Source: a virus | Lineage: Duplodnaviria > Caudoviricetes | Direction: 5' to 3' (one strand) | DNA length: 64,000 nt | Virus record (IMG/VR): IMGVR_UViG_3300037047_000246 | Shown here: positions 1 to 64,000 of the stretch, piece by piece | Numbering within the stretch: the stretch's first letter is position 1 | Layout of the letters: each line of letters opens with the position of its first letter | Notes under the pieces: model-generated | What the model was told of the DNA's origin: nothing | The model's database searches: none | Seen by the model: only the letters and a program-made list of their open reading frames with translations | Made by a program: the position numbers and the translations under genes

Positions 1-5
1 GGAAC

Positions 6-1961
6 GTGGAAAAAGGCTGGTATGAAGTCAAAATTGAGATGATAGCGGAGTCCGCCGGATCTTCCGGGAATGTTCCGGCCGGCACTTTGGACGTGGTGGT
101 TGCCGGGGCCCCAGGATTCAAAACAGTCAACGAAGTGGCGTCCGATTACGGTCGAGACACTCAAGGCAATCTTGAGCTCGCTGAAACAGCAATGCGAGCG
201 TTGACTTCGCTCGACACAGGCACGGAAGGCGGATACTACAAGGTGTCAGTCGCCACGCCCGGCGTGCTTGAGACGAAAGTGGTGCGGTCCGGGGACGCGT
301 ATATGATGAGAGACTGGGACCCGATCCGCAAGAAGCACACTGGCGGAAAGGTGGACATCTACGTCAAAGGCGTCATTGAGCGCACCATAACAGAAAGCTT
401 TGCCTTTCAGTTCACAGCTGCAAGGCGTATGCGGTTTGAAGTTGTGAACGCAGCCACTCTGACGCTCAGGGCGATGGACTCCAGGTTGACCCCGTCCAAC
501 CCGATACAAGAGATTTTGAACAATCCCTCTCAAGGGCTGGGCGTGCGCAACCATTCCACAACGCCAACTGCGTCGTACGATTTGACCGGGGCTGTGGTGG
601 TGGACTACAACACGATTCAACTCAACACGGCCATACCGCAGCCAGCAACGATGTTCGATGACTTCATAGAAGGGGACTACAGATACCGCAGCAACAATAG
701 GTTTGTGGCCACAGTGCAACCTATGCGCAGGGTGTCTGCAGTCGTCGGAGAGCTGTCGGGCACTCTCGACTCAAGCACTGGGTATGCGCTGTACCATACG
801 CAAGACCCGCTGCTGGAAGGCGGGAGCACGCTGGCAAAGGACTACGTGTCCATAAACCAGGTTGGGGGCATCCCTACCGGCCAAATCGTGCAAGTCAATG
901 GCGAACAGCACGTCATGATAGCTCAGTTCGAAGAGCCGCTTGGCTCTGTCGGCATAAACACGTTCACCATTGCTGTGTACAGCCAGAACCGTCTTACGCA
1001 GTACGAAGGGCCGAACTCGCCCAACCCGGATTACCTGGTGGTGGAAGGCACGCAAACCACGTCGGCAAGGATAGTGCGAACTGTCAATTCAAATATAGAC
1101 AGCGGCGCTACGGTATCCGTGGACTACCAACATGACGAAAACTTCGCTGTCACGTACGTGGTCAACGATGTGCTTCAGCGCGTCAATGCCGCTGTGAAAA
1201 ACACGAAGCACCTGGCGGCTGACGTAGCGATCAAGGAGTCCATTGAGAACCCGATGTCCATTGAAACCACAGTGTGTCTCATGCCCAATGCCAACAGGAC
1301 CACGGTCGACTCCGGCATCAGGACAGCGATAACGCATCTTGCCAATTTGCGAGGTCTTGGGAACCCGATACATCAGTCTGACGTGACCGGAGCAGTGGAA
1401 GCTGTGGCAGGGGTGGACTACCTAGTGCAGCCTTTGGCCAAATTCACGCTGCGGGACGGAGCTTACCGCATCAGGGAGCATGTGTACTCTGACTACGAGA
1501 TGCTGCCGTCGCTTAGCTACGGCGCAAATGCAGTTTACATAATGACGCAGCCTCTGCCGTTCAACACCACTGACGGAGGAGGCCCAGATATGCTTCACAC
1601 CGGCGTCTACAAAGACGAGCTGATGATGCAAAAATCGCCGTCACTGCACGACGTAGGTCGCGGAGTTGACAGGTGGTGGATCGTCGGCGCTGCCGGAGCT
1701 GTGATTTCAGGGTACACAGACGACGCAACGCTGTTGGCCGCAGTGTCTCCTGACAGGGTCGAGTCGGAGCGCATCCGTAGGACCGCCAACAAGGTGGTGG
1801 TGTCGCTGAGCGCCAGCACAGTGCCGTACGATACGCCCGATGCTCATGTGTTTGCCGCCACGTACGTGGTGTTCAAAGACAGAGGATCGAAGGACATCAC
1901 AGCAACAGCCATAGAGCACCTTGCTGCTGGCGACACCGTAGTCACGTACAAGTCAGCGTAG
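6..1961 (+). CDS. Baseplate wedge (J-like) protein, C-terminal part; 5'-partial
   Basis: Frame is open at the window edge. C-terminal region (TTVDSGIRTAITHLANLRGLGNPIHQSDVTGAVEAVAGVDY) resembles baseplate J-type C-terminal domains; precedes a tail-I-like gene. Confidence 0.65.
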   Translation: MEKGWYEVKIEMIAESAGSSGNVPAGTLDVVVAGAPGFKTVNEVASDYGRDTQGNLELAETAMRALTSLDTGTEGGYYKVSVATPGVLETKVVRSGDAYMMRDWDPIRKKHTGGKVDIYVKGVIERTITESFAFQFTAARRMRFEVVNAATLTLRAMDSRLTPSNPIQEILNNPSQGLGVRNHSTTPTASYDLTGAVVVDYNTIQLNTAIPQPATMFDDFIEGDYRYRSNNRFVATVQPMRRVSAVVGELSGTLDSSTGYALYHTQDPLLEGGSTLAKDYVSINQVGGIPTGQIVQVNGEQHVMIAQFEEPLGSVGINTFTIAVYSQNRLTQYEGPNSPNPDYLVVEGTQTTSARIVRTVNSNIDSGATVSVDYQHDENFAVTYVVNDVLQRVNAAVKNTKHLAADVAIKESIENPMSIETTVCLMPNANRTTVDSGIRTAITHLANLRGLGNPIHQSDVTGAVEAVAGVDYLVQPLAKFTLRDGAYRIREHVYSDYEMLPSLSYGANAVYIMTQPLPFNTTDGGGPDMLHTGVYKDELMMQKSPSLHDVGRGVDRWWIVGAAGAVISGYTDDATLLAAVSPDRVESERIRRTANKVVVSLSASTVPYDTPDAHVFAATYVVFKDRGSKDITATAIEHLAAGDTVVTYKSA

Positions 1962-1970
1962 GGGCAGCAC

Positions 1971-2789
1971 ATGGCTATTGTGAAAGTAAATCAGAACGCC
2001 TACGAGAGCGGCGAAGAGTACATAGGCAGACTCAACCAGGAAGCTGAAGTCAATTTCAAGGCCCTGCTGACGATGTTGTCTTCGTACTGGCAGTCTACCG
2101 TAGACGGTCCAAACTACGCCAGGGAGATCAAAGCTGTCGCCATCGCCATGTCCCGCATCCGCATTGCGCTCGACGATGTGAAATCAGACGGCGACTACAG
2201 ATCCACCAGGGCCGAGTTCCTGTATCAGGTTCTGGGTTCCATGCTGTTTCCAGGGGAAATGGCCAACCCAAGCCACAACGACGCAGATTTTGCTGCATTT
2301 TTGCGCAACTTGGTCAAAACATATTTTGCCGGCAGCGTACCGGCCAGCATCAAAGCCGCAGTGGAACTAGTGGTGGACGGCATGCAGGTGCGCGTCACCG
2401 AAAACTACGTGGAAGCTCGCAAACCGGGGTCTGGGCTCGACATCTCTGACGAGCACACGTTCTGCGTGGACGTCATGCTGTCGTCCCCGGGTTCCATAGA
2501 CGCGTTTTTGGCTGAGAAAAACACCAGGATACTGCTGGACATTCTGCGTCCTGCGCACACTCTGTACAAGCTCAAATTCGTGCTGCGTGATGAATATCTA
2601 GGCAATCGCACGAAGGAGGGGGACCTGGTGATTGAGCCGTCAAAGGTGTCCGATTCATCCAGGTTTGACTTGTCCAGCTATGGATACGAAGACTTTCGCA
2701 AGTTTGTCGAAGGCATAGAGGGGCTGGACCCGCTAGGTGCCAAAAAGTCTGTGTTTGTCGAGAATGAGGATCACTCGCTGGACTTCTGA
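1971..2789 (+). CDS. Baseplate wedge subunit (tail protein I/YmfQ-like)
   Basis: Follows the J-like gene; pattern FAAFLRNLVKTYFAGSVPASIKAAV...LLDILRPAHTLY is typical of this subunit. Confidence 0.55.
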   Translation: MAIVKVNQNAYESGEEYIGRLNQEAEVNFKALLTMLSSYWQSTVDGPNYAREIKAVAIAMSRIRIALDDVKSDGDYRSTRAEFLYQVLGSMLFPGEMANPSHNDADFAAFLRNLVKTYFAGSVPASIKAAVELVVDGMQVRVTENYVEARKPGSGLDISDEHTFCVDVMLSSPGSIDAFLAEKNTRILLDILRPAHTLYKLKFVLRDEYLGNRTKEGDLVIEPSKVSDSSRFDLSSYGYEDFRKFVEGIEGLDPLGAKKSVFVENEDHSLDF

Positions 2790-2833
2790 CGATCTCCGAA
2801 TCTGGGCGCAACGGTTCTTTAATCAGCTGACGG

Positions 2834-5194
2834 ATGGCGATGACAGTGGTAAGCATATACGTGCACGACATCGGCTCTCGAGAGATTAGAGTCAAGTTCA
2901 GTGCTCCTGTCGAAGCAGCGGACGATGCATCGGCATACGTCATTAGAGCGGTTGGCGGAGCGCACGTGCCCGGCATTTTGTCGGCCAGATATTACGACGC
3001 CGACAAAATGTCTGTGGTGCTGGCGCTGGACTCTGCTCTGACGAGATTCGAGCAGTACATCTGTGCAGCCATGCACTTGTGGTCCACAAACGGACATCCG
3101 GTGACTGAAAACCCGTTCGGGTTCGTTGCCACTGACCTGGACGCCCCGATTGCTCTTGGTGCCTTCCTGTCCACAAGGGGGTGCGTAGACGTGGTGTTCG
3201 ACAGACCTGTGGCCGCAACGTCAGTCGCTGCCTCTGCAGACCTCATGTCAAGCGGCATAGTCTCCATGGACTTGGTGCCGTGGTCCGCGGGGCAGTCTGA
3301 AAACAACGTGCGTTTTCGTTTCGATTCCGCTGCAGCAGGATCCGAATTTGTAGTCAGGTATTCTGGCGTTTTCGACGAGTCTGGCAACTCGTCATCCGGG
3401 TACATTCCTCTGACTCTGGCGCATGCGGTCACAGGGTATGCGGATCTTGTGCAAGCGAAGATCACAGCAGCCAATTTTGTAGACGTCAGCAATGCCAAGC
3501 AGTTCGCTACGTCTGTGGTCCGCGTACATTTCAGCTGTCCGATGTCGCATGCTGACATCACCAATAAGTTAAAATGGCTGGTGGTGCAGCATGGCGCTCA
3601 CGCGGCTCCGGACATTTCCAACCAGGTCACGGCTGCTGCGGCTGTAGGCGAAGCTTCGCTGATAGCTTTGGTGAATCAGGCCAAAGTGAAGCTGAACGCA
3701 CACTTCGGTTCCAGTGCTCACACAATGCCGGACCAATCGAACCTGGTAGAGCTGCCGCCAGCCACAGACTTCGAATCTGCCCGCTGTCTCTTGCAAGCAG
3801 AGCAGACCGCCTACCTGCTCCATCTGAAGAATGAAGAGTCCCATCTGTATGCGGACGAAATGAACATGTGCAGCGGTCTGGCGCCTGTAGACTTGGCGGA
3901 CGCGCTGTCCAAGGCCAACGACTTCAAGTCCAAGTACAACGGCCATACGGCAGCGATTTACCAGGTGCCCTTCTCCAGCGCCTACTTGCCAGTGGGGCCG
4001 ATAGCCAACTTTTCGTCAGTGGCCATCGCGCCTCCGGTCGTGGACCAGTTTACGTGGTACGCCGACTTGCATCTAGCCACAAGCGCGACGCGCGCTGTGA
4101 TCAGCGTCTACTCTGTAGGTATACGAAGCGAGGACATGGCAAGCTCGTCTTCGCAAGCGATTGAAGCTTCGCCGTATTCTAGCAGCTTGCAGATAATGTG
4201 CGCGACCCCGATAGTCAGAGGAGTCAGGCTCCGCGCCGCATCTGGCGTAGCGATGCGAGATGCAGACTCTGTCAGTGTCAAGCAGGGCGCGAGGTCTGTC
4301 GCGGCAAAAGCGCACGCCGCCGGGTCTCTCTCCACGCTGCTGTGGGCGTACAACAACACTCTGCATGCATACAGAATGCACATCAGCGACCCCGCGTCTG
4401 CGCCGTTTGTCGGCGCGCAGCACAAGGAGCTAGACACTGTCAACACAGTATCCAGTTCTGAGTATGCCACGCAAATCAGTCTGAGCTCTCTGATTTTTCG
4501 CACGAATGCTTTGAAGATGAAGCTCAGTTCACATTTCTCCTCAGATGTGTTCCACTACGGTCGGGACGCCGAGGTGGAATTCGACGACGCTGCTGACCAG
4601 GACGCCCTGGCGGACCTGATTGATCACCTGCAAATGCGGCTGCAGCAGCACAACTCGGCCGGGTTTGCTGCAAACGGAGACGCGGCGCAGTCAGTGCCGC
4701 TATACCACGAGTTCCCTGGCATAAGCGTGTCCAGTGCTCCGGTGAGAGACCTGTTGGTTGTGCAAACTGAAGGACTCGTACACGGAGCACTGGCCGACGT
4801 TGAAATGCGTGCAGTCAAGACGTGGCATGACAACAGACCTAACCACGCGTCGAGAACATCCTCCGGACATGTGTCGGAAAGATTTGTCGGCATAGACTCT
4901 GTGCCTGTTTTGACTTCTGCCGTCGCAAGGAGCGGACTCGACGGACCGTCGCCAAGCCATTTGTTGCCGGACTCCGTGGAGCTGTACATGTCCAAGCCAA
5001 TGCGACAAACGTCTGTAGTCCCCGGAGCCAACGTGCTTATCGACGGCATGACCCTTCTGGACGCCAGTTGGCTTTCCGACCGCGTCGCGTCCGTTCGCGT
5101 TGCCGGCATGTCAAACGTTGCTTACACGGTCCAAGTAACTGGCGTGCACGACCGTGCAGGCAATCCCCTGCACGAAGACGTCGGACCACTATGA
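2834..5194 (+). CDS. Virion structural protein with Ig-like termini and 6 His-pair helical repeats
   Basis: 786 aa ORF in the structural operon; beta-rich termini (EIRVKFSAPV; VELYMSKPM) and the repeat LxxxxNxxKxxYNxH..H. Confidence 0.55.
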   Translation: MAMTVVSIYVHDIGSREIRVKFSAPVEAADDASAYVIRAVGGAHVPGILSARYYDADKMSVVLALDSALTRFEQYICAAMHLWSTNGHPVTENPFGFVATDLDAPIALGAFLSTRGCVDVVFDRPVAATSVAASADLMSSGIVSMDLVPWSAGQSENNVRFRFDSAAAGSEFVVRYSGVFDESGNSSSGYIPLTLAHAVTGYADLVQAKITAANFVDVSNAKQFATSVVRVHFSCPMSHADITNKLKWLVVQHGAHAAPDISNQVTAAAAVGEASLIALVNQAKVKLNAHFGSSAHTMPDQSNLVELPPATDFESARCLLQAEQTAYLLHLKNEESHLYADEMNMCSGLAPVDLADALSKANDFKSKYNGHTAAIYQVPFSSAYLPVGPIANFSSVAIAPPVVDQFTWYADLHLATSATRAVISVYSVGIRSEDMASSSSQAIEASPYSSSLQIMCATPIVRGVRLRAASGVAMRDADSVSVKQGARSVAAKAHAAGSLSTLLWAYNNTLHAYRMHISDPASAPFVGAQHKELDTVNTVSSSEYATQISLSSLIFRTNALKMKLSSHFSSDVFHYGRDAEVEFDDAADQDALADLIDHLQMRLQQHNSAGFAANGDAAQSVPLYHEFPGISVSSAPVRDLLVVQTEGLVHGALADVEMRAVKTWHDNRPNHASRTSSGHVSERFVGIDSVPVLTSAVARSGLDGPSPSHLLPDSVELYMSKPMRQTSVVPGANVLIDGMTLLDASWLSDRVASVRVAGMSNVAYTVQVTGVHDRAGNPLHEDVGPL

Positions 5195-5206
5195 GGAGCA
5201 TCTGAA

Positions 5207-8200
5207 GTGGCGTCTATATCTTTGTCCGGGATCAACTCGGTCGCAGACAGGATCCTTTTCACGCGTCGGGCACCGATCGTGAAAGCACCGCTCCCTCTCC
5301 TCACCGGCACAGACCTGGTGATTGTGTCGCCAACTACCGTGCGCATTGCCACCGCAAGCTTCACATCAGGAGACATCGGCAAACTAGTTCGAGTTGTCGG
5401 CAGTCACGGCGGTCGCAACGATGGCACGTTCGCAATAGGTGAGGTGCCGAACTCGGTTACGGCTGTGCTGCGAGATGCCAATTTCGACACCGCTGATTAC
5501 CAGTCCACGCTCTCCATGGTCGTGGCGCTAGCCAACTCGCTCAAAACTGCCTACAATCACCACCTGTCCAATGTCGACGCTCGAGTGGAGTTTCCGTCGC
5601 TGACCCACGCGAACAACGACGCAATGAACGCGGCGTCTGCTGTTGCAGCAGACGACTTGCCGACAGCTGTAGCGCTGTTGAACGACGTCAAAGCATGCTT
5701 CGCAGCACACGCCGCAAATTCAGGCGGTGACTTCCACCTGCGCCCAGACGTGTGGAACGATGTCACGTGCGCGCAGGCAAACGATTTGAGCAGTGCTCTA
5801 GTTCTGGCGAACCAGCTTCGACAGAAGTACGAGGCGCACCGTCTGGAGCGAAGATCGCATCACCTCGGGGATATCGCCAACAAAGTGTCCAGCGATGTTG
5901 CCGTCGTAGTACGGCAAACAGCTCCAGGGACGCTCGTCGGTCCGTTCGTTTGGACGATTCTGGATCCGATGCTTGGAATGGTGGCGGATTCTCCTCAAGA
6001 CGTTGTTGTCAGAATCAACGGCTCTGTTGTTGACGCTGAAGCCGTATTCGGCATGTTTGGCGCTGTCGTTCTCCCATCAAAGCCGTCTTCAGGAGACACG
6101 GTCAATATAGACTACAGGTACCTCAACAATCCGCCGGCAAGATTTCAGCGGCTCAACTCGCCAGAGTTCGTGCTCAATCAGGACAAAAACAATGGCATCA
6201 TGGGTTTGCCGTCTCATCGGTACAGAGCCAGGTCGTACCTTGTCGATCCTGGCCACACTCCTGATCTGATATCTGCTGTGTCTCCGCTGCGAGTCGGGTG
6301 GAAGTATAAAGCGTTTGAGCGCCGATATTCGGCGTCGAGCAACGATCCATCCAAGCTATTGTTGAACTCCCCGATAAACAAGCTCAAGTATCCGGTGTTC
6401 AACACAGTGATCCGCGAAACCACGCTTTCGTGGGACGCGAACGTGTTGCCGCAAAATGCAACCGACCCATGGACGCTTCAAGGCCTGGGTCTCGTGCAGC
6501 TGTCGAACAACCTGCTGACTCTGGTGGACGACGATCTGCAAAGCACAGCATCCAGTAAGCCGCCATTTTTCACGCACGCTTCAGACATTGTCGTAGACAG
6601 CGTGGTGTCGGCAGCGTTCAGAGCAAGCGTCAGCGAATACCTGCCGGACGGCGTGTTTACCGGAGTCGGATTTGGACTGTCTGACGGATACAGTGTGGCT
6701 CTCGTAGGATTCGTAAAGACAGATGCCACGAATTTGTCTTCTGCCATCGTGATGGCAAACAGCTTGAAGTCAAATTTCAACGCACATCTGGTGCATCCGA
6801 CTGTGCACAATCCGAACGACCCAGCTGACTCGACGTACTTGGTGGACGCCAAAGACTTGCAGTCGCTAGTCATATTGCTGAATGCGCTGAAGCTAAAGCA
6901 CAATCTTCACTTGGCGAAAGCTGACCCAAGTTTGTCCACTGCCGGTGTTCACAAAGCAGTGGACAGCGCCCATATGGTGGCCGCTGCTGACGCCGACGAT
7001 TTGGCGTCAGCAGTTTCGCTTGCCAACGCCATGCGAACGGCTTTCAACGCCCACTTGACGTCTCCCGGGGTCCATTTTGTGAACGATGCGTTCCACGCGG
7101 TGGAGCAAGTTAGGCAGGTGGGCGTGTTGACCAACTCCGGTCCGCACGAGTTTCAAGAAAGCTGGGAAGCCGGGGCCGCCGACTGGACTTCTCTCAAAAC
7201 GTACAGGCTCAGCCGTGACGCCGCGGGCAACGTTCAGCTGCACATGAGTGGAGACGTGCTGCCGCTGGTGACTGTTACCAAGAACCGGCTGCCTGCCATA
7301 TCGGATTTCGAAGGAAAATTCGACCCAGTTCAGCAGGTGTTCTTCGGATCCATAAGCAGGGAGGCCACGTCGCGCAGCCATTGGAGTTTGGTTCGGGCCA
7401 ACATAACCCCGCTCGATTCGAACCTGTTGGAGGACAACAAGACCGTCTGGCTAGACGGATCTGTCACTCCTGAACTTGACACATTAAACCCGTGGATTAC
7501 TCTAGGCCACGGCGGGGTGGAGCGAGCAGTTGCAGGTTCGTGGATCCAAGTCGAGTCCACAAGCTCCGCCAATGTCGCGGAGCTTGTCACCATGGGAGCG
7601 AGCTCCGGGGCGTTCCGCGGCTACATGAGATTCGAGCCCATGCTGTCTCCGAACACCTCGTCCGTGGTGGAGTTCACAGCTTCGATAGAGTACCACACAT
7701 TCAGCGTTGGCAACAGATCGCACGGGCTGTATATGGACGACGGCCAGCAGTCCGTCCACTTCGCGTTCTTGTACCACAATCCGACGCCGGCCTCGGTTAC
7801 AGGATCTGTGGCAGAGCCTTTCGTGATTTTGCCCACAGACAAGCTTGTCATAGGTTTTGACGGTGCTCCACAGAGAGTCGTCTCCTTTGAGCCGCCAGTG
7901 ACTGTGCCGCCCACTCCGCCTCCTACGACAGCCGCTCAAGTATGCGGGGTCATCAACGCCGCGGTAGGTTTCAGCCTCGCCTCGCCTACGTCCTTGGGGC
8001 ATGTTCGGCTGACCTACGGGTCTGGCGTTTCGTCGTACATGACAATAACTGGAGGATCTTCGGCATTCAACGCGGCGGCAAGGCTGGGCATTCAAGCCGG
8101 CAAATACTTCGGCACAGACTCCAACCCGGAGCCAAGGATCTCCTGGTTTGGCGAAAACCCGCCAGACGCCGAGCTCGTGCCGTGGATGAAATCCGGCGGA

Positions 8201-11200
8201 TCTCCGGTGTCTATGTTGGGATCAGCGCAGGCGCCAGTGATGCGCATCTCAGACTCCTCAACTTCTGACTACGCAGCTTTCACAATGTCCAACAAGCTGG
8301 TGTCCGTGGGGACGCTCAGCCCGTCCTCTGAGTGGAAAGTGGACGTGCGTTTCAGCATAGACAGCTTCACCCCAGGAGACTCTGTTTTGGCGTCAGCGCC
8401 GTTTGCAGATCTTCGCTTTTGCGGTGCTCTATTGAACGTGGACGAAGGATACGGCGGCAAGAACGTGGAGCTGCATTGCGCGGTGGATGCCAATGACAAC
8501 CCGTACCTGAACCTCGTCACTTACATGGTCGGCACGGACTCTTTGGAGCCTGTGGCGCAGTATGCTTTCGCGTGGAACGATGGGGAGCAGCATAGCTACA
8601 ACATTTTCAAAAACAAGGTCGCTGACCAACTGTTCGTGTACGCTGACGGCACACTGTTGGTGCCAGCTGTAGGCTCGCCGACGTACGCCGCTCTCGGAGA
8701 TGCAACAGGCAGCATACCTTCCATGTCTTTCGGATCTGGCGCGGAGTCTGTCACCAACTCAGACATGCGCACCGCTGTGTCTGTTGTTGATTGGTCCTCT
8801 GTGTGCGCATTCAAAGACAGCAAGCTCAACGACCCCGAGGCGCCGTCTCGCCGCTACGTCGGAATTTACAAAGGTGGAAACCCGTCGGCCATGAGCTCGT
8901 GGGCTCTGACCGGCGTAGACTGGTCGTCCCCTCACACGTACCGGATTGTCAGGGACCCGATAGGTCCAGTGGCGCTGTATATCGACGGTGAAGATACGCC
9001 GTCGATTTCAATGAGCTACAGCCCTACGTCTCTGCCGCCAAGCTTGGCCAGTTTCATGCGCGGCATAACCAACAACAGGCCAGTCATAGCATGGGGCGCT
9101 CTTGACTCATTGGAAATCAGTCGTGGCAGATGGACGAATTTGCGTTACTCTCTCGGCCGACACTCTTTGACCGATAGGCTTGTGCCTCCAAGGCATGTGC
9201 TGAACCAAGCCAACCTGATGGCTTCTCCTGAACATCTTCGCACCCCAGAACAGCACAACCACTGGGGTTATTCTGTGTACTCAGGCGGCACGCCAGACGA
9301 CAGCTTCATGGCGGCTTCGGCCGTGCAGGCGTTCACTGTGCTGGGTGAAGGAGTGCCGCCAGTTCCGAAGACCCAGGATCTGGAGTCTAGAGGCGGTCTA
9401 GTTAAAGTTGCGACGCCGGCGTCGTCCGTGTCTGCGGCTGACTTCATGAACTACCGAGGGTACCTCGGGAACTACGAAGACGATTCTGCAAACGCAGTCG
9501 GCGCAGCGCCGGCCCGATCTTTTGCGGAGACGCTTGCGCAAGTGGTTTCAGCGGCAAACGCGCTGTGTGCAGCGTACGAGGGACACAGAGTGCGCCACGA
9601 CGTGTCGGCCAACGTGCACGTGGCAGACGACGCGGTGAATGTCATCGCTTCCCCGCTTGCGCTGGATCTGGCAACTGCGGTGGCCAGGTTGTCAGAGTTC
9701 AAGACAGTTTTCAACAGCCACATTTCTGACGCAACATGTCACGACACCATAGATGCGGACAACCTGCTCACTGAGGCTTTGCCGTTCGATCTGGATTCGT
9801 GCGTGGCTTTGGCGAACGAGGCGTTGGTCAAGTACAGCGCCCATTTGGCTTCTGGATGCTTCCACTTCGTGCCGGATGTTTTTCCTCACTTCGACACCAG
9901 TCAGGAAACCACGGCCGATGCCACCGACGCGACTTCATGCAGAACTTTGCTGACTGGTTTGCGAGACAAATTCGTGGCTCACGCGGCGTCGAGCTTTTGG
10001 CACGCCAAAAAAGCTCAGTACTCCGTGACTTTGAATCACTCGTCGATAATCCCGCTCGCCAACCAGCTGATGGCGCTGCTCAGTCAACATAGGGTGGCGC
10101 CAGGAGTTCATCAGTTCGACGATAAGGCCCATTTGGCGGCGTTCGCCAGGGCCGTTGACTTGGGCAGCTGCATAGCTTTGGCGAACGCCGCCAAGGCAGC
10201 GTACAACGACCACGTATGGAACGCTGCGGCTGTGGGCAGGGAGCCTGGCCACAGAGTCCATCTGATCTTGGCAAGGGTGGGCGGCGCTCTTGCGGACGCA
10301 GTGTCGACGAACCCAATAGAGCACCAACTTGCAGCAGCGCTTCATTTGGCGCAAGACATCAAAGCAAAATTCAATTGCCACGTGTCCCGCGACGTGTCCC
10401 ACGTGGAGACAGACAGCGCCAACTTGGTGCAATTGTCAGCTGACGGGCTGGCGTCCCTCGTGTCTCTGGCTAACGCGCTGAAAGCATCTTTCAACCGACA
10501 CAGGACAACAGAAGTCAGAACTTGCAAAGTGCATATTCAAGACGACGTAGCGAACGTCGTCACTGCCTCCGACGCGACTGACCTGGACTCCGCATGCGCG
10601 CTGCTGAACCAGCTAGCAAGCAGCTACGATGCCCACAGGACGTACTCAGGAGTGCACGGATCCGCTGCTTTCATCAGGTTGGAGCCTCCTCCGCGCGTGT
10701 TGTATGAAAGCATGCGGTTCTGGCAATCCAGCACCGGCACTGCGGGGCTTGTGCATCCATTTTCGGACGACGAAACCTGGCATGTGGATGCTGTGAATAG
10801 TCAGTCCAACAAATCCGTCACGTACGACGGCACAAACCTGCCTGAGCAAGCGATTGTCGTGTCTGTTGGCTCAAGGCCGAGCGCTTTGATAGATGGCGAC
10901 ACGCTCGTGCTAGAAGTGGACAAGCAGCCGCCAGTTACTGTCGTGTTCGAAAGGCCAGACGCTTCCCTCAACGGCGTCGTAGATAAGATAAACACTGTTG
11001 TGCCGAGGCTGGCTTCGGTGCAAAATGCGGAAATCAGATTGTCTAGCCCTGCGCCTGGCTCGTCTTCGTCCGTGTTTGTGAACGGCGGCTCGGCAAGAAG
11101 AAAGCTGGGCTTTGAGGTGCCGCAGTCTTCGCCTTGGTTCGTCGCGTCCGAAAACCCGTCCGATGTCACAATAGAAATGATCCCGGCAGAAGGGTGCCTC

Positions 11201-11557
11201 AGATACGGCGTCAGTGGGCAGTCCTCCACCATCTATTCGAACAGAGTAGGATATCCGGCGATGCCTTCGTCCGGAATGTGCCTCAGCGCAAGGCTTCGCA
11301 TAAACTCCCCCGGCTCGTCCATAGACGGAGATTCTGGAATTTACGTGGGCGTGTCGTGCGCAGCGGGAGACCCGGGATTCGTAATGGCCATCGGATGGGG
11401 CGGCGAGTCTGCAGAGTCAAGATATATCAAACTACATGATGCAGTGTCTGGGCGAACTCTGGACAGAATTCCGATGGACTGGCTTGATGGACAGTTCCAC
11501 ACGTACAGTCTGACTTATGATGAAGCGGCTGGAACTGTGCAGCTAGCAGTGGTGTGA
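5207..11557 (+). CDS. Giant (2116 aa) baseplate/tail structural protein with 15 His-pair repeats and beta-sandwich domains
   Basis: Uninterrupted ORF, GAGGAG RBS before a GTG start, structural context, internal repeats. Confidence 0.6.
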   Translation: MASISLSGINSVADRILFTRRAPIVKAPLPLLTGTDLVIVSPTTVRIATASFTSGDIGKLVRVVGSHGGRNDGTFAIGEVPNSVTAVLRDANFDTADYQSTLSMVVALANSLKTAYNHHLSNVDARVEFPSLTHANNDAMNAASAVAADDLPTAVALLNDVKACFAAHAANSGGDFHLRPDVWNDVTCAQANDLSSALVLANQLRQKYEAHRLERRSHHLGDIANKVSSDVAVVVRQTAPGTLVGPFVWTILDPMLGMVADSPQDVVVRINGSVVDAEAVFGMFGAVVLPSKPSSGDTVNIDYRYLNNPPARFQRLNSPEFVLNQDKNNGIMGLPSHRYRARSYLVDPGHTPDLISAVSPLRVGWKYKAFERRYSASSNDPSKLLLNSPINKLKYPVFNTVIRETTLSWDANVLPQNATDPWTLQGLGLVQLSNNLLTLVDDDLQSTASSKPPFFTHASDIVVDSVVSAAFRASVSEYLPDGVFTGVGFGLSDGYSVALVGFVKTDATNLSSAIVMANSLKSNFNAHLVHPTVHNPNDPADSTYLVDAKDLQSLVILLNALKLKHNLHLAKADPSLSTAGVHKAVDSAHMVAAADADDLASAVSLANAMRTAFNAHLTSPGVHFVNDAFHAVEQVRQVGVLTNSGPHEFQESWEAGAADWTSLKTYRLSRDAAGNVQLHMSGDVLPLVTVTKNRLPAISDFEGKFDPVQQVFFGSISREATSRSHWSLVRANITPLDSNLLEDNKTVWLDGSVTPELDTLNPWITLGHGGVERAVAGSWIQVESTSSANVAELVTMGASSGAFRGYMRFEPMLSPNTSSVVEFTASIEYHTFSVGNRSHGLYMDDGQQSVHFAFLYHNPTPASVTGSVAEPFVILPTDKLVIGFDGAPQRVVSFEPPVTVPPTPPPTTAAQVCGVINAAVGFSLASPTSLGHVRLTYGSGVSSYMTITGGSSAFNAAARLGIQAGKYFGTDSNPEPRISWFGENPPDAELVPWMKSGGSPVSMLGSAQAPVMRISDSSTSDYAAFTMSNKLVSVGTLSPSSEWKVDVRFSIDSFTPGDSVLASAPFADLRFCGALLNVDEGYGGKNVELHCAVDANDNPYLNLVTYMVGTDSLEPVAQYAFAWNDGEQHSYNIFKNKVADQLFVYADGTLLVPAVGSPTYAALGDATGSIPSMSFGSGAESVTNSDMRTAVSVVDWSSVCAFKDSKLNDPEAPSRRYVGIYKGGNPSAMSSWALTGVDWSSPHTYRIVRDPIGPVALYIDGEDTPSISMSYSPTSLPPSLASFMRGITNNRPVIAWGALDSLEISRGRWTNLRYSLGRHSLTDRLVPPRHVLNQANLMASPEHLRTPEQHNHWGYSVYSGGTPDDSFMAASAVQAFTVLGEGVPPVPKTQDLESRGGLVKVATPASSVSAADFMNYRGYLGNYEDDSANAVGAAPARSFAETLAQVVSAANALCAAYEGHRVRHDVSANVHVADDAVNVIASPLALDLATAVARLSEFKTVFNSHISDATCHDTIDADNLLTEALPFDLDSCVALANEALVKYSAHLASGCFHFVPDVFPHFDTSQETTADATDATSCRTLLTGLRDKFVAHAASSFWHAKKAQYSVTLNHSSIIPLANQLMALLSQHRVAPGVHQFDDKAHLAAFARAVDLGSCIALANAAKAAYNDHVWNAAAVGREPGHRVHLILARVGGALADAVSTNPIEHQLAAALHLAQDIKAKFNCHVSRDVSHVETDSANLVQLSADGLASLVSLANALKASFNRHRTTEVRTCKVHIQDDVANVVTASDATDLDSACALLNQLASSYDAHRTYSGVHGSAAFIRLEPPPRVLYESMRFWQSSTGTAGLVHPFSDDETWHVDAVNSQSNKSVTYDGTNLPEQAIVVSVGSRPSALIDGDTLVLEVDKQPPVTVVFERPDASLNGVVDKINTVVPRLASVQNAEIRLSSPAPGSSSSVFVNGGSARRKLGFEVPQSSPWFVASENPSDVTIEMIPAEGCLRYGVSGQSSTIYSNRVGYPAMPSSGMCLSARLRINSPGSSIDGDSGIYVGVSCAAGDPGFVMAIGWGGESAESRYIKLHDAVSGRTLDRIPMDWLDGQFHTYSLTYDEAAGTVQLAVV

Positions 11558-11559
11558 CA

Positions 11560-12084
11560 ATGGCGTCTATCCTAGACACGATTGACGGAATTTTTGCGAA
11601 CCTATTTCCTGGATTCGGCACAGGCGGACGCCGCCGCGGCAAAGCTGTGTCGACGGATTCGTTCGCCAGAATGCCAGATCCGCAAGACGGTTCGCCGAAG
11701 CCCCCACCTAGCCCATTCACAACCACGGGCTATGTTTTCTTTTCACCTGCTCTGCACCCGAACAATGGGGCTCAGATCGATGTGGCTGCCGTGTCAGCTG
11801 CCGCCAGGGCTTCAGATTCGTACAGCAGCTCTGGCGACCGCCAGCCTATGCTGCGCCCGTTCATCCTAGGCCCGGCTCCGGCGGCGCCGTCCGGACGGGC
11901 CTGGCCACCAGATTTTTCCGCTTCGTATAAACCCGCGTTGAACAACGCTCAGTATGGTCTCATAAGCAACAAAGACCCGTCTTCACGGTATCGCGGTGGC
12001 GAAGTCAAATATGGGATGCCCGGAGTAGTCTATGGCGAACTTGAAGACACCACAACGCACGAAGTCACAGTCGTGCTTGTGTAG
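11560..12084 (+). CDS. Hypothetical structural protein
   Basis: ATG 2 nt after the upstream TGA; lies in the operon. Confidence 0.5.
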   Translation: MASILDTIDGIFANLFPGFGTGGRRRGKAVSTDSFARMPDPQDGSPKPPPSPFTTTGYVFFSPALHPNNGAQIDVAAVSAAARASDSYSSSGDRQPMLRPFILGPAPAAPSGRAWPPDFSASYKPALNNAQYGLISNKDPSSRYRGGEVKYGMPGVVYGELEDTTTHEVTVVLV

Positions 12085-12092
12085 GAGCCGCT

Positions 12093-12761
12093 ATGCCTAA
12101 GATCAGAGAGTTTTTTAAGCGAGCCACAGATCGAGCGCTAAGCTACGCTTTGGCGAATGTCTCCGCGGACGCGTACTCGCGCCCCAGGATGCAGGGGGAA
12201 GTGTTCTGGGTGCTTCGGGACTCGAAAACCGGCCAGGAGACGCGAGGCCACCATAAAAACGTCGTGACAGCGGACGCAAGTATACTGCTGGCTACGTTCA
12301 TGAAGGGCACCGGTGCTCCTCTGGCAAATCAATGCATCCCCAACTTTGGGGTGTACGCTTTGGCCGTCGGAACCGGAGATATCGCCTGGAATCCCATGAA
12401 CCCTCCGCCGGCCAATCCGTCTCAACGGTCTCTTTACAATGAGCTTGGTCGCAAGGCTATTGCAGCTACCAATTTTATCAATTCCGACGGGGATCTGTCT
12501 GGCATACGCACCAACGTAGTGGACTTCACTACGACGTTCACCGAGTCCGAAGCTGTTGGTGCCCTCACTGAGATGGGTTTGATCGGAGGCGACGTGGACA
12601 CGAACATGTCGCTCAGGAATCCCATTCTGCCCCCAAACGGCCCGTACGACGCCTCTGTTGACACCTCCGGCAAGGACATTCTTGTCAACTACGTGACTTT
12701 CCCCGTGATAAACAAGCCCCCGACGAGCTCGCTGACATGGTCGTGGCGTTTGACTTGGTGA
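12093..12761 (+). CDS. Tail-collar/tail-fibre N-terminal-like baseplate protein
   Basis: AGGAG RBS; motifs ALAVGTG, LYNELGRK, FTTTFTESEAVGALTEMGL. Confidence 0.6.
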   Translation: MPKIREFFKRATDRALSYALANVSADAYSRPRMQGEVFWVLRDSKTGQETRGHHKNVVTADASILLATFMKGTGAPLANQCIPNFGVYALAVGTGDIAWNPMNPPPANPSQRSLYNELGRKAIAATNFINSDGDLSGIRTNVVDFTTTFTESEAVGALTEMGLIGGDVDTNMSLRNPILPPNGPYDASVDTSGKDILVNYVTFPVINKPPTSSLTWSWRLTW

Positions 12762-12775
12762 CCTGATTAGCAGGT

Positions 12776-13213
12776 CTACAAGTCCATATTCATGATCTTG
12801 CGGCAGTCCAAATCCTTGAACCACGCAAGCCACAGCCTTCCGGCTCGATCATCTGGTATGGGCTCGCGGCGGGCGATCTCCCAGTCGCCATATTCCACGT
12901 CGTGCTCGCCCCAATAGTCCCATGAGTAGGTGGGCTGCTCGACTCTGGCCCAAAACTCCTGACCTGGAGCGATGCCATTGCGCAACATCCACTCCCACCA
13001 TTCGGTCCCGTCGCTGTCGCCGATGAGGACCTGCAGGCCGCCCCACTCCATTTCGTAGTCTAACCATTCGGCGTGGTCTGGCCACGAGTCGAGCATGGCC
13101 GGAGCATCTCCCAGGCCTCCGTCGAACACGACCTTGAGCCAGACGCATGGCGGATTGCATGGTTCGCCCTCTCCTGGAGACTTCGCTGTTGCAGGCTTCA
13201 ACTCAATCTTCAT
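12776..13213 (-). CDS. Trp-rich acidic hypothetical protein
   Basis: 145 aa ORF directly downstream of ndk on the same strand. Confidence 0.5.
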   Translation of the reverse strand: MKIELKPATAKSPGEGEPCNPPCVWLKVVFDGGLGDAPAMLDSWPDHAEWLDYEMEWGGLQVLIGDSDGTEWWEWMLRNGIAPGQEFWARVEQPTYSWDYWGEHDVEYGDWEIARREPIPDDRAGRLWLAWFKDLDCRKIMNMDL

Positions 13214-13235
13214 GTCGATTGCCTACCGGATGCGC

Positions 13236-13658
13236 TCACTGCTCTTTGCGTTCAGCCACCCAACTTCTGAACATGGCAATTTCTCTGGCTGCAGACTCTG
13301 GCGAATCAGACCCATGCACCGCGTTGTTTGGCTGACCCATTCCGCACATGTGCCTTACTGTGCCTGGTTCAGCTTTTTGCGGATTGGTGTTTCCGATTGC
13401 CCGCCTCCACCATTGCACTACGTCGTCTCCCTCCAGCACCATGCAAACTACAGGTCCTGATAGAGTGAAATCGACAAGCGGCCAGAAGAACGGTTTGCCG
13501 TCATGCTCCGCGTAGAACTGCCGCACCTGTGGCTCAGTCAGCCGGATCATTCGCATTTCAACTAGTTTGATCGTGACGGCTTTTTCTACGAAGGCCAAAA
13601 TACTGCCGACCATCTTCATTCTGACTGCATCCGGCTTGATCATGGCAAACGTCTGCAT
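13236..13658 (-). CDS. ndk: Nucleoside diphosphate kinase
   Basis: TFAMIKPDA, FYAEH, SGPV, GNTNP, GTVR and NAVHGSDS (catalytic His); AGGAG RBS. Confidence 0.97.
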   Translation of the reverse strand: MQTFAMIKPDAVRMKMVGSILAFVEKAVTIKLVEMRMIRLTEPQVRQFYAEHDGKPFFWPLVDFTLSGPVVCMVLEGDDVVQWWRRAIGNTNPQKAEPGTVRHMCGMGQPNNAVHGSDSPESAAREIAMFRSWVAERKEQ

Positions 13659-13679
13659 TGGCTAATCTCCTGTTGAAAG

Positions 13680-13684
13680 TTACA
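13680..13684 (-). promoter_or_regulatory. TGTAA box upstream of ndk
   Basis: 21 nt before the ATG; same spacing as at the HD gene. Confidence 0.45.
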
Positions 13685-13736
13685 GCGACGGTACAGTTTG
13701 TATACCCTCCAACCTCTTATGGAAGCAGCTTGAGAA

Positions 13737-16304
13737 ATGGCATACAAGCAGCTTGGCCCAGGCGTTAGTCAAAATCCCCAAGCCGTCGCACCGGCGGGAG
13801 GTTCGTACACAGCTGAAGACCACTCCTGGGAAAGCGTAGTATTCCAGTTCAACCAGCCAGTACTCGACTGGGAACTGAATTTACACGGCGAACTGTGCGG
13901 CCCTCAAGGCTTGGGTCAGCATGTGCGTCGAACAATGCCGTCAGGCTTCCTGAGTGGCGATTTTTACGAGACTGGCGGCGGCAACGAGCGGACAGTTCTG
14001 CCCAACGATTTTGGCTTCTTGGAAGCCGTTGCCGGTAATGAGAACGCGTTTTTGATCGCTGCGTCAGATTTGGTTGTCAACGGATGGCAGATCAGGTTCG
14101 AGTACTCCGACACAGCTTCCGACGGTCAAAACCTCATATACCTTGAAGTCCCTCCTGTCGTCGGCACAAGGGCGGACGCAATCATATTGGAAGTATGGCG
14201 CGCTCTGGTGACTGCTGACGACGCCAGCGGCAAGAGCCCGTCTGGCCAAATTTTCAGGCACGGAAACGCCAAAGCCCCGGACGCCATCGGCAATCAGAAT
14301 CTGGCGGACGATTTGATCGACCCGACGTACGCCAGGCCAACGCAAGCCAGGGTGCAAATCCAGTACAGGTACAGGGTGGTCACAGACTGGGACTTCGGGA
14401 CGCATCCGGAGCTGCCGGACGCGGTGGAAGCCAACTGCGCCGCTTACGCTTCAGGCAGCTCGGCAGACGGAGTGGGGACGGGGCTCCTGTACGGACGAGT
14501 GGCAAGCGATCCCGGACTGTGGAGAGTAGGCTCGGGCGACGCCGCATCTGCCGCCGCTTTGGGCACCGTAGACGGCTACATGTACGCCGTGCCTGTTTGC
14601 GCTGTGTTCAGGCGGAACTCCGGCGCGTTCGACAAAGACATCAACATCAACGGCGGAGCAGCGCTGGCCGCTGGCACGCCCGACAGGCCTGACGGCCAGT
14701 TCGTGGACCACGTCCACGCGGGAGACGTGCTGGACCTCCGCAAGGCTGCAGCTACGGACTTGCAGGAGGCGCTGACCAGGAACTTCAGCCATCTCATGCG
14801 GGACGAGCTTGTCACCAATGCGGAGGTGACGGCTGACGACTGCGCAGGCACGGCAGTGTTCATGCGGGACCGGCTGGTTTCTCCTGGTGCTGGAGTGCCT
14901 GACGGCGTCAGGTACGATTTCAGCGACAGGGCGACTCTGGAGACTGTTGTGGCTGCAGTCACCCTGGCAGACACTGGAGGGGCCGCTCACACTCAAGCAG
15001 ACTTTGAACTGAGTGTGCTGTCTACGACTTGGGGCGTTGTGGATCTGACGGCAGTCGCACCTGCAGGCACCGAAATTGTGGGGGTAAAGAAGTTATGGAC
15101 GGTTTTTCCTGACGGCACAGCAGACCCGCGCATTGCGAACCAATGGTGCATGGTCTCCAATATCGTCATAACTGGCTCCAGACTCACTCTGCTTTTGGCA
15201 GACAGCACTGGCGGCCAGGAGATCACGTTCTTCGCGGAGCTCGAAATCAAGTATCCAGCCGGAAGCGGCGCTTTGAGTCGTGTTCCGCTTGAAGTGTACT
15301 CCGTGTGGGCCCCTGTTGACCTGGCCGTTTGGGCGGACCCCAGCACCGTGTCTGCTTTGCCTGACGCGAGCCGAGTGCAACTCGACAGATTTTGGTCAGT
15401 CAGCGCTCCGAACCGGGGGCTGCGCATGGCCGTGATGGGCATGTCGGAGTCAGGCACGTTTGCAGCTACGACAGACGGCACCGAGGTTTGGCTGCCGCAG
15501 AAGCTGAACGGAGCCGACGTCGTTGTGGACGACGGGGTCAACCCGGTTTATTTGACCAGCAACTACACGCAAAACACTGTGGCGACTGTGGTCACACTGA
15601 GCCACCAAGTGGCTGGAGGGTCTGGCGTGCGCGTGGAGTATGTGCCGATAAGGCCGGCTCCGCTTGTCGTGGGAGACTCCTACGAGGTGTTCTACAGAGC
15701 TCGCGCTCTGCAGTCTGTGGGCGTGCCGGCAGGCGTCCGGCATATGCGCCTTCAGCTGCGCGCCGCGCCGGCACATCTCACTGTTGTCACTGCCGGCACG
15801 GCCAGCCCGGACGACATGCTTGTCGGCGCAGCGTCTACCGGGTTTTTCCAAATCCCGCTAGGCACCCGAGACTCGGACAGCGTCATGCAGGCTTCAGTCA
15901 GCCCGAAGCTGTCGTCAGCCAGGCCTATGCCGACAGGATTCGCCAGCCTGCCAGTGTCGTACTCGACCATGCTGCAAAACCAGGTCGTGGTGCAAAATAA
16001 TGACGAGGTCACGCACGATGCAGACGGCCGCAGTTTTTGGCCGAGAGTGAGCAACGCGGTCTTTGCTGCAGCAGCGCCTCAACTGGCGTGCGACTCCATC
16101 CACAAAACATTGCATCCGGTGCTGATGGAAGTCGTAGATACGAATACTGACTCCATCAGACCAGGCACCCTTGTGCTGGCAGTGTTCACTGAAGTTGGAA
16201 GCACTTTGCAACCCTCGGTAACTGTCAACACTTTCCCGAGCGCTGGGTGTGTAGCCATTTACAGATTGCGCGGCAATCTGATGCACGCCAGGAGAGCCAC
16301 ATGA
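13737..16304 (+). CDS. Baseplate/tail-fibre-associated structural protein (paralogue of 17084-21757)
   Basis: Shares the blocks LGPGVS, LEVW, RVQIQYR, DPGLWR, DGYxYAVP.CAVFRRNS and RPDGxF...DVLDLR with the 1557 aa protein. Confidence 0.6.
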   Translation: MAYKQLGPGVSQNPQAVAPAGGSYTAEDHSWESVVFQFNQPVLDWELNLHGELCGPQGLGQHVRRTMPSGFLSGDFYETGGGNERTVLPNDFGFLEAVAGNENAFLIAASDLVVNGWQIRFEYSDTASDGQNLIYLEVPPVVGTRADAIILEVWRALVTADDASGKSPSGQIFRHGNAKAPDAIGNQNLADDLIDPTYARPTQARVQIQYRYRVVTDWDFGTHPELPDAVEANCAAYASGSSADGVGTGLLYGRVASDPGLWRVGSGDAASAAALGTVDGYMYAVPVCAVFRRNSGAFDKDININGGAALAAGTPDRPDGQFVDHVHAGDVLDLRKAAATDLQEALTRNFSHLMRDELVTNAEVTADDCAGTAVFMRDRLVSPGAGVPDGVRYDFSDRATLETVVAAVTLADTGGAAHTQADFELSVLSTTWGVVDLTAVAPAGTEIVGVKKLWTVFPDGTADPRIANQWCMVSNIVITGSRLTLLLADSTGGQEITFFAELEIKYPAGSGALSRVPLEVYSVWAPVDLAVWADPSTVSALPDASRVQLDRFWSVSAPNRGLRMAVMGMSESGTFAATTDGTEVWLPQKLNGADVVVDDGVNPVYLTSNYTQNTVATVVTLSHQVAGGSGVRVEYVPIRPAPLVVGDSYEVFYRARALQSVGVPAGVRHMRLQLRAAPAHLTVVTAGTASPDDMLVGAASTGFFQIPLGTRDSDSVMQASVSPKLSSARPMPTGFASLPVSYSTMLQNQVVVQNNDEVTHDADGRSFWPRVSNAVFAAAAPQLACDSIHKTLHPVLMEVVDTNTDSIRPGTLVLAVFTEVGSTLQPSVTVNTFPSAGCVAIYRLRGNLMHARRAT

Positions 16305-16990
16305 AGCTGATATGTAGCAAAAGCGACGGCACGCTGCTCGGGCGAGTTGCAGACAACCAGCTGAGGTTTGCTGTGCCGCCAGACGCATGCATCGTGGGAT
16401 CCCCGGAGGACTTGTCGGAAGAAGATCTTCCGAACGGCTCCAGTCTAGCCCAAATAATTTCGGCCAAAAACAACGCTTTCCAAGCGTCGCACCCGAATTT
16501 CGCAAACTCGCTCCAGTTCAACCTGGAGTTTGTCTCGCCCAGTTGCGACGTTGCCAACTCGTCTCGCGTCACTATCGGACCCGGCAAGGGCACCTGCATG
16601 GCGGCGGGTCTCGGGTCTGTATGGACAAGCGACACCATCTTGTGCGGTCCAGTAAACGCGTACTTGTGCCCGCGCATCAGTTTTTTCCTTCTGGGCAGCC
16701 AGCAGGCGGGGTCCAACCTCAGATACTACAACTACGACGAGGTGTCTGGAGGGTTCATTGATCCGAGTTCTGTGGTGGAACTATCCTTGGCCTTGGTCAA
16801 CGCTGCCAACCCCGGCGTTGTCTTGACCTCTTTCGCTTCAGACCAAGAGCTGGAAACACCAGTGCTCATGGGCGACTTCAAAGTACAGGTCACGGCCTTG
16901 GCGCTGGACCCGCTTGCTTACCGCAACATGCGTCTGTTTATTTCTGATTTTTCTTTGCTAGTCAAGCAAGTGCCGCTGCCTCCTCACTGA
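16301..16990 (+). CDS. Hypothetical structural protein
   Basis: ATGA overlap with the upstream stop, GGAG RBS; start reassigned to MKLICS. Confidence 0.5.
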   Translation: MKLICSKSDGTLLGRVADNQLRFAVPPDACIVGSPEDLSEEDLPNGSSLAQIISAKNNAFQASHPNFANSLQFNLEFVSPSCDVANSSRVTIGPGKGTCMAAGLGSVWTSDTILCGPVNAYLCPRISFFLLGSQQAGSNLRYYNYDEVSGGFIDPSSVVELSLALVNAANPGVVLTSFASDQELETPVLMGDFKVQVTALALDPLAYRNMRLFISDFSLLVKQVPLPPH

Positions 16991-17019
16991 AGTCCTGTTA
17001 GGCTGATCAGTATGGTTGA

Positions 17020-17049
17020 CATCTAGGCCACTTATGTGACCTTTAGATG
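17020..17049. other. Imperfect inverted repeat/hairpin in intergenic region
   Basis: CATCTA-GGCCAC-TTAT-GTGACC-TT-TAGATG. Confidence 0.35.
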
Positions 17050-17083
17050 GTTGCAAGTCTGACTACGACGGAGCTGTGCGAAA

Positions 17084-20000
17084 ATGCCGACGAATCCACT
17101 GGGACCGGGTGTGTCACGATTCATTGATGATAGGGACTACCAGTACGCGGCTGTCGTTTTCCAGAAGGTTCGGCCACCGTGCGATTCCGAGTTGAATCTC
17201 ATCTCGCTCATGGACCTGGAGGCCAGAGCCGAGACAGTGAGGGCCAGGTATCCGTCCGGATGGCTGATGGACGTATCTAATCCGTACGTGGACTACAGGA
17301 CGGACCCGTCTTACTCGAACCATTTCTACTTCGGCCGAAACTCCTCAGTCGAAGTGCGAAATATCACATGGGCAGTGGTCAACGGATGGTTGATTCCTGT
17401 GGCAGGCACGCGCACCGGCAGCCCTCCGCTGGCGCCTGACGACGTGAACACCTGGAACAAGATCGCACTGAATCCGCCTAGCACTTCGACCGGAGGCAAC
17501 CGCGCCGAATTTGCGTTCCTTGAGGTGTGGCTGGCCAGAATAGATGTGGATCCGGCGCCGCCGGCGGTGGCCGACGGCAAACCCCAGCGCGGCGCTGTGT
17601 GGCGCTTCGGAAACGTCGAGGGCGGGTTCTCGTTCTTGCCTGATGGCATTGTCGACCCGGACATGAACTACGAGACCACCAAGCGCGTGCAGATCCAGTA
17701 TCGCATCCGGGTAGTGGCCGGCGTCAATATGGCGCAGAGCCCGGACGGATTCGACAAGACCTCAGTGTTCGCCCAGGGAGGTCTTGCTTCGCCCGGCGCG
17801 ATTCCGTTTGAGAACATGCGAAAGCAGCTCGGGGACCCGGGACTGTGGCGTGCAGGCACGGGCGACCCGGCCACGTTCGGCACTGCAGATGGCTACGTGT
17901 ACGCCGTGCCGTTGTGCGCAGTCTTTCGCCGCAACTCGGCTGGGTTCTCGGACGTCGGCAATTTGGCTGGAGCCTTCAACCGCAACAGCCTGGCTGCAAA
18001 CAGGGATGGGGACGCCGTATACCTGACTTCGGTCGACCTGCCGTCAGACCTGCTTGCATCAGATGTGTCTTTCGTCTTGACAAGCATCAGCGGAACGGTG
18101 CTGTCCACGATGACTGCGTTTGGAGAGGCATACTTCAGAATTGACGACGAAATCATCAAAATCGACAGCGTGCTACAGACTGGGCCGACGTCGTTCGTGG
18201 TCAACATTAACCGCGGAGCTTTGCAGACGGTCATCAGGGACCACAAGGCCGGGACAGCCCTTGTGCTGACTACGACCAGGCCAGACGGACTGTTTGCAGA
18301 CCAGATTGCGGCTTCCGACGTCTTGGACTTGCGGCACGCCGTGGCCGAAAGCTACGACTACGGCACCATGCTCAAGACGAATCTTGTGGAGTTGCTGAAG
18401 GGCAACCTCAGAACTTCGTGGAAGAGATACGGATCCACAAATACGGCGGGCCCGGTCGTTCTGTACGGGGACCGCATCACCGACTCGTCCATCTTCGTTG
18501 GCGGCTTATCTCGCCTCGATGCTCCAAGCGGAAACAGGAGAGCCTTTTCCGATGCTGTGGTCACGGAGAGGTACACAGTGGCCGCCCGAGTGCCGCCAAA
18601 CGCTGGGCCGGTTGGCTCAGGCCTCGCCGTCGGCGTGGCACCTTACAATATTCAGGTGGACTGGACAGGGGCTACCAGAGGGGTTGGCGGCAGGCAGCAG
18701 AGCGGAGTTGACTGGTGGTGGAACGGAGACGAGCTCACCATCAGACTGTCCGACTTCCGCTCGGGGCTCCCCACAGCCGATGCTGATCAGGTCAGGTTTG
18801 TGCTGCCCGCAGAAGATAGAGACGCTGTGCTGGTGCGGTTCGAAGGCATGACCACGGACCCGAACGGCGGGCTCGGTTCAGTTGTCGACAACTCTCCATC
18901 GGCCACGGAGCCCACGATGCTTCAGGGAGTCGACGTATATGACCCCCTAGGCCTCAGAATTCTGCGACATGGCGAGGGCATCCTGGTGTCCATAAACACC
19001 TCTGGCGACCTTGTCATTCGGTTCAGCTCCGACATAGACAGCACTATGCTTCAGGAGTTCACAGACGCCATGACGGGCTTCGCCGCCCCGACGCAAAGCA
19101 TGGCAGACGACACCGTCGCGCATATCCAGTTTGCTGTCGTATATGGGGCCGGCCGCGGTTTGTCGCACAAGCCAAAGCATGTGCATACGGTCAGTTGGCT
19201 GGGGAGTCCTAACAACTCGTCCAAGGTGATGACCCGCCCCGGCTTGCCCACTATGAACAGGATGATCCCGACTTATCTCGGCGATTCTCCTCTTGTGCAA
19301 ACTGGGTGCAACAGGAACCTGGCTCGCACTTCAGAAGTCATGGTGGATCCGGGTTCCAAGACGGTGTACGTCGCACCTTATCGCAACATCTTGTCGCCAA
19401 AGCTGCTGGCGCGCAGCGGCTACAGGCTCAACTGGTACGGCAGTTCTCCAGTGTTGTACCAAGGGCCGATGCCAAAAAGGAGTCTGGACGGGTCAGTCGA
19501 GGTGCACCCAGACACGGACCCTCTCGGCCTATTCTTCAGCCAAAGGCTGGACGGCGTGGCGAACTACGCTGAAACCAGATACGTGGAAATTCCGATTGAG
19601 CTCATGCCTAGGCCCGGGCTGCATCACATTCCTATCATTGCCGTCACAAACGGCGTGTTCCCCTCTGGCCTGAACTTCCTCGTCATGTCTAAAGAGGGAC
19701 CGTTCGGCGGCAATTCCAACAACACATCGAGCTGGAACCGAAATTTGGTCGCGTACCCCGACACCGGGCCGGGTTACTACATCGTCACCCCTAGACCAGG
19801 GGAGACGTACGGCGAGTCTGTTGGCGCCCGGTCGATTTTCGGCCAGAAGTACGTCAATACCAAGATAAAGTCTGCCTCCGGCGGCCAGTTCAAAGGCATA
19901 AAATTCCCGCCGTTCCTCGCGCCTGCCCGCATCACTGGTGTGTATCTGAGAGACCCGATCGCCAATCCGGTTGTTGTGGACTCCCCCATTTTCGACGACA

Positions 20001-21757
20001 ACCGAGTATTTACAGGTGCCGGCACAGCTGTGAACCTGCTGCGCGACGACTGCGACGCTGCCACGGTGTTGCTGGACTTCGATGCCAACGAGGACTTGTA
20101 CTTCATTTTGAGTGCAGATGCGCTTGATTTGAGCAAGGCTCCTTCAGGCACCACGTTCGACTCGGCCAATTTCTTGGTCGAGTGCACGCTGTTCGCATTC
20201 GACAGGGGGTTTTTGCAGACCAATGCGCGTCTGCTCGTAGCCAAGTCGGGACAGTTCATTCCGGTTGGCGTCAATGAGTTTACTGGCGCAAGCGACAACA
20301 CTGTCGGCCTCATAACTCCGGCCCCGATGTCTCTTAACGCGGTGAACAACGAAATCACCTTGTACTACAGCAGAATGCCATACCAGGGCGACGTGTTCGG
20401 CACTCAGGGCGCCTACTCTGACGATTTGCAGCGTCTGGGTCCGCTCACTGTCGGAGAAGCCCAAGCTGTGTTCCAGCACCCTCTCGGCAGTCCTGACACG
20501 CTGACGCTAAAGAACCGGGCCGGGTTCGAGGTGTTGGCCTCGCTTTCGTTCGTCACCTCTCTCGGCACTGGCCGGTTGTCCGGCTCCACGCCCATTCCTA
20601 TACTGAGCGCGGTCAGCAATCCTGACGGACCGCCCAGCTGGGCCGGCACGCTTGTCGACATGGACCGCAGGTTTTCCATGAACCGGGTCGGGTACGAAGA
20701 TTGGGCTGCGCCCAGGTATCCCGTCACCGCCGCGTCTGTGGCATCTCGCCCTCAAATAAAGCGCGGCGCAATGTCTGAGAACTACGACAGAGACCTGCAT
20801 CCGGAGTTTGCCGGATGCGTGTCCAATTTGCCTCTCGGCGTATATTTCCGCGACAAGGACTTCGTTGGAAAGACGCTATACCAGACTCGCTCTGCGTCCT
20901 CTGGCGCTGCCATCTCTGTCGGCACGTTGTCTTTCCAGCCGTTTCAGTCTTCGCAAGCCGTGGCCGGGGCTGGTCTGCCAAAGTGGGAAGGTACGGAGTT
21001 TGTGTGCGGCAACGCTTCTAACGTCACCGGCAACGGGGGCGAGTCGCTGGTGAGAGTTGACGGCACATCTGTCGTCACCGACGTGCACAATTTCAAGACG
21101 ACTCGTGGCGGGGCTGCCTACTCTGTCACCTCTCCGTGGGCAGGCTCCGACATCTCTGCCAAACTCGCAAAAGCCAAGCCGAATTCGGAAGTTGGTGCCG
21201 TCGTAGCTGGAGTGGCCTATCTCGTCCGTTCCCAACCCGAGACCATCAACTCCTCAGAAGTGCACCCCGGGCACGAACTGCAAATGATGATCGTGACCCA
21301 AGCGTCTCCGGCCTACTTCAGGGAAACTGAAGTCGTGCACTCTGCAGCCGGCCGCAACGAGGGATTCACCGCCGCCGACAGGTTCCGCGTCTGGGGTCGG
21401 CCGCTAGAGAAGCGCCGCGGCGGCGTGGACGTTGAAATAATCCCTACTGCCAGGCCGGTGTTTATCAACAACGTGTGGGACGATCCCATCTTTTACGGAT
21501 CCAGCGACCCCAGCACTCAAGCCTTCAAACAAGAAACTGTTTTGGTGTCTTACGCCGGCCAAACGTCTTTTCCCAACGCTCTGAGCGCCAGGCCGCTGGA
21601 TCCGACCACAGTGCAAGCGTGGCTCGGAGGACTGAAGCTGCAGTACGGCGTGGACTATTCCATAACGGGTTCTCCAATTTTCCGCGACTTCGTCTACACC
21701 GGCATCCCGGCCCTCAAGACCACAGACACGCTGGAAATATGGTACGCTGCCATATAG
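17084..21757 (+). CDS. Large (1557 aa) baseplate/tail structural protein
   Basis: N-terminal domain paralogous to 13737-16304; C-terminal small Ig-like domain (GQTSF...GVDYSI...DTLEIWY). Confidence 0.6.
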   Translation: MPTNPLGPGVSRFIDDRDYQYAAVVFQKVRPPCDSELNLISLMDLEARAETVRARYPSGWLMDVSNPYVDYRTDPSYSNHFYFGRNSSVEVRNITWAVVNGWLIPVAGTRTGSPPLAPDDVNTWNKIALNPPSTSTGGNRAEFAFLEVWLARIDVDPAPPAVADGKPQRGAVWRFGNVEGGFSFLPDGIVDPDMNYETTKRVQIQYRIRVVAGVNMAQSPDGFDKTSVFAQGGLASPGAIPFENMRKQLGDPGLWRAGTGDPATFGTADGYVYAVPLCAVFRRNSAGFSDVGNLAGAFNRNSLAANRDGDAVYLTSVDLPSDLLASDVSFVLTSISGTVLSTMTAFGEAYFRIDDEIIKIDSVLQTGPTSFVVNINRGALQTVIRDHKAGTALVLTTTRPDGLFADQIAASDVLDLRHAVAESYDYGTMLKTNLVELLKGNLRTSWKRYGSTNTAGPVVLYGDRITDSSIFVGGLSRLDAPSGNRRAFSDAVVTERYTVAARVPPNAGPVGSGLAVGVAPYNIQVDWTGATRGVGGRQQSGVDWWWNGDELTIRLSDFRSGLPTADADQVRFVLPAEDRDAVLVRFEGMTTDPNGGLGSVVDNSPSATEPTMLQGVDVYDPLGLRILRHGEGILVSINTSGDLVIRFSSDIDSTMLQEFTDAMTGFAAPTQSMADDTVAHIQFAVVYGAGRGLSHKPKHVHTVSWLGSPNNSSKVMTRPGLPTMNRMIPTYLGDSPLVQTGCNRNLARTSEVMVDPGSKTVYVAPYRNILSPKLLARSGYRLNWYGSSPVLYQGPMPKRSLDGSVEVHPDTDPLGLFFSQRLDGVANYAETRYVEIPIELMPRPGLHHIPIIAVTNGVFPSGLNFLVMSKEGPFGGNSNNTSSWNRNLVAYPDTGPGYYIVTPRPGETYGESVGARSIFGQKYVNTKIKSASGGQFKGIKFPPFLAPARITGVYLRDPIANPVVVDSPIFDDNRVFTGAGTAVNLLRDDCDAATVLLDFDANEDLYFILSADALDLSKAPSGTTFDSANFLVECTLFAFDRGFLQTNARLLVAKSGQFIPVGVNEFTGASDNTVGLITPAPMSLNAVNNEITLYYSRMPYQGDVFGTQGAYSDDLQRLGPLTVGEAQAVFQHPLGSPDTLTLKNRAGFEVLASLSFVTSLGTGRLSGSTPIPILSAVSNPDGPPSWAGTLVDMDRRFSMNRVGYEDWAAPRYPVTAASVASRPQIKRGAMSENYDRDLHPEFAGCVSNLPLGVYFRDKDFVGKTLYQTRSASSGAAISVGTLSFQPFQSSQAVAGAGLPKWEGTEFVCGNASNVTGNGGESLVRVDGTSVVTDVHNFKTTRGGAAYSVTSPWAGSDISAKLAKAKPNSEVGAVVAGVAYLVRSQPETINSSEVHPGHELQMMIVTQASPAYFRETEVVHSAAGRNEGFTAADRFRVWGRPLEKRRGGVDVEIIPTARPVFINNVWDDPIFYGSSDPSTQAFKQETVLVSYAGQTSFPNALSARPLDPTTVQAWLGGLKLQYGVDYSITGSPIFRDFVYTGIPALKTTDTLEIWYAAI

Positions 21758-21865
21758 CGCTGCTGTAGAACCTGCCCAATACTTCACGCTGGACCGGTTC
21801 ACTAGACCAATCGAAAGTGTCCTGCTCAGGTTATTATGGCCGAGATTGTTCGGCGCGTGCCGATG

Positions 21866-21870
21866 TGTAA
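21866..21870 (+). promoter_or_regulatory. TGTAA box upstream of the tail fibre gene
   Basis: TGTAAAG, 33 nt before the ATG. Confidence 0.4.
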
Positions 21871-21903
21871 AGACTGCTGTGTGGAGGCACGCCGGGAGAC
21901 GCC

Positions 21904-24900
21904 ATGACCAGGCCTCGAGCACTCCAGATCAATAATCCGCAAGTCGCATACACCAAGCAGTTGAATCTGGCGAGCGTTAGCTCGTCTTCAAAGAGCGTGG
22001 ACCGAGCTGTCTTGGAATCGGTTTCCACGACAAACGCGGTCGGCGGCACTTTGCAGTCTTTGCCGGCTGAGATGACCGGCACTGCAGGGCCGTTCACTGG
22101 CGTGACTACCGGCAATTCGTTCGGCATCAGGATGCCCGGCGTTCTTGGCGGCAACGTCGTGACCGTTGCATTCATCGGCAGCGATTTTCTTACCGTTGGA
22201 GCCGACACCAGCGTGCTGACTGCGGCCAGAGTTGCAGCCGCCATTCGGCGGGAGCTAGGAGCGGCAGTGGGCATAGGCGACGACGCCGAAGCGGCATGCG
22301 ACGTTCGAGGCTGCGTGCGTGTCTTCAGCCGCAAACACACGATGGCTGGGTGGGAGTTCGACTACGGCGACGACGCCTACGTGACACTGACTGAGTCAGG
22401 TCACACGCCCGGCATTTTGGCGAAGCTCGGATTCGGAGCCGTAGCATTCAAATCGAGCTGGGGTGCCACGGCTCCTGTGCGAGGCTTGCACACAAGCAGC
22501 CTGGATGTTGTGACAGGAGCGGGCAGCTTCGGCCCGAGCGGATCTTGCGCGTACGAAGGCAAAGCAGGATACTGCCAACTCAGGTATGTTAACGGCGAAG
22601 CCGTACTGACTGCCCCTACCCACAATGTGTGCTTCCCTGGCGCAGGTTCGCTCCCCAACGCTGTCGGCGGGCAAGCAGTGTACGCATACCTCAGCTACCC
22701 GTACTACCTGAACGCGAACGAGTGTCGGTTCAGCTTCTTTGCGCACGGGTATAGGAACGCTGCGATTGTTGGAGAGAACGGCGACTTCGCGTCCTTGGTG
22801 ACTGGGGACACTCTCGAAATTGAAATGGGAGTGGACGGACTGGTGTCGATCGTCCAGGTGCCGTTTGCCACCGGCACAGTGCTGTCTGTGGACGGCGCAG
22901 TGAACGCGGTGAACTCCACCTACTGGGCGGCGGGCTTCGGCACGGCTGTGGTGATAGCGTCTGTGCCAGAGCCGTACGAACTCGACGACACGGACTTTCT
23001 GCACATGCGGCGTGACGGCGTTCAGTGCATGTGCAGTTTTGCCAATGCCGTCGGCAAGACGTCTGCGCAAGACATTGCAGACGAAATAAACTCGGGGACG
23101 TTCGCCGGGTTCGCATCTGTGGTGAACGCAGGCGGCAAGAACTATCTGCAGCTGTCGTCAGATTTGCCTGCTGGACCTAACTCGTCTGTGCAGGTGTTGT
23201 CCTTGACCACAAAGGCCACGCTGGCGAAGCTCGGGCTGCAAGTGGGCATCGTCGCAGGTTCCAACATCTGCAGCAAAGTCGGCACAGAGATTCAGTTCCA
23301 GCTTCCGTTCTGCGATCCGGTGCCGGCCAAGATGGCGCAGTTTTACATTGTGCTGCGCAACGCGAGCGGAGACGCATGCAACAAACTGGGAATTAGGCCG
23401 GCCCAAGTCAATGTGCCAGAGTACGCATCCATGGGCGAGTTTGTGGCCGTGCCGCCGCCGTGGCCTGAGGCTGGGGCAAGCGCGGCTTCTGTGTACGTCA
23501 TGTTGCCTGAGGTGGTCGAGTACGGAGACATCGAACCTGACTTTGCGTCCACCGCCGCCAAGTTCCAAAACATCGACACTGTGCCGCAGCTGGACACGTC
23601 GACGAGAGGCATTGAGCAATCCGGCAAGCCGGCCACGTTGGACAGACAAGGCCTGGTGCCTTCGCATCTGCTTAGCAGCGCGCTGCCCGCCTTGTCTTTG
23701 GACACTTTGACCGTGGGCGCAAAGACTCCGGCAATGACGCCCAGGCTGAGCATGCCGTACTCTCGCAGCACTGGAACTTTGTCAGTTACTTTGCTGACAG
23801 AGTCCATCGGCGTACCCGCGACTGCGCCTCCGGCAACCGTCAAAAACACGTATGCGGAGAGAAACTACGCTTTCTCTTACATATTCGGAGGCGGCAACAC
23901 GGCGTCTCACGTGTCAACTTGGAATGCCAGGTGGCTGCCGTCTACCGGAAAGTGGACTAAAGACCTGGCAGACAAGTCTGCCAGCATGATTGCATTCGAC
24001 AACAACGGATATTGGCAACTTGGGGTGCAGTCTGCTGGAGACAACGCCGACTGGGAAGAATTCACCCGGATGGTGTTGATCAGAACAGACAACCCTGAAA
24101 GCGGACCCACGATAGAGCTGCTGTCAGGCGGATTCTATGCCAATGCGGACACACTGTTGTTTTCGGACAACAACATGGTGGGTATTGGCTCAGACTACAT
24201 GAAGCTGACGCAAGCCGACGCAGGCGCCCAGTTCCTGCGTCTGTCTGACGTGTTTCAGGCGCCGTCTGCGTCGTCGATAGTCAGGCATTTGAATTCAAGG
24301 ACGCACATCACAGTAGGAGACGGAGTCAACACGTTCGGCGATTTCAACGGCACGAACGGACTTATCGACGCTGTCGCGTTTTTGACCAGCACTCCGGCAA
24401 TAGGCACCAGGCGAGCCACCATTCACCTGAAGTCAGGTTCATATACCGGCGGCATTGCCATCGCGACAAACACCGGCATCATCGACCTGGAAATTGTCGG
24501 CATGCCTGGCGGCGACAACGTCACGGCCGCAGGAACGTACGGCACATGCATTATAGAGCAGCCGCTGAGCGACATGAACACGGTCACTTTCACCAGGACC
24601 GGCACGAGCATCGGGTCTTTGACCCTCAAAAACGTGGCGGTGCACGTGAGAGGGCTGTACTATGGAGTCGAAATGGTGGGAGGAGCTCACCTGCATATGG
24701 ACCGGTGCAGAGTGCAGTGCGTGTCCGTCAACAATCCGGCGGCACAATCTGACGGCGGCCAAGTGAAGCGAGCAGCAGTCAGCATTTCGAACTGTCGCTT
24801 GTCGGGTTCTCCCGACGCGGGCGGGAATGGTCCGCTCACGTTCAAGAATGTGGCGGCGGCCCCGGAGACGTTCGTCGTTGAAAACAGCACGTTCGCCTAC

Positions 24901-26439
24901 GGACTGGCCGAGCAAAGATGCGTGTACATCCACGCCAGCGCTGGCATCAGCAGCGTCGTGCGCATGGGAGCCCTGCAGTTCAAAAACTGCAAGTTCAATC
25001 TCTCCCCAGGCAAACTGGACAACGGCAATTTGACGGCAAACACCGGGTTGATCGACCTGAACCCCAACGGCAAGAACGTGCGCGCCGGCGCTGGTCTGAT
25101 CGTAGACAGCATCTTGTTTGAAGACTGCGACGTGGACGCTGTCTACACGGGTTCAGGATGGTCAAACATTCTGCTGCACTTGCTTCCAACAGCCAACGGC
25201 ACAGTGGCCAGCGGCGCGTCCGAATTCGCGTACGTCGACAATCTGTCATTCAATCGAACTCGCTTCAACTGGGTGCCTAATGCTGGCGCGACAGTCAGTC
25301 CGTTCACTGTCGCTTTCCGTGAGTACGGACGAGTGTCGTTTAACGGGTGCATATTCAACCGCAACAGTCTTGTTTTTCCAGCTTCATGCAAACAGGGATA
25401 CTGCACCGTTGACGTGGACTACGCCTTCACCACTATCGCGGACAACGAGTGGGGCGCTGTGTCTATGAGCTGCAATGAGATTGTGATTCGAGATTGTGAA
25501 TTCGACAGATTCGTCCTCGGAGGCGAAACGGGCGACTTGAATTTGCAGTGGTATAGAAACCTGGTTGCAACAGGTTTGGTGTTCAGCAATTACGACCTGA
25601 CTAATGAGTCCCTTCAACCGCTGAAGCGCATCAGACTCAATTGTCCAGTGATTACCGGAACTGGTTCCTTCAGCGCATCGCTTCTAGGGTCTTTGACAAC
25701 CCTTTCAACCGTAGGCAGTTGGGGAGGAAACTTCATCACTGTCCACGGATACAACTTGACAATTCACGATACGACGATACGCAATTTTGTGTGTACCATC
25801 CCTACAACCCCGGCGACAAACGGGATAGCAACAGTGGATGGGGACAGTTACGGGGTGTCCGTAGTTCAGTGCACCATAGACGGTGTCAAAAGCCCGGTAA
25901 AAATCATTGACACTGCAGGCAAAACGACTCTTTCTAGGTGCACTTTCACAAGATGTGTTGACGACGTGGATATCAATACTGCATACGACATAGAAGTTTC
26001 GAACTGCACAGTCACAGATTTTATTGGCAACTTCGGACTTAGAATAACTTACCGTAATGAGACACAAAGCATATTGGTGTGCAACAACACAGTCAAGGGC
26101 AACGGAGGCATTGGTTGCAACGCAGGCTTAACCAAATTCGCTCAAATTTGGTTCGGAAGCTCCGCTGGGGGCAAGGTATATCCTAACATCGTAGCAACCG
26201 GCAATAACTGCGGTGGGTACGGCATAACTCCAAATAACTGCATCATCAGGATCTTGAACAGGAACACAGGTTATGAGGCGGTTGGCCCCGGTAAGCATCT
26301 CACCAGCAACAACCTGGTCGGCCTGGAAACTTCGTACGACACTACAGGTCCAGGCACTGCCATACTGATTTTCGATGATGATGGGGAGTGTTTGCACAAC
26401 ATAGCCAGGCTCAGGAACAAGCTGGATGGCGAAGCATGA
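21904..26439 (+). CDS. Tail fibre/spike with C-terminal pectin-lyase-like right-handed beta-helix (putative receptor-binding depolymerase)
   Basis: ITVGDG...GDF, IHLKSGSY, then repeated ISNCRL/VENSTF/FKNCKF/FEDCDV/IRDCEF/VSNCTV parallel beta-helix rungs. Confidence 0.7.
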   Translation: MTRPRALQINNPQVAYTKQLNLASVSSSSKSVDRAVLESVSTTNAVGGTLQSLPAEMTGTAGPFTGVTTGNSFGIRMPGVLGGNVVTVAFIGSDFLTVGADTSVLTAARVAAAIRRELGAAVGIGDDAEAACDVRGCVRVFSRKHTMAGWEFDYGDDAYVTLTESGHTPGILAKLGFGAVAFKSSWGATAPVRGLHTSSLDVVTGAGSFGPSGSCAYEGKAGYCQLRYVNGEAVLTAPTHNVCFPGAGSLPNAVGGQAVYAYLSYPYYLNANECRFSFFAHGYRNAAIVGENGDFASLVTGDTLEIEMGVDGLVSIVQVPFATGTVLSVDGAVNAVNSTYWAAGFGTAVVIASVPEPYELDDTDFLHMRRDGVQCMCSFANAVGKTSAQDIADEINSGTFAGFASVVNAGGKNYLQLSSDLPAGPNSSVQVLSLTTKATLAKLGLQVGIVAGSNICSKVGTEIQFQLPFCDPVPAKMAQFYIVLRNASGDACNKLGIRPAQVNVPEYASMGEFVAVPPPWPEAGASAASVYVMLPEVVEYGDIEPDFASTAAKFQNIDTVPQLDTSTRGIEQSGKPATLDRQGLVPSHLLSSALPALSLDTLTVGAKTPAMTPRLSMPYSRSTGTLSVTLLTESIGVPATAPPATVKNTYAERNYAFSYIFGGGNTASHVSTWNARWLPSTGKWTKDLADKSASMIAFDNNGYWQLGVQSAGDNADWEEFTRMVLIRTDNPESGPTIELLSGGFYANADTLLFSDNNMVGIGSDYMKLTQADAGAQFLRLSDVFQAPSASSIVRHLNSRTHITVGDGVNTFGDFNGTNGLIDAVAFLTSTPAIGTRRATIHLKSGSYTGGIAIATNTGIIDLEIVGMPGGDNVTAAGTYGTCIIEQPLSDMNTVTFTRTGTSIGSLTLKNVAVHVRGLYYGVEMVGGAHLHMDRCRVQCVSVNNPAAQSDGGQVKRAAVSISNCRLSGSPDAGGNGPLTFKNVAAAPETFVVENSTFAYGLAEQRCVYIHASAGISSVVRMGALQFKNCKFNLSPGKLDNGNLTANTGLIDLNPNGKNVRAGAGLIVDSILFEDCDVDAVYTGSGWSNILLHLLPTANGTVASGASEFAYVDNLSFNRTRFNWVPNAGATVSPFTVAFREYGRVSFNGCIFNRNSLVFPASCKQGYCTVDVDYAFTTIADNEWGAVSMSCNEIVIRDCEFDRFVLGGETGDLNLQWYRNLVATGLVFSNYDLTNESLQPLKRIRLNCPVITGTGSFSASLLGSLTTLSTVGSWGGNFITVHGYNLTIHDTTIRNFVCTIPTTPATNGIATVDGDSYGVSVVQCTIDGVKSPVKIIDTAGKTTLSRCTFTRCVDDVDINTAYDIEVSNCTVTDFIGNFGLRITYRNETQSILVCNNTVKGNGGIGCNAGLTKFAQIWFGSSAGGKVYPNIVATGNNCGGYGITPNNCIIRILNRNTGYEAVGPGKHLTSNNLVGLETSYDTTGPGTAILIFDDDGECLHNIARLRNKLDGEA

Positions 26440-26915
26440 CGTACGTGAAAGCTTTCTTTCGGCGTCTGTACCAGATTGCCGTGCAGTACCCGCTGGCTGT
26501 GGCTGCCACTGTGTGCGTGGTGGTCGCATTTGTTCTACTGAAGATGTATGGGCGCAGCTTCGACATCGGTGGCATGCTGGGCAAATTGTGGGGCAAATCG
26601 CCCACGCCGGGCGTGAGAACGGCGGTGGTGGCTGCCAGATCGGCACACGGAAAACTGCTGACACCCGGCTCGCCTGACGAACGCGGGTACGTGCAGGCGC
26701 CAGTCACCACAGAAATCTTGCAGCCCGGGGCGTTCTCCAATCCGGACACCATAACAGTTGTGCACCCGGACAAAGGCGAAATCACCATTCTCTTGCCTAC
26801 TGGCGTCAAAAACAAGGACGTGCAGGAAGTGGTCGAAATCGAGCCTGGCGTGTACGAAATCAAGAACAACGATTCCGGAGTTGACACCGACGACGTAAGG
26901 AATGCGCTCCGATGA
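26436..26915 (+). CDS. Single-pass membrane protein (i-spanin-like position)
   Basis: ATGA overlap; one N-terminal TM segment (LAVAATVCVVVAFVLL). Confidence 0.55.
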   Translation: MTYVKAFFRRLYQIAVQYPLAVAATVCVVVAFVLLKMYGRSFDIGGMLGKLWGKSPTPGVRTAVVAARSAHGKLLTPGSPDERGYVQAPVTTEILQPGAFSNPDTITVVHPDKGEITILLPTGVKNKDVQEVVEIEPGVYEIKNNDSGVDTDDVRNALR

Positions 26916-27538
26916 AACTTGGTGTTTCAGCCGCTGCTGTTGTGGTGCTGACAGTTTGCTGGCCAGCTGCGGCGCAGGACGCGCCCGCGTGCCCTGCGCC
27001 GGGCAAATGCGTTTCGGCCGAGCAGAAGCAGAAGATTCTGCAAGCCATGGACGAGCTAGACAACATTCACCGCAGTCCAGCTGTGGTGACCTTGCAAGAC
27101 GACGTGGTGATTGTGCGGGACTGGCAGGACAGGGTGTACGTCAACGGTGGTGACATTGTGCCGCTGCGAGCGAAGCTCAAGATAGGCCGGCACGTGGACA
27201 GGGACCTGCACATCGTTCTTCGCCCCCAGTTGCAGTTCAGGGCGCAGCCCCCGGACCCGATGTTTAGGTTGAGAATTCGAGCTCAAGCGGGCTTGCTCGT
27301 GCCGCAGGCAGTTTCGTCAGTCGCCGGAGATGCGCAGCCTTTTTGGGACGGCGGGGTGTCGTGGGACTTCTTCCATTTGGGGCCGGTGAACCTTGCCGCC
27401 TACACTGGGGTCAGAAGCGCAGGCGCGGGCCCTGGTCTTGATTTGACCAAAAACTTTGGCCTGTCCGCAAGTTACGCGTTCATTTACGACGGCTCCAAAT
27501 CCAGTGCGATGCTGTCTGCTTATTTCAGTTTCAACTGA
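26912..27538 (+). CDS. Secreted protein with C-terminal amphipathic beta-strands (putative outer-membrane protein)
   Basis: Signal peptide ending AAA/Q; alternating-hydrophobic strands; ends AMLSAYFSFN. Confidence 0.55.
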   Translation: MKLGVSAAAVVVLTVCWPAAAQDAPACPAPGKCVSAEQKQKILQAMDELDNIHRSPAVVTLQDDVVIVRDWQDRVYVNGGDIVPLRAKLKIGRHVDRDLHIVLRPQLQFRAQPPDPMFRLRIRAQAGLLVPQAVSSVAGDAQPFWDGGVSWDFFHLGPVNLAAYTGVRSAGAGPGLDLTKNFGLSASYAFIYDGSKSSAMLSAYFSFN

Positions 27539-27543
27539 TGTAA
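27539..27543 (+). promoter_or_regulatory. TGTAA box upstream of the SNF2/replication operon
   Basis: ATGTAAG, 10 nt before the ATG. Confidence 0.4.
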
Positions 27544-27553
27544 GCTGGGGGCG

Positions 27554-30500
27554 ATGATCATCGATCCTCAACATCTCGCCCAGATCCGTCAAATCCGCTC
27601 GCAAACGGAAATATCGCTCAAGCCGTCGCCCTTCCTGCGTCAGTCCTTCGTTGATGATGGAGGCGAAGAGTTGCCTGTGCAACTCCGCAATTACCAAAAG
27701 GGACACATACTGGAAATGCTCATGTCGCCTCGCCACATAAACGGCGAGGACACAGGACTTGGCAAAGCCCAACCTTTGGACGCGAAGGTTCTGACTCCTC
27801 AAGGATGGGTCAATATGGGGGACCTTCGCGTGGGTGACTTTGTGATCGGTGCCAACGGGTTACCAACTAAAGTGCTTGGGATATACCCCAATGGCAAGAA
27901 ACAAATATATAAAGTCACAATGTCTGATGGGTCTAGCACCGAATGTTGCGAGGACCATTTGTGGACGGTGAGGACTGGAAATACGCGCCGATCTGGCGAT
28001 GGGTGGGTGGTGCGTTCGTTGAAGCAGATTGTTGCGACCGGCCTGTCCCGTCAAAGGAATTCCACCTGGCTCAGGTGGTCCGTACCCATAATGCGACCAG
28101 CACAATTCCCGGAGACGTGCCTACCGCTGGACCCGTATATAGTTGGTGTGCTGCTCGGCGATGGACTTACTCGGGCCGTCAAAGAACTTGGTCTAAAGGG
28201 CACAAATTGGAACACTAAGTTCATCCCTGTTCAGTACCTCACTGCATCAGTCTCACAGAGAATTGAACTGCTGCGCGGCCTGATGGACACAGATGGATAT
28301 GTGTCTAAAGATGGCATGGTGACTCAATTCTATTCATCCAACTTGAAGCTTGTGCAGGACTTCGTCGCTCTCGTCCAGTCATTGGGCGGTGTCGCCAAGA
28401 TAGCATCGAAGATGCCAACGCTGCGTGGGAAATCGCGAGCGAAGAATGGTAAACTCGCTTATACCGTCACTATTTCTCTTCCGAATGAGATCGTTCCGTT
28501 TCACCTTTCGAGGAAGGTCTCCCGGTGGCGTCCCAAAACGAAATATCAAACGGCACGACGGATAAAATCAGTGCAAGCGACGCGCGAAGCGGAATGTCAA
28601 TGCATTCGGGTTGCAGCGCACAACAACCTATATGTGACGGACGATTATATCGTCACCCACAACACGTTAGAGGTGCTCAGCACTATCGGGTACCTATGGC
28701 TTAAGGAACCTGAGTACGTACCTATAGTACTCACCAAAAAGTCTTCTCTGTACCAGTGGGAGGCCGAAACTAACAAGTTCCTGCAAAACGTAGAGGCAGT
28801 AACCATAGATGGCGGCCCGTATGAGCGAGACGTCGCTTACGCCCAATTCTTCGAAAGCTACGGCGATGGATGCAAGCGCCTGCTCATCATGACCTACGAT
28901 GCGTTGCTCAAGGACGCAAATGAGTCGGTTGTGCGCAAATCCGACCACAAATCATCGACGACTGACAGAAAGGCGTTGGCTGCTGCTCGCAAGATGCACA
29001 AGGCAGCCAAGCAAGCTGCGGCTGGCTCAACTCAGGACTTCGAATCTTTTTTCAACAAACGACCGTTCGAGATTTGGGACTATGCCAAGACCACGGTAGC
29101 CATTGGCGCCCAATCCAGGCCGCCCTTGCCCAACAACTGGCAGTCTGAAGACGAGCAGCAAGTTCAAGCGATGCGACAGCTCATCGACGCCGAGCAAGCT
29201 TGGCGCATCGAGGTTGCTCGACTCGAAGCTGCCGTGCATCCGACTGTTGTCACCCCTGGCGTCCTAGGTCACCTTAAGGCATTTCAGGCAGCGCATCCGC
29301 AAGCTAAGCTGATGCTGGTGATGGACGAAGTGCACGTCGTCAAAAATCATAAAGGCAAAATTCATTTGGCGGCGTCTGACTTGGCCAAGTGTTGCGATCG
29401 GGTATGTGGCCTCACAGCGACGCCGGTCAAAAACCGCTTGATGGAGTTTTTCGCCCTGTTCCGCATTGTGGTGCCTGGCCTGTTTCCAAAGGTGACGTGG
29501 TTCCAAAACGAATACTGCGTCACCAAGCTCCAGAGGATTGGCGGGGGGCGCCAAGTGCCCATCGTTGTGGGTTACAAGAACCTCGACCAATTTGTTAAAG
29601 TCATAGAGCCGTTCTACCTGTCTCGACGCAAGTACGACGTGGCCGCAGAGCTGCCGCATCTGGTGTCGCGAGAGTTGCAATGTGAGCTGACTGACATGCA
29701 GGAAGAATTGTACGATATGGCTGAAGCAGGTTTGCTCGCCAAAGACGCTGACCCGGATGAATCATCAGCGGCCGTGCTCGGGGCCATGACGTTTGTGCAG
29801 GAGGCGGTCAATGCCCCGAGCCTACTCAACGACTCAGATGGTCAGCCGTTTCAGGGCAGCTCACCCAAGGTAGACACACTGATAGAAATGCTCGAAGACG
29901 AGCTTGATGGAGTCAAAACCATTGTGTTTTCCAGGTTTGAACGCATGGTGTCACTGACTGAACAAGCGCTCAAGAACAAGGGTATTCGCTGCACTCGCAT
30001 CACCGGCAAGGAGGCTAAGGCCTCAGATCGCGAGAAGGCTAAGGCGCTATTTCAAGATCCCAAGTCGGGCGTCGACGTGATTCTCATCACCGAAGCCGGG
30101 TCGGAGTCCATCAATTTGCAGGCAGCAGAGCATTTTGTGCTGCTCGACTCACCCTGGAGCTGGGGCACCTACCTGCAGCTCATCGGCCGCATGATTCGCA
30201 TCGGCAGCAAACATTCAATGGTAGTGGCCACCCATTTGGTGGGCATCCGCAAAAGCGGCGCCAAGACGATAGACCAATATGTCATCAAGAAGCTCAAAAC
30301 CAAGAAGTCCCTGGCCGACAAGGTGGCGGGGGAGGGTCTCAAAGACGGCCTGAAGTTCGTCCCGGAAGACGACGCCATGGAGCTGGTCGCCATGATAAAG
30401 TCGGGCCGGGAAGGGGGTCAGAAGGCCTCAGCGCCGGCAGCCGGTGCCAAGGTGCCCTCCATCGGCAAAAAGCTCAGGGAAACCCCCTCCCGTGTCAAGA

Positions 30501-30568
30501 AGAGCATGCCCGAAGACCAGCCCGGCGCTAAGGCCGTTGTCGTGAGCCTCGACGACTCGGAGATTTGA
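27554..30568 (+). CDS. SNF2-family helicase containing an intein
   Basis: Motifs LRNYQ, DTGLGK|T, DEVH, LTATP, FSRF, AGSESINLQAA and QLIGRMIRIG. Confidence 0.93.
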   Translation: MIIDPQHLAQIRQIRSQTEISLKPSPFLRQSFVDDGGEELPVQLRNYQKGHILEMLMSPRHINGEDTGLGKAQPLDAKVLTPQGWVNMGDLRVGDFVIGANGLPTKVLGIYPNGKKQIYKVTMSDGSSTECCEDHLWTVRTGNTRRSGDGWVVRSLKQIVATGLSRQRNSTWLRWSVPIMRPAQFPETCLPLDPYIVGVLLGDGLTRAVKELGLKGTNWNTKFIPVQYLTASVSQRIELLRGLMDTDGYVSKDGMVTQFYSSNLKLVQDFVALVQSLGGVAKIASKMPTLRGKSRAKNGKLAYTVTISLPNEIVPFHLSRKVSRWRPKTKYQTARRIKSVQATREAECQCIRVAAHNNLYVTDDYIVTHNTLEVLSTIGYLWLKEPEYVPIVLTKKSSLYQWEAETNKFLQNVEAVTIDGGPYERDVAYAQFFESYGDGCKRLLIMTYDALLKDANESVVRKSDHKSSTTDRKALAAARKMHKAAKQAAAGSTQDFESFFNKRPFEIWDYAKTTVAIGAQSRPPLPNNWQSEDEQQVQAMRQLIDAEQAWRIEVARLEAAVHPTVVTPGVLGHLKAFQAAHPQAKLMLVMDEVHVVKNHKGKIHLAASDLAKCCDRVCGLTATPVKNRLMEFFALFRIVVPGLFPKVTWFQNEYCVTKLQRIGGGRQVPIVVGYKNLDQFVKVIEPFYLSRRKYDVAAELPHLVSRELQCELTDMQEELYDMAEAGLLAKDADPDESSAAVLGAMTFVQEAVNAPSLLNDSDGQPFQGSSPKVDTLIEMLEDELDGVKTIVFSRFERMVSLTEQALKNKGIRCTRITGKEAKASDREKAKALFQDPKSGVDVILITEAGSESINLQAAEHFVLLDSPWSWGTYLQLIGRMIRIGSKHSMVVATHLVGIRKSGAKTIDQYVIKKLKTKKSLADKVAGEGLKDGLKFVPEDDAMELVAMIKSGREGGQKASAPAAGAKVPSIGKKLRETPSRVKKSMPEDQPGAKAVVVSLDDSEI
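27767..28663 (+). mobile_element. Ala1 (class 3-type) intein, 299 aa, with partly deleted LAGLIDADG endonuclease
   Basis: Begins AQPLDAKVLTP, block B CEDHLW, block F CQCIRV, ends VTHN/T; inserted between K and T of Walker A; LLGDG and RGLMDTDG motifs. Confidence 0.92.
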
Positions 30569-30570
30569 CG

Positions 30571-31392
30571 ATGGACGAATGCAAGTGCAACGGACGAGGT
30601 ATCATAGAGAAAGAGGGCAAGCTGTACGAGTGCATTTGCGCCATCTTGATGCGTCGAGCGGCTTCCATGCCCCCGTACGTGCGGATAGCCGACCTTCGGC
30701 CAGAGCATCTGACGCACAATCTGCACGCTCATGTGCACAAGTCGCTGTTCGTGATGGCTACATGGCCAGACATGAAGGCGATCATCAAAGCCGTGATGAT
30801 CCGGCATATCAATTTGTTTGTTCGGGTGACTTCGGACAACGAAATTTTGCACGCCTACGTCGGCAATATGGCCCGCAAGAACAAGAACGATAACGAAGCT
30901 TCGTTCGAAAACGTCGGAGACTTCATCGGTCCGCCGAATTTGGCAATTGTGCGTCTCAACGCCATCACGCGCCCGAACAAGGCAGCCGCTGGAGCGCTTG
31001 AAGAGGCTTTGGTGTGCCGATCGGACCATGACAAACCCATATGGTTGGTATCCGACATGGACCGACATTTCACCTCAACCAGCCCGGCGTACTCTGAATC
31101 GCTTTGGGACTTGATTGAGGCTATGCCGAAAGTGCGAATTCCGCCAATTCTGCCTCGCAACGCGCCGGCAGGGGTGTTGGATGTGGAGCTGGTGGGATCT
31201 GGTTCGCCAGCGCCAGCGCCAGCGCCAGCGCCAGCGAGCAAGAGTGGCGACTCTCCGCCCAAAAAGACGCGCCCCAAGCCAGAACCGGAGCGCCGCGCTC
31301 CCCCGCGCGACGCGGAAGATGACGACTTCGGCTTGTCAGTGTATGGATCAGGCCTGGGAAAAAAGAAGCCGTTTGGTAGAGGCGACGACTGA
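30571..31392 (+). CDS. DnaC/IstB-like helicase loader, degenerate (Walker A/B lost)
   Basis: N-terminal CxCxGxG...CxC; C-terminal LEEALVCRSDHDKPIWLVSD matches the DnaC-type IxxRYxxxKPTIITSN; immediately upstream of dnaB. Confidence 0.55.
   Translation: MDECKCNGRGIIEKEGKLYECICAILMRRAASMPPYVRIADLRPEHLTHNLHAHVHKSLFVMATWPDMKAIIKAVMIRHINLFVRVTSDNEILHAYVGNMARKNKNDNEASFENVGDFIGPPNLAIVRLNAITRPNKAAAGALEEALVCRSDHDKPIWLVSDMDRHFTSTSPAYSESLWDLIEAMPKVRIPPILPRNAPAGVLDVELVGSGSPAPAPAPAPASKSGDSPPKKTRPKPEPERRAPPRDAEDDDFGLSVYGSGLGKKKPFGRGDD
31207..31236 (+). repeat. (CCAGCG)x5 tandem repeat encoding a Pro-Ala linker
   Basis: Read directly. Confidence 0.9.
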
Positions 31393-31441
31393 CTCGCTGC
31401 AACTGCGCACTGCATAAACGAAGCGCTATCAAGAGGTACCC

Positions 31442-34057
31442 TTGGAGAGAATACTCAGAAGCCTCATTCAGGTCGGCGCTGTGCCGGATGCCGAAGACTG
31501 CCTGCGCAACTGGATCAAGCTGCAAGAGCATTCCATCGACTTTCCTACGGTTGAGGACAAGTCCATTTTCGAATATCTCGGCACGTTTTACGGGCAGATG
31601 TCAGCGCCGCCTGACTTCACCATCGTGCGCGAGTTTTTTGAGAAGGAAGACAATGTCGAAGCAGTTTCTCGCCTGGACGAAATCAAAGCTGCGCAACCGT
31701 TCATTGGCACCAACTACCTAGCCATCGTTCGCGCCGAAGAAGATCGCCAGCAGATCAAGAACTTCGTGATGCTGATGCGAGACGCCACCGTGGTGGCGGA
31801 ACACGGCCGCAACGTCGACAAATCGCTCGGCGGCAAAAAGGTGCTCAAGGGCATATCGGACGCTGTCGGATTCGTATATGACAAGCTGCACGATTTCACT
31901 CGCGTCGAAGGCGGCGAGAAGCTCGAAGGGGTGGTCACTGACGACGCCGAAGAACTTCTCGGCGAGTATGAGGTCACCGAAAAAACGGACAAGTATGCGG
32001 GGCGCAATCTGTTCGGCTTGGAGCCGGTCGATGCCGTGTGCCGCGGCCACAGGCGAGGCGAATACTGGATCCATACAGCTTACGCCGGCGAGCTCAAGAC
32101 TTCGCTGTCGTTGAACTACGCGTACAACAACGCATACGTCTACGGCAAGAACATCTTTTATGCCATCCTAGAAATGCCGTACAAGCAGCTGCGCCGTCAG
32201 TTGTACGTCATTCACTCGTCGCACGGCAAATTTGTGACCGAGTGGTGGAAAGAAGACGAGCGGCTGGGTATTCCACCTGAACATCGCTACACCGGTTTGG
32301 ACTACCGCAAGGTGAGAGACGGCGAGTTGTCGCCGAAGGACAAAGAGCGCCTCAAGATGGTCGCTCAAGACTTCAAAACAACTTCAAAAGGCAAGTTGTT
32401 TGTCTGGCGCCCTTCAGAAGAGGTCGGCATTCTGGAAATCCGGCGCAAGGCCGAGATGTTTCACAACAAATGGGGCTGCGACGGCATCGTTGTGGACCAC
32501 CTCGGCCTTGCCAAGCCTCGCTACAGGACTTCGGACTTCGTGACGTCTTCGAACGCCGTGGTCCGCGACGGACGCCTGATGGCGCTAAACTTCGCGCGAG
32601 GCCGAGGCGTGCCGGTGCTGGCTCTGTTCCAAATGAACCGCCAGGGCAAACTCCGAGCAGACAAGAACGACGGCCGCTACGACATGGCTGCGATATCCTA
32701 CGCTAACGAGTGCTGTGCTGAAGGTACGCTAGTGCAAACGCAGCTCGGACTCTTGCCTATTGAACAAGTGGAGCCTGGAGTGCACCGCGTATGGAGCTCC
32801 ACCGGATGGAAGGGAGTGTTGAATCGATTCGACAATGGCGTCAGAGACGTCTACACGGTCGAGACCGCCGACGGAGCCGCGGCAAAATTTACTGGCGAAC
32901 ACAAGCTCCGTGCTTTGCGCGGCGGCAAAGTCGTTTGGGTGCAGGTGTCAGATTTGATCCCTGGCGATGTTCTGTTGTCCGATTTTGACAATGGGCAGTT
33001 CCCACTCGATCCGCCTTTGCTGCCTGCTCTGGACACATGCAAGTACGAACGGCCGACCAACCATGATGGGGAGACGTTGACCGTGCCGTCTAGGCTAGGG
33101 GCAGGTCTTGCCTATCGGATGGGAGTCGGATTGGACCGCAAGCCTGGGATTCCTGCTGTAGTGTTGGCCGCCCCGAAGGCGATGGTTGTGGCGTACTTGC
33201 AAGGCCTTTTCGACACTGATGGGTCGATAAACTCGCAAGGCGTAATCAGCATTGATTTGAAACGCGACATGAAGCGCACTTTGTTGCATGCGAAGCTTTT
33301 GCTGGCTAAACTCGGAGTGGCTAGCACTGTGCACGATTCAGTCACGCGGCTCGCTGGCTGCGATTTTGACAGAACGGTTCTTCGCGTCCGCGCTAGACTG
33401 TCGAGAGAGATGTTTGCCCGCATCGTTGGTTTTACAGAACCTGAGAAGCAGGTCAAACTCATGTCTTTTGTGCATGCTGCGGCCGGGTCCCCTAAAGCTG
33501 GGGACTTCGTATCGTGGCCAGTGACGGATATGTTGGAAAGAGTATGCAGCCGGCATATCGCGTGCCTGCCTCGCAAACTTCAGCATGCGATTAAAACGCG
33601 CCGGGTGTCTCATGGTGCGCTTATGCAGTTGGTGAACTTGCTCCGGGATGTGTGCGACAACGATGACTTGGACTGTTTAAGAGTGCTGGCTTCAGCATGC
33701 AGACCCGCTGTGGTCAAATCGGTCGTAGCCGATGGTCAGAGTCAAGTGTTTGACCTGGAAGTCACCGGAGACCATGAGTACTCCACCGACGGTTTTTTGT
33801 CGCATAACTGCGAGAAAAGTGCCGACGTCATCACCTGGACGTACCTGAACGACCAGCTTCGCAAAGAAGGCAAGTTTTACATGGGCAACTTGAAGAACCG
33901 GGACAATCCGCTGTTCGATAGGATGACTGGCAAGATCCTATGGTTGTCCAAGCGAATGCGAGCAATCGAATCTGGGCTTATCGACATCAACAACGACCTT
34001 CTAGTCTCGGCCGGGAGGCACGTCAGTCAACTGTCGGCATCCGATTTGCTCATTTGA
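31442..34057 (+). CDS. dnaB: DnaB-like replicative helicase containing an intein
   Basis: TTG start after AGAGG; AYAGELKT P-loop, IVVDHLGL, VLALFQMNR, ANE|CEKSAD, KNR. Confidence 0.88.
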   Translation: MERILRSLIQVGAVPDAEDCLRNWIKLQEHSIDFPTVEDKSIFEYLGTFYGQMSAPPDFTIVREFFEKEDNVEAVSRLDEIKAAQPFIGTNYLAIVRAEEDRQQIKNFVMLMRDATVVAEHGRNVDKSLGGKKVLKGISDAVGFVYDKLHDFTRVEGGEKLEGVVTDDAEELLGEYEVTEKTDKYAGRNLFGLEPVDAVCRGHRRGEYWIHTAYAGELKTSLSLNYAYNNAYVYGKNIFYAILEMPYKQLRRQLYVIHSSHGKFVTEWWKEDERLGIPPEHRYTGLDYRKVRDGELSPKDKERLKMVAQDFKTTSKGKLFVWRPSEEVGILEIRRKAEMFHNKWGCDGIVVDHLGLAKPRYRTSDFVTSSNAVVRDGRLMALNFARGRGVPVLALFQMNRQGKLRADKNDGRYDMAAISYANECCAEGTLVQTQLGLLPIEQVEPGVHRVWSSTGWKGVLNRFDNGVRDVYTVETADGAAAKFTGEHKLRALRGGKVVWVQVSDLIPGDVLLSDFDNGQFPLDPPLLPALDTCKYERPTNHDGETLTVPSRLGAGLAYRMGVGLDRKPGIPAVVLAAPKAMVVAYLQGLFDTDGSINSQGVISIDLKRDMKRTLLHAKLLLAKLGVASTVHDSVTRLAGCDFDRTVLRVRARLSREMFARIVGFTEPEKQVKLMSFVHAAAGSPKAGDFVSWPVTDMLERVCSRHIACLPRKLQHAIKTRRVSHGALMQLVNLLRDVCDNDDLDCLRVLASACRPAVVKSVVADGQSQVFDLEVTGDHEYSTDGFLSHNCEKSADVITWTYLNDQLRKEGKFYMGNLKNRDNPLFDRMTGKILWLSKRMRAIESGLIDINNDLLVSAGRHVSQLSASDLLI
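32711..33808 (+). mobile_element. Intein, 366 aa, with degenerate LAGLIDADG domain
   Basis: Begins CCAEGTLV, block B TGEH, QGLFDTDG, ends VFDLEV...FLSHN/C. Confidence 0.92.
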
Positions 34058-34066
34058 GGTGCGCAC

Positions 34067-34270
34067 ATGACTCCAAAGCTGTTCGGAGAGTGGGTCAGAT
34101 GGCGAGAAGCGCAGTGGCACGATTTGCCTACAGGCGGCGTTTATGAATTTTTGGACTCCAGTTCAGGAAAAATGCTGGAACTGGAAATGTTGGTGCGCGG
34201 TCAACAAGTGAGATGGTTCTGGCAGCAGGAGGGTAAGCCGTTCGCTTGGGTGAGGCCAGCATCGGCTTAG
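34067..34270 (+). CDS. Hypothetical protein
   Basis: 67 aa, GAGGT RBS, in the replication operon. Confidence 0.5.
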   Translation: MTPKLFGEWVRWREAQWHDLPTGGVYEFLDSSSGKMLELEMLVRGQQVRWFWQQEGKPFAWVRPASA

Positions 34271-34273
34271 TTT

Positions 34274-34891
34274 ATGGAACAAGACAGCACTTCTGACCAA
34301 CAATGGGTCCAGGATCGGATCAAAGCAGTATCTGAGCGATACGACGCGTTCGACGCCCTAGTCGAGAACGGGGTGGAGCTGGACGACAAAGACTCGACAT
34401 TGCAGATCCAGTGCCCTCTTCCTGGGCATGGTCAAGACAATAGACCGTCGGCCAGGTACTACGCCGCCAACGGGTCTTCGGCTGCGCATTTCTACTGCTT
34501 CAAATGCCGCGTTCAACTGAACGGCATAGGCCTGATGGCAAGGATGCGCGGCATGGAGTTCATGCGAGCGCTGGGCGAGCTGGAGCGCCGTTTCAGCATC
34601 AAAACTCCGCGACGGCCCGAAGCCAGCATAGGTATGCCGCAAGACCGCAGCGGCGCATACGAGTCCAAAGCCTGGTCAGACGTGCCGCGGATGCTGGACC
34701 TTCTCGAGTCCAAGCTTTTGCGTCTGCGAAGTTCAGCTGCTCTCCTGGACTACATCAAGTGGTGCAGGGTGCTGGACGCAGTGCAATGGGACCTGGACCA
34801 CAACGGCGGGCAACCAACGCCGCAGATGGTTCTGATTTTGGCTCAGCTTAGAGATGCTATGAACAAATGCATGCAGAATGCAGACATTTGA
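34274..34891 (+). CDS. Stand-alone primase CHC2 zinc-binding-domain protein
   Basis: CPLPGH..DNRPSA...FYCFKC...GIGL...MEFMRALGEL; no TOPRIM domain follows. Confidence 0.8.
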   Translation: MEQDSTSDQQWVQDRIKAVSERYDAFDALVENGVELDDKDSTLQIQCPLPGHGQDNRPSARYYAANGSSAAHFYCFKCRVQLNGIGLMARMRGMEFMRALGELERRFSIKTPRRPEASIGMPQDRSGAYESKAWSDVPRMLDLLESKLLRLRSSAALLDYIKWCRVLDAVQWDLDHNGGQPTPQMVLILAQLRDAMNKCMQNADI

Positions 34892-35336
34892 ATATAGCTT
34901 GGAGCTGAGCACTGGCGAGCGGCTTGCTGTGACAGAGATCGCCATGGGAGCTTTGGACTCTTGGATGACCAAAGCCTTTTCCGACGCCGCTGCGCGTCAG
35001 CTGCTGGCTGGCGTGTTGGACCTTTGCACCCGCGCGCCAAGATGTGTGCTGGACGATGCCAAGATAGGGTACACAAAACCCCTGGAGAGGCTGCTGAAAA
35101 CTCCGCCCAGCGGGGCTCTGATGCGGCTCGACAAGCCAGAATGCTTCAGCATGTCCAACTGTGCCGTGGCAGACAAAGCAAAGTGCACAGCGAGATTTGA
35201 TAAGTTTCCCGAATGTTGGGACTACGACATAGGGCACAGCGACGACTTCACCGATGCTATGTCTGCGGCTCAGGAGCTAGCGAAGACGGTGGTGTTTGCT
35301 TGGAAAGACGGACGATACGTCATTATTTCCGAGTAA
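34878..35336 (+). CDS. Cys-rich hypothetical protein
   Basis: 152 aa ORF overlapping the upstream stop. Confidence 0.5.
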   Translation: MQTFEYSLELSTGERLAVTEIAMGALDSWMTKAFSDAAARQLLAGVLDLCTRAPRCVLDDAKIGYTKPLERLLKTPPSGALMRLDKPECFSMSNCAVADKAKCTARFDKFPECWDYDIGHSDDFTDAMSAAQELAKTVVFAWKDGRYVIISE

Positions 35337-36246
35337 GCTCGTCAGCGAGCTCTTCAACAAGCCGAGCTGCTCTCGGAGACAGCTTCTTCGGCACTTCCAC
35401 CACGGCGACGATGCGAAGGTCGCCGGTTCTTCCTGTTTGCGAGTTCTTGATGCCTCCGCCAGACACGACTACGTGTTCGTTCGGCTGAATGCCGGACTGG
35501 ACGTCGAATTCAACAAGCTTGCCGTCCAGTCCGGCCACCGCAGCGCGAACGCCGCGAATAGCGTCGAACACTCCAATCTTAGACCGCGTGACCAGGTCAT
35601 CTCCGGATCTGTCGAACCGGCTGTGGCGCAGCCCCACTATGCGGACGAAAAGGCGGCCGCGGACTCCGCCAAAATCGCCGTCGAAGCACAGCTCTTGGCC
35701 ATGCTCTGCTCCGGCCGGAATTTGCACCCAGGCTTCAGCTTCGCCCGCCGCGCGACCCTTGCCGCTGCATTCTTTGCAAGGCCGAAGCGGCACGGTGCCT
35801 GCGCCTTTGCATGTGGCACATTGGCGCACCTTGCTGTTGAACCCCCACATGCTGGTTTGTTTGCCGGTTCCCAGACACTGGACACAAGGGCCGACTGGGG
35901 AGTCCGGCGCCCGTCCGGCGCCGCAGCACGTCCGGCAGGGCACTCCGTCCACCTTCACCACTACGCGCTTCGTGCAGCCGAACGCCTGCTCCTCCAGCGT
36001 CAGCTCTGCCGTACAGCTAGCTTCGTCGCAGACGACAGGCTCGACAGTCTCGGCAATGTCCTTGAGGCGGTCGTAGGCCCAAGTGATGCGCCTAAATTCT
36101 TCAGCGTCCCCTCCCGCGTCGGGGTGCGCTTGACTGGCCATTTTTCTGTACGCCCGCTTGACGTCGTCTTGGTTTGCTCCAACAGACAGGCCAAGAATCT
36201 CGTATGGGTCGTTTGAATCCACGGCTAACGCTACTTTGCCAGACAA
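35323..36246 (-). CDS. dnaJ: DnaJ co-chaperone (J domain, four CxxCxGxG motifs, C-terminal domain; no G/F linker)
   Basis: DPYEILG...AYRK...HPD; CRTCCGAG, CVQCLGTG, CATCKGAG, CKECSGKG; IPAG, GDL. Start may be the GTG at 36222. Confidence 0.95.
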   Translation of the reverse strand: MSGKVALAVDSNDPYEILGLSVGANQDDVKRAYRKMASQAHPDAGGDAEEFRRITWAYDRLKDIAETVEPVVCDEASCTAELTLEEQAFGCTKRVVVKVDGVPCRTCCGAGRAPDSPVGPCVQCLGTGKQTSMWGFNSKVRQCATCKGAGTVPLRPCKECSGKGRAAGEAEAWVQIPAGAEHGQELCFDGDFGGVRGRLFVRIVGLRHSRFDRSGDDLVTRSKIGVFDAIRGVRAAVAGLDGKLVEFDVQSGIQPNEHVVVSGGGIKNSQTGRTGDLRIVAVVEVPKKLSPRAARLVEELADELTRK

Positions 36247-36284
36247 CTCTGAGTCAAAGTCGTTCTCGCGATGTATTTTTCTAT

Positions 36285-39158
36285 ATGCAACTTGCCCAAG
36301 CTGACGATCGAGTCACCGTACAACGCCCTTGGTTTAGCGGTTTCGGGTTTCACCTGGTTCAGAACGTCGACCAATTTCGCAAGCTGGTGGATATTTGTAT
36401 ACAGAGGGGATTGTGTTCGCTCGACGTCGAGTCTACAGGGCTCGACAACAGGGTGTACCAGGACGCTTATTTCGAAGACGGCAAAAAGACCCGCCACGGC
36501 ATCAGAACCATCGATCGAATCGTTGGTCTATGCATGTCATTCGACGGGCAGAACGGCTACTACATCCCACTGACGCATGAGCCAGAAGACTCAGGCAACC
36601 TACCTTGGGATCCGGTGTGCGACGAGTTGACGCGGTTGGTGAACAACTGCAAAATCATATTCCACGGCGGCAAATATGACAAAGAGATGCTGCTGCCGTT
36701 GGTGAATCGCGAGTACTGGAAGGCAGACGAGCACGAAGACACGATGCTTCTGGCCAAGGTGATAAACCCGCTCAAAGGTATGCCGGCCGGCTTGAAACCG
36801 CTGACCAAGATTCACTTCGGCATAGAGATGATCGAGCTCGACGACCTGTTCACGCACGAGAAAAAAGAGCAGCTTCGCAAGGAGAAAAAGCGGTACAACT
36901 TCGCGCTGCTGCACCCTAAAGAAGGGCTTGAGTACGGCTGCTCGGACGGCATATTCACTTACAAGTTGTGGTTTGCCCTGAAGGACAAACTCCAAGGGCA
37001 CGACATGATGATGTACAACTTGGAGAAGTCCTTTTGCAACGTCGTGCAGAAGATGGAGCGCAACCGGGTCCACATTGATGTGAGTCGCGTAGAGCAGCTG
37101 TCAGCAGAGTGCGACGCTATGCTCAAGCTAACTGGCGATGCGGTCAGAGACATAATCGAGTCGCGCACTGGAAAGACGGGCAGATGGAGGACCCTGAACG
37201 TGGGTTCGCCGAAGCAGCTGTCCATGGCTCTGCTGACGGACCCGGAGGGTCTGTGTCTGAAACCTACCAAATTCATGTTGGGGGAGGATGATCAGTATGC
37301 GGACGCGCTGTCCGGCGATAGCGAAGAGAACGAAGAGGAGGACGACTCCGGCGTGCAGAAGCAGTACACGCTAAAGGACGAGGCCCTCAAGTCCATGGAC
37401 GCCGCATACGGCAAGGCTTACGGCGTTGTGTTGCACGGTGAAACAGACAAAGCCGGCAAACCGAAGACGCAAAGCCTGTTCTACCTGGTCATTGAATTCA
37501 GACACTATCAGAAAATGAAGGGGTCGTTCACCGACAAGCTGATGCAGTCTCACGACAAGTATGGGGACGTGAGGCCGGTGTTCAATCAGATGGGGACCGA
37601 CACCACGCGCCTTTCGTCGAAAGCCGGCAAAATCGCAGACGGCTTCTCCGGCATCAACTTCCAGGGCATCCCGAGAGACTCTGACGACGACAAGCCTGAA
37701 CTGTTCAAGCAAATCCGCACTTGCATCATCCCGAGGCCCGGCAAATTCTTGGTGAAACTGGACTTCGCTGGAGAGGAACTGAGGGTTGTGTGCAACCTGT
37801 CAGGCGACCCTATTTGGACCAGGTCTTTCTTGCACGAAGACGGGGACGTGCACAGCATCACCTCTCGCACCCTGTTCGGCAAAAGCGAAGTGTCTAAAGA
37901 CGAGCGCAACCGGGGCAAACGCTGCAACTTTGCTTTCATCTACGGAGGAGGAGCTGGCGCAATCTCCAGGAACGTCGGCTGCTCAGTTGAAGATGGCTCC
38001 AGGCACATGTCCAATCTCCGGGCCGCAGTCCCGGTGCTGATGGGGTATGTGGATCACCAGAAAGAGTTTGCGCGCAAGCACAAATGCGTATACACGGCTT
38101 TTGGGCGGCGCATCCCGATACCCACCATAGACTCCCCGATTCGCGCCATACGGGCGAAGGCGGAGCGATGCGCCATCAACTACACAATCCAGGCCACGTC
38201 GGCCGACATACTGAAGTTCGCGATGTGTCTTGTCGACAAGAAGATCCGAGAAATGGGTTGGGACGACAAGATCAAATACGTGATGACGGTGCATGATGAA
38301 GTTGTGTACGAAATCGAGCCGGAGCTTTTGCAAGAAGCGGTGCGAAAGCTCGACGAGTGGATGACGTACCCGTGGAAGCTTCCGAAGGCCCACGGCAGGG
38401 ACTGGGAAGTGCCGCTTCTGACTGAGCCCGGAATCGATGTCAACTGGAAGGCGCGCTTCGACTATTTCAAGATGGTGGACGGCATTCCGGCCGATCCCAA
38501 GGACGTGGTAGACGGGGTCTTCAAAGGCAAGTTGAAGAAAGACGAATACTACGACAACGGGCGAATGTTCCAGAAGATCCCAGAGTTTCTTGCTGAGTGG
38601 ATCAAGAGAGAGGATGGGGGAGAGGCGCAGCACCAAAGCAACCCGGCGACGCCAAAGCTCGTGGCGCCACAAGCTTTGGCGTCGCCTGCGGAGCAGATTG
38701 CCAAAGAGTCCGCGGAAGCCCGCTCCGACAAGGCTAACGACCCGGGAAAAAGCCGCGCCAGCGCGGCCGACCTCAGCCTCGACATAGGAGCGCCTTCGCT
38801 CAACATCAACGTGTCTCTGGACGAGCCTGACTCAAAACCTGAACCTGCAAAGCTGCACGAGCCAGCCGCCGAGACTCGCGACCAAACGGCCGCCGACTTG
38901 GCCCCGTCTCCGCAGCCGGACTACCATGTCGAGCCGGAGCCAAAAACCAGGGGCAACGGCGAAGTGTTCAGGTGGGTCATAGGATCTGTGCCGTCGGAAT
39001 CGGCTATGCGCAGACTGCACGCAGCGTGCATTCTGGCTGAAGGCGAGATTCCCATCCGCATAGTCAACCGCAGAGGCGACATTCTTGTTGGGGAATCTGA
39101 AAACATCCTAGTCGATCCTAGCAAATTCAAAATTGTGGTTGAGCTTTTCGGAATCTGA
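36285..39158 (+). CDS. polA: Family A DNA polymerase with 3'-5' exonuclease and a C-terminal extension
   Basis: Exo DVESTG and KYD; TTRLSS; motif A DFAGEELR; motif B RNRGKRCNFAFIYG; motif C VHDE. Start uncertain. Confidence 0.95.
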   Translation: MQLAQADDRVTVQRPWFSGFGFHLVQNVDQFRKLVDICIQRGLCSLDVESTGLDNRVYQDAYFEDGKKTRHGIRTIDRIVGLCMSFDGQNGYYIPLTHEPEDSGNLPWDPVCDELTRLVNNCKIIFHGGKYDKEMLLPLVNREYWKADEHEDTMLLAKVINPLKGMPAGLKPLTKIHFGIEMIELDDLFTHEKKEQLRKEKKRYNFALLHPKEGLEYGCSDGIFTYKLWFALKDKLQGHDMMMYNLEKSFCNVVQKMERNRVHIDVSRVEQLSAECDAMLKLTGDAVRDIIESRTGKTGRWRTLNVGSPKQLSMALLTDPEGLCLKPTKFMLGEDDQYADALSGDSEENEEEDDSGVQKQYTLKDEALKSMDAAYGKAYGVVLHGETDKAGKPKTQSLFYLVIEFRHYQKMKGSFTDKLMQSHDKYGDVRPVFNQMGTDTTRLSSKAGKIADGFSGINFQGIPRDSDDDKPELFKQIRTCIIPRPGKFLVKLDFAGEELRVVCNLSGDPIWTRSFLHEDGDVHSITSRTLFGKSEVSKDERNRGKRCNFAFIYGGGAGAISRNVGCSVEDGSRHMSNLRAAVPVLMGYVDHQKEFARKHKCVYTAFGRRIPIPTIDSPIRAIRAKAERCAINYTIQATSADILKFAMCLVDKKIREMGWDDKIKYVMTVHDEVVYEIEPELLQEAVRKLDEWMTYPWKLPKAHGRDWEVPLLTEPGIDVNWKARFDYFKMVDGIPADPKDVVDGVFKGKLKKDEYYDNGRMFQKIPEFLAEWIKREDGGEAQHQSNPATPKLVAPQALASPAEQIAKESAEARSDKANDPGKSRASAADLSLDIGAPSLNINVSLDEPDSKPEPAKLHEPAAETRDQTAADLAPSPQPDYHVEPEPKTRGNGEVFRWVIGSVPSESAMRRLHAACILAEGEIPIRIVNRRGDILVGESENILVDPSKFKIVVELFGI

Positions 39159-39159
39159 A

Positions 39160-39810
39160 ATGGCAAAACTGCTAGAATTTGGGTCCGTGGAATGCGTTTG
39201 TTCTGACAGCGAGACCCGTCAGATGGCCGTGCGCGTGAGCTGTCCGTGGTGCATAGTTCAGGCGGTCATGCCGCTGTTGCTCGGCCACGGCTTCATAGAT
39301 CAGTTCACGGTGTGCACTCCACTAGTGGCATGGGTGCCGGCGCTGAGCACAGAACATTTCACCGAAGTCGCAGTGTCCAGGGTCCCCAACATCGCTGAAA
39401 AGGCAAACGCAATGATGAGGGAACGCGCCATCGACATCATGCAGATGTTTGCCGACGTGGCTCAAGTGCTCAGGAATCCGGACTCAGGCATGTGTATGCT
39501 GCCTATGGGCGTGTATGTGGAGTTCCAATACAGGAGCACTTTCGAAGGCTTCGCTGCTGTGCTCGCTGCTTTCGAGCCACTAGGCACCCCGGGGGCCGCA
39601 GAGCTGCGACACGCCATGGCTCAGGTTTTGGCTCAGACGTTAGTCTCGGCTGGCTGCAGCATTTGCGAACCTGGCGGTGCAGACGTACCAGCGCTGCTTG
39701 GATCCGTGGCAAGCTCGTATTCCGTCAATGCAGCATCTGCCGCCAGAGCCGAGCAGAGCGATCTTTCTGGCCAGTGTTGCGGCGAAGAGCTCGACGCGGT
39801 GAAAAGATAG
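39160..39810 (+). CDS. ThyX-fold protein lacking the catalytic RHR/S motif (pseudo-enzyme)
   Basis: LLEFGSVECV resembles ILDKGFVELV; VSCPWCIV resembles VKAPIFVA; MLPMGVYVEF resembles VLPLNLYTRF; ELRHAMAQVL resembles the C-terminal ThyX helix (comparison from memory). Confidence 0.55.
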   Translation: MAKLLEFGSVECVCSDSETRQMAVRVSCPWCIVQAVMPLLLGHGFIDQFTVCTPLVAWVPALSTEHFTEVAVSRVPNIAEKANAMMRERAIDIMQMFADVAQVLRNPDSGMCMLPMGVYVEFQYRSTFEGFAAVLAAFEPLGTPGAAELRHAMAQVLAQTLVSAGCSICEPGGADVPALLGSVASSYSVNAASAARAEQSDLSGQCCGEELDAVKR

Positions 39811-40482
39811 GTTGGCTGACTGCTCAAGTCCTGAGATATGCTCCCTGCCGAACTCTATTTCTTGTGCTGTCTCTCCAGGCAAGTCCGCAAACTCCACTTT
39901 GTCGGCCAGCTTTTGTTTGACCCTGGACAGTATCTGCTCTGGGGCAGATAGGTGCGCATAAGCCGCGGCAGTTTCGGGCGTGGCGCGAGCCAATAGGGAC
40001 TGGTGCTTGGCCGACTCGTGCGAAGCCAGCGCCAGCGTGGACGACAACCCTGGATGCACCACTGGTCTGGACTTGTGCACGCCGCCATCCAGGCCGACGT
40101 AGTCTGGAGGGATGTAAACGTCTTTGGCGCTTATCGGTACAACAGCGCGGCCCGTCTGGCAGCTCACGAGATATAGACTAGGTTTAGCTGCTCGCTGCTG
40201 CTCAAGTTCGTCCAGCAGTATCTGAGCTGCACGTTCCAGTAGGTGCTCCGTGCCTGGTTTGGCTGGGCCGTATGACGCAGCCAATTCGCTCTTCACGCTT
40301 TGCGCTGGACGGCTTTCCGCAACCATCCGGCGCACTTCGGCGTTGTTTTCAATCTTTTTGCGCAGCTCCAGTAGGTATCCGGACACCACGTCTTCTTCTA
40401 TAGCAGCGGCCAGCGGAGTTCCAGCCGACTTTTCAATAGCAACTCCGGGGTCGTCGCCCCATTTATATTCGTCAGTCATCAT
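39640..40482 (-). CDS. Hypothetical protein
   Basis: Start MMTDEY overlaps the upstream stop; 3' end overlaps the ThyX-like ORF by 171 nt. Confidence 0.55.
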   Translation of the reverse strand: MMTDEYKWGDDPGVAIEKSAGTPLAAAIEEDVVSGYLLELRKKIENNAEVRRMVAESRPAQSVKSELAASYGPAKPGTEHLLERAAQILLDELEQQRAAKPSLYLVSCQTGRAVVPISAKDVYIPPDYVGLDGGVHKSRPVVHPGLSSTLALASHESAKHQSLLARATPETAAAYAHLSAPEQILSRVKQKLADKVEFADLPGETAQEIEFGREHISGLEQSANLSFHRVELFAATLARKIALLGSGGRCCIDGIRACHGSKQRWYVCTARFANAAASRD

Positions 40483-41002
40483 CGAACACGAAGACGTTGC
40501 CTTGAGCAGGCGTCTCCTCCTCCATCTTGGTCTGGTCACCCAGCATCACCGGCTGCTTGAACGGCGTATTGAACAACATTTGGCCAGGGGGCGCGGCCGG
40601 AGCGGCGGGCGGCGGGCAAACGTCCGGACCAGGCCGCGGCTCCAGCTGAGCTTCTGCAGCTGGCGGGCTACTGACTGGAGATCCGGGCTCTGTGTCCGGG
40701 ACGTCGTCGAACGACAGCGGACTTGCGGACGTCTCGAACGTTTGCGTTTGTACTTCCGGCACGCGCGTCGTCTCCATGGGCGCGAAATTCGGATTGGCCA
40801 GGTCCGGGGCGACTATCCTCGGCACCTTTTCAAACAAGACAGTGCGCCAGTTTTTGACTCTCGTGTCGAATCCAGAGGCATTGCCCCAGCTTCTGGAGCA
40901 ACCTCTGTTGGAGCACACCGCGCAAAACTCCCGATTGAACGCGTCTATCGGCGCTCCTTTGAATTCTGACATGCATTCGCGCAGGAAGTCTTGCTTTGCC
41001 AT
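40472..41002 (-). CDS. Hypothetical protein with a CxxC-x4-C cluster and Pro-rich tail
   Basis: FCAVCSNRGC; GGAG RBS. Confidence 0.55.
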   Translation of the reverse strand: MAKQDFLRECMSEFKGAPIDAFNREFCAVCSNRGCSRSWGNASGFDTRVKNWRTVLFEKVPRIVAPDLANPNFAPMETTRVPEVQTQTFETSASPLSFDDVPDTEPGSPVSSPPAAEAQLEPRPGPDVCPPPAAPAAPPGQMLFNTPFKQPVMLGDQTKMEEETPAQGNVFVFDDD

Positions 41003-41206
41003 CGAAGAACTCTACTGCTCCCTATGCGCCAATGTGCTGCATGTTTAGAGACTCGATAACGTATGCGCGGGGGAGTGTCTTGACTCTTTAGCTGATTCCA
41101 GTCGCAACGCAAACGTGGGCGTCTCGCAGCAAGGCTATATAGAATGCGCGCCTGCACAGTGGACGTGCGGACGGTGTATTGTGCATGAGTGGGACGGACG
41201 AGGGAC

Positions 41207-41236
41207 TTGCCCGGTCTAATAGACCTGTGGTACACT
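41207..41236 (+). promoter_or_regulatory. Sigma70-type promoter for the phage sigma gene, with an inverted repeat in the spacer
   Basis: TTGCCC-18 nt-TACACT; spacer contains GGTCT-AAT-AGACC; GGAGG at 41256 and ATG at 41267. Confidence 0.5.
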
Positions 41237-41266
41237 GGAATAAGTTTCCCTGGTTGGAGGTGGTGG

Positions 41267-41932
41267 ATGGGTTTGTGTGTGGGCAAAAAAGTCAGGGTGG
41301 TGACGACTTTGTCTAAGCCAGCCAGGGTGCCTCCTGCGAAGCTGCCCTGGCCAAGGATCGCAGAGGACGACCCTTCCGTCGACCTGGGGGTTGACGTCAA
41401 AGCGAAGATTCAGGACATAACCAAAATTGTGCACAAGTACTTCAGGGTCGCAGACGTTCCCATGGAAGAACTTCTGCAAGAAGTGTTTGTCGCCATAGTG
41501 CACAAGAATCACACCAGATCCGCGCACGACCCTCGCAAGAGTTCGTTCGGGCACTACGTTTACATGATCGCCAACAATGTGTGCATCAACCTGGTGCATC
41601 GCAAAAAGCGTTACGACAAAGAGAGGGACTCCATCGATTCGCCCAACGGAGCGGACGATTCAAGAACCCTTCTCGACACCATAGACGTGCCCGCCGCAAA
41701 TTTGACCGACGAACTCACAGAGTACATGAAAGATATGGAAGAGCTCATGCGCAAGCGAGGCCAGCGCGACCTGGCTCGCTACGTCAGAGCAGTCCGGAGC
41801 GGCGCCAGCCCCGATGTCATTCGAGAAGCGTTGTCGTGGGGCGGGCACGAAGTGTCAAGCAAGGTCATCAGGGGATTTCGCTTGCAAGTCAAAGCTGTTG
41901 TGCAAGACGTTTACGGCATCGCCTGCGCCTAG
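41267..41932 (+). CDS. ECF-like RNA polymerase sigma factor
   Basis: Region 2 pattern EELLQEVFVAI...HDPRKSSFGHYVYMIANNVCINLVHR; GGAGG RBS. Confidence 0.75.
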   Translation: MGLCVGKKVRVVTTLSKPARVPPAKLPWPRIAEDDPSVDLGVDVKAKIQDITKIVHKYFRVADVPMEELLQEVFVAIVHKNHTRSAHDPRKSSFGHYVYMIANNVCINLVHRKKRYDKERDSIDSPNGADDSRTLLDTIDVPAANLTDELTEYMKDMEELMRKRGQRDLARYVRAVRSGASPDVIREALSWGGHEVSSKVIRGFRLQVKAVVQDVYGIACA

Positions 41933-42168
41933 TTGCGCGGCTTCCATTTAGATATCAGATCCATATACTCGTTGATGCGCTTCTGCAGCACCGACGGAGC
42001 CGTCTTGCCGCGGAGAGCCAGCGTGAGGTGTCCCCTGATCAGCGGCAGCGCAGTTTTAGGATCTTGTAGTAGTTTCCAACACCCTTTGCACACGTACGTG
42101 TCTTCAGAGACGCCGTCTTGCTTTGTGGCCCTCAGCACACCATCGGAGTCGCAGTATATGCATTTCAT
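41929..42168 (-). CDS. Small Zn-finger protein
   Basis: CIYC...CKGC. Confidence 0.6.
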   Translation of the reverse strand: MKCIYCDSDGVLRATKQDGVSEDTYVCKGCWKLLQDPKTALPLIRGHLTLALRGKTAPSVLQKRINEYMDLISKWKPRN

Positions 42169-42764
42169 CTGGTGTTGAATTCTGCCGTAGACGAGACCAG
42201 CTCGTCCAGGTCTTTGAACTTCTTTGACAGCATTGCGTCCGCAAACAGCAGCGCCAGCGGAAGCGGCGCAGACACCCTAAGCACAGACCCGGGCTTGATT
42301 GCCGAGTCGAGGGCAGCAATGAACTGCGCATAAATTTTAGGCATGCGGTACGGCTCGTACGATTTGGCTGCAGCGCTGCTGCCGTCGCAAGCTTCGGGGT
42401 CGGACAAAACGTGGTGCAGCGAACAAGCCACTGGTCGCACGTCGTATGCGGCGCACATGCCGTTCACAAGCAGCGGGCACGGTATGCCTATCTTATACCA
42501 AGCCTGCGGACTGGCAGCTGCAGCGACGTCTCGAACAGCCTCCACGCTCTTGCGCATATGAGGCCAGCTACCGGACCTTTGCATCGCTCTGACCATCACG
42601 GCCGCTTCGGCGATGGTCAGAGCGATGAATCTGTTGCAGCAAGCGTGGCATCCGGCTCTGCATCGAATTGCCGAAACGGATACGCGCTCCATAGACGACC
42701 TTTGCGCAGCTTCCACAATGGCTATGTGCGCCATTGACAACACGGCATGGACGTCGGACTCCAT
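42165..42764 (-). CDS. YkgJ-family (CxxxCxxCC) Fe-S/Zn cluster protein
   Basis: CRAGCHACC...CPLL..GMCAAYDVRPVACSLH. Confidence 0.85.
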   Translation of the reverse strand: MESDVHAVLSMAHIAIVEAAQRSSMERVSVSAIRCRAGCHACCNRFIALTIAEAAVMVRAMQRSGSWPHMRKSVEAVRDVAAAASPQAWYKIGIPCPLLVNGMCAAYDVRPVACSLHHVLSDPEACDGSSAAAKSYEPYRMPKIYAQFIAALDSAIKPGSVLRVSAPLPLALLFADAMLSKKFKDLDELVSSTAEFNTR

Positions 42765-43102
42765 CAGTTCACGCTCGGAAAAGCACTATCCAGCGACTCA
42801 TGCCTCACGATAGCGAGCACGAGTTTGCATATAGATGGATCTTCTACAAGCGACATCACTTTTTCGCTTGCCAGCCGCCTAATGCTGCTCTCCACCGCTG
42901 ACCTGTCTTGAGGCTTTGCGAGCAAAAACCCGTGCAGGCAGCTCCTGGCTTGATCCAGAAGCTGCCTCTCCACCATCAGCACCGGGTGATCTGGTGCGCA
43001 AAGGTGTTCAAGCAAGCATTTGCGAGCGAACCGACTTGCGTACAACAACACGGGGTTTGACGCAATGTCATTGCGAGATTGCACCATAACCCCGTTGTTC
43101 AT
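42764..43102 (-). CDS. Hypothetical protein
   Basis: Translationally coupled in a minus-strand operon. Confidence 0.5.
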   Translation of the reverse strand: MNNGVMVQSRNDIASNPVLLYASRFARKCLLEHLCAPDHPVLMVERQLLDQARSCLHGFLLAKPQDRSAVESSIRRLASEKVMSLVEDPSICKLVLAIVRHESLDSAFPSVN

Positions 43103-43764
43103 TGAACGTTGCTCACTGCCTGGTTGGTTTCGATCTGCTTGACGAAGTTCTCGGCTTCAGCGTCGTCGACCGAGTCGGTGGCGAGTGAGAATTTGTCGTC
43201 TTGGCGACAGAAGGACTTGTCGTCCTTGAGGGCGTTGTACAGAGACTGCCTGGACCAGTAGCCCCACTTCGCCGTTGCCAGCTTCCAAATCTCCGCGGCT
43301 TGAAGCGGACCGCTTCCAGCTGCGATGATCTGCTTTACGGCTTCCTTGAGCGGAGGCCTGCCGGTCACCGGAGACTTCTTGACCTTCGCGTCTTTTGCAG
43401 CAGTTTTGGCCTCAGACTTCTTGGCCGGCGCGGGCTTCGCGGGCTTCGCGGGCTTCGCGGGCTTCGCGGGCTTGGCGGGCTTCTTGGCCGGCGCAAGCTT
43501 GGCGGGCTTGGTGGGCTTGTCTGCCTTCTTCTCAAGCTTCTTTGCAGGCTTGACAGGAGGCTTTACCTCAGGCTTTTTGACAACAGTCACTACGGCGTTG
43601 CCGATGCCACCCATCAGGGTCTTGACTTCCTTCAGGGCAGACCCCACCTGAGTCTTGTGCTTTTCGATCTGGAGGACCGAGTTGTCGATGCCCTTGAGCA
43701 GGGAATTGATCTTCACCAGAGCCTGCTTGGGTGTCTTCGGAGTCTTCTTGGTCTTCGTTTCCAT
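43099..43764 (-). CDS. Histone H1-like (PAKK-rich) protein with C-terminal winged helix
   Basis: Lys/Ala/Pro repeats, then LKEAVKQII...PLQAAEIW...SLYNALK...F...KFSL. Confidence 0.6.
   Translation of the reverse strand: METKTKKTPKTPKQALVKINSLLKGIDNSVLQIEKHKTQVGSALKEVKTLMGGIGNAVVTVVKKPEVKPPVKPAKKLEKKADKPTKPAKLAPAKKPAKPAKPAKPAKPAKPAPAKKSEAKTAAKDAKVKKSPVTGRPPLKEAVKQIIAAGSGPLQAAEIWKLATAKWGYWSRQSLYNALKDDKSFCRQDDKFSLATDSVDDAEAENFVKQIETNQAVSNVQ
43431..43482 (-). repeat. 9-bp tandem repeat (CGGGCTTCG x4 plus variants) encoding PAK repeats
   Basis: Read directly. Confidence 0.9.
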
Positions 43765-43765
43765 A

Positions 43766-44008
43766 TTACATTCCTTTCTGCTTCATGTGCTCAATCTGGC
43801 GCTGCATGCGAGCCAGATCTGCTTCGGATACTACATTGAATACCCGACAAATTTCCTCTTTTTGATCCTTGAAATTATCCAGCATTGACTTATGTCTGTC
43901 CATACCGGCAACTTCGTACATCATGCGCATCCCCGACCATAGCTTAGACCAATCGGCCGTGCTCTTGCTGCCTGGAGATGGGGATATGATTTTTGACTTG
44001 CGATTCAT
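43766..44008 (-). CDS. Hypothetical protein (80 aa)
   Basis: Start reassigned to MNRKSK, 10 nt below a TGTAA box. Confidence 0.45.
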   Translation of the reverse strand: MNRKSKIISPSPGSKSTADWSKLWSGMRMMYEVAGMDRHKSMLDNFKDQKEEICRVFNVVSEADLARMQRQIEHMKQKGM

Positions 44009-44018
44009 ACTGTCAACT

Positions 44019-44023
44019 TTACA
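44019..44023 (-). promoter_or_regulatory. TGTAA box (AATTGTAAAGT, the same 11-mer as at the SSB gene)
   Basis: 10 nt before the ATG at 44008. Confidence 0.45.
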
Positions 44024-44051
44024 ATTTAAGCCACACTGCTGTACGGTGTCA

Positions 44052-44222
44052 ATGATGACGTACGATGACTTTATCGAAAAGCTCAGGGAAATCAAAGCAG
44101 AGTTCAAACGCGCAAAGCGCACAGATTTGATAACCATCGAGCAGCTGGAGCACTACCTGACTGAGCGCAAAAGCCGGCGTTCGTCACGCGGACTGAAGTC
44201 GCTTAAGGGGTTGGACCTGTGA
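44052..44222 (+). CDS. Small basic hypothetical protein
   Basis: MMTYDDF...; GTGA overlap with the next gene. Confidence 0.45.
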   Translation: MMTYDDFIEKLREIKAEFKRAKRTDLITIEQLEHYLTERKSRRSSRGLKSLKGLDL

Positions 44223-44554
44223 ACATTGCCGACGCATGGTCTGTCCTCGGGAAGAACTGGGCCGACCTGGTCAGGGATTTGGCTGCCATGCCAACGGACT
44301 CAGGTAGGGTACAACATGCGGAGCAGCTTTTGGCGGAAGCCAGAAAAATCGCCAGGAAGCTGATGGCGAAGCATCACCCAGACATGAACCAAGACGACCC
44401 TGACTCAGCCATCAGGTTTCAAGCAGTCAGCGCTGCTTTGTCCGCGATTGAGGCTAGCACAAACGAAATGCTGGACAAATACCAAGAGTCAAAGCTGCGA
44501 GCAGAGCAGCTCGCCAGCAAACGCGCCAAAGACGGCTTCATAGTAATAAAGTAG
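44219..44554 (+). CDS. Minimal J-domain protein
   Basis: RKLMAKHHPDMNQDDPDSAIRFQAVSAA (helix II-HPD-helix III). Confidence 0.75.
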   Translation: MNIADAWSVLGKNWADLVRDLAAMPTDSGRVQHAEQLLAEARKIARKLMAKHHPDMNQDDPDSAIRFQAVSAALSAIEASTNEMLDKYQESKLRAEQLASKRAKDGFIVIK

Positions 44555-44576
44555 ACCTCTTGTTCCGCGTACCAAC

Positions 44577-45332
44577 GTGCCCATCATCACCGCCATTCAA
44601 TATAAGCCGCGTTTGGCCACAAGCCCTGCGGACGTGTCTGACAACTTCAGGCGATGCGCACCTCTGGTGAACCAGGCGGCAGCCCTGGGATCCCAGGTGG
44701 TCGTGTTTCCTGAACTGGCGTTCACTGGGTACAGCTTCTTGTCAATCGACGACGCAGCGCCAGTGGCAGAGCGCCGAGACGGCACGACGGCCAATCGCAT
44801 GTCGCAAATGGCCAAGTTGCTGAAAGCCTACGTCGTGTGGGGGTTCGTGGAAGGCGACGGAAACCTGCTGTATAACTCGGCGTCAATGGCCGACCCCAGC
44901 GGCGAAGTAATTTTGACGGTCAGAAAGCTAAACCTGTGGGGCAACGATTTCCTGTGGGCATCGCCTGGAGACGAGCTTCCAGGTGTGGTGAACACAGATG
45001 TTGGGTGGATGTCTGTGTCGATATGTCGAGACATCATAGACAAAGACCCAGTGTCAGGACGCAGACTATTCGCCGACCGGAAGGTGGACCTCCTGGCTGC
45101 ACCGATGAACTGGAGCTCTGGCGGGTTTCCGGCCACGGACTGGATGAACTTCGTGAAGAACAATTCGTGCGCGCTGGTTGTTGCAAATCGATGGGGGACG
45201 GAGAGCAACAGGTCATTCAAACACGACTTCGGCCAAGGCGGTTCCGTAGTGATCGGCAAAGACTCAAGGCCGCACATAGGCGGACTCGTGTTCGGTGCAG
45301 ACAGCACTGTGACAGCAATGATAGACTTGTGA
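44577..45332 (+). CDS. Carbon-nitrogen hydrolase (nitrilase superfamily)
   Basis: Catalytic triad FPEL (E), RKLNL (K), ICRD (C); VANRWG. Confidence 0.93.
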   Translation: MPIITAIQYKPRLATSPADVSDNFRRCAPLVNQAAALGSQVVVFPELAFTGYSFLSIDDAAPVAERRDGTTANRMSQMAKLLKAYVVWGFVEGDGNLLYNSASMADPSGEVILTVRKLNLWGNDFLWASPGDELPGVVNTDVGWMSVSICRDIIDKDPVSGRRLFADRKVDLLAAPMNWSSGGFPATDWMNFVKNNSCALVVANRWGTESNRSFKHDFGQGGSVVIGKDSRPHIGGLVFGADSTVTAMIDL

Positions 45333-45340
45333 GGCACACC

Positions 45341-45733
45341 ATGGCAGATCCGGAAGATTGCGACGTCACCAGGCAGCACGGTCCAGACGACCCGGTCAAT
45401 CCGAATCCTGGTCAGTGCACGCTTTGCACTGGAGACACGAGGGACAACATATTTTTCACGCCCCGTGCGCCAGGTTTTGCCGGCAGGTGCATCTTGGACG
45501 AGATGACGTACGAGCAGGTAGAGCTGGTGCTGCTTCGCAGTCCAAGAGCTAAAGGAGACTTGCTGCGCATCACGTCAAACCCGACCTTGGTCACGATGGC
45601 CAGAAACTCAAGGCTTGTCGAAAATCCGGCTGACGACAACGAAAATATGCGCAAACGGCTCCATGCCAACAGCTTGCCGTTCTACACCCTGTTTAAGGGA
45701 AATCAGGACGGGACGCCCACAGGGAGGCGTTAA
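45341..45733 (+). CDS. Hypothetical protein
   Basis: GAGG RBS, start MADPED; TTAA stop overlap with the convergent nuclease gene. Confidence 0.5.
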   Translation: MADPEDCDVTRQHGPDDPVNPNPGQCTLCTGDTRDNIFFTPRAPGFAGRCILDEMTYEQVELVLLRSPRAKGDLLRITSNPTLVTMARNSRLVENPADDNENMRKRLHANSLPFYTLFKGNQDGTPTGRR

Positions 45734-47304
45734 CCTGCTCCGGGACGGCACCAGACCCACCGCTTCTTGCCGAGGTCCCAAATTTTGGCGTATCCCTGGC
45801 TTTGCCGCAGCAGGCTCTCGGTTTGGGGATACCCATTTGGCTTTCTAAGACCCGATTTGTGGTGTCTGCGTCTGCCTTTGACCCAGTAGTAATCTGGCTT
45901 GACATCCCCGTCGAACACAAAGCCGAGCTTGCCGTACACCCCACCGTTGAACAACCTGTTGTCGGAGAACGAAACAATGGACTGAGGGCAGTGTTGGCGC
46001 ACAAACACTCGCAGCAGCTTTGACCAGATCCCGTGCGCTCGGTATGCCGGGTCGGAAGTCATGCGCACGAGCTCCCAGTCGTGCTTCGACTGGCGGCTTG
46101 GACGCTTGAAGGACACACATGCGATCAGCTTGCCGCCGTACGATGCGCCAACATTGACGCTGGCGCGAGCCCCGCCCAAATAATGGAAGCTGTCGTGAAG
46201 AGCGTCTGCCGACCGGCAGTCTACGAAGCCGACATCGCACGCTGACGGTCTAAGCGACTCTGGCTTGTGCGTGCCAAGCCTGTTCGCTATGATGTCGCAC
46301 ATTTTGGCTTTACTGAAAGCCCACTCGTCCTCGTATATTGCCAATAGCTCGAATCCGTGGTCTATCGAATTCAGGTACTTGGCCGAGTCCCGGCGCCGTG
46401 ACTCAGGGCTTGAATGCCAGCGAAGACCGTGGTGCTCTATGAGCAATCGGCAGTCCGGCACGCCAACATCATAAGCGAGTTTGCCTACTTTGTACTCCAT
46501 GATAGGGTGCGCTCCCAGCGTCCGCACAGCATCCAGTATTTGCTGTTGCGCGTCGCTGACGTGACCGGCTGCGCATCCGCATGTTAACGAACGGCCAATT
46601 CTTATGTCGTCCCATCTAGGATGGTATTCTGCTCCGCAGGCTGCACACGTGGCTCGCACTGGTTCGCCAGTGTTGACGATGCTTTTCGCGATAGCAACCC
46701 CGCCAGGCGGCATTTGCGTCATGCAAATCGGAGTGCGCAACGCACGCAAGTCGTCCTTGTGCGCCTCATACCAAGCAGCAACTGAGGTGCGGCACCTCCC
46801 GCAGCTTTTCGTATTGAGCCTTGTGACACGTATGATCGGCAAGTCAACTTCGCGGCCGCACGTGCAGACCCAGGTTACGAGCTTCGCTGAGGATGGGTGC
46901 GCATCTACCGGCCGCTTCATCCGCAATCTGCCGAACTTCTTGCCCGCCCACTCCTCGGCAGGCAAAACGTTGCATTTGCCACAAGTTGTCGTAAGGCCCT
47001 TGCTCACCGTGACAATTGCGGCCTGTGTTGTTTTGCCGCAATCGCAAAGCCAAATCGCCCGCTTGTTGGAGCCAGTGCTGGTCGGCTGCGGATGCAACAT
47101 TCGCAGCCGACCATACTTGGTGCTTGCCCAGTGCTCGGCTGGCAGAACATTGCACTTGCCGCACGATTTCCTGTGGCCGCGGGCAAAATCAATCCACTTG
47201 ACCGGTATGCCTGTGTTGCCGCATACGCAGTCAAACAGGACAATCTTTCCTGAGCCCGCTGATGGCAGGATCTGGCCTGGTGTTGGTGTCAGTCGCGTCT
47301 GCAT
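45730..47304 (-). CDS. Hef-like free-standing endonuclease 1: 3 Zn-ribbon repeats, Vsr/DUF559-like nuclease, GNAT-fold domain
   Basis: CxCG...SCGxC repeats; YDV...IEHHGLRWH...YEDEW; YRAHGIWSKLL and YGKLGF (GNAT motifs A/B); start taken as MQTRL. Confidence 0.75.
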   Translation of the reverse strand: MQTRLTPTPGQILPSAGSGKIVLFDCVCGNTGIPVKWIDFARGHRKSCGKCNVLPAEHWASTKYGRLRMLHPQPTSTGSNKRAIWLCDCGKTTQAAIVTVSKGLTTTCGKCNVLPAEEWAGKKFGRLRMKRPVDAHPSSAKLVTWVCTCGREVDLPIIRVTRLNTKSCGRCRTSVAAWYEAHKDDLRALRTPICMTQMPPGGVAIAKSIVNTGEPVRATCAACGAEYHPRWDDIRIGRSLTCGCAAGHVSDAQQQILDAVRTLGAHPIMEYKVGKLAYDVGVPDCRLLIEHHGLRWHSSPESRRRDSAKYLNSIDHGFELLAIYEDEWAFSKAKMCDIIANRLGTHKPESLRPSACDVGFVDCRSADALHDSFHYLGGARASVNVGASYGGKLIACVSFKRPSRQSKHDWELVRMTSDPAYRAHGIWSKLLRVFVRQHCPQSIVSFSDNRLFNGGVYGKLGFVFDGDVKPDYYWVKGRRRHHKSGLRKPNGYPQTESLLRQSQGYAKIWDLGKKRWVWCRPGAG

Positions 47305-47998
47305 TATTTCTGACCAGTGGGCCGCCGTAATATCCAGCCACTGCCCGATCCACCACGATATGTGCTTTTTCCGTGACCAATTTGGTGAGGTCCATATCCA
47401 GCACGTATGCAAGAATAAAAGAATAAATAACGACATCGGGCAACTCAGACACTACGGCTCCCAATAACTGCTGATCCGCGTTGCCTCCGTTGCGGAGCGC
47501 TTTAACCATTTTATTCAAACATTCTCCAGCTTCAGCTGACACAGCTGCCGCATAATAGAATGCCGGGTTCTGACCATAGGCTTCCTTCTCACCCATCTGC
47601 TTGATGCGGCACAGCACCTTGTGCGATTCGACAATGGCCGAGAAGATGTCGTCCATAGCCGCTTCACGCTCCCCAACCAGTTCCTTGATTCGTTGGTCGA
47701 TGGTGCTGAATACGCCGTTGACTTCGAAAGTGGCGCTTCTGGCTTCGTCTCGCAGCCGTCGCAGTTCGTCGATTCTGGCGTCAATCTCGGACCGGGTTCG
47801 CTTGGGGATGAAGTCAGTGTGGGTTACCGGGCTGGCTTCTTGCAACACCAAAGACTTGCCAAATACGCCGACGCATTCCCCCGGTTCTTGCGGCTCTGGC
47901 TGCAGCCATACAATTCCAGCGTCGTCGGAGCAGTCGTGAACCGAATGCAGACGGCCGCGAAACATCAAAGTTTGGCCAACCCTAATTGTGTCAAGCAT
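47231..47998 (-). CDS. MazG-like NTP pyrophosphohydrolase with an N-terminal extension
   Basis: AEAGECLNKMVK...SELPDVVIYSFILA..LDMDL...K; the C-terminus runs into the nuclease ORF. Confidence 0.75.
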   Translation of the reverse strand: MLDTIRVGQTLMFRGRLHSVHDCSDDAGIVWLQPEPQEPGECVGVFGKSLVLQEASPVTHTDFIPKRTRSEIDARIDELRRLRDEARSATFEVNGVFSTIDQRIKELVGEREAAMDDIFSAIVESHKVLCRIKQMGEKEAYGQNPAFYYAAAVSAEAGECLNKMVKALRNGGNADQQLLGAVVSELPDVVIYSFILAYVLDMDLTKLVTEKAHIVVDRAVAGYYGGPLVRNNADATDTNTRPDPAISGLRKDCPV

Positions 47999-48633
47999 CA
48001 GATAACCTTGCCTCTTAGAAACATGGCACAGATCGCCGCTGCGTTCTGTGCCAACTGCGAGTAATACTGGCCGAGCTCAAAGCTTTTGCCACCTGTCGCG
48101 AAGATCACATTCTCGTTTTCCGAAGCCATGGCTCGCAGGTCGGCCACCATTCGTTCAAAGAACGGATGGATTTCAGTGTTGCCGCGAGAGACCTCCCGAA
48201 CCATAAAATTGTGCAAGCTCATGAAATCGGCTGCTTTCACGACGGCTCGCACATAGCTCGGATTTTTGGCGGCACCGACCAAGGAATCGGCGGCGGCCAC
48301 CACAGCCCGCATCGATGGACCGAACTCCGTCAAGATTTCCCGTTCAGCTTTGTCTATCGCTTGCTTTAGAGCTTTCGAGCGATACTTGAACGTACGCACG
48401 AAGTCACCCGCTTTCATTTCTGGGATGTCATGCACCAAGGCGCAAGCAAGGCACGCCGCCAATGTGTCTGTATCCTGGGGATCCAGGGCTTGGTGGATCA
48501 TGGCAGCATATATCGTCACCCAGTACGAGTGCGAGGTCACATTCTCCGGCACACTGATTGGAATGGTGCTGTATCGCCAGACATAGTCCAGCCGCTGACA
48601 TTCACGCGTCGTTTCAATAAACTCTGCCCACAT
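47998..48633 (-). CDS. HD-domain nucleotide phosphohydrolase (YfbR/DatZ-like)
   Basis: RL...RY...ENVTSHS...ALVHDIPE..AGD...VKAAD...EVSRGN. Confidence 0.88.
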   Translation of the reverse strand: MWAEFIETTRECQRLDYVWRYSTIPISVPENVTSHSYWVTIYAAMIHQALDPQDTDTLAACLACALVHDIPEMKAGDFVRTFKYRSKALKQAIDKAEREILTEFGPSMRAVVAAADSLVGAAKNPSYVRAVVKAADFMSLHNFMVREVSRGNTEIHPFFERMVADLRAMASENENVIFATGGKSFELGQYYSQLAQNAAAICAMFLRGKVI

Positions 48634-48654
48634 TTGCTGACTCCTGGCTGGAAC

Positions 48655-48659
48655 TTACA
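48655..48659 (-). promoter_or_regulatory. TGTAA box upstream of the HD-MazG-nuclease operon
   Basis: ATGTAAGT, 21 nt before the ATG. Confidence 0.45.
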
Positions 48660-48732
48660 TGCAAAAACACGCTGCGGAGTTCAGAAACGTCGCGAGACGC
48701 TATGCCGCCTCGATGCTGGACGCGCACCTAGG

Positions 48733-48921
48733 TTATTCGAGGCATTGAATCGCCAATAAGGGCATTCCGCCTTCAGGCGACAGGTCAGTGACGGAGCCGG
48801 ACGTGCCGCTCCGCGCCATCTCTTCGACAAGCATGGCCGCCTCTTCGGGCTCCAGCAGCGCATGCTTGACTACCTGGTCGCCTTCGTCGTCCACATACTC
48901 TATGACGTAAAACCTGGGCAT
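48733..48921 (-). CDS. Small acidic hypothetical protein
   Basis: 62 aa ORF. Confidence 0.45.
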   Translation of the reverse strand: MPRFYVIEYVDDEGDQVVKHALLEPEEAAMLVEEMARSGTSGSVTDLSPEGGMPLLAIQCLE

Positions 48922-48946
48922 GATTGGCCTTCATGTAAATTCGGCA

Positions 48947-49348
48947 ATGAAAGACGTACCGCCTGCCATGAAGGTAATCGACATTTCGGACAGGCTGCCT
49001 AAGCACGCTGCGCAGTCTACGCCAGACGAAGCCGGAGCTGTCATCGAGCTAGGTCGGTGCGCGGCCTGCCAACTTGTGCAACGCCTTGAGGATTTCTGCT
49101 GCAGCGACTGCCGCGACAAGTTCGGAGATAAAAGCGGGTTGCTGTTCAGGCGGATACGCGACGATTCGACCTTCGCCGCGGCGTTTTACTCGGCTCTGAT
49201 GCCTAACAAGCGCCAGTCTTTCATCCGCCTGTTTGGCCTCCCGGACGGGTGCCTCGAACCCGGAAAAACACCGAGCCGAGATTCTCGTCCTCGGTTGTGC
49301 GTTGTGTCTGAAGAGCCGCCACAAAACTGCTCAGATCCAAACTCCTGA
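48947..49348 (+). CDS. Hypothetical protein with CxxC...CxxC
   Basis: CAAC...CSDC; TGTAA box just upstream. Confidence 0.5.
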   Translation: MKDVPPAMKVIDISDRLPKHAAQSTPDEAGAVIELGRCAACQLVQRLEDFCCSDCRDKFGDKSGLLFRRIRDDSTFAAAFYSALMPNKRQSFIRLFGLPDGCLEPGKTPSRDSRPRLCVVSEEPPQNCSDPNS

Positions 49349-49724
49349 GCTTGGCTGCACTTTCCAAGATTTTCAGCACGCGGAGCGGGTTCCCCTTCAG
49401 TAGCATGGCTTCCTGAACAAGGTCTGTTGCAGTTTTGTCCCGCCATCGGCCAACTTCGTCTCTGTCGACGACGCGCGGGCCGTTGTTTGACACAATCCAC
49501 TGGTGTTTTTTGAGTTCGATGTCAAGCGCTGCATGCGGCGCTGTAGGCAGATCGTGTTCAGACAGGTCTTGCTTCAGCATCAAAACCCGTCCTGACTTTT
49601 CAATCAAAACAGCTTCAGGAATTGATGCGAACTCGGTGGGGAACCATCCGACTACATGAAAGCCTTCAGAATCACAATTGCAAAGAGCGCCAGCGTCAGG
49701 CATACCACCAAAATCCCCGTCCAC
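49221..49724 (-). CDS. Hypothetical protein (start uncertain)
   Basis: ORF in the minus-strand run; overlaps both neighbours. Confidence 0.35.
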   Translation of the reverse strand: MDGDFGGMPDAGALCNCDSEGFHVVGWFPTEFASIPEAVLIEKSGRVLMLKQDLSEHDLPTAPHAALDIELKKHQWIVSNNGPRVVDRDEVGRWRDKTATDLVQEAMLLKGNPLRVLKILESAAKLRSLDLSSFVAALQTQRTTEDENLGSVFFRVRGTRPGGQTGG

Positions 49725-49984
49725 TTTACTGCTTTCATGGACACCGCGAAAGCAGTGGCAGACGGAGAGCGCTTCACTGCCAAGATTTGTGCGTCGTTTT
49801 GGCCTGCTTGCTGACTGTCAAGCGCCGTAGCCAGTCCAGACAACTGATCGAATGTCAAGTATCCGGGGACAGGAACGTGCATGGGAACGCAACGGCCGAC
49901 ACACTCCGTGGGCTTCTTGCCGCACTCGGGGCAGTGCTCGCTGGAGATCTGGTGCTGCGCGCCGCAAATCCTGCATCTCATCAT
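49652..49984 (-). CDS. Zn-ribbon membrane protein
   Basis: CRICG...CPECG; C-terminal TM helix. Confidence 0.6.
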   Translation of the reverse strand: MMRCRICGAQHQISSEHCPECGKKPTECVGRCVPMHVPVPGYLTFDQLSGLATALDSQQAGQNDAQILAVKRSPSATAFAVSMKAVKWTGILVVCLTLALFAIVILKAFM

Positions 49985-50652
49985 GACAAGCCTCGATTCA
50001 GTTGGCTGATGCCTTCCAACAGCAGGTCCTGGAGCGGCGCATCCCTGTCTTGCACAGATTCAACAAACTTTTGGACGTCTCTTTTGTTGAATCCCAAGTT
50101 GGCAAGGCCTGACTGCAGCTGACTGGCCAGTTGGTCGTTCCGCTGGGAATCCTCGGCCAGCCGGCAGCTCTCTGCCGGCTGCATCTCTGCCAGCTGCAGC
50201 TCCAGCTCCTGCACGGCAAATTGCCGCCGCAGCATGACTTCGTCCATCTTCCTATCCACGTACGCTTTTTGCACTTCGGACAGAGAGTCCTGGAACAAGC
50301 TGACCAGGAATGGGGACGCCATCCACCTGTCTGCGTCCACAATCTCGAGCACGAAATCCCAAAAGGCCACTTGGTCAAGCGCTGTCGACCTGGTTAATGG
50401 TTCTTGCTGACTCATGGAAATGAGTGCACAAGTGTCGCTGACCGACCCGTCTTGCTGCACCAGAGACTCAATCATGTGCACCGCGTGCTCGTTGTGAGCT
50501 TTCACCAGCAAAACACGCTTCACGGACTGGTCGGCCGAAAACATGCCAAAGACGTACCAAGCCTGGCTGAGGCCGAAAGCCGGGTGCGCCGGACCAACCA
50601 CCTTGGTATCTTTGATCTGAACCTTGCTCATATTTGGGGCTACGTCAGGCAT
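49981..50652 (-). CDS. Protein with a C-terminal RuvA domain III-like module
   Basis: LQSGLANLGFNKRDVQKFVESVQDRDAPLQDLLLEGISQL; start taken as MPDVAP. Confidence 0.55.
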   Translation of the reverse strand: MPDVAPNMSKVQIKDTKVVGPAHPAFGLSQAWYVFGMFSADQSVKRVLLVKAHNEHAVHMIESLVQQDGSVSDTCALISMSQQEPLTRSTALDQVAFWDFVLEIVDADRWMASPFLVSLFQDSLSEVQKAYVDRKMDEVMLRRQFAVQELELQLAEMQPAESCRLAEDSQRNDQLASQLQSGLANLGFNKRDVQKFVESVQDRDAPLQDLLLEGISQLNRGLS

Positions 50653-50698
50653 CGGCCGATTTCCGGCCTTAATCCGGAGAAGCCACAGGAGGCCCCTG

Positions 50699-51220
50699 AT
50701 GAAAACCTTCCCTATTTCCGTCTTGATCGCAATTCTGACGTTCACCGTCGCAGCTGGCGCCCAAGACCAGTGCGAGGGACCGCAAGAGCTGTGCGCTCAA
50801 GTGCTCCAGCTCAAATCTGAGCTGGAATCGCATAAGCAAAACGCCGAGTCTGGCGCCAAAGACAGCGCGGCGGCTCTGCGAGCTCAGCAACAGTACCAAG
50901 AAACTAAGGCAATCCAGTTCGTGGGTGCCATGAGCACCCTGGCTGTCGTACTGAAGATACTGCTGAGCCTGCTGGCGAACTGGAAGGATACCCTGTTCAA
51001 GAGCGACCGCGGCAAAGCAGCCATACGCATCGCCATCCTTGTTGTTACGCTGTGCATCTTTTTGGCCACGAACATGGGCTTCGGCATACCATGGTGGCAG
51101 GCCATGATTCTTGCAGCTGGCGGTCCGTTGTCGATGGTGCTGCACGAAATGATGAAACTAGTGCCGGTGGTGCGCGGCAAGTCTAAGATGCCGGACGAAG
51201 AAGCCGCGCCTCAGGCGTGA
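50699..51220 (+). CDS. Exported coiled-coil protein with C-terminal TM helices (holin-like C-terminus)
   Basis: AGGAGG RBS, signal peptide ending AGA/Q, 2-3 TM segments. Confidence 0.6.
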   Translation: MKTFPISVLIAILTFTVAAGAQDQCEGPQELCAQVLQLKSELESHKQNAESGAKDSAAALRAQQQYQETKAIQFVGAMSTLAVVLKILLSLLANWKDTLFKSDRGKAAIRIAILVVTLCIFLATNMGFGIPWWQAMILAAGGPLSMVLHEMMKLVPVVRGKSKMPDEEAAPQA

Positions 51221-52527
51221 TCGTGAGGCTTGCAGGCAACAGGCCTGCTGCATGTAGGACAACTCGGGATTGAAGACAGATCTGCCAAAACCGAGTCCAA
51301 ATCTTTGTCTGTTTGCTTTTGTTGCACTTTAAGTTCAGCCACTTCCCGCTGCAGCTGCAGCATCTCCGCCATTGCAGCCTTTGCTTTTGACACCCCGGAC
51401 AGCTGCGAGGAAAGGTTTGGATCTGGCGGCACAGACGCTTCCGCGTCCAGCGTATTCACAGAGTGGCGCAAACCGGACAGGCTCTTGTGCAGCACTTTTG
51501 CAGCGGCCACTCTCGCTATGTCACAACTGTCGGGGGGCTGAGGCAGATCGATTTCGCCGATTGCTTCGAGCGTCTGCACAGTCTGCTTCAGCTGCCTCAG
51601 CCCGGAGTACTTCTTGATTCGCAGCCACGCTTCGTGCTCCTTCGCAGGCACGTCCGGCAAAAACAGCATTTTTGTGCCCCTCAAAGCGATGATGGCGCGG
51701 GCTGCCTCCTCCAGTCGCCTGAGTCTGGACTTCATTTCAAGTGTATTGGCTACCTGGTCTGCCATCCCGTTGTGGGGGATGGATACCGCGCCCACAGGCC
51801 CGAGCACGTCCACCAAAACAGAGAGTTTGGAAATCGACTCTAGAAGCTCCTTGGCTCTAGTTACCTTGTCTCCGTACTCGTTGATTGAGTCGTGCTGGTG
51901 CTCCAGCTCTTTGACTATCGTTTCCAGCTCAGGCAAGTTGCCGACCTTGGCCAAATTGGACTCGCATTGCTCAACTTCGGCTTCGGCCGATTTCAGGTCT
52001 TCCAGCGATTTGCGCTTGCCCTTCAAACCAAGCGATATTGCATCCTGCAGAACGTTCAGCCCTGATATTTCAGATATGAACTGCGTTATGGTCGGCCCGC
52101 CTTCGTCGAGCAAAAACAATGGGCTCCACTGAGACGCATACCACGGATGCATTTCTCTGTCGCCAATGCGCACTGCGCCGAATCCGAACTTGCCAATCGG
52201 CTCTGGCGGCTTTTGGCCCACATTTTCCAGTTTCTCCGGGCGCCCATCTATGCAATACCGATTCAGCCCTTTCTCCGCTTTCTCCCACAGAAACCCCCAC
52301 GGTTTCCCGTCGGCCTCGGAAGAGATGCGCACAGAGCATGATTTGGATCCGGTGCGCACCAGGTTGGTGACTGGTTTGTTGAGCAAAGCGCCGGAAATCG
52401 CCCGCAGGATGCTAGATTTGCCTATGTTGGTAGGGCCTGTAATGCATGTGAACCCGGCTATCTCGATGTCGAGATCTGCTATCGACTGATAGTTCTTGAT
52501 TGTCACGCGGACTGGATGCAGTTTCAT
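51211..52527 (-). CDS. Rad50/SbcC N-terminal half ending at the Zn hook
   Basis: IKNYQSI, GPTNIGKSS, Q-loop (ASQW), coiled coil, terminal CPTC; no signature or Walker B half; GGAGG RBS. Confidence 0.8.
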   Translation of the reverse strand: MKLHPVRVTIKNYQSIADLDIEIAGFTCITGPTNIGKSSILRAISGALLNKPVTNLVRTGSKSCSVRISSEADGKPWGFLWEKAEKGLNRYCIDGRPEKLENVGQKPPEPIGKFGFGAVRIGDREMHPWYASQWSPLFLLDEGGPTITQFISEISGLNVLQDAISLGLKGKRKSLEDLKSAEAEVEQCESNLAKVGNLPELETIVKELEHQHDSINEYGDKVTRAKELLESISKLSVLVDVLGPVGAVSIPHNGMADQVANTLEMKSRLRRLEEAARAIIALRGTKMLFLPDVPAKEHEAWLRIKKYSGLRQLKQTVQTLEAIGEIDLPQPPDSCDIARVAAAKVLHKSLSGLRHSVNTLDAEASVPPDPNLSSQLSGVSKAKAAMAEMLQLQREVAELKVQQKQTDKDLDSVLADLSSIPSCPTCSRPVACKPHDHA

Positions 52528-52538
52528 GTCCGCCTCCG

Positions 52539-53876
52539 TCAAACCATGTCAGCCGTGATTTCAGATACTCCTGCGGCCACGCCGTCTTCTTCAACCTCAC
52601 CATCTTCGTTTACGGACACGCCGTCTGCATTCACAACTTCGCCGCCATCGTCCGACTCGTAGTCTTCGTCGTCCCCTTCGCGCTTAGTGACTGCGTCCTC
52701 GGCCAGCTGCGCTAGCTGTTCGTCGTCCAGCACCTTAAAGCCTTGCAAGATGTTCTCGACGCATCCGTTGACCAACTCGTCGGTCAACTTGAGCTTGGTC
52801 ATTTCCATCCGGAAACGCTCAATTCCGACCACCTCGACCTTTTGGCCGCCGGCAGACGAGTACGAGTAGGTCTCTTGCCTCTTGGCGTTCTTGCCGATCT
52901 TGATGAGCTTATATGCCTGCGCAACGTTCAACATGGTGCGCAGCTCGTCGATGCCGACGCCGTACCGGATTGTGATGAGCCCAGCATGACCCTGGGTCGC
53001 ATCGATCTTGTTTTTGATCATCTTGACTTCGATGTCGGTCGAAATCTGCACATCTTCCATGCTGCGCGTCAGCGGGTTCCACAACTTGGCTTTAGCTGAC
53101 ATGCGCGGCTTCAGCATCATGCGCACGCTTGCCCAGAATTTCAGGGCGTTGCCGCCGGTCGTGGACTTGAGGGCTTCCTCGCTCTTGGCAAATTTGGACA
53201 CGCCAATCTTGTCTCTGGTCTGATTCAGAAACATGCAGTGCGTGCCCGTCCTGGCAATGATGCTCTGGAGTTTGGGCATCCACTGAGACATCAGGCGAGG
53301 AATTTCCGCCACGCCCATCTTCTCGTCTTCATTGGACGTGTCTCGCTTGATTTCGCGACTGGACACCAGACCAGCCACGGAGTCTATGACGATGAAGTCC
53401 ACGCCCTGCAAACAAGCGTTCATCACCAGGGCCTCAGTCTCCTCGAACGTGTGCGGCTGGACCCGGATGGCGCGGCCCTCACCGCCAACTTCTGGCGGTC
53501 GGAAATCTACGCCTAACTTCATGGCATAGTGGTCCTGCACTGCGCATTCGAGATCGACGTACAAGCCGCAGCCGTCTTCTCCTCCCCGACGGAGAGCATG
53601 TGCCATGGCTGTCATGGCGATGGTGGACTTGCCTGAGCTCTCGCGACCAAATACCTCAGAAATCTTGCCTCGGGGCCATCCAGGGCACACAAAGGTGCCG
53701 TCCGGCAATCTGGTTCCGCCAATCAGCAAGTTCAGGATGGTGCTGCCGGTCGGCGTGTAGTCCTGCTGAAACTTCGGCGTGACGAACACCCCCCTGATAT
53801 TTGTCCGCTTTTCGATGGACTCGGTGAATTTCTTGAGCTTGGGATGAAGTTTGACTGCGGCTGCCGATTTCGCCAT
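52539..53876 (-). CDS. recA: RecA recombinase
   Basis: PTGS..LN, PRGKISEVFGRESSGKST, VIDSVAGL, FLNQTRDKIG, TTGGNALKFWAS. Confidence 0.97.
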   Translation of the reverse strand: MAKSAAAVKLHPKLKKFTESIEKRTNIRGVFVTPKFQQDYTPTGSTILNLLIGGTRLPDGTFVCPGWPRGKISEVFGRESSGKSTIAMTAMAHALRRGGEDGCGLYVDLECAVQDHYAMKLGVDFRPPEVGGEGRAIRVQPHTFEETEALVMNACLQGVDFIVIDSVAGLVSSREIKRDTSNEDEKMGVAEIPRLMSQWMPKLQSIIARTGTHCMFLNQTRDKIGVSKFAKSEEALKSTTGGNALKFWASVRMMLKPRMSAKAKLWNPLTRSMEDVQISTDIEVKMIKNKIDATQGHAGLITIRYGVGIDELRTMLNVAQAYKLIKIGKNAKRQETYSYSSAGGQKVEVVGIERFRMEMTKLKLTDELVNGCVENILQGFKVLDDEQLAQLAEDAVTKREGDDEDYESDDGGEVVNADGVSVNEDGEVEEDGVAAGVSEITADMV

Positions 53877-53905
53877 AATGCCTCCAGGTGTTATAATACA
53901 CTCGT

Positions 53906-54628
53906 TCAGCCTTCAAGCGTCTTGGCCTGGTCGGCCTCCAGCCACCTGACGAGCATCGAGTTGATGTCGGATTTGGTCGGCAAATCCACCGACCCCTCGG
54001 GAACCCGCGAAAACTCGAAGAACCTGGAGTTTTCGCGGAACACGTGAGCCGTCTTGCGCAGCGACAGAGACCCGTCCGAGCGCTTGCGCTTCTTGGTTCG
54101 AGTCAGAAATGCTGATCGCTCATTGTCGGACAGGTCTTCGGGAGCCAGCATGCCTGCTCGGACTTCCATGAATCGGGCGGCGAACCGGGCGATGCAGTAC
54201 GCGTCCGCCTCGTTATTGTCTATGGTGCCGGACGACATGGTGTCGAGCTGCACGAATCGCTGCATATCCGACTTGGCGAATGTAGACTTGCCCACCATGT
54301 ATTTGACTGTGGTCGGATCGAACAGCACGCAGTCGCGGCGCCGAGCGAATATGGCCTCCAGCGAAAACATCATCAGCCCGAAGTGATTCTCGCTGAAGGG
54401 GCCACCCCCGAACGCCGGCGATTCTATCCCGACCGCCCGGACCTCGTAGCGGCGCAGCAGATCTGCCACCAGCGACCGGAAATGCATGAATCGGGCGACC
54501 GGCACGGTGAGCGGCAAAGTGCCCTCATGGCCTGACGCGACCCGGCGCAAGCGCGGGTCTTTCGCCTGGCTGTCGTATACGCACCATCCGTAGGCTTTTA
54601 GTGATGGGTCAAGACCGAGTGTTAGCAT
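53906..54628 (-). CDS. ruvC: RuvC-like Holliday junction resolvase
   Basis: LGLDPS..AYGW, VGIESP, VKY, DNNEADA. Confidence 0.85.
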   Translation of the reverse strand: MLTLGLDPSLKAYGWCVYDSQAKDPRLRRVASGHEGTLPLTVPVARFMHFRSLVADLLRRYEVRAVGIESPAFGGGPFSENHFGLMMFSLEAIFARRRDCVLFDPTTVKYMVGKSTFAKSDMQRFVQLDTMSSGTIDNNEADAYCIARFAARFMEVRAGMLAPEDLSDNERSAFLTRTKKRKRSDGSLSLRKTAHVFRENSRFFEFSRVPEGSVDLPTKSDINSMLVRWLEADQAKTLEG

Positions 54629-54632
54629 GTAA
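54628..54632 (+). promoter_or_regulatory. TGTAA box at the left edge of the nuclease-2 cassette
   Basis: 14 nt before the ATG at 54647; overlaps the first base of the ruvC start codon. Confidence 0.4.
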
Positions 54633-54646
54633 TGTCTGAGGTGACC

Positions 54647-56410
54647 ATGATGATGACACTAGTCCGCGGGGTTCGATATGGCAGTCTAGAATACATCGGT
54701 GACACAGTCACCATCGGCGAGCGTAGCGCCAAAAAACTAACATTCGCGTGCGACTGCGGGCAACGCACGGAGGTAATGCTGCGCAATGTCGTGCTTGGCA
54801 AAAGCAAATCGTGCGGAAGATGCACAGCGCGGCTCATCAAAACGGGAGACGTGTTTGGTGATCTTACATGGGTGGGTTCCGATGCCTACGTCCAACCGGA
54901 AAGCCAAAAGCAACATCCTTTCCAGTGCAAGTGCGGTCGAGTTAAAAGCATGCGCTTGTTCACGGTCCTGAGGGGGCGGGCCAAAACCTGCGGATTATGC
55001 AACTCGATGGTATTGGCCACAGGCGACAGAGTCCACAGCTTCGAGTATGTCGGGCCTACGGTTGAAATACATGCCGGGTCCAACAAGAGACTCTCGTTCC
55101 AATGCAGCTGCGGGCACACGACGTTCCGTCGCTTTAAGAGCATACGAGCCGAGTCCACATGTGGGCACTGTCGAGACGTGTCGTTGAGTCCAGGCGATCC
55201 ATACAAAAACTTCGTGTATGCAGGCACGCACCCCGTGATCGTCGGGATGTGTAGCAAGAAGAAACTCTTGTTTCAATGCAAATGTGGCAATACCAAGGCA
55301 ATCAGTGTCAATCTAATCACCAGTGGTGATGTTGTGTCGTGCACTGAATGCTATGCGAGGGTCCGCACTGCGTACGCACAGCATCTGGACATGCTTCGCT
55401 CGATAAAATGCCCGATTGACCAGGATGGATTCCCCGAGGGCCTCCCAAGACCTTTGGAAGCCATCAGGAACGTCACAGACTCGTTCGCAATGCCCTGCCC
55501 CGCGTGCGGTCGGATTTACCGACCAAGGCTCAACGACCTGAAACGTCTGAAGTGTTTGACATGCGGATGCACAAATAACGTAGTATCAGGTCAGAATCTA
55601 CAACTGGCGGAGTTCATCCGCGGTCTCGGCTTCACACCCATACAAGAACATCCGATTGGCGGGAAGGTTTTTGACCTATATGTGCCAGAGGCTAGCCTTC
55701 TGGTGGAACTTCAAGGCATCCGGTGGCACTCGAAGCCAGGCAGCGCCGAACGCGAAGGTGCCAAGTATGAGATTGCCAAAGCGTCCGGGAGCACATCGCT
55801 CTGGATATATGAAGACGAATGGAAGCACAGGCGCCGAGCCATCGAGTCGATTGTTGCGCATAAACTTGGCATAAAACCTGATTTCAGGTTGAGACCAAAG
55901 AGCTGCGACATAAGACTGGTGACCAGTAGTGAAGCCAATGCCCTGTACGACGAGTTCCATTACATAGGCCGGTGTGCGTCTCCGTTTAACATCGCTGCTT
56001 TCTATGATGGTCAGATGGTGGCCGCCATGTCATTCAGGAAGCCGTCCAGACAGAGCAAGCATAGCTATGAGATGTCTCGAATGGTCATGAGGCCCAGGTT
56101 CAGAATACACGGGATATGGTCCAAGTTTATGGCCGAATTCCGTGCAACCCACCCGCACTCAAGCATCGTGGCCTACTCGGACAACCGGCTATTTGACGGC
56201 CACACGTACCGAGCAATAGGGTTTACTTATGATGGTGACGTGAAACGCGATTATTATTGGGCGCGCGGCGGTCATCGCTATCACAAGTCAGCGTTGCGCA
56301 AATCCGCTGGCTGTGTCGTGACTGAGAACGCCCTGAGGACCTCGCAGGGGTTTGCGAAGATATGGGACCTAGGCAAAAAGAGGTGGATTCTCGCGTCAAC
56401 CCCAGCGTAA
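54647..56410 (+). CDS. Hef-like free-standing endonuclease 2: 4 Zn-ribbon repeats, Vsr/DUF559-like nuclease, GNAT-fold domain
   Basis: GAGGT RBS; CxCG...SCGxC repeats; FDL...VELQGIRWH...YEDEW; FRIHGIWSKF, YRAIGF and KIWDLGKKRW shared with copy 1. Confidence 0.78.
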   Translation: MMMTLVRGVRYGSLEYIGDTVTIGERSAKKLTFACDCGQRTEVMLRNVVLGKSKSCGRCTARLIKTGDVFGDLTWVGSDAYVQPESQKQHPFQCKCGRVKSMRLFTVLRGRAKTCGLCNSMVLATGDRVHSFEYVGPTVEIHAGSNKRLSFQCSCGHTTFRRFKSIRAESTCGHCRDVSLSPGDPYKNFVYAGTHPVIVGMCSKKKLLFQCKCGNTKAISVNLITSGDVVSCTECYARVRTAYAQHLDMLRSIKCPIDQDGFPEGLPRPLEAIRNVTDSFAMPCPACGRIYRPRLNDLKRLKCLTCGCTNNVVSGQNLQLAEFIRGLGFTPIQEHPIGGKVFDLYVPEASLLVELQGIRWHSKPGSAEREGAKYEIAKASGSTSLWIYEDEWKHRRRAIESIVAHKLGIKPDFRLRPKSCDIRLVTSSEANALYDEFHYIGRCASPFNIAAFYDGQMVAAMSFRKPSRQSKHSYEMSRMVMRPRFRIHGIWSKFMAEFRATHPHSSIVAYSDNRLFDGHTYRAIGFTYDGDVKRDYYWARGGHRYHKSALRKSAGCVVTENALRTSQGFAKIWDLGKKRWILASTPA

Positions 56411-56414
56411 GCAT
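56392..56414 (-). pseudogene. Displaced remnant of the ruvC 5' end (MLTLGL)
   Basis: ATG CTT ACG CTG GGG TTG AC versus the live ruvC ATG CTA ACA CTC GGT CTT GAC; 17 of 23 nt identical with one gap. Confidence 0.75.
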
Positions 56415-56720
56415 TTTGCCAAACTTACGGCGATGAGCCAGCTAAATAAATGCACACAGGCCACGATAGCCACGATGGCCAGAAAGCGCCACCCGCGGCC
56501 CTCGAGACTCGCCATCAACCCCAGGGCTGTCGCACGCCAGCAGCAGCGCAATAAGAATGGATGCCAACTCCCTCCTCGAGAGGGGATGACCGCTAGGCGT
56601 TCATGTCTCGTGACGCTGGCTCACCCGCTTGGCAAACTCCACCATCGTGAGCTTTGTTAGCTCAGTATAGCGGCGTCCAGATGCAGTGTGAGTTTGGCAG
56701 TAGGTGGTCCAAGCGGGAGG

Positions 56721-56748
56721 CTTGGTAGATACGAATCGAACTACCAAG
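56721..56748 (-). terminator. Hairpin downstream of the SSB gene (no U-tract)
   Basis: CTTGGTAG-12 nt-CTACCAAG. Confidence 0.3.
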
Positions 56749-56762
56749 TGAACCGATATTCG

Positions 56763-57656
56763 CTAGGTGAGAAGATCTGAATACGACGACACCAGCTTAG
56801 GCGCTTCAGCCTGGGCGCCAGACGAAATCTGAGCAGAACCGCCGCCACCGCCGCCCAACTGCTGCAGCTTCTCCATCAGCTTGTCTCGCGTCATTTCGAA
56901 GCCGAGGTTCTGCTGCACGTACTTGTAAGCGCGCAGCCCCTGATCCAGCACCCAAGCGCGGGTTTCAGGGTCGCAGTCTTCTCGAGCCCAGAACGCGGTG
57001 GAGGCCGCTTCGATTTGCTGCTTCTGGAACTTGGGATCGCCGTCCAGCGTCACGCGCAGGTCGATGACCTCCCGCTTGTCGTTGCGCGCGTCGGTGTACG
57101 CTGCCTCGAGCTTCTTGAACTTCTTGGCCGACATGGCCCACACGTAGAAATTCGTGTATTTGCGCATCTTGAGCAAATCGGCGTCGACCTGGCCCTTGTC
57201 GTCAATCGGATAGGTCATGATGATGCAGCCGACCTTCTGATCCGCATCGCCAAACTTGTTGCAGCACATTTCCGGCTGTACCATCGTCTGGCCCTCGTAC
57301 TTGCTCAGGCAACGGATGGTGCCGACCCCTTCAGAATAGTGGGTATACGCCATCGAGAACTTGGGCCTGGCGATGTCCAGGCGCTCGCCTTCGGTCAGCT
57401 TGTCCACGGCCTTGCCGAGCTTCTCTGCCAGCTTGGCGTCGATCTTTGCATTGTACTGAGACTTCTCTTCGTCAGTCAGCGGCCGCCCGGCTTCAAGCGC
57501 CTTCTTGGCGAGAATGCCGTCGTGGTGGCGCTTAAAAGACACGATGGTGACGCGGTGCTTCTCGCCGGGGCGGGTCTGCTTGAAAGTTTCGACCCCAACC
57601 ACCTTGATGACCTTGGCATCGTCGAATCCGAATTCCATCACACTTGAGTCACTCAT
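56763..57656 (-). CDS. gp32-like single-stranded DNA-binding protein
   Basis: HY...IRC...CC spacing resembles the gp32 Zn site; short tail ...SYSDLL; recombination-cluster context. Confidence 0.55.
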   Translation of the reverse strand: MSDSSVMEFGFDDAKVIKVVGVETFKQTRPGEKHRVTIVSFKRHHDGILAKKALEAGRPLTDEEKSQYNAKIDAKLAEKLGKAVDKLTEGERLDIARPKFSMAYTHYSEGVGTIRCLSKYEGQTMVQPEMCCNKFGDADQKVGCIIMTYPIDDKGQVDADLLKMRKYTNFYVWAMSAKKFKKLEAAYTDARNDKREVIDLRVTLDGDPKFQKQQIEAASTAFWAREDCDPETRAWVLDQGLRAYKYVQQNLGFEMTRDKLMEKLQQLGGGGGGSAQISSGAQAEAPKLVSSYSDLLT

Positions 57657-57718
57657 TGTCTCTACCTCTTTGTTGAACGCTTTGGACTTTTGGCCATTTG
57701 GCCGTTGATGCAGACACT

Positions 57719-57723
57719 TTACA
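57719..57723 (-). promoter_or_regulatory. TGTAA box upstream of the SSB gene
   Basis: AATTGTAAAGT, 62 nt before the ATG. Confidence 0.45.
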
Positions 57724-57740
57724 ATTGAAAGGCGCCGCTG

Positions 57741-58598
57741 CTAAACATCGTCAAACAGCATAGGCGCCACTGGCTCGACCACGTCGTCGTCGTAAGCCGG
57801 TTTGCGCACTGGCTCCTGCTGGGCGGAGTCACGTGGCCCAATAACAGCCCGATCTTTAATCTGGTCCTGAGGCGGCTTTGAGCTGAAGAAGTCAGCGATC
57901 TGCTGCGCGTGCATCTCGTCCATTGGCTCCGGCATGTCCGCCGGCCTTTTTTCCGGGTCGAGCAAGTCCTTCGGGTCTATTGCGCCCGGGGACACCGGCG
58001 GCGGCATGCCGTCAGGCACCGATCTGTCCTGTCTGGCCTGCGGCTTGCTATATCCATGCTGACCGGCCATTTGCGCATCAGCGTCGTCTCTGACTAGCTG
58101 GCGCTGAGACTTTACGTCCGCGTTAGTTCTGATCAGGTCTTGGTGCTTCAGTTTGACAATCTTGTACGTTTCTGCGGCGTCGAGCAGTTCCAAACGCAAG
58201 GCGGACAGGTTGTCATGCTCCGGTCTGAGCAGCATGGTGGCCAGCGCCTTGCGGTCTTCTATCGATGGCTGCTTGCGCACTTCCGGGTCGTCGGCCAACT
58301 TCTGAGCAAGCTTCAGTTCAAGGTCCAGCTCCATCTGGCGGGTTTCCACCGTGAGCTCCTTGACCTGCTTGCCTATGGTCTGCATGTAGTATATGACCCT
58401 ATTGAGGTATTTGCGACACAGAGCGACGCGACTGTTCAAATACCTGACCCCCAGGTCCGGCAAAGTCGGATCTTCAGCCAATTCGACTTCGAATGCCGCA
58501 ATCTCTTCAAGAATAACCGAGAACTGGTCCGCCGTATACTTCATGGGTATGCGCATCAGTGGTGGCAGAGGTTGAAACGGCCGCAGGGCTGCAGTCAC
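57741..58598 (-). CDS. Coiled-coil protein, possible UvsY-like recombination mediator
   Basis: Helical, directly upstream of the SSB gene; start may be 58544 or 58556. Confidence 0.35.
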   Translation of the reverse strand: MTAALRPFQPLPPLMRIPMKYTADQFSVILEEIAAFEVELAEDPTLPDLGVRYLNSRVALCRKYLNRVIYYMQTIGKQVKELTVETRQMELDLELKLAQKLADDPEVRKQPSIEDRKALATMLLRPEHDNLSALRLELLDAAETYKIVKLKHQDLIRTNADVKSQRQLVRDDADAQMAGQHGYSKPQARQDRSVPDGMPPPVSPGAIDPKDLLDPEKRPADMPEPMDEMHAQQIADFFSSKPPQDQIKDRAVIGPRDSAQQEPVRKPAYDDDVVEPVAPMLFDDV

Positions 58599-58807
58599 TT
58601 TGAACTTACAGCAGCAAGGGACTCTGGCGACAACCTATATCCGCCAACTGTTCGATTTGTGGAGTCCACGTCCATCCCAGTGCGCTTGTCGTATCTTGAG
58701 AACTCGGTCACGACTAGCGTTTTGGTGACCCTAACTATTTGTTCGCGGCGCCGAGGATGGGTCTTGTACAACCCATGTCCGACAGTTTCCACCCATTGGA
58801 CGCTCAT
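58595..58807 (-). CDS. Small hypothetical protein (70 aa)
   Basis: ATGA/GTGA overlaps at both ends. Confidence 0.5.
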   Translation of the reverse strand: MSVQWVETVGHGLYKTHPRRREQIVRVTKTLVVTEFSRYDKRTGMDVDSTNRTVGGYRLSPESLAAVSSK

Positions 58808-59370
58808 CCAGACGTCTCCCCGCCGGCCATAAGACTGAGCACTGCGTCGACCAGTCTTATGCGCTCTTGCATGGACGGCGTGTTGATTTGGAAATACCTC
58901 AGTCCCCACATTTCCAGCATGAATTTGACCATGGCGTCTATCCGTATGAGCTCTTCCCACTCGACTTTCTCTCGGACGCCGTCGTTGTTCATTACACTCA
59001 TGGCTGGCCTGATGAAGAAAACCGCCACATCCTTTGATCGCAGCTTTGCCACATACTCGTCCAGACAAGGGTCCTTCAGCATCTGGCGCAGCACCGTCGC
59101 ATGGCTGCACGCATAGGCAAGGTTGTCAAAACTCCTGTCGGACACGAAGTGTTCTTTGCCTCGCTCCTCCAGGAACTGTTTTTCGAGTATCTCTCTCTGA
59201 TAGGCATTGGCAACTTGCATGTCAGAGCGAAGCGCCTCTAGCGTCAGCTCTTTCTCGGCCAAAAGCAAACGAGCCACTTCTGTCAACAGAGGCAAGCCGT
59301 ACTGATGCGCAGCATACCTGGCCATTGTTGTCTTGCCGGTGCTGTGCGCCCCCACAAAATATATGCGCAT
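58804..59370 (-). CDS. P-loop nucleotide kinase-like ATPase (AAA_28/NadR-type)
   Basis: IYFVGAHSTGKTT, FVSDRS.DNLAY, NDGVR. Confidence 0.8.
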   Translation of the reverse strand: MRIYFVGAHSTGKTTMARYAAHQYGLPLLTEVARLLLAEKELTLEALRSDMQVANAYQREILEKQFLEERGKEHFVSDRSFDNLAYACSHATVLRQMLKDPCLDEYVAKLRSKDVAVFFIRPAMSVMNNDGVREKVEWEELIRIDAMVKFMLEMWGLRYFQINTPSMQERIRLVDAVLSLMAGGETSG

Positions 59371-59457
59371 GAACTTTCCAGTGCAACAAAATGGTCGCAC
59401 CGAGCGACACTAGATCAAAACAATACGCTTGCCATGTCTGGAACGAACCATGGGTGC

Positions 59458-60285
59458 TTACGCATTCATAATATCTTCGACTGTCGTGTTTTCCGGATGA
59501 CGCAGAACATGCAGCGGACCGTCATAATCCACTAGCCAGCACAGATCTGGGTGGCAAGCGACGTCTGCGAACAGCATCGGTTGACCGTCTACCACCATTT
59601 CTGCGCTCATCAGGCGCACTATTTGCGAATAGTCCACATGCTTTGTGTTGTGGGCTGTGCCGACGGTCTGCCACATGTAGCCGCCGCCAGGACTCCTGAA
59701 AGGACCGTTCTTCGGCGCAGCCGGGTTCGGCCTGGCTTTTGTGTGCCATCCGTAGTTGGCCGCCAGTCCAGGCTTGCCGGCCAACCTGTTCGTCAGCACC
59801 CAGTCTTTGCCTACGCCAGAGACCAAGCCGAGCTGCTGTCGACCCACCATCTCCAGTGTGCCAGGCTCGGGCCAGTGTTTGGTCGCCGCCAGCACGGCGT
59901 CAGTCACAGCCTGGCTGTGCCTGACCATGCGGCTGGTGTATCCCATTTTGGAGTCAGGCGTCTGGGTGCGAGGCTCAATCTGAACGCGGGACTGGGCGCG
60001 TATCAAGTCAGCTATCTTCGGCGTGATGAGCGACATTCGCAACAAATCTGCGATGCTCTGCTCGCCTCGCATCGTGGCATTGACGCGCAAGAAATCGTCC
60101 GGCTCGCCAAGCATCAAGGCGTCGGCCATGACAAACACCTTGGCCACGTGCCCTTTCCACGAGGACTCGATCTCCACCATCTTGGGCTCAATGTAGTGAC
60201 CAAGCCCGATGAAATTGATGATTTTAGCTTCCCGCTTCGAAGTAGGCTCTTCAGGAAGCTCTGCGACGATTTCGGATGCCTTCAT
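59458..60285 (-). CDS. Hypothetical protein (YGWH...HVDYSQ motifs) next to the endolysin
   Basis: 275 aa ORF downstream of the endolysin on the same strand. Confidence 0.6.
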   Translation of the reverse strand: MKASEIVAELPEEPTSKREAKIINFIGLGHYIEPKMVEIESSWKGHVAKVFVMADALMLGEPDDFLRVNATMRGEQSIADLLRMSLITPKIADLIRAQSRVQIEPRTQTPDSKMGYTSRMVRHSQAVTDAVLAATKHWPEPGTLEMVGRQQLGLVSGVGKDWVLTNRLAGKPGLAANYGWHTKARPNPAAPKNGPFRSPGGGYMWQTVGTAHNTKHVDYSQIVRLMSAEMVVDGQPMLFADVACHPDLCWLVDYDGPLHVLRHPENTTVEDIMNA

Positions 60286-60309
60286 GCTGGAAGCGGCGCC
60301 ATCACAGCT

Positions 60310-61050
60310 TCAATCTGCCACGGCCAGTTCGAAGTGCATTCCATCCGGACGCGCACCCCACGCACCTCCCCAGAAAAATCCCAGCTCCTCGGCTGCGGGC
60401 ACCAGGAGCCGCACCGAGCCTTGGGCGCCTTCTGCGGCAGGGGAGGCGCCCAGAGGATTCCATTTGGCGTTGATGTCGAAAGCAGTCGCGAACGCATGCG
60501 AGCTGAGAATGGACCGGCTGCCGCGAATATACCTGGGCGCCCAACTGCCGTCCCACGTCAGCACAAGCGGAAGCAGACCTTCAGACTCCCAGCGAGCCCA
60601 GAGTTTGGCCAGTCTGTCGGCGCCTTTGGCATGGAACGGCACAGAGCAGCTGGAAGGCGCTCCCCGGCGACCCGCAAGCTGAGGGATTTTCACATATTTC
60701 AAATTGGACTGCCACCCGTTGGTGATGCGTATGGCCTCCGGGTTGCCCGGCTGCGGGCTTGGCACATGCGTCAATGGACCAAACAGCCTCTGCTTTTCTA
60801 CATAGCTTATCGCAGACAGCTTTGTGGTGATTTCAGGCGGGTCAGGATCAAATCCTGACAACCTGGCGGCGCCGACGGTATCTCTTCCAACTACGCCGTC
60901 GTCGTTCAGTCCGGCATTTTGTTGGAACAGCTGCGTAGCTTTTTTAGTATCCGGGCAAAAGTTGCCGTCGGCTTTGTCCAGCAGACGCTGCCCAATAAGG
61001 AACAGTTGCCATCTTGTGACCTCAGGTCCGCGGCTTCCTTGCTTGATCAT
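60310..61050 (-). CDS. Endolysin: peptidoglycan-binding domain plus M15-family peptidase
   Basis: GSRGPEV..WQ..L...DG.F...T..A...FQ...GL..DGVVG; SSHAFATAFDIN and DGMHFE Zn ligands. Confidence 0.9.
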   Translation of the reverse strand: MIKQGSRGPEVTRWQLFLIGQRLLDKADGNFCPDTKKATQLFQQNAGLNDDGVVGRDTVGAARLSGFDPDPPEITTKLSAISYVEKQRLFGPLTHVPSPQPGNPEAIRITNGWQSNLKYVKIPQLAGRRGAPSSCSVPFHAKGADRLAKLWARWESEGLLPLVLTWDGSWAPRYIRGSRSILSSHAFATAFDINAKWNPLGASPAAEGAQGSVRLLVPAAEELGFFWGGAWGARPDGMHFELAVAD

Positions 61051-61095
61051 ACGAAGACAGTACTGCGCAGAGCATGTCCCCGAGCGCCGCGCCTT

Positions 61096-61938
61096 TCACC
61101 GAGCTCGCCTGCGCCACACAGTCATGGTGTCATTGATGCCAGGCCACTTCGGTATTTCGACCAAACCAGACATGTCGAACTTCTCACGCAAAACCTCGAA
61201 AAACTCTGGATCGGCCATAGTGTCGCTGGCAAGTTCGCCCACATACACCAAGTTTTCGCCGGTCCAATGTTGCAAACATTGGCTGGCCATCGAGCCTCTG
61301 GGCGGCCAGCACAATAGCAAGGTCCTGTCTCCGTACACTCTCAAATCGCTGGGTTGACCAGTTTGCACTTTGCTGTGCTGACGGGCATTGACGTGCCATG
61401 GGTTGCAGGCCGCCACCAAAGACTTGAGTGAACCCGGCGGAGACCTATCAAGCGCAACGACGTCCGCCCCCATTCGGCGCAGCAGCGCCGTCCAGTATCC
61501 GGTGCCGGCCCCCATTTCCACAATCGGTGACATGGACAAGACTTCGCTCAATGCGGTTTCTGTGGGAATAGCCCATGAGTACCTTGCAACCAACTTGTCT
61601 CTGTGCTCCACAACTCGGCGCACTAGCCCGGGGTTGTCTTCGAACTCCTTGTGCTGCGGACAACATTCCAGATATGCGCGCAGCAGCGGATTGAACTGCT
61701 GCGCGAGCTGCTCCTTGGCTTGCTTTGGCAGCTTCTTTATCCTTGCTTCTTCGCGCAGCGCGGCAGACTTGTCAATAACCTTTGCGCACCAGGCCACGGT
61801 CAGCGGCCCTCGCCCTCTGGTGTACTTCGCTCCACGCTTGCCAGACCTGTGCTCCTGAAGTCTCCGCGGCATGTTGTTTGTCACGCCAGTGTACATAGTT
61901 CCGCCGCCGCATCGAATCATGTAAACAACCCAGGACAT
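61096..61938 (-). CDS. GIY-YIG (UPF0213-like) nuclease fused to a class I SAM-dependent methyltransferase
   Basis: VYM...YTGVT...RRLQEH...GAKYT...E; then YSWAIP, EMGAGTGYW, VALD, LLLCWPP, VYVGE; GGAGG RBS. Confidence 0.8.
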   Translation of the reverse strand: MSWVVYMIRCGGGTMYTGVTNNMPRRLQEHRSGKRGAKYTRGRGPLTVAWCAKVIDKSAALREEARIKKLPKQAKEQLAQQFNPLLRAYLECCPQHKEFEDNPGLVRRVVEHRDKLVARYSWAIPTETALSEVLSMSPIVEMGAGTGYWTALLRRMGADVVALDRSPPGSLKSLVAACNPWHVNARQHSKVQTGQPSDLRVYGDRTLLLCWPPRGSMASQCLQHWTGENLVYVGELASDTMADPEFFEVLREKFDMSGLVEIPKWPGINDTMTVWRRRAR

Positions 61939-61978
61939 TTCCGGCCTCCAGGGTGACATACTGCACGAACGATTAGAC

Positions 61979-61983
61979 TTACA
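61979..61983 (-). promoter_or_regulatory. TGTAA box upstream of the GIY-YIG-methyltransferase gene
   Basis: ATGTAAGT, 40 nt before the ATG. Confidence 0.45.
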
Positions 61984-61984
61984 T

Positions 61985-64000
61985 CTATGGGCTCTTGGGC
62001 GTCGGCGGCACCTGGTCATCCGAGTCGAAGTCTCCGCGCTCCAGGTTGCTGATGTACTGGTCTTCCTCGGTCCACGATCCGTCCTCGTTGACGCTGCGGA
62101 CCATGAAGTGGGGGCCACTGCCTGAAATGATGCGCCACAGACTGCCTTTGGGGTGCACCTTGCCGCTCTTCGTCGAAACGGATCGGCGCAGGCGCACCGC
62201 CTTGTTCATTAGCGCCTTGCGCTCCTTGCGCTGCCGGTAGCGCAAGCGGCCCTCGTACGTCGGCCGGGGCGGCGGAGGCGCGTCCTCCACTGGCTTGACC
62301 GGGCGGTTGCCCGCGTGGTACTCCTCGGCCTCGAGCAGCATCGGAGCCCACTGCAGATAGTCGGCGCGAGTGCGCGGATCGTCGAAGAAGATTTTGAAGT
62401 CGCCTGGCTTGTACACGTCGACATTGAGCAAGCAATCGGCCGAGCACGTCAGCGTGCACCGGATGCCGCCCTCGTCGCGCCGGCTCCAATCTTGCCTCTC
62501 GCGGTTCCAGGCGTAGGTGCAGGTCCTGGCCTTCGGCTGCCACTTGACCACTCGAGCGAGCGTCCCTGGCCCGGGGTCCCCATGCGGCCGAAACCGGACC
62601 GGCCTGTAGTCGGTCCGAGCTGTGCGCCAGTCCCGATCCAGCCGGTCGCACTCCTTCTTGGCCTCGCGCAGCTCCCAGGCCACTTCCTGGCCGACGGTCA
62701 CCGACCCGTCCCGCAACGACTCGTTGCATCGACGCCGATAGGCCTCGAAGTCTGGCGCCTCGCCCGGAGTCAAAGCTCGCGAGTCGTCGTACACCAGCTC
62801 CAGCGCCGCCTCGAATCCGCGCGGATCCCACAAAGACCACTGCGGGTGCGGATGCAGCACGGGAGACCGGTCGAGCAGCCCTTGCAGCACGAGCACTAGC
62901 CGGTTGTGCTGGGCCATCTCGTCGCGTATATGCTTCAAGATATCGTCATAATAGACGTTGTCGTGCGAGAACGGCTTGTAATTCTTGGAATCGTGCGAAT
63001 GCCGAAAACGCCACTGATCTTTCTTCGGGGCTTTTTTCGCCTGGCGCTCTTCTTCGGCCTCCTGCTCAACCAGCTGCAGATACTGGCCCTCCGAAATGCA
63101 CGATCCCACGCGGCCCGACATCGAGACGCTCGCGTAGACTTTGTCACCCATCGGGTCTTCGGTCATGTCCGGAAACAGATGCTCGCCGAACTCTATGGCG
63201 GTGTTCAAGCGAAACAGCCGGTCGCCGTTGCGGATATACAGGAACGTCAGCTTGTCGAGCTGCAGCTTGTCCTGAATGCTGAAATACTCGGACAAATTGC
63301 GCCATTCGCGCTCTTTGTCGTTGCGGCGCACGCGGAATGCCACGATGCAGCGCGGGAACGGCAGAATGCGCTCAAGATTCTCCCGCTTGCCCAGCCATTT
63401 GTCGAAGGCGCGCAAGCTCTTGAACTCCATGCCGCCCGCCTTATAGTTGGCCAGGCACTCCTCGTCCATGTAGCAGCGGCGCTGCATCAGGTGCAGCTTT
63501 GCGCCCGATTCGGCGGGCTCACCGTCGCGCACTTGCTCGACTTGCTCGACCAGGCCTGCGTACAGCTCTACCGAGAAGATGCGCTGCTTGACCGCATCCA
63601 CGACAAGCCCCAAGAGATTGGCCTGCGCCTCAAGCGGAATCAGCTTGGCCTGCATCCATTCGCCCATTGCGCGGTTCGCCTGCTTGATCCGACTGAACAG
63701 CTGCGGCAGCTCTTCATCTTTGGCGCGCACCAGGGCAGCCTTGTACTCTTCGGCCGGCTGGTCCGAAGAGCGCAGCGCCAAGGCCTGCGCTTCGGAATGG
63801 CTGGACAGAGCCGGTGCCTCCACGATGGCGAGTCGAGACGTCACATCTCGCACCTGGCGCATCAGCCGCAGCACTTCGGCGCGGCGCTGCTCGATTTGCG
63901 CCTCGATGTGCGCGTCTGGCTGGGGCTCGAAGCGACACATCTCCCAAAACGTGTCCAAATGCACCCGCTGGCGCCGCGACGAAGGGCCGGCCTCGTGCAG
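61985..64000 (-). CDS. Large coiled-coil hypothetical protein, 5'-partial
   Basis: Frame is open to the window edge; higher GC than its neighbours. Confidence 0.6.
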   Translation of the reverse strand: MHEAGPSSRRQRVHLDTFWEMCRFEPQPDAHIEAQIEQRRAEVLRLMRQVRDVTSRLAIVEAPALSSHSEAQALALRSSDQPAEEYKAALVRAKDEELPQLFSRIKQANRAMGEWMQAKLIPLEAQANLLGLVVDAVKQRIFSVELYAGLVEQVEQVRDGEPAESGAKLHLMQRRCYMDEECLANYKAGGMEFKSLRAFDKWLGKRENLERILPFPRCIVAFRVRRNDKEREWRNLSEYFSIQDKLQLDKLTFLYIRNGDRLFRLNTAIEFGEHLFPDMTEDPMGDKVYASVSMSGRVGSCISEGQYLQLVEQEAEEERQAKKAPKKDQWRFRHSHDSKNYKPFSHDNVYYDDILKHIRDEMAQHNRLVLVLQGLLDRSPVLHPHPQWSLWDPRGFEAALELVYDDSRALTPGEAPDFEAYRRRCNESLRDGSVTVGQEVAWELREAKKECDRLDRDWRTARTDYRPVRFRPHGDPGPGTLARVVKWQPKARTCTYAWNRERQDWSRRDEGGIRCTLTCSADCLLNVDVYKPGDFKIFFDDPRTRADYLQWAPMLLEAEEYHAGNRPVKPVEDAPPPPRPTYEGRLRYRQRKERKALMNKAVRLRRSVSTKSGKVHPKGSLWRIISGSGPHFMVRSVNEDGSWTEEDQYISNLERGDFDSDDQVPPTPKSP

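Follow-up and report, generated by a model that had tools for sequence, protein, structure and literature searches.

Two probable Hef-type homing endonuclease genes carrying a Mom-like GNAT domain in an uncultured phage

Introduction

The Hef family has been shown genetically to consist of homing endonucleases. Its founder, the Hef of phage U5, reportedly cut its own DNA in vitro. Among the Hef genes described in other phages, F-LimVIII was classed as Hef-like in the LIMEstone paper, and Hef-type enzymes are placed in the Vsr-like EDxHD family by Taylor et al. (2011).

Mom of phage Mu is a dimer that binds DNA tightly, and an HTH-like insertion at residues ~175-209 is essential for its activity. 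Its R111 has been described as specific to Mom among GNATs. The current model holds that Mom is an N6-adenine aminoacyltransferase with Gly-tRNA(Gly), not acetyl-CoA, as donor (Nat Commun, 2026). Mom-endoDNase fusions of jumbo phages, with a predicted cut-and-protect function, were described by Iyer, Anantharaman, Krishnan, Burroughs and Aravind (2021; Viruses 13:63), where PA5oct is the example with five enzymes.

The present analysis concerns a 64,000-nt stretch of DNA (hereafter the window; IMG/VR record IMGVR_UViG_3300037047_000246), whose initial annotation had proposed a nuclease and a modifier joined in one chain. The architecture is real, and the design is already in print, having been published as a prediction by Iyer et al. 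(2021). Literature searches that combined Hef with Mom, GNAT or 'Mom-like' turned up no experimental test of what the C-terminal domain does. The window adds a clade in which the Mom catalytic set is complete, as well as two insertion sites with clear boundaries, which could serve as test substrates.

Architecture of the two genes

The two genes, called here Hef1 and Hef2, lie in the window as follows.

45730..47304, minus strand: Hef1 gene, 524 aa (stop included), open reading frame; PHROG 559 E 1.9e-53
54647..56410, plus strand: Hef2 gene, 587 aa, reading frame opening also at 54632; PHROG 559 E 8.6e-58

The Hef1 start at 47304 corresponds to the Met that begins a homolog of 524 aa with 57% identity (P0008), and a Shine-Dalgarno-like box, GAGGTG, stands upstream of the Hef2 start at 54647. 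The two proteins are paralogs (39% identity over 498 residues, E 2e-118), and the GC content of their genes is 0.575 and 0.535, respectively, against 0.567 for the window. Megablast of positions 44000-58000 against the phage collection gave no match, and the NCBIfam profiles gave no useful result. Both reading frames exist with the architecture first ascribed to them, zinc repeats followed by a nuclease and a GNAT domain, as judged from the motif positions, PHROG 559 and a structure model of the nuclease plus GNAT unit (pLDDT 94.9, pTM 0.89). The PHROG 559 E values and this high-confidence model confirm that the architecture lies far beyond chance.

The zinc-repeat part, found by regular expression, resolves into three CxC..CxxC modules in Hef1 and four in Hef2, with one further ribbon preceding each nuclease.

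46792..47229, minus strand: three CxC..CxxC zinc modules of Hef1, residues 26-51, 87-111 and 147-171
46573..46647, minus strand: proximal CxxC..CxC zinc ribbon of Hef1, residues 220-244; Cys columns at least 90% conserved in the clade alignment
54749..55351, plus strand: four CxC..CxxC zinc modules of Hef2, residues 35-59, 94-118, 153-175 and 211-235
55496..55570, plus strand: proximal CxxC..CxC zinc ribbon of Hef2, residues 284-308

On the zinc region of Hef1, the Pfam family DUF4379 'treble clef zinc finger' scores E 0.0092, under its cut-off. PF14311 is precomputed for most homologs, and the number of zinc modules ranges from 2 to 7 among 120 homologs.

The nuclease domains follow the ribbons.

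46264..46563, minus strand: Vsr/EDxHD-type PD-(D/E)xK nuclease domain of Hef1, residues ~248-347, from VIA structure matches over model residues 9-108 and conservation
55580..55879, plus strand: Vsr/EDxHD-type nuclease domain of Hef2, residues ~312-411, by alignment to the Hef1 nuclease (D343..E354-x-x-G-x-x-W-H361)

A D-x10-E-x-x-G-x-x-W-H motif occupies residues 279-297 of Hef1 and 343-361 of Hef2, and an EDEW motif residues 325-328 and 389-392. The Vsr-like assignment of the initial annotation is borne out by the fold, since the predicted model of the Hef1 nuclease matches 3hrl (DUF559; VIA Z 12.5, 89 residues aligned, rmsd 2.2), 3r3p (I-Bth0305I; Z 12.2, 94 of 98 residues aligned, rmsd 2.7) and 1cw0 (Vsr; Z 11.6). 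The Pfam profile PF18741 (MTES_1575) stays under its gathering cut-off of 38.2 bits for both proteins, with 28.3 and 15.2 bits. In the clade of 122 sequences, D279, D326 and E327 are invariant (122/122 each), E290 and H297 are each kept in 121 and D306 in 117. D279, H297 and D306 would correspond to D196, H213 and D222 of I-Bth0305I, a mapping made by spacing only. The predicted catalytic residues of the nuclease are thus intact in Hef1 and Hef2.

Family membership and distribution

The initial annotation had used Hef as an analogy; this falls short, because Hef1 and Hef2 themselves belong to the Hef-type family. PHROG 559 is annotated 'homing endonuclease', as is PHROG 3339, which both proteins also match (E 5.3e-45 and 5.1e-43). 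When the nuclease plus GNAT unit was searched by tblastn in 50,697 phage records, 363 of them matched, 343 with a single place spanning 80% or more of the unit, which puts the Hef type among the most widespread selfish genes that large phages carry. All of these records have a domain related to Mom. Many of these matches are annotated as Hef or Hef-like, e.g. F-LimVIII, Hef73 and a 'Hef-like' gene of SdyM006. Such annotation by others makes Hef1 and Hef2 putative kin of the U5 Hef. The genome to which the window belongs, that of an uncultured groundwater/coal phage of 362.5 kb, holds eight close and three distant copies, and the unit has four matching places in Wroclawvirus MIJ3, a genus to which PA5oct also belongs. 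Elsewhere, homologs are located between gp23 and gp24, between portal and terminase genes, and between uvsX and primase genes. Hef1 and Hef2 are very probably Hef-type mobile homing endonuclease genes.

Insertion sites

Both sites were compared, by DNA and protein homology, with those of G001, a complete relative that has terminal repeats.

45719..47308, no strand: 1,590-nt insertion with Hef1; the site is empty in G001, homology ending at ~47309 and resuming at ~45718
47231..47308, minus strand: substituted C terminus of the MazG-like gene, its 25 codons and stop being read out of frame through the 5′ end of Hef1
56395..56414, minus strand: duplicate of the ruvC start, ~20 nt (MLTLGL) with different codons, just past the Hef2 stop

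At the Hef1 site of G001, the stops of the MazG-like gene and of a convergent small gene are 3 nt apart. After the common GYYGGPL[VF]R, the end of the MazG-like protein in the window differs from the short 'QYA' of G001. The Hef2 site is likewise empty in G001, where 97 nt separate ruvC from the upstream gene of 296 aa, as against 2,134 nt in the window. Genome-wide, G001 contains nothing of the nuclease plus GNAT unit except a remnant of 45 aa. Hef1 and Hef2 are thus discrete insertions at ends of conserved genes, the 3′ end of the MazG-like gene and the 5′ end of ruvC, in a comparison which, with one relative and flanks of only 67-74% DNA identity, does not polarise insertion against loss. 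The proposal that the genes are mobile units is supported by the lack of both copies at the matching sites of G001.

Contigs of one sequencing run bridge both edges of the Hef1 insert with identical sequence. Among the contigs of four sequencing runs, which as contigs cannot show absence, there is no gene-less allele and no contig that skips either edge. Contigs from a metatranscriptome library cover parts of Hef1, for which DNA carry-over is a possible source.

These sites bear on an alternative in which the genes form a phage-wide weapon of the restriction-modification kind: the Mom-like domain would mark adenines of the phage genome, and the nuclease would destroy unmarked DNA of the host or of superinfecting phages. 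It is the view taken by Iyer et al. (2021), and the initial annotation came close to it. One chain does combine a nuclease here with a Mom-clade domain whose catalytic set is kept, many copies are present per genome, and the published prediction covers exactly such fusions of jumbo phages. However, a broad role in restriction-modification fits poorly with genes that are lineage-specific insertions absent from a complete relative; arrays of 2-7 zinc modules point to targets that are long and rare, and not to frequent cutting; the relatives adjoin core genes at classic homing sites; and the family is annotated, and was shown genetically, as homing endonucleases. This alternative is improbable, and what stands of the restriction-modification-like unit proposed initially is the single chain with its nuclease and modifier-type domain, not a defensive gene that close relatives stably have in common.

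The C-terminal domain

The remainder of each protein is a GNAT domain of the Mom clade.

45733..46248, minus strand: Mom-clade GNAT domain of Hef1, residues ~353-524, from Foldseek, VIA, hhalign and residue conservation
55895..56407, plus strand: Mom-clade GNAT domain of Hef2, residues ~417-587, with HYIG, EMSRM, RIHGIWSK, SDNR and YRAIGF; PHROG 1384 E 4.9e-10

A profile or structure search of this domain against Mom/GNAT families was suggested in the initial annotation, and by Foldseek the closest solved relative is Mom: the two chains of Mu Mom, 8bv8_A and 8bv8_B, rank first and second in the PDB for the nuclease plus GNAT model (E 3.0e-7 and 2.9e-6). By VIA, 8bv8_B gives the longest alignment (145 residues, Z 12.1, 19% identity), while other GNATs reach Z 13.5. 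PHROG 1384 is annotated 'Mom-like' and matches Hef1 at E 0.003, and hhalign of the clade alignment against the Mom family profile is moderate (E 2e-4, probability 46%, 136 columns), that against the single Mom sequence being insignificant (E 0.12). The Pfam Mom profile PF25680 gives 17.0 and 17.4 bits (E 0.0036 for Hef2), under its gathering cut-off of 27.1; a hand count puts it among the precomputed domains of 44 of the 120 homologs listed. The sequence R-x-H-G-I-W-S-K lies at the position of GNAT motif A (Hef1 residues 422-429, Hef2 486-493), and Y-x-x-x-G-F at that of motif B (457-462 and 521-526). Motif A, reported initially as an acetyl-CoA motif, is present in this clade in near-canonical form only (R-x-x-G-x-W against Q/R-x-x-G-x-G/A of GNATs).

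Equivalents of H58, Y59, S124, D149, R151 and Y159, which Mom requires for its activity, and of Mom R111 are present in both Hef1 and Hef2. In the clade, whose mean column identity is 29%, H374, Y375, E411, R414, S447, R450 and Y457, which include the equivalents of H58, Y59, R111, R151 and Y159, are each kept in 122 of 122 sequences. D448, equivalent to D149, is kept in 119 and S428 in 103, the latter being matched to S124 by sequence alignment, not superposition. The equivalent of R111, R414 in an ELxR motif, is also kept in all of 16 diverse Hef-like proteins. These 16 are incomplete for the rest of the Mom set: Y59 is replaced by L or I in 10, D149 by N or Y in 4, and R151 is kept in 8. 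After strand beta-6, the domain has an extension of two short helices with an equivalent of Mom H183 (H482, 115/122), shorter than residues ~175-209 of Mom and of other sequence.

Stand-alone forms of the tail were considered as a possible independent enzyme (54 proteins of less than 288 aa among 89 candidates). They are read as fragments or decayed copies, because two are internal gene calls on the same genome and the majority of the rest either come from contigs only a few kb long or span no more than 42-70% of the domain.

The GNAT domain might also acylate a non-DNA substrate, for instance a protein of the host or of the phage, a tRNA or a small molecule, with the TacT or Rac acetyltransferases as model. 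The higher VIA scores of generic GNATs would suit such a target, as would the weak match to Acetyltransf_1 (E 5.5e-4), a cofactor loop more canonical than that of Mom, and the phmmer search of the tail against PDB sequences, in which Mom was not found and the sole weak GNAT match was a glyphosate N-acetyltransferase (2bsw, E 0.016). This reading is nevertheless very unlikely, since the arginine of ELxR[MLF], the SF[SA]D-x-R motif and the VY motif are common to Mom and not to generic GNATs, and since the domain is fused to a DNA nuclease in the 343 phage records mentioned above.

A larger, though still minor, share of probability falls to a non-enzymatic domain that positions the nuclease, either as a clamp that binds DNA or flips a base or by mediating dimerisation. 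Mom itself has the dimeric state and the tight DNA binding that such a role would use, several of its catalytic positions vary in the wider Hef family, and disruption of the target could suffice for immunity without modification, because both insertions change the ends of the flanking genes. A mere clamp would leave unexplained the full Mom catalytic set, (near-)invariant in the divergent clade, and the canonical G-x-A-S cofactor loop of GNATs, which classical Hefs retain.

A possible cut-and-protect homing mechanism

The account that we favour, with a probability of about 0.7, is that Hef1 and Hef2 are free-standing selfish homing endonuclease genes of the Hef type with a C-terminal domain of the Mom clade. 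In this account, the zinc array would recognise a long target, and in a co-infecting relative the nuclease would cleave the allele that lacks the gene, into which recombinational repair would copy it. The Mom-like domain would act as an acyl- or aminoacyltransferase that marks the N6 of adenine (or 2-aminoadenine) in or near the target, so that the marked genome, resident or newly converted, would escape re-cutting and the gene would form a 'cut-and-protect' selfish unit. Catalytic activity of the domain on DNA stands at slightly short of even odds; given such activity, protection of self from the protein's own nuclease is fairly probable. The strictest version, in which each copy is a self-contained unit whose zinc array reads one long site, whose Mom-type domain acylates a purine N6 there on the resident genome and whose nuclease cuts only unmarked co-infecting genomes, is unlikely as a whole; if it were true, a phage with at least 11 copies would have an equal number of site-specific hypermodified positions.

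PurZ-, DatZ- and MazG-like genes are likewise encoded in this genome, whose DNA may have 2-aminoadenine in place of adenine. If it does, 2-aminoadenine would be the substrate of the Mom-like domain.

To our knowledge, Mom is the only enzyme that aminoacylates DNA. Its chemistry was not solved until 2026, so that it is now a straightforward matter for the bench to ask whether homing endonucleases, hundreds of them, also write a DNA mark. If the domain modifies DNA, site-specific DNA hypermodification would gain a new class, and there would be homing endonucleases with built-in immunity; if it does not, a catalytic fold would have been reused as a DNA reader.

Comparison with known systems

Mom of phage Mu (PDB 8BV8) has in common with the tails of Hef1 and Hef2 the GNAT fold, the HY, ELxRM, SF[AS]D-x-R and VY motifs, the S in helix alpha-3 and the equivalent of H183. 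It differs in being a stand-alone protein of 17-19% identity to tails that are fused to a nuclease, in its cofactor loop (R-N-S-E-S against R-x-H-G-I-W-S) and in its longer C-terminal extension, that of Hef1 and Hef2 having a KIWDLGKKRW signature of its own. I-Bth0305I, the prototype of the EDxHD enzymes (PDB 3R3P), shares the nuclease fold with Hef1. Unlike Hef1 and Hef2, it is intron-encoded and binds DNA with NUMOD/HTH modules, and it has no GNAT domain.

Hef-like genes of T4-like, Campylobacter, Dickeya (F-LimIII/VII/VIII/X), Klebsiella, Acinetobacter and other phages share the nuclease and C-terminal unit at 24-34% identity over 82-98% of its length. They are likewise free-standing beside core genes and multicopy, with up to 11 places in a Campylobacter phage record. 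The clade of the window is set apart by its CxC..CxxC zinc arrays and by the equivalents of Mom Y59 and R151, the latter two being missing from most classical Hefs.

Single-chain restriction-modification enzymes of Type IIG/IIC such as MmeI also combine a nuclease and a DNA-modifying domain in one polypeptide, as Hef1 and Hef2 do. Their modifying domains are SAM methyltransferases and their genes serve cellular defence, whereas Hef1 and Hef2 have a GNAT of the Mom type as modifier and behave as mobile insertions. The MmeI type is still instructive as a model of the way in which hemi-modified self could escape cleavage.

The closest precedent is formed by the fusions of Iyer et al. (2021), which match in architecture, in the kind of genome and in the cut-and-protect prediction. 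There they are read as restriction components directed against host or rival DNA, whereas the evidence presented here points to mobile homing genes.

Domain architecture of Hef1 and Hef2

The initial annotation described two proteins that join zinc repeats, a nuclease and a GNAT-type tail, and this observation is correct, since both open reading frames and the whole motif set were located:

45730-47304, minus strand: Hef1, ORF of 524 aa
54647-56410, plus strand: Hef2, ORF of 587 aa

Hef1 and Hef2 share 39% identity across 498 residues (E 2e-118). The start of Hef1 is supported by a 524-aa metagenomic homolog (57% identical) that starts at the same position, and a GAGGTG box precedes that of Hef2. 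A motif scan found three CxC..CxxC zinc modules in Hef1 and four in Hef2; each protein also has one proximal CxxC..CxC ribbon, the nuclease motif D-x10-E-x-x-G-x-x-W-H with EDEW, and the tail motifs HY.G, E..RM, R.HGIWSK, SDNR, Y...GF and KIWDLGKKRW. By profile, their assignment to homing endonuclease families is unambiguous (PHROG 559, E 1.9e-53 for Hef1 and 8.6e-58 for Hef2; PHROG 3339, E 5.3e-45 and 5.1e-43; both annotated homing endonuclease). PHROG 1384, 'Mom-like DNA modification protein', was matched by Hef2 (E 4.9e-10) and Hef1 (E 0.003), and the Pfam matches (MTES_1575, Mom, Acetyltransf_1, DUF4379) were all sub-threshold.

Hef1 residues 240-524 were modelled with AlphaFold2 from a 122-sequence alignment (mean pLDDT 94.9, pTM 0.89). 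The proposed Vsr-like nuclease was supported by VIA, a structure search independent of Foldseek, in which model residues 9-108 matched the DUF559 protein 3hrl (Z 12.5), the catalytic domain of the homing endonuclease I-Bth0305I (3r3p, Z 12.2) and Vsr (1cw0, Z 11.6). The tail, suspected of kinship with Mom or other GNATs, certainly has the GNAT fold in the predicted structure: Foldseek against the PDB ranked Mu Mom first and second (8bv8_A, E 3.0e-7; 8bv8_B, E 2.9e-6), with ordinary GNATs behind it from E 1.4e-5. VIA matched the tail to numerous GNATs at Z 11-13.5, among which Mom (Z 12.1) aligned over the most residues (145) and had the second highest identity (19%). Mom is not first by VIA Z, and a family-level tie needs sequence evidence.

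Sequence relationship of the tail to Mom

Profile-profile comparison of the Hef alignment with the Mom family (Mu Mom from the phage Mu record; 55 family members aligned) gave a moderate match (E 2e-4, probability 46%, 136 columns), and it is the pairing of residues that is persuasive. The active-site set of Mom is given in a structure paper (Nature Communications, 2026) as H58, Y59, R111, S124, D149, R151 and Y159, with R111, S124, D149 and R151 essential; the Mom arginine is kept among Mom homologs, not among GNATs at large (2020 paper). The Hef1 equivalents are H374, Y375, R414, S428, D448, R450 and Y457. In the Hef1 clade, an alignment of 122 sequences with a mean column identity of only 29%, H374, Y375, R414, R450 and Y457 are each present in 122/122, D448 in 119/122 and S428 in 103/122. 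A second alignment set eight Moms beside 16 diverse Hef-likes, namely the window pair, four further copies from the same genome and ten phage genes (Campylobacter, Dickeya, Shigella, Salmonella, Bacillus, Thermus, Pseudomonas, two from Acinetobacter, Lak). Here the histidine, the Mom-specific arginine and the tyrosine occur in all 16 and the serine in 14. The D149 equivalent is kept in 12 (three T4-like genes have Asn instead, and the one from Thermus has Tyr) and that of R151 in eight, with Arg one position earlier in three more; the Y59 equivalent is found solely in the own-genome copies, the remaining ten having L or I. Taken across both alignments, the pairing assigns the tail, as judged on sequence, to the Mom clade, and the Hef1 clade retains the full Mom residue set.

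Insertion sites

Mobility, also proposed initially, is borne out by G001, a complete related phage (376,674 bp, terminal repeats), in which both sites are empty and the neighbouring genes are 64-68% identical at the protein level. Hef1 lies between:

45335-45733, plus strand: small conserved gene, about 132 aa, CTLCTGD motif, converging on Hef1
47231-47998, minus strand: MazG-like gene, adjoining an HD protein gene that lies upstream

In G001 the MazG-like stop is 3 nt from that of the convergent small gene, whereas in the window 1,590 nt (45719-47308) separate the last homologous codons, made up of the Hef1 ORF and flanks of 4 nt and 11 nt. Reading into Hef1 has given the window's MazG-like protein a different 25-residue tail. 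The small gene matched no PHROG; its final four codons (TGRR), which are absent in G001, overlap the Hef1 stop. Hef2 lies between ruvC and an upstream 296-aa gene, on the opposite strand; these genes are 97 nt apart in G001 and 2,134 nt apart in the window. Just past the Hef2 stop the opening 20 nt of ruvC occur a second time, differently coded. Resemblance to the G001 spacer next to ruvC persists in the 27 nt upstream of that gene (54629-54655), which on the other strand include the Hef2 start codon; 'six codons into ruvC' is therefore too simple a description of the insertion point.

Genome-wide, the sole match to the nuclease-tail unit in G001, in a search whose filter may miss distant copies, is 45 residues of the tail C-terminus (G001:C1:358928-359071, 60% identity) within a 122-aa open frame, which looks like a decayed copy. 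No gene-less allele was seen in contigs of four public groundwater and coal metagenome runs, although contigs cannot show its absence. Contigs of a groundwater metatranscriptome (X5) match 45939-46189, 46795-46959 and 47126-47318 without differences, covering parts of Hef1 and its neighbours; DNA carry-over is possible, and they are at most a hint of transcription.

Family distribution and copy number

The unit matched 363 phage records (tblastn), in 343 of which a single place covers at least 80% of it; nuclease-tail fusion is therefore the rule. The phages include those of Vibrio, Campylobacter, Acinetobacter, Klebsiella, Dickeya, Salmonella, Pseudomonas, Bacillus and Thermus, and Lak phages. 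Matches are annotated 'homing endonuclease', 'Hef-like homing endonuclease', F-LimVIII, Hef73 and, once, 'putative nuclease/acetyltransferase'. F-LimVIII was classed as Hef-like in the LIMEstone paper, and 'bacteriophage Hef type homing endonucleases' were placed in the Vsr-like EDxHD family (Taylor et al., 2011). At least 234 metagenomic proteins among 8,000 scored candidates are homologous at E 1e-5; the 120 homologs listed are 469-775 aa long with 2 to 7 zinc modules (mode 4). Relatives in cultured phages sit at gp23/gp24, portal/terminase and uvsX/primase-helicase, or beside nrdA or tail-sheath genes. Empty sites, core-gene neighbours and variable zinc number are together what free-standing genes for homing endonucleases show.

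The full virus record (G000, 362,524 bp, terminal repeats) gave 19 matches: eight full-length close copies (39-52% identity, window pair included), eight further zinc-repeat matches inside the same frames, and three distant copies with nuclease and tail (25-27% identity):

G000:C1:250376-251251: L014, directly after a PurA/PurZ-like gene
G000:C1:166071-166934: L015
G000:C1:214144-215016: L019

The tails of these three have more Mom-like loops (an N-x-x-S cofactor loop and SF[SA]D-x-T-x-GH-x-GT-x-Y) and lack the WDLGKKRW end. Many short 'predicted acetyltransferase' calls (80-127 aa; P0262-P0295, contigs up to 342 kb) align, at 55-74% identity, to no more than the first 42-70% of the tail; truncation or decay of Hef copies in related phages may explain them.

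Proposed function

Hef1 and Hef2 are most likely homing endonuclease genes. The zinc array would read a long target, the Vsr-type domain would cut the gene-less allele, and repair would copy the Hef gene into it. Because the Mom set is nearly invariant in the Hef1 clade, we lean slightly towards a tail that performs chemistry or adenine-specific binding on DNA, its most economical role being immunity of the resident genome (cut-and-protect). Loss of Mom residues in parts of the wider Hef family counts against this role, and both insertions change flanking gene ends, so that insertion alone could destroy the target without any tail activity.

The combination of nuclease and Mom-like domain and the cut-and-protect idea are already published: Iyer et al. 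(2021) predicted a division of labour in which momylation shields phage DNA and the nuclease is turned on host or superinfecting DNA, and they pointed to one phage with five such enzymes. The restriction-modification-like unit of the initial annotation stands as to its Mom-clade tail, Vsr-like nuclease and mobility, but a phage-wide restriction-modification role fits poorly, the genes being absent from the complete relative G001. No paper with a test of the Hef tail turned up in literature searches, and the main text of the 2026 Mom paper contains none of the words 'fused', 'fusion', 'homing' and 'Vsr'.

The phage genome may contain 2-aminoadenine, as hinted by three genes, the MazG-like gene and:

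47998-48633, minus strand: HD protein (PHROG 7076, 'dATP triphosphohydrolase', E 3.9e-16)
G000:C1:249203-250210: L033, adenylosuccinate-synthetase family (79.6 bits; PurZ or PurA)

If so, neither the nuclease nor the Mom-like domain would meet adenine in self DNA. Mom itself moves glycine from Gly-tRNA(Gly) onto adenine N6 (Nature Communications, 2026); for the Hef tail, the acyl donor may be charged tRNA or acyl-CoA. The cofactor loop reads R-N-S-E-S in Mom and R-x-H-G-I-W-S in the Hef1 clade, whereas classical Hefs have the canonical GNAT loop x-x-x-G-G-A-S-[KR]-L-L.

Follow-up and report, generated by a model that had tools for sequence, protein, structure and literature searches.

Results

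The locus lies within a 64,000-nt stretch of DNA (the window) from the 362-kb genome of an uncultured phage. An intact ruvC gene on the minus strand (53906–54628) encodes a 240-aa RuvC-like Holliday junction resolvase (PHROG 159, E = 2e-14) and begins ATG CTA ACA CTC GGT CTT GAC, giving the protein start MLTLGLD. Directly upstream, on the opposite strand, is a Hef-like free-standing homing endonuclease gene (HEG; 54632–56410, + strand), and at its far end is a second, orphan ruvC start (56395–56414, − strand). Beyond this is a conserved 297-aa gene (56763–57656, − strand) which, from gene order, serves as the synteny anchor; all relatives conserve the arrangement p285 – 297-aa gene – ruvC – recA. 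A scan of 54300–56900 for sigma-70 promoters and terminators gave counts no higher than in shuffled sequence, and is thus uninformative on ruvC transcription.

Single-protein sequence searches of the PDB with RuvC and with the HEG product gave no match. A profile of 38 RuvC homologues matched structures 7W8D, 1HJR, 4EP4, 6S16 and 4LD0 over residues 1–150 (E = 0.002–0.035); in this alignment D7, E69 and D142 correspond to Asp7, Glu66 and Asp141 of E. coli RuvC, and D7, E69, E140 and D142 are invariant in the 38 homologues. The first catalytic Asp is placed in G-[LI]-D-P, as in the RuvC fold, by the profile alignment and the invariant residues together. PF02075 was matched by 22 of the 38 homologues (best 1.2e-7), while the window RuvC itself had no match at E < 0.01. 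A group I intron or intein-borne endonuclease was ruled out, as ruvC is a single uninterrupted 240-aa frame with its own ATG and the HEG lies antisense and outside that frame.

The HEG open reading frame comprises 592 aa, with a likely start at 54647–54653 rather than 54632, judging from alignment with orthologues. In tblastn searches it matched Campylobacter phage Hef-like homing endonucleases (best E about 1e-29 to 3e-29), and its matches to 392 phage records cover 74–89% of the query; it also matched PHROG 559 over nearly the full profile (E = 1.4e-61) and PHROG 3339 (E = 5e-43). A predicted REase_MTES_1575/Vsr-like nuclease core at about aa 320–405 (55589–55846, + strand) contains the motif FD...E-L-Q-G-x-R-W-H, the residues of which are invariant in the HEG alignment. 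Both paralogues and orthologues of the HEG match PF18741 (E = 2e-7 to 7e-4), always under Pfam's curated cut-off, and the window HEG has no match at E < 0.01. A Mom-like GNAT-fold domain follows at aa 427–560 (55910–56311, + strand; PF25680, E = 0.0036; PHROG 1384, 5e-10), for which HEG homologues exceed the PF25680 cut-off. The 5' leader (54629–54652, + strand) carries TGTAA, then a GAGGTGA ribosome-binding site and the triplet ATG ATG ATG. TGTAA itself (54628–54632) overlaps the complement of the ruvC ATG; both it and GAGGTG/GGTGAC are enriched upstream of genes in the window phage genome, and 'GTAAT' adjoining the ruvC start is conserved in the relatives L060, L065 and L068.

The HEG has 11 paralogues in this genome, and its same-site orthologues are 57–61% identical. 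Among the orthologues dN is 0.33–0.36 with saturated dS, indicating that the gene is kept under selection. No match was found when 5 kb was compared by megablast with 50,697 phage records. IMG/VR scans yielded no further HEG-bearing ruvC locus, whether with the HEG protein, with a five-member HEG alignment (two distant 25% matches only) or with a DNA pattern of the HEG-type ruvC start.

Paralogues and orthologues of the HEG are conserved to KKRW[VI][LWM], and their tails beyond this point are unrelated. In the window, a read-through tail past ...KKRWIL (A-S-T-P-A-stop; 56393–56410, + strand) runs into the orphan, so that the HEG stop codon TAA (56408–56410) is the complement of orphan nt 5–7. 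The orphan reads ATG CTT ACG CTG GGG TTG AC, the resident codons 1–6 plus 1–2 nt, and its five post-ATG codons differ from the live start only silently. A preliminary description of this DNA had reported the live start, the orphan peptide and the silent differences, as well as the HEG's own TGTAA box and GAGGT ribosome-binding site and a stop codon inside old ruvC bases; all are present in the sequence. It had also placed the break at the Asp7 codon. Homology to ruvC does stop at nt 18–20, but the orphan in frame reads MLTLGL-TR... and the Asp codon is not intact; likewise, the CGTAAGT box upstream of the orphan is present but ends 8 nt, rather than 10 nt, before its ATG.

Six residues make a short repeat, and at 4.9% of sites picked at random a pair of 460-nt flanks spaced 1.8 kb apart had some 6-mer peptide in common; the weight of the match therefore rests on its position. 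The orphan lies exactly at the conserved end of the HEG, in ruvC orientation and with its ATG, and ruvC is the sole gene among 448 candidates with an N-terminal 6-mer, or even 5-mer, that recurs on the same strand in the 3 kb upstream. Both junctions are covered by contigs of three other metagenome runs with zero differences, and a second, independent case occurs in L060 (below). Chance resemblance or misassembly is thus a very improbable source of the orphan, and we regard the observation as confirmed. When the flanks of the other ten Hef-like copies in the genome were searched for common peptides, only 5-mers were found, at the chance rate and none at a gene terminus; so far, the orphan structure is specific to the ruvC copy.

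The context of the orphan resembles that of ruvC in relatives lacking the HEG. In HEG-free L013, L014, L015, L018, L020, L021, L025, L062 and L070, the 297-aa gene and ruvC are 10–250 nt apart, and the P0006 locus is arranged in the same way, as known from gene calls alone. In HEG-free L024 and L062 a small membrane-protein ORF directly precedes a single ruvC start, which is spelled in orphan-like fashion, ATG CTG ACG CTG/TTG GGG/GGA CTC GAC. The orphan matches the live start of L024 at 15 of 18 nt, versus 13 of 18 for the window live start, a margin that is small because the segment is short. A hydrophobic 51-aa ORF in the window (56396–56551, − strand), the tail of which now runs through the orphan, was picked out by its position and by a local match to the small ORF of HEG-free relatives just before the ATG (SWLIAVSL/AWLIAVFL); at a BLAST E of only 0.07, it is a probable rather than a proven homologue. 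These relatives agree with the proposal in the preliminary description that cassette-free phages would join one orphan-type start to the region from 56415 upward, and no cassette-free relative found carries the CTA ACA CTC version. We also sought a HEG-less joint in contigs of four metagenome runs over 52500–58600 and found only identical sequence, with no HEG-less allele of the window phage; the pre-insertion state is thus deduced from relatives, at RuvC identities of up to 80%.

The nearest relative, L060 (RuvC 86% identical), carries an orthologous antisense HEG 22 nt from ruvC and an orphan of its own, ATG CTC ACG CTC GGA CTC G, broken at nt 19. HEG presence was scored at 7 HEG-bearing and 25 HEG-free loci. 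Mapped on the RuvC tree, it requires at least 4–5 changes. Degenerate copies at the same site match the expectation of a cycle of invasion, decay and loss: L068 and L069 retain an internally deleted HEG, which in L068 consists of aa 1–124 and 564–589 only and in L069 has a frameshift in addition. No orphan was recognisable at the far junctions of HEG-bearing L065 and L068; a short similarity (TAGCG...TTAG) that L060 and L065 share beside the orphan position was considered and set aside as too weak to interpret.

The same loci could descend from one ancient insertion, inherited vertically by all HEG-bearing lineages and lost many times, in which case the orphans would descend from a single relic, and luck or another constraint would have to explain why their ATG is intact and their differences are all silent. 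As such a history predicts, every HEG-bearing genome falls within one well-supported 15-row RuvC clade, the position and orientation of the HEG are identical everywhere, and the divergence of the HEG (57–61% identity, saturated dS) is as deep as expected of an old resident. However, core-gene dS between the window phage and L060 is about 1.1, at which an 18-nt relic free of selection would be expected to have diverged at roughly half of its sites, whatever the codon position; between the two orphans 5 of 18 nt have changed, every time silently (roughly p < 0.01), which points to separate, more recent insertions. The far junctions are also unlike, with a spacer of 0–6 nt in the window and 85 nt in L060. 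Further, HEG and RuvC identities are discordant (75% and 68%, respectively, between L065 and the P0121 contig), HEG-free rows are sister to HEG-bearing rows three times, and HEG-free L020 has no HEG-type start. We therefore consider a single ancient insertion unlikely.

The live start differs in composition from the gene that it heads. Over codons 2–10 of ruvC, GC3 is 2/9 in both the window phage and L060, versus about 0.78 for the remainder of the gene (0.79 in the window phage, binomial 5e-4); equally low GC3 is seen at 4.2% of 261 gene starts. For the orphan GC3 is 4/5, as in resident genes, and for the live start 1/5 over the same codons. From GC3 and silent sites we delimit a replacement 5' segment with A/T-ending codons (54596–54628, − strand), in which codons 1–8 are sure and up to 11 possible. 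The silent-site pattern ACA CTC GGT NTN GAC CCA is common to the window, L060 and L065, both relatives HEG-bearing. In L060, ruvC nt 4–33 are identical at 27 of 30 positions to those of L065, which has a lower GC content, versus 61% for the remainder of the gene (Fisher 5e-4), and the two share a codon-family switch at Ser9 (AGT vs TCN). The corresponding mosaic signal in the window is weak (22 of 30 vs 61% elsewhere, p = 0.13), and a sliding identity profile of the window against L060 along ruvC revealed no clear co-conversion gradient. Between HEG-bearing L065 and HEG-free L020, which are 88–90% identical, 5 of the first 24 nt of ruvC differ, followed by 1 of the next 58. The segment is thus probably donor-derived; by its composition, it looks like a foreign allele from a lower-GC lineage that was copied in with the HEG rather than recoded in place. 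On this point the preliminary description, which had proposed a recoded replacement, holds in that a substitute start is supplied, but probably not as to its origin.

Recoding in place would instead follow insertion of the HEG upstream of ruvC with a local duplication of about 19 nt, the live copy then changing under selection for cleavage resistance or for housing the HEG promoter. Only about 20 nt separate the two starts, so the HEG promoter would have to lie inside ruvC codons 1–15; A/T-rich silent sites would suit a promoter, and the TGTAA overlapping the ruvC ATG is conserved in HEG-bearing loci. Against this, it is the orphan, not the live copy, whose codons are typical of this genome and of relatives lacking the HEG, and the match of the L060 live start to another lineage, Ser codon-family switch included, argues for import over stepwise drift. 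Overhangs left by homing endonucleases are known to span a few nucleotides rather than 19. The seg enzymes, for example, leave 2-nt 3' extensions (PMC2988022). In-place recoding consequently seems improbable. No silent-site difference consistently separates the ruvC starts of all HEG-bearing from all HEG-free loci, so cleavage resistance is not evident from the sequence, though the new start may also be immune to cleavage.

Discussion

The structural core of the preliminary description holds: an intron-less, intein-less HEG sits in the first codons of ruvC, a working start travels along with it and the resident start is orphaned. As a whole, its interpretation is partly supported. It proposed in addition that the recoded start resists cleavage and that ruvC now lies downstream of a long antisense leader, from which it may be read.

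We consider it probable that ruvC has been invaded by repeated homing at the Leu6/Asp7 boundary, which brought in a donor start and stranded the resident one. A Hef-like free-standing HEG specific for the 5' end of ruvC would have entered the phage through a homing event. The enzyme, supplied by a HEG-bearing phage in the same cell, would have cleaved the resident ruvC near the junction of codons Leu6 and Asp7 (nt 18–19), to which the breakpoint common to the two orphans points indirectly. The downstream end of the break would have been repaired from the donor ruvC, so that the first 8–10 codons of the donor and the antisense HEG, with its own promoter-like motif and ribosome-binding site, were copied in. 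The upstream end, where the DNA is hypervariable and offers no homology, would for that reason have been joined illegitimately to the far end of the HEG. Such one-sided repair would leave the first six resident codons as the orphan, into which the HEG frame reads for its stop, and the imported start is likely to be a poor substrate for the enzyme.

A more speculative extension, which we put forward only tentatively, is that the mobile unit is a self-sufficient 'cut, replace and immunise' cassette consisting of the antisense HEG and about 25–30 nt of ruvC start. If so, the ruvC segment of the cassette would at once encode the essential N-terminus with its catalytic Asp, contain the HEG promoter and escape cleavage by the enzyme. 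Capture of the cassette at the break could proceed through end-joining or microhomology; as homology upstream would be unneeded, the cassette could jump between huge-phage lineages with flanks too diverged for ordinary homing.

The closest known analogue appears to be the mobile endonuclease ORFs (mORFs) of fungal mitochondria. In 1994 Paquin, Laforest and Lang reportedly described a hybrid gene made by an mORF in atp6 of Allomyces macrogynus. Such ORFs also create hybrid genes in Glomus atp6, atp9, cox2 and nad3 (PMC3630166). As appears to be the case at ruvC, the fungal endonuclease ORF arrives with a foreign terminus of the host gene that replaces the resident one, protein sequence is kept while the DNA differs, and the resident terminus remains as an untranslated duplicate, nearer to relatives than the inserted copy. 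The ruvC HEG element shares this imported terminus and the native duplicate closer to relatives, but its HEG runs antisense to ruvC and has a separate ribosome-binding site, instead of being in phase or co-transcribed downstream. Unlike the mORFs, which replace a 3' end, it replaces a 5' end, and only 6–10 codons of it; in contrast to in-frame fusions, its antisense HEG is predicted to be separately expressed. The host is a huge phage rather than an organelle, and the enzyme is a Zn-finger / REase-like / Mom-like protein rather than GIY-YIG or LAGLIDADG. By this comparison the element is mORF-like in its working but outside the mORF group.

Intronless homing by free-standing endonucleases is established in T-even phages (SegF, SegG, SegE, MobE and Hef of phage U5; PMC2988022). 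There, as here, a free-standing HEG adjoins a conserved DNA-metabolism gene, spreads by double-strand break and repair with co-conversion of flanking host sequence, and is patchy among relatives. The T-even HEGs, however, lie between genes and often cut hundreds of bases away; both flanks recombine homologously and hence no orphan is left. At ruvC the insertion lies within coding sequence at the very place where the cut is inferred, and one of the two junctions would be illegitimate. Phage genes can also be split by HEG insertions, as by mobE in nrdA of Aeromonas phage Aeh1 and by mobA in T4 gene 60/39 (PMC2988022); these similarly occupy a critical conserved part of a gene the function of which survives. 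Those genes yield two reassembling polypeptides, whereas ruvC is kept in one piece by the substitute start that comes with the element, and no more than six codons are displaced. The Hef-like endonucleases of Campylobacter phages (Hef71 and Hef73 of NCTC12673) belong to the same sequence family, are likewise multi-copy in large phage genomes and combine a nuclease with a C-terminal Mom-like region, but are only 22–26% identical to the window HEG.

In conclusion, free-standing homing endonucleases of phages are normally described as lying between genes and spreading by fully homologous repair, and for uncultured phages their cleavage sites are almost never known. Here the displaced start naturally marks out the probable target, namely the RuvC catalytic-Asp motif codons, with the same breakpoint in two phages, and at this one site the element is intact in some relatives, decayed in others and missing from the rest. 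The locus also offers orphan-type and live-type starts as a substrate pair for a predicted nuclease family that is abundant in huge phages. By carrying a substitute terminus, an element can enter an essential gene with no need for an intron or intein and with the gene left unsplit; this solution is known from fungal mitochondria and, to our knowledge, undescribed in phages. Such recombination would also transfer short pieces of essential genes among phage lineages that have diverged.

Results

The window belongs to a virus record of 362,524 bp with terminal repeats, and the phage occurs in metagenomes from groundwater and coal-seam. On the minus strand, the genes run in the order 285-aa gene, 297-aa gene (56763..57656), ruvC (240 aa, 53906..54628), recA-like gene and SbcC-like ATPase gene; the 297-aa gene and ruvC are separated by a 592-aa ORF on the plus strand (54632..56410), a free-standing homing endonuclease gene (HEG). 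This antisense HEG sits within the first codons of ruvC, such that the working ruvC start accompanies it, with the resident start left stranded beyond it. The preliminary description gave the live start as ATG CTA ACA CTC GGT CTT GAC and a second start, at 56414 on the minus strand (the orphan), as ATG CTT ACG CTG GGG TTG AC. The sequence confirms both, as well as the HEG stop codon inside old ruvC bases (TAA is the complement of orphan bases 5-7) and the TGTAA and GAGGTGA upstream of the HEG, which are followed by ATG ATG ATG. Both junctions are unchanged in contigs of three other metagenome runs.

Sequence comparison identifies the 240-aa protein as a RuvC-type resolvase, given a match to PHROG 159 (E 2e-14), a profile built from 38 homologues that finds solved RuvC structures, and Pfam RuvC matches for 22/38 homologues. 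The profile alignment equates D7, E69 and D142 with Asp7, Glu66 and Asp141 of E. coli RuvC; D7 is the first catalytic Asp, and the old copy is therefore broken at the codon of that residue, as had been proposed. Read in frame, the orphan goes on with Thr-Arg, so its ruvC homology ends at nt 18-20. Because random flanks have hexapeptides in common at 4.9% of sites, the orphan's position carries weight: it includes the ATG, is oriented as ruvC and lies 3-6 nt from the conserved HEG end. Among 448 candidate genes, ruvC alone has its N-terminal 6-mer or 5-mer repeated within 3 kb upstream on the same strand. The orphan ATG also opens a 63-aa frame (56223..56414, minus strand) antisense to the HEG; its counterpart in L060, the window's nearest relative, stops after 7 codons, making a conserved product from this frame unlikely.

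Searches place the 592-aa protein among the Hef-like homing endonucleases: tblastn finds Hef proteins of Campylobacter phages as well as hundreds of further phage records, and PHROG 559 is matched at E 1.4e-61. The family combines treble-clef Zn-finger repeats, a REase_MTES_1575/Vsr-like core and a Mom-like GNAT domain, with nuclease-domain matches scoring under the Pfam cut-off; the genome carries eleven paralogues. All HEG copies are conserved through ...KIWDLGKKRW[VI]x, and the tails after that are unrelated. Because family conservation ends before the tails, the window's A-S-T-P-A-stop is the HEG frame reading through into the orphan. The third ATG is where the alignment of orthologues begins, and the true start is therefore probably at 54647-54653; the orthologues' dN of ~0.35 with saturated silent sites indicates maintenance by selection. 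The public gene call (P0124) has just 339 aa, the C-terminal 57%, automatic annotation thus having missed the Zn-finger half. A second Hef-like paralogue (45730..47436, minus strand; 39% identical) points the same way as its neighbours, and the 255-aa gene upstream of it (47231..47998) overlaps the paralogue's 5' region with its 3' end; no duplicate of a gene terminus was seen there.

Among the roughly 45 related loci compared, gene order around ruvC is kept, and in many HEG-free relatives 10-250 nt separate the 297-aa gene from ruvC. In L012 this gap holds a sigma-70-like factor gene on the opposite strand (L012:4527-5861, minus), in L017 a GIY-YIG endonuclease gene with fibre-like genes, including one for a Gly/Ser/Thr-rich protein (L017:2525-5998), and in L016 two ORFs of unknown function (L016:4061-5977); such unrelated cargo marks the gap as an insertion hot spot. 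An antisense Hef-like gene lies ~20 nt from the ruvC start in L060/L061, L065, L027, L028, L050 and L064, and before ruvC in two further contigs. L068 and L069 retain only HEG residues 1-124 and 564-589, antisense before ruvC (L068:4035-4491; L069:1358-1809, with an additional frameshift in L069), and this internally deleted copy is a decayed stage of the ruvC-linked HEG. Just past the Hef gene, L060 has a GIY-YIG endonuclease gene (L060:2-877) and L065 a frameshifted C-terminal remnant of one (L065:5760-6028, minus); two unrelated HEGs are therefore stacked in one place. L017 has an intact homologue of this GIY-YIG gene, located after the 297-aa gene. In the RuvC tree, HEG-bearing rows are mixed among HEG-free ones, with three sister pairs of the two kinds, and at least 4-5 changes are required. 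HEG and RuvC identities are discordant: the window and L060 are 86% identical in RuvC but 61% in the HEG, and L065 and the contig encoding P0121 are 68% identical in RuvC but 75% in the HEG. One locus carries ruvC residues 1-72 on one strand and then 123-222 on the other (L055:596-1109), reflecting either an inversion or a chimeric contig.

Two HEG-free relatives have a G+C content like the window's, L024 (RuvC 80% identical) and L062 (77%). Their ruvC genes start ATG CTG ACG CTG GGG CTC GAC and ATG CTG ACG TTG GGA CTC GAC, respectively, and in both a small hydrophobic ORF ends directly at the ruvC ATG. A similar ORF occupies window 56415-56551 (SWLIAVSL versus AWLIAVFL before the ATG; a weak match, E 0.07). 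The ACG-CTG-GGG type of start is common to the orphan and these HEG-free genes and absent from the window's live start, and the CTA ACA CTC version was found in none of the HEG-free relatives; both results agree with the earlier proposal that the cassette brought in a recoded N-terminus. The small ORF of L024 contains a 15-nt tandem repeat (Gly-Leu-Ala-Gly-Ala units; L024:200-270) across which the frame changes.

Codon usage and mosaicism bear on the origin of the live start. In both the window and L060, 2/9 of live ruvC codons 2-10 end in G/C (binomial about 5e-4), versus fractions of 0.79 and 0.78 in the remainder of the gene; just 4.2% of 261 genes start this low. The corresponding counts are 9/9 in L024, 7/9 in L062 and 4/5 in the orphan. 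L060 is identical to L065, a HEG-bearing locus of lower GC, at 27/30 positions of nt 4-33, versus 61% over the rest of the gene (Fisher 5e-4), and the likeness includes Ser9 AGT, for which L060's nearest kin have TCN. L065 and the HEG-free L020 form a close pair (88-90% identical), yet 5 of their first 24 ruvC bases differ, then 1 of 58; at 4 of these 5, L065 carries the base found in the window and L060. The window's own mosaic signal is weaker than that of L060 (22/30, p = 0.13), and its tract is probably over by codon 8.

L060 has an orphan of its own beyond the HEG. It reads ATG CTC ACG CTC GGA CTC G, after which the bases are unrelated, and is located within the tail of the GIY-YIG endonuclease ORF; a hairpin stands in the 85 nt that separate it from the Hef stop. 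The break falls at nt 19 in this orphan and at nt 18-20 in that of the window. Between the two copies there are five differences, every one of them silent. For core genes, the window and L060 show a dS of ~1.1 and only 51% identity at four-fold sites, so a relic passed down without selection from the ancestor they share should be scrambled; this implies that both orphans were cut from working ruvC genes more recently and on separate occasions, with which the differing far junctions agree.

Discussion

We propose that the Leu6/Asp7 boundary of a HEG-free ruvC is where the enzyme would cut. Repair of the downstream break end on the donor ruvC would copy in the donor start together with the HEG, while the upstream end, finding no homology in the hypervariable gap, would be joined illegitimately. 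Homologous flanks would instead give ordinary homing with no orphan, as in L065. We infer that cleavage may spare the imported start and that ruvC codons 1-15 may contain the HEG promoter. The TGTAA motif that overlaps the ruvC ATG is kept in HEG-bearing loci and is enriched upstream of this phage's genes; it could serve as a phage promoter or a short-leader signal, or could in part reflect the stop codon of the gene before. Across the whole genome, the 45 nt preceding candidate genes contain it 25 times versus 5.7 expected, and it clusters 13-17 nt ahead of ATGs without a Shine-Dalgarno sequence. On the upstream side of ruvC, no ribosome-binding site or promoter-like site was found.

Intronless homing with co-conversion and gene-splitting HEG insertions are both established in T-even phages (PMC2988022). 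Also established, in fungal mitochondria, are endonuclease ORFs that bring in a foreign gene terminus while the native one stays behind in duplicate, as in Allomyces atp6 and in Glomus atp6, atp9, cox2 and nad3 (PMC3630166); the literature searched yielded no phage example of such an ORF. The ruvC case works like these fungal elements but differs from them in affecting the 5' end, in having an antisense and separately expressed HEG, in the enzyme family involved and in its host, a phage.
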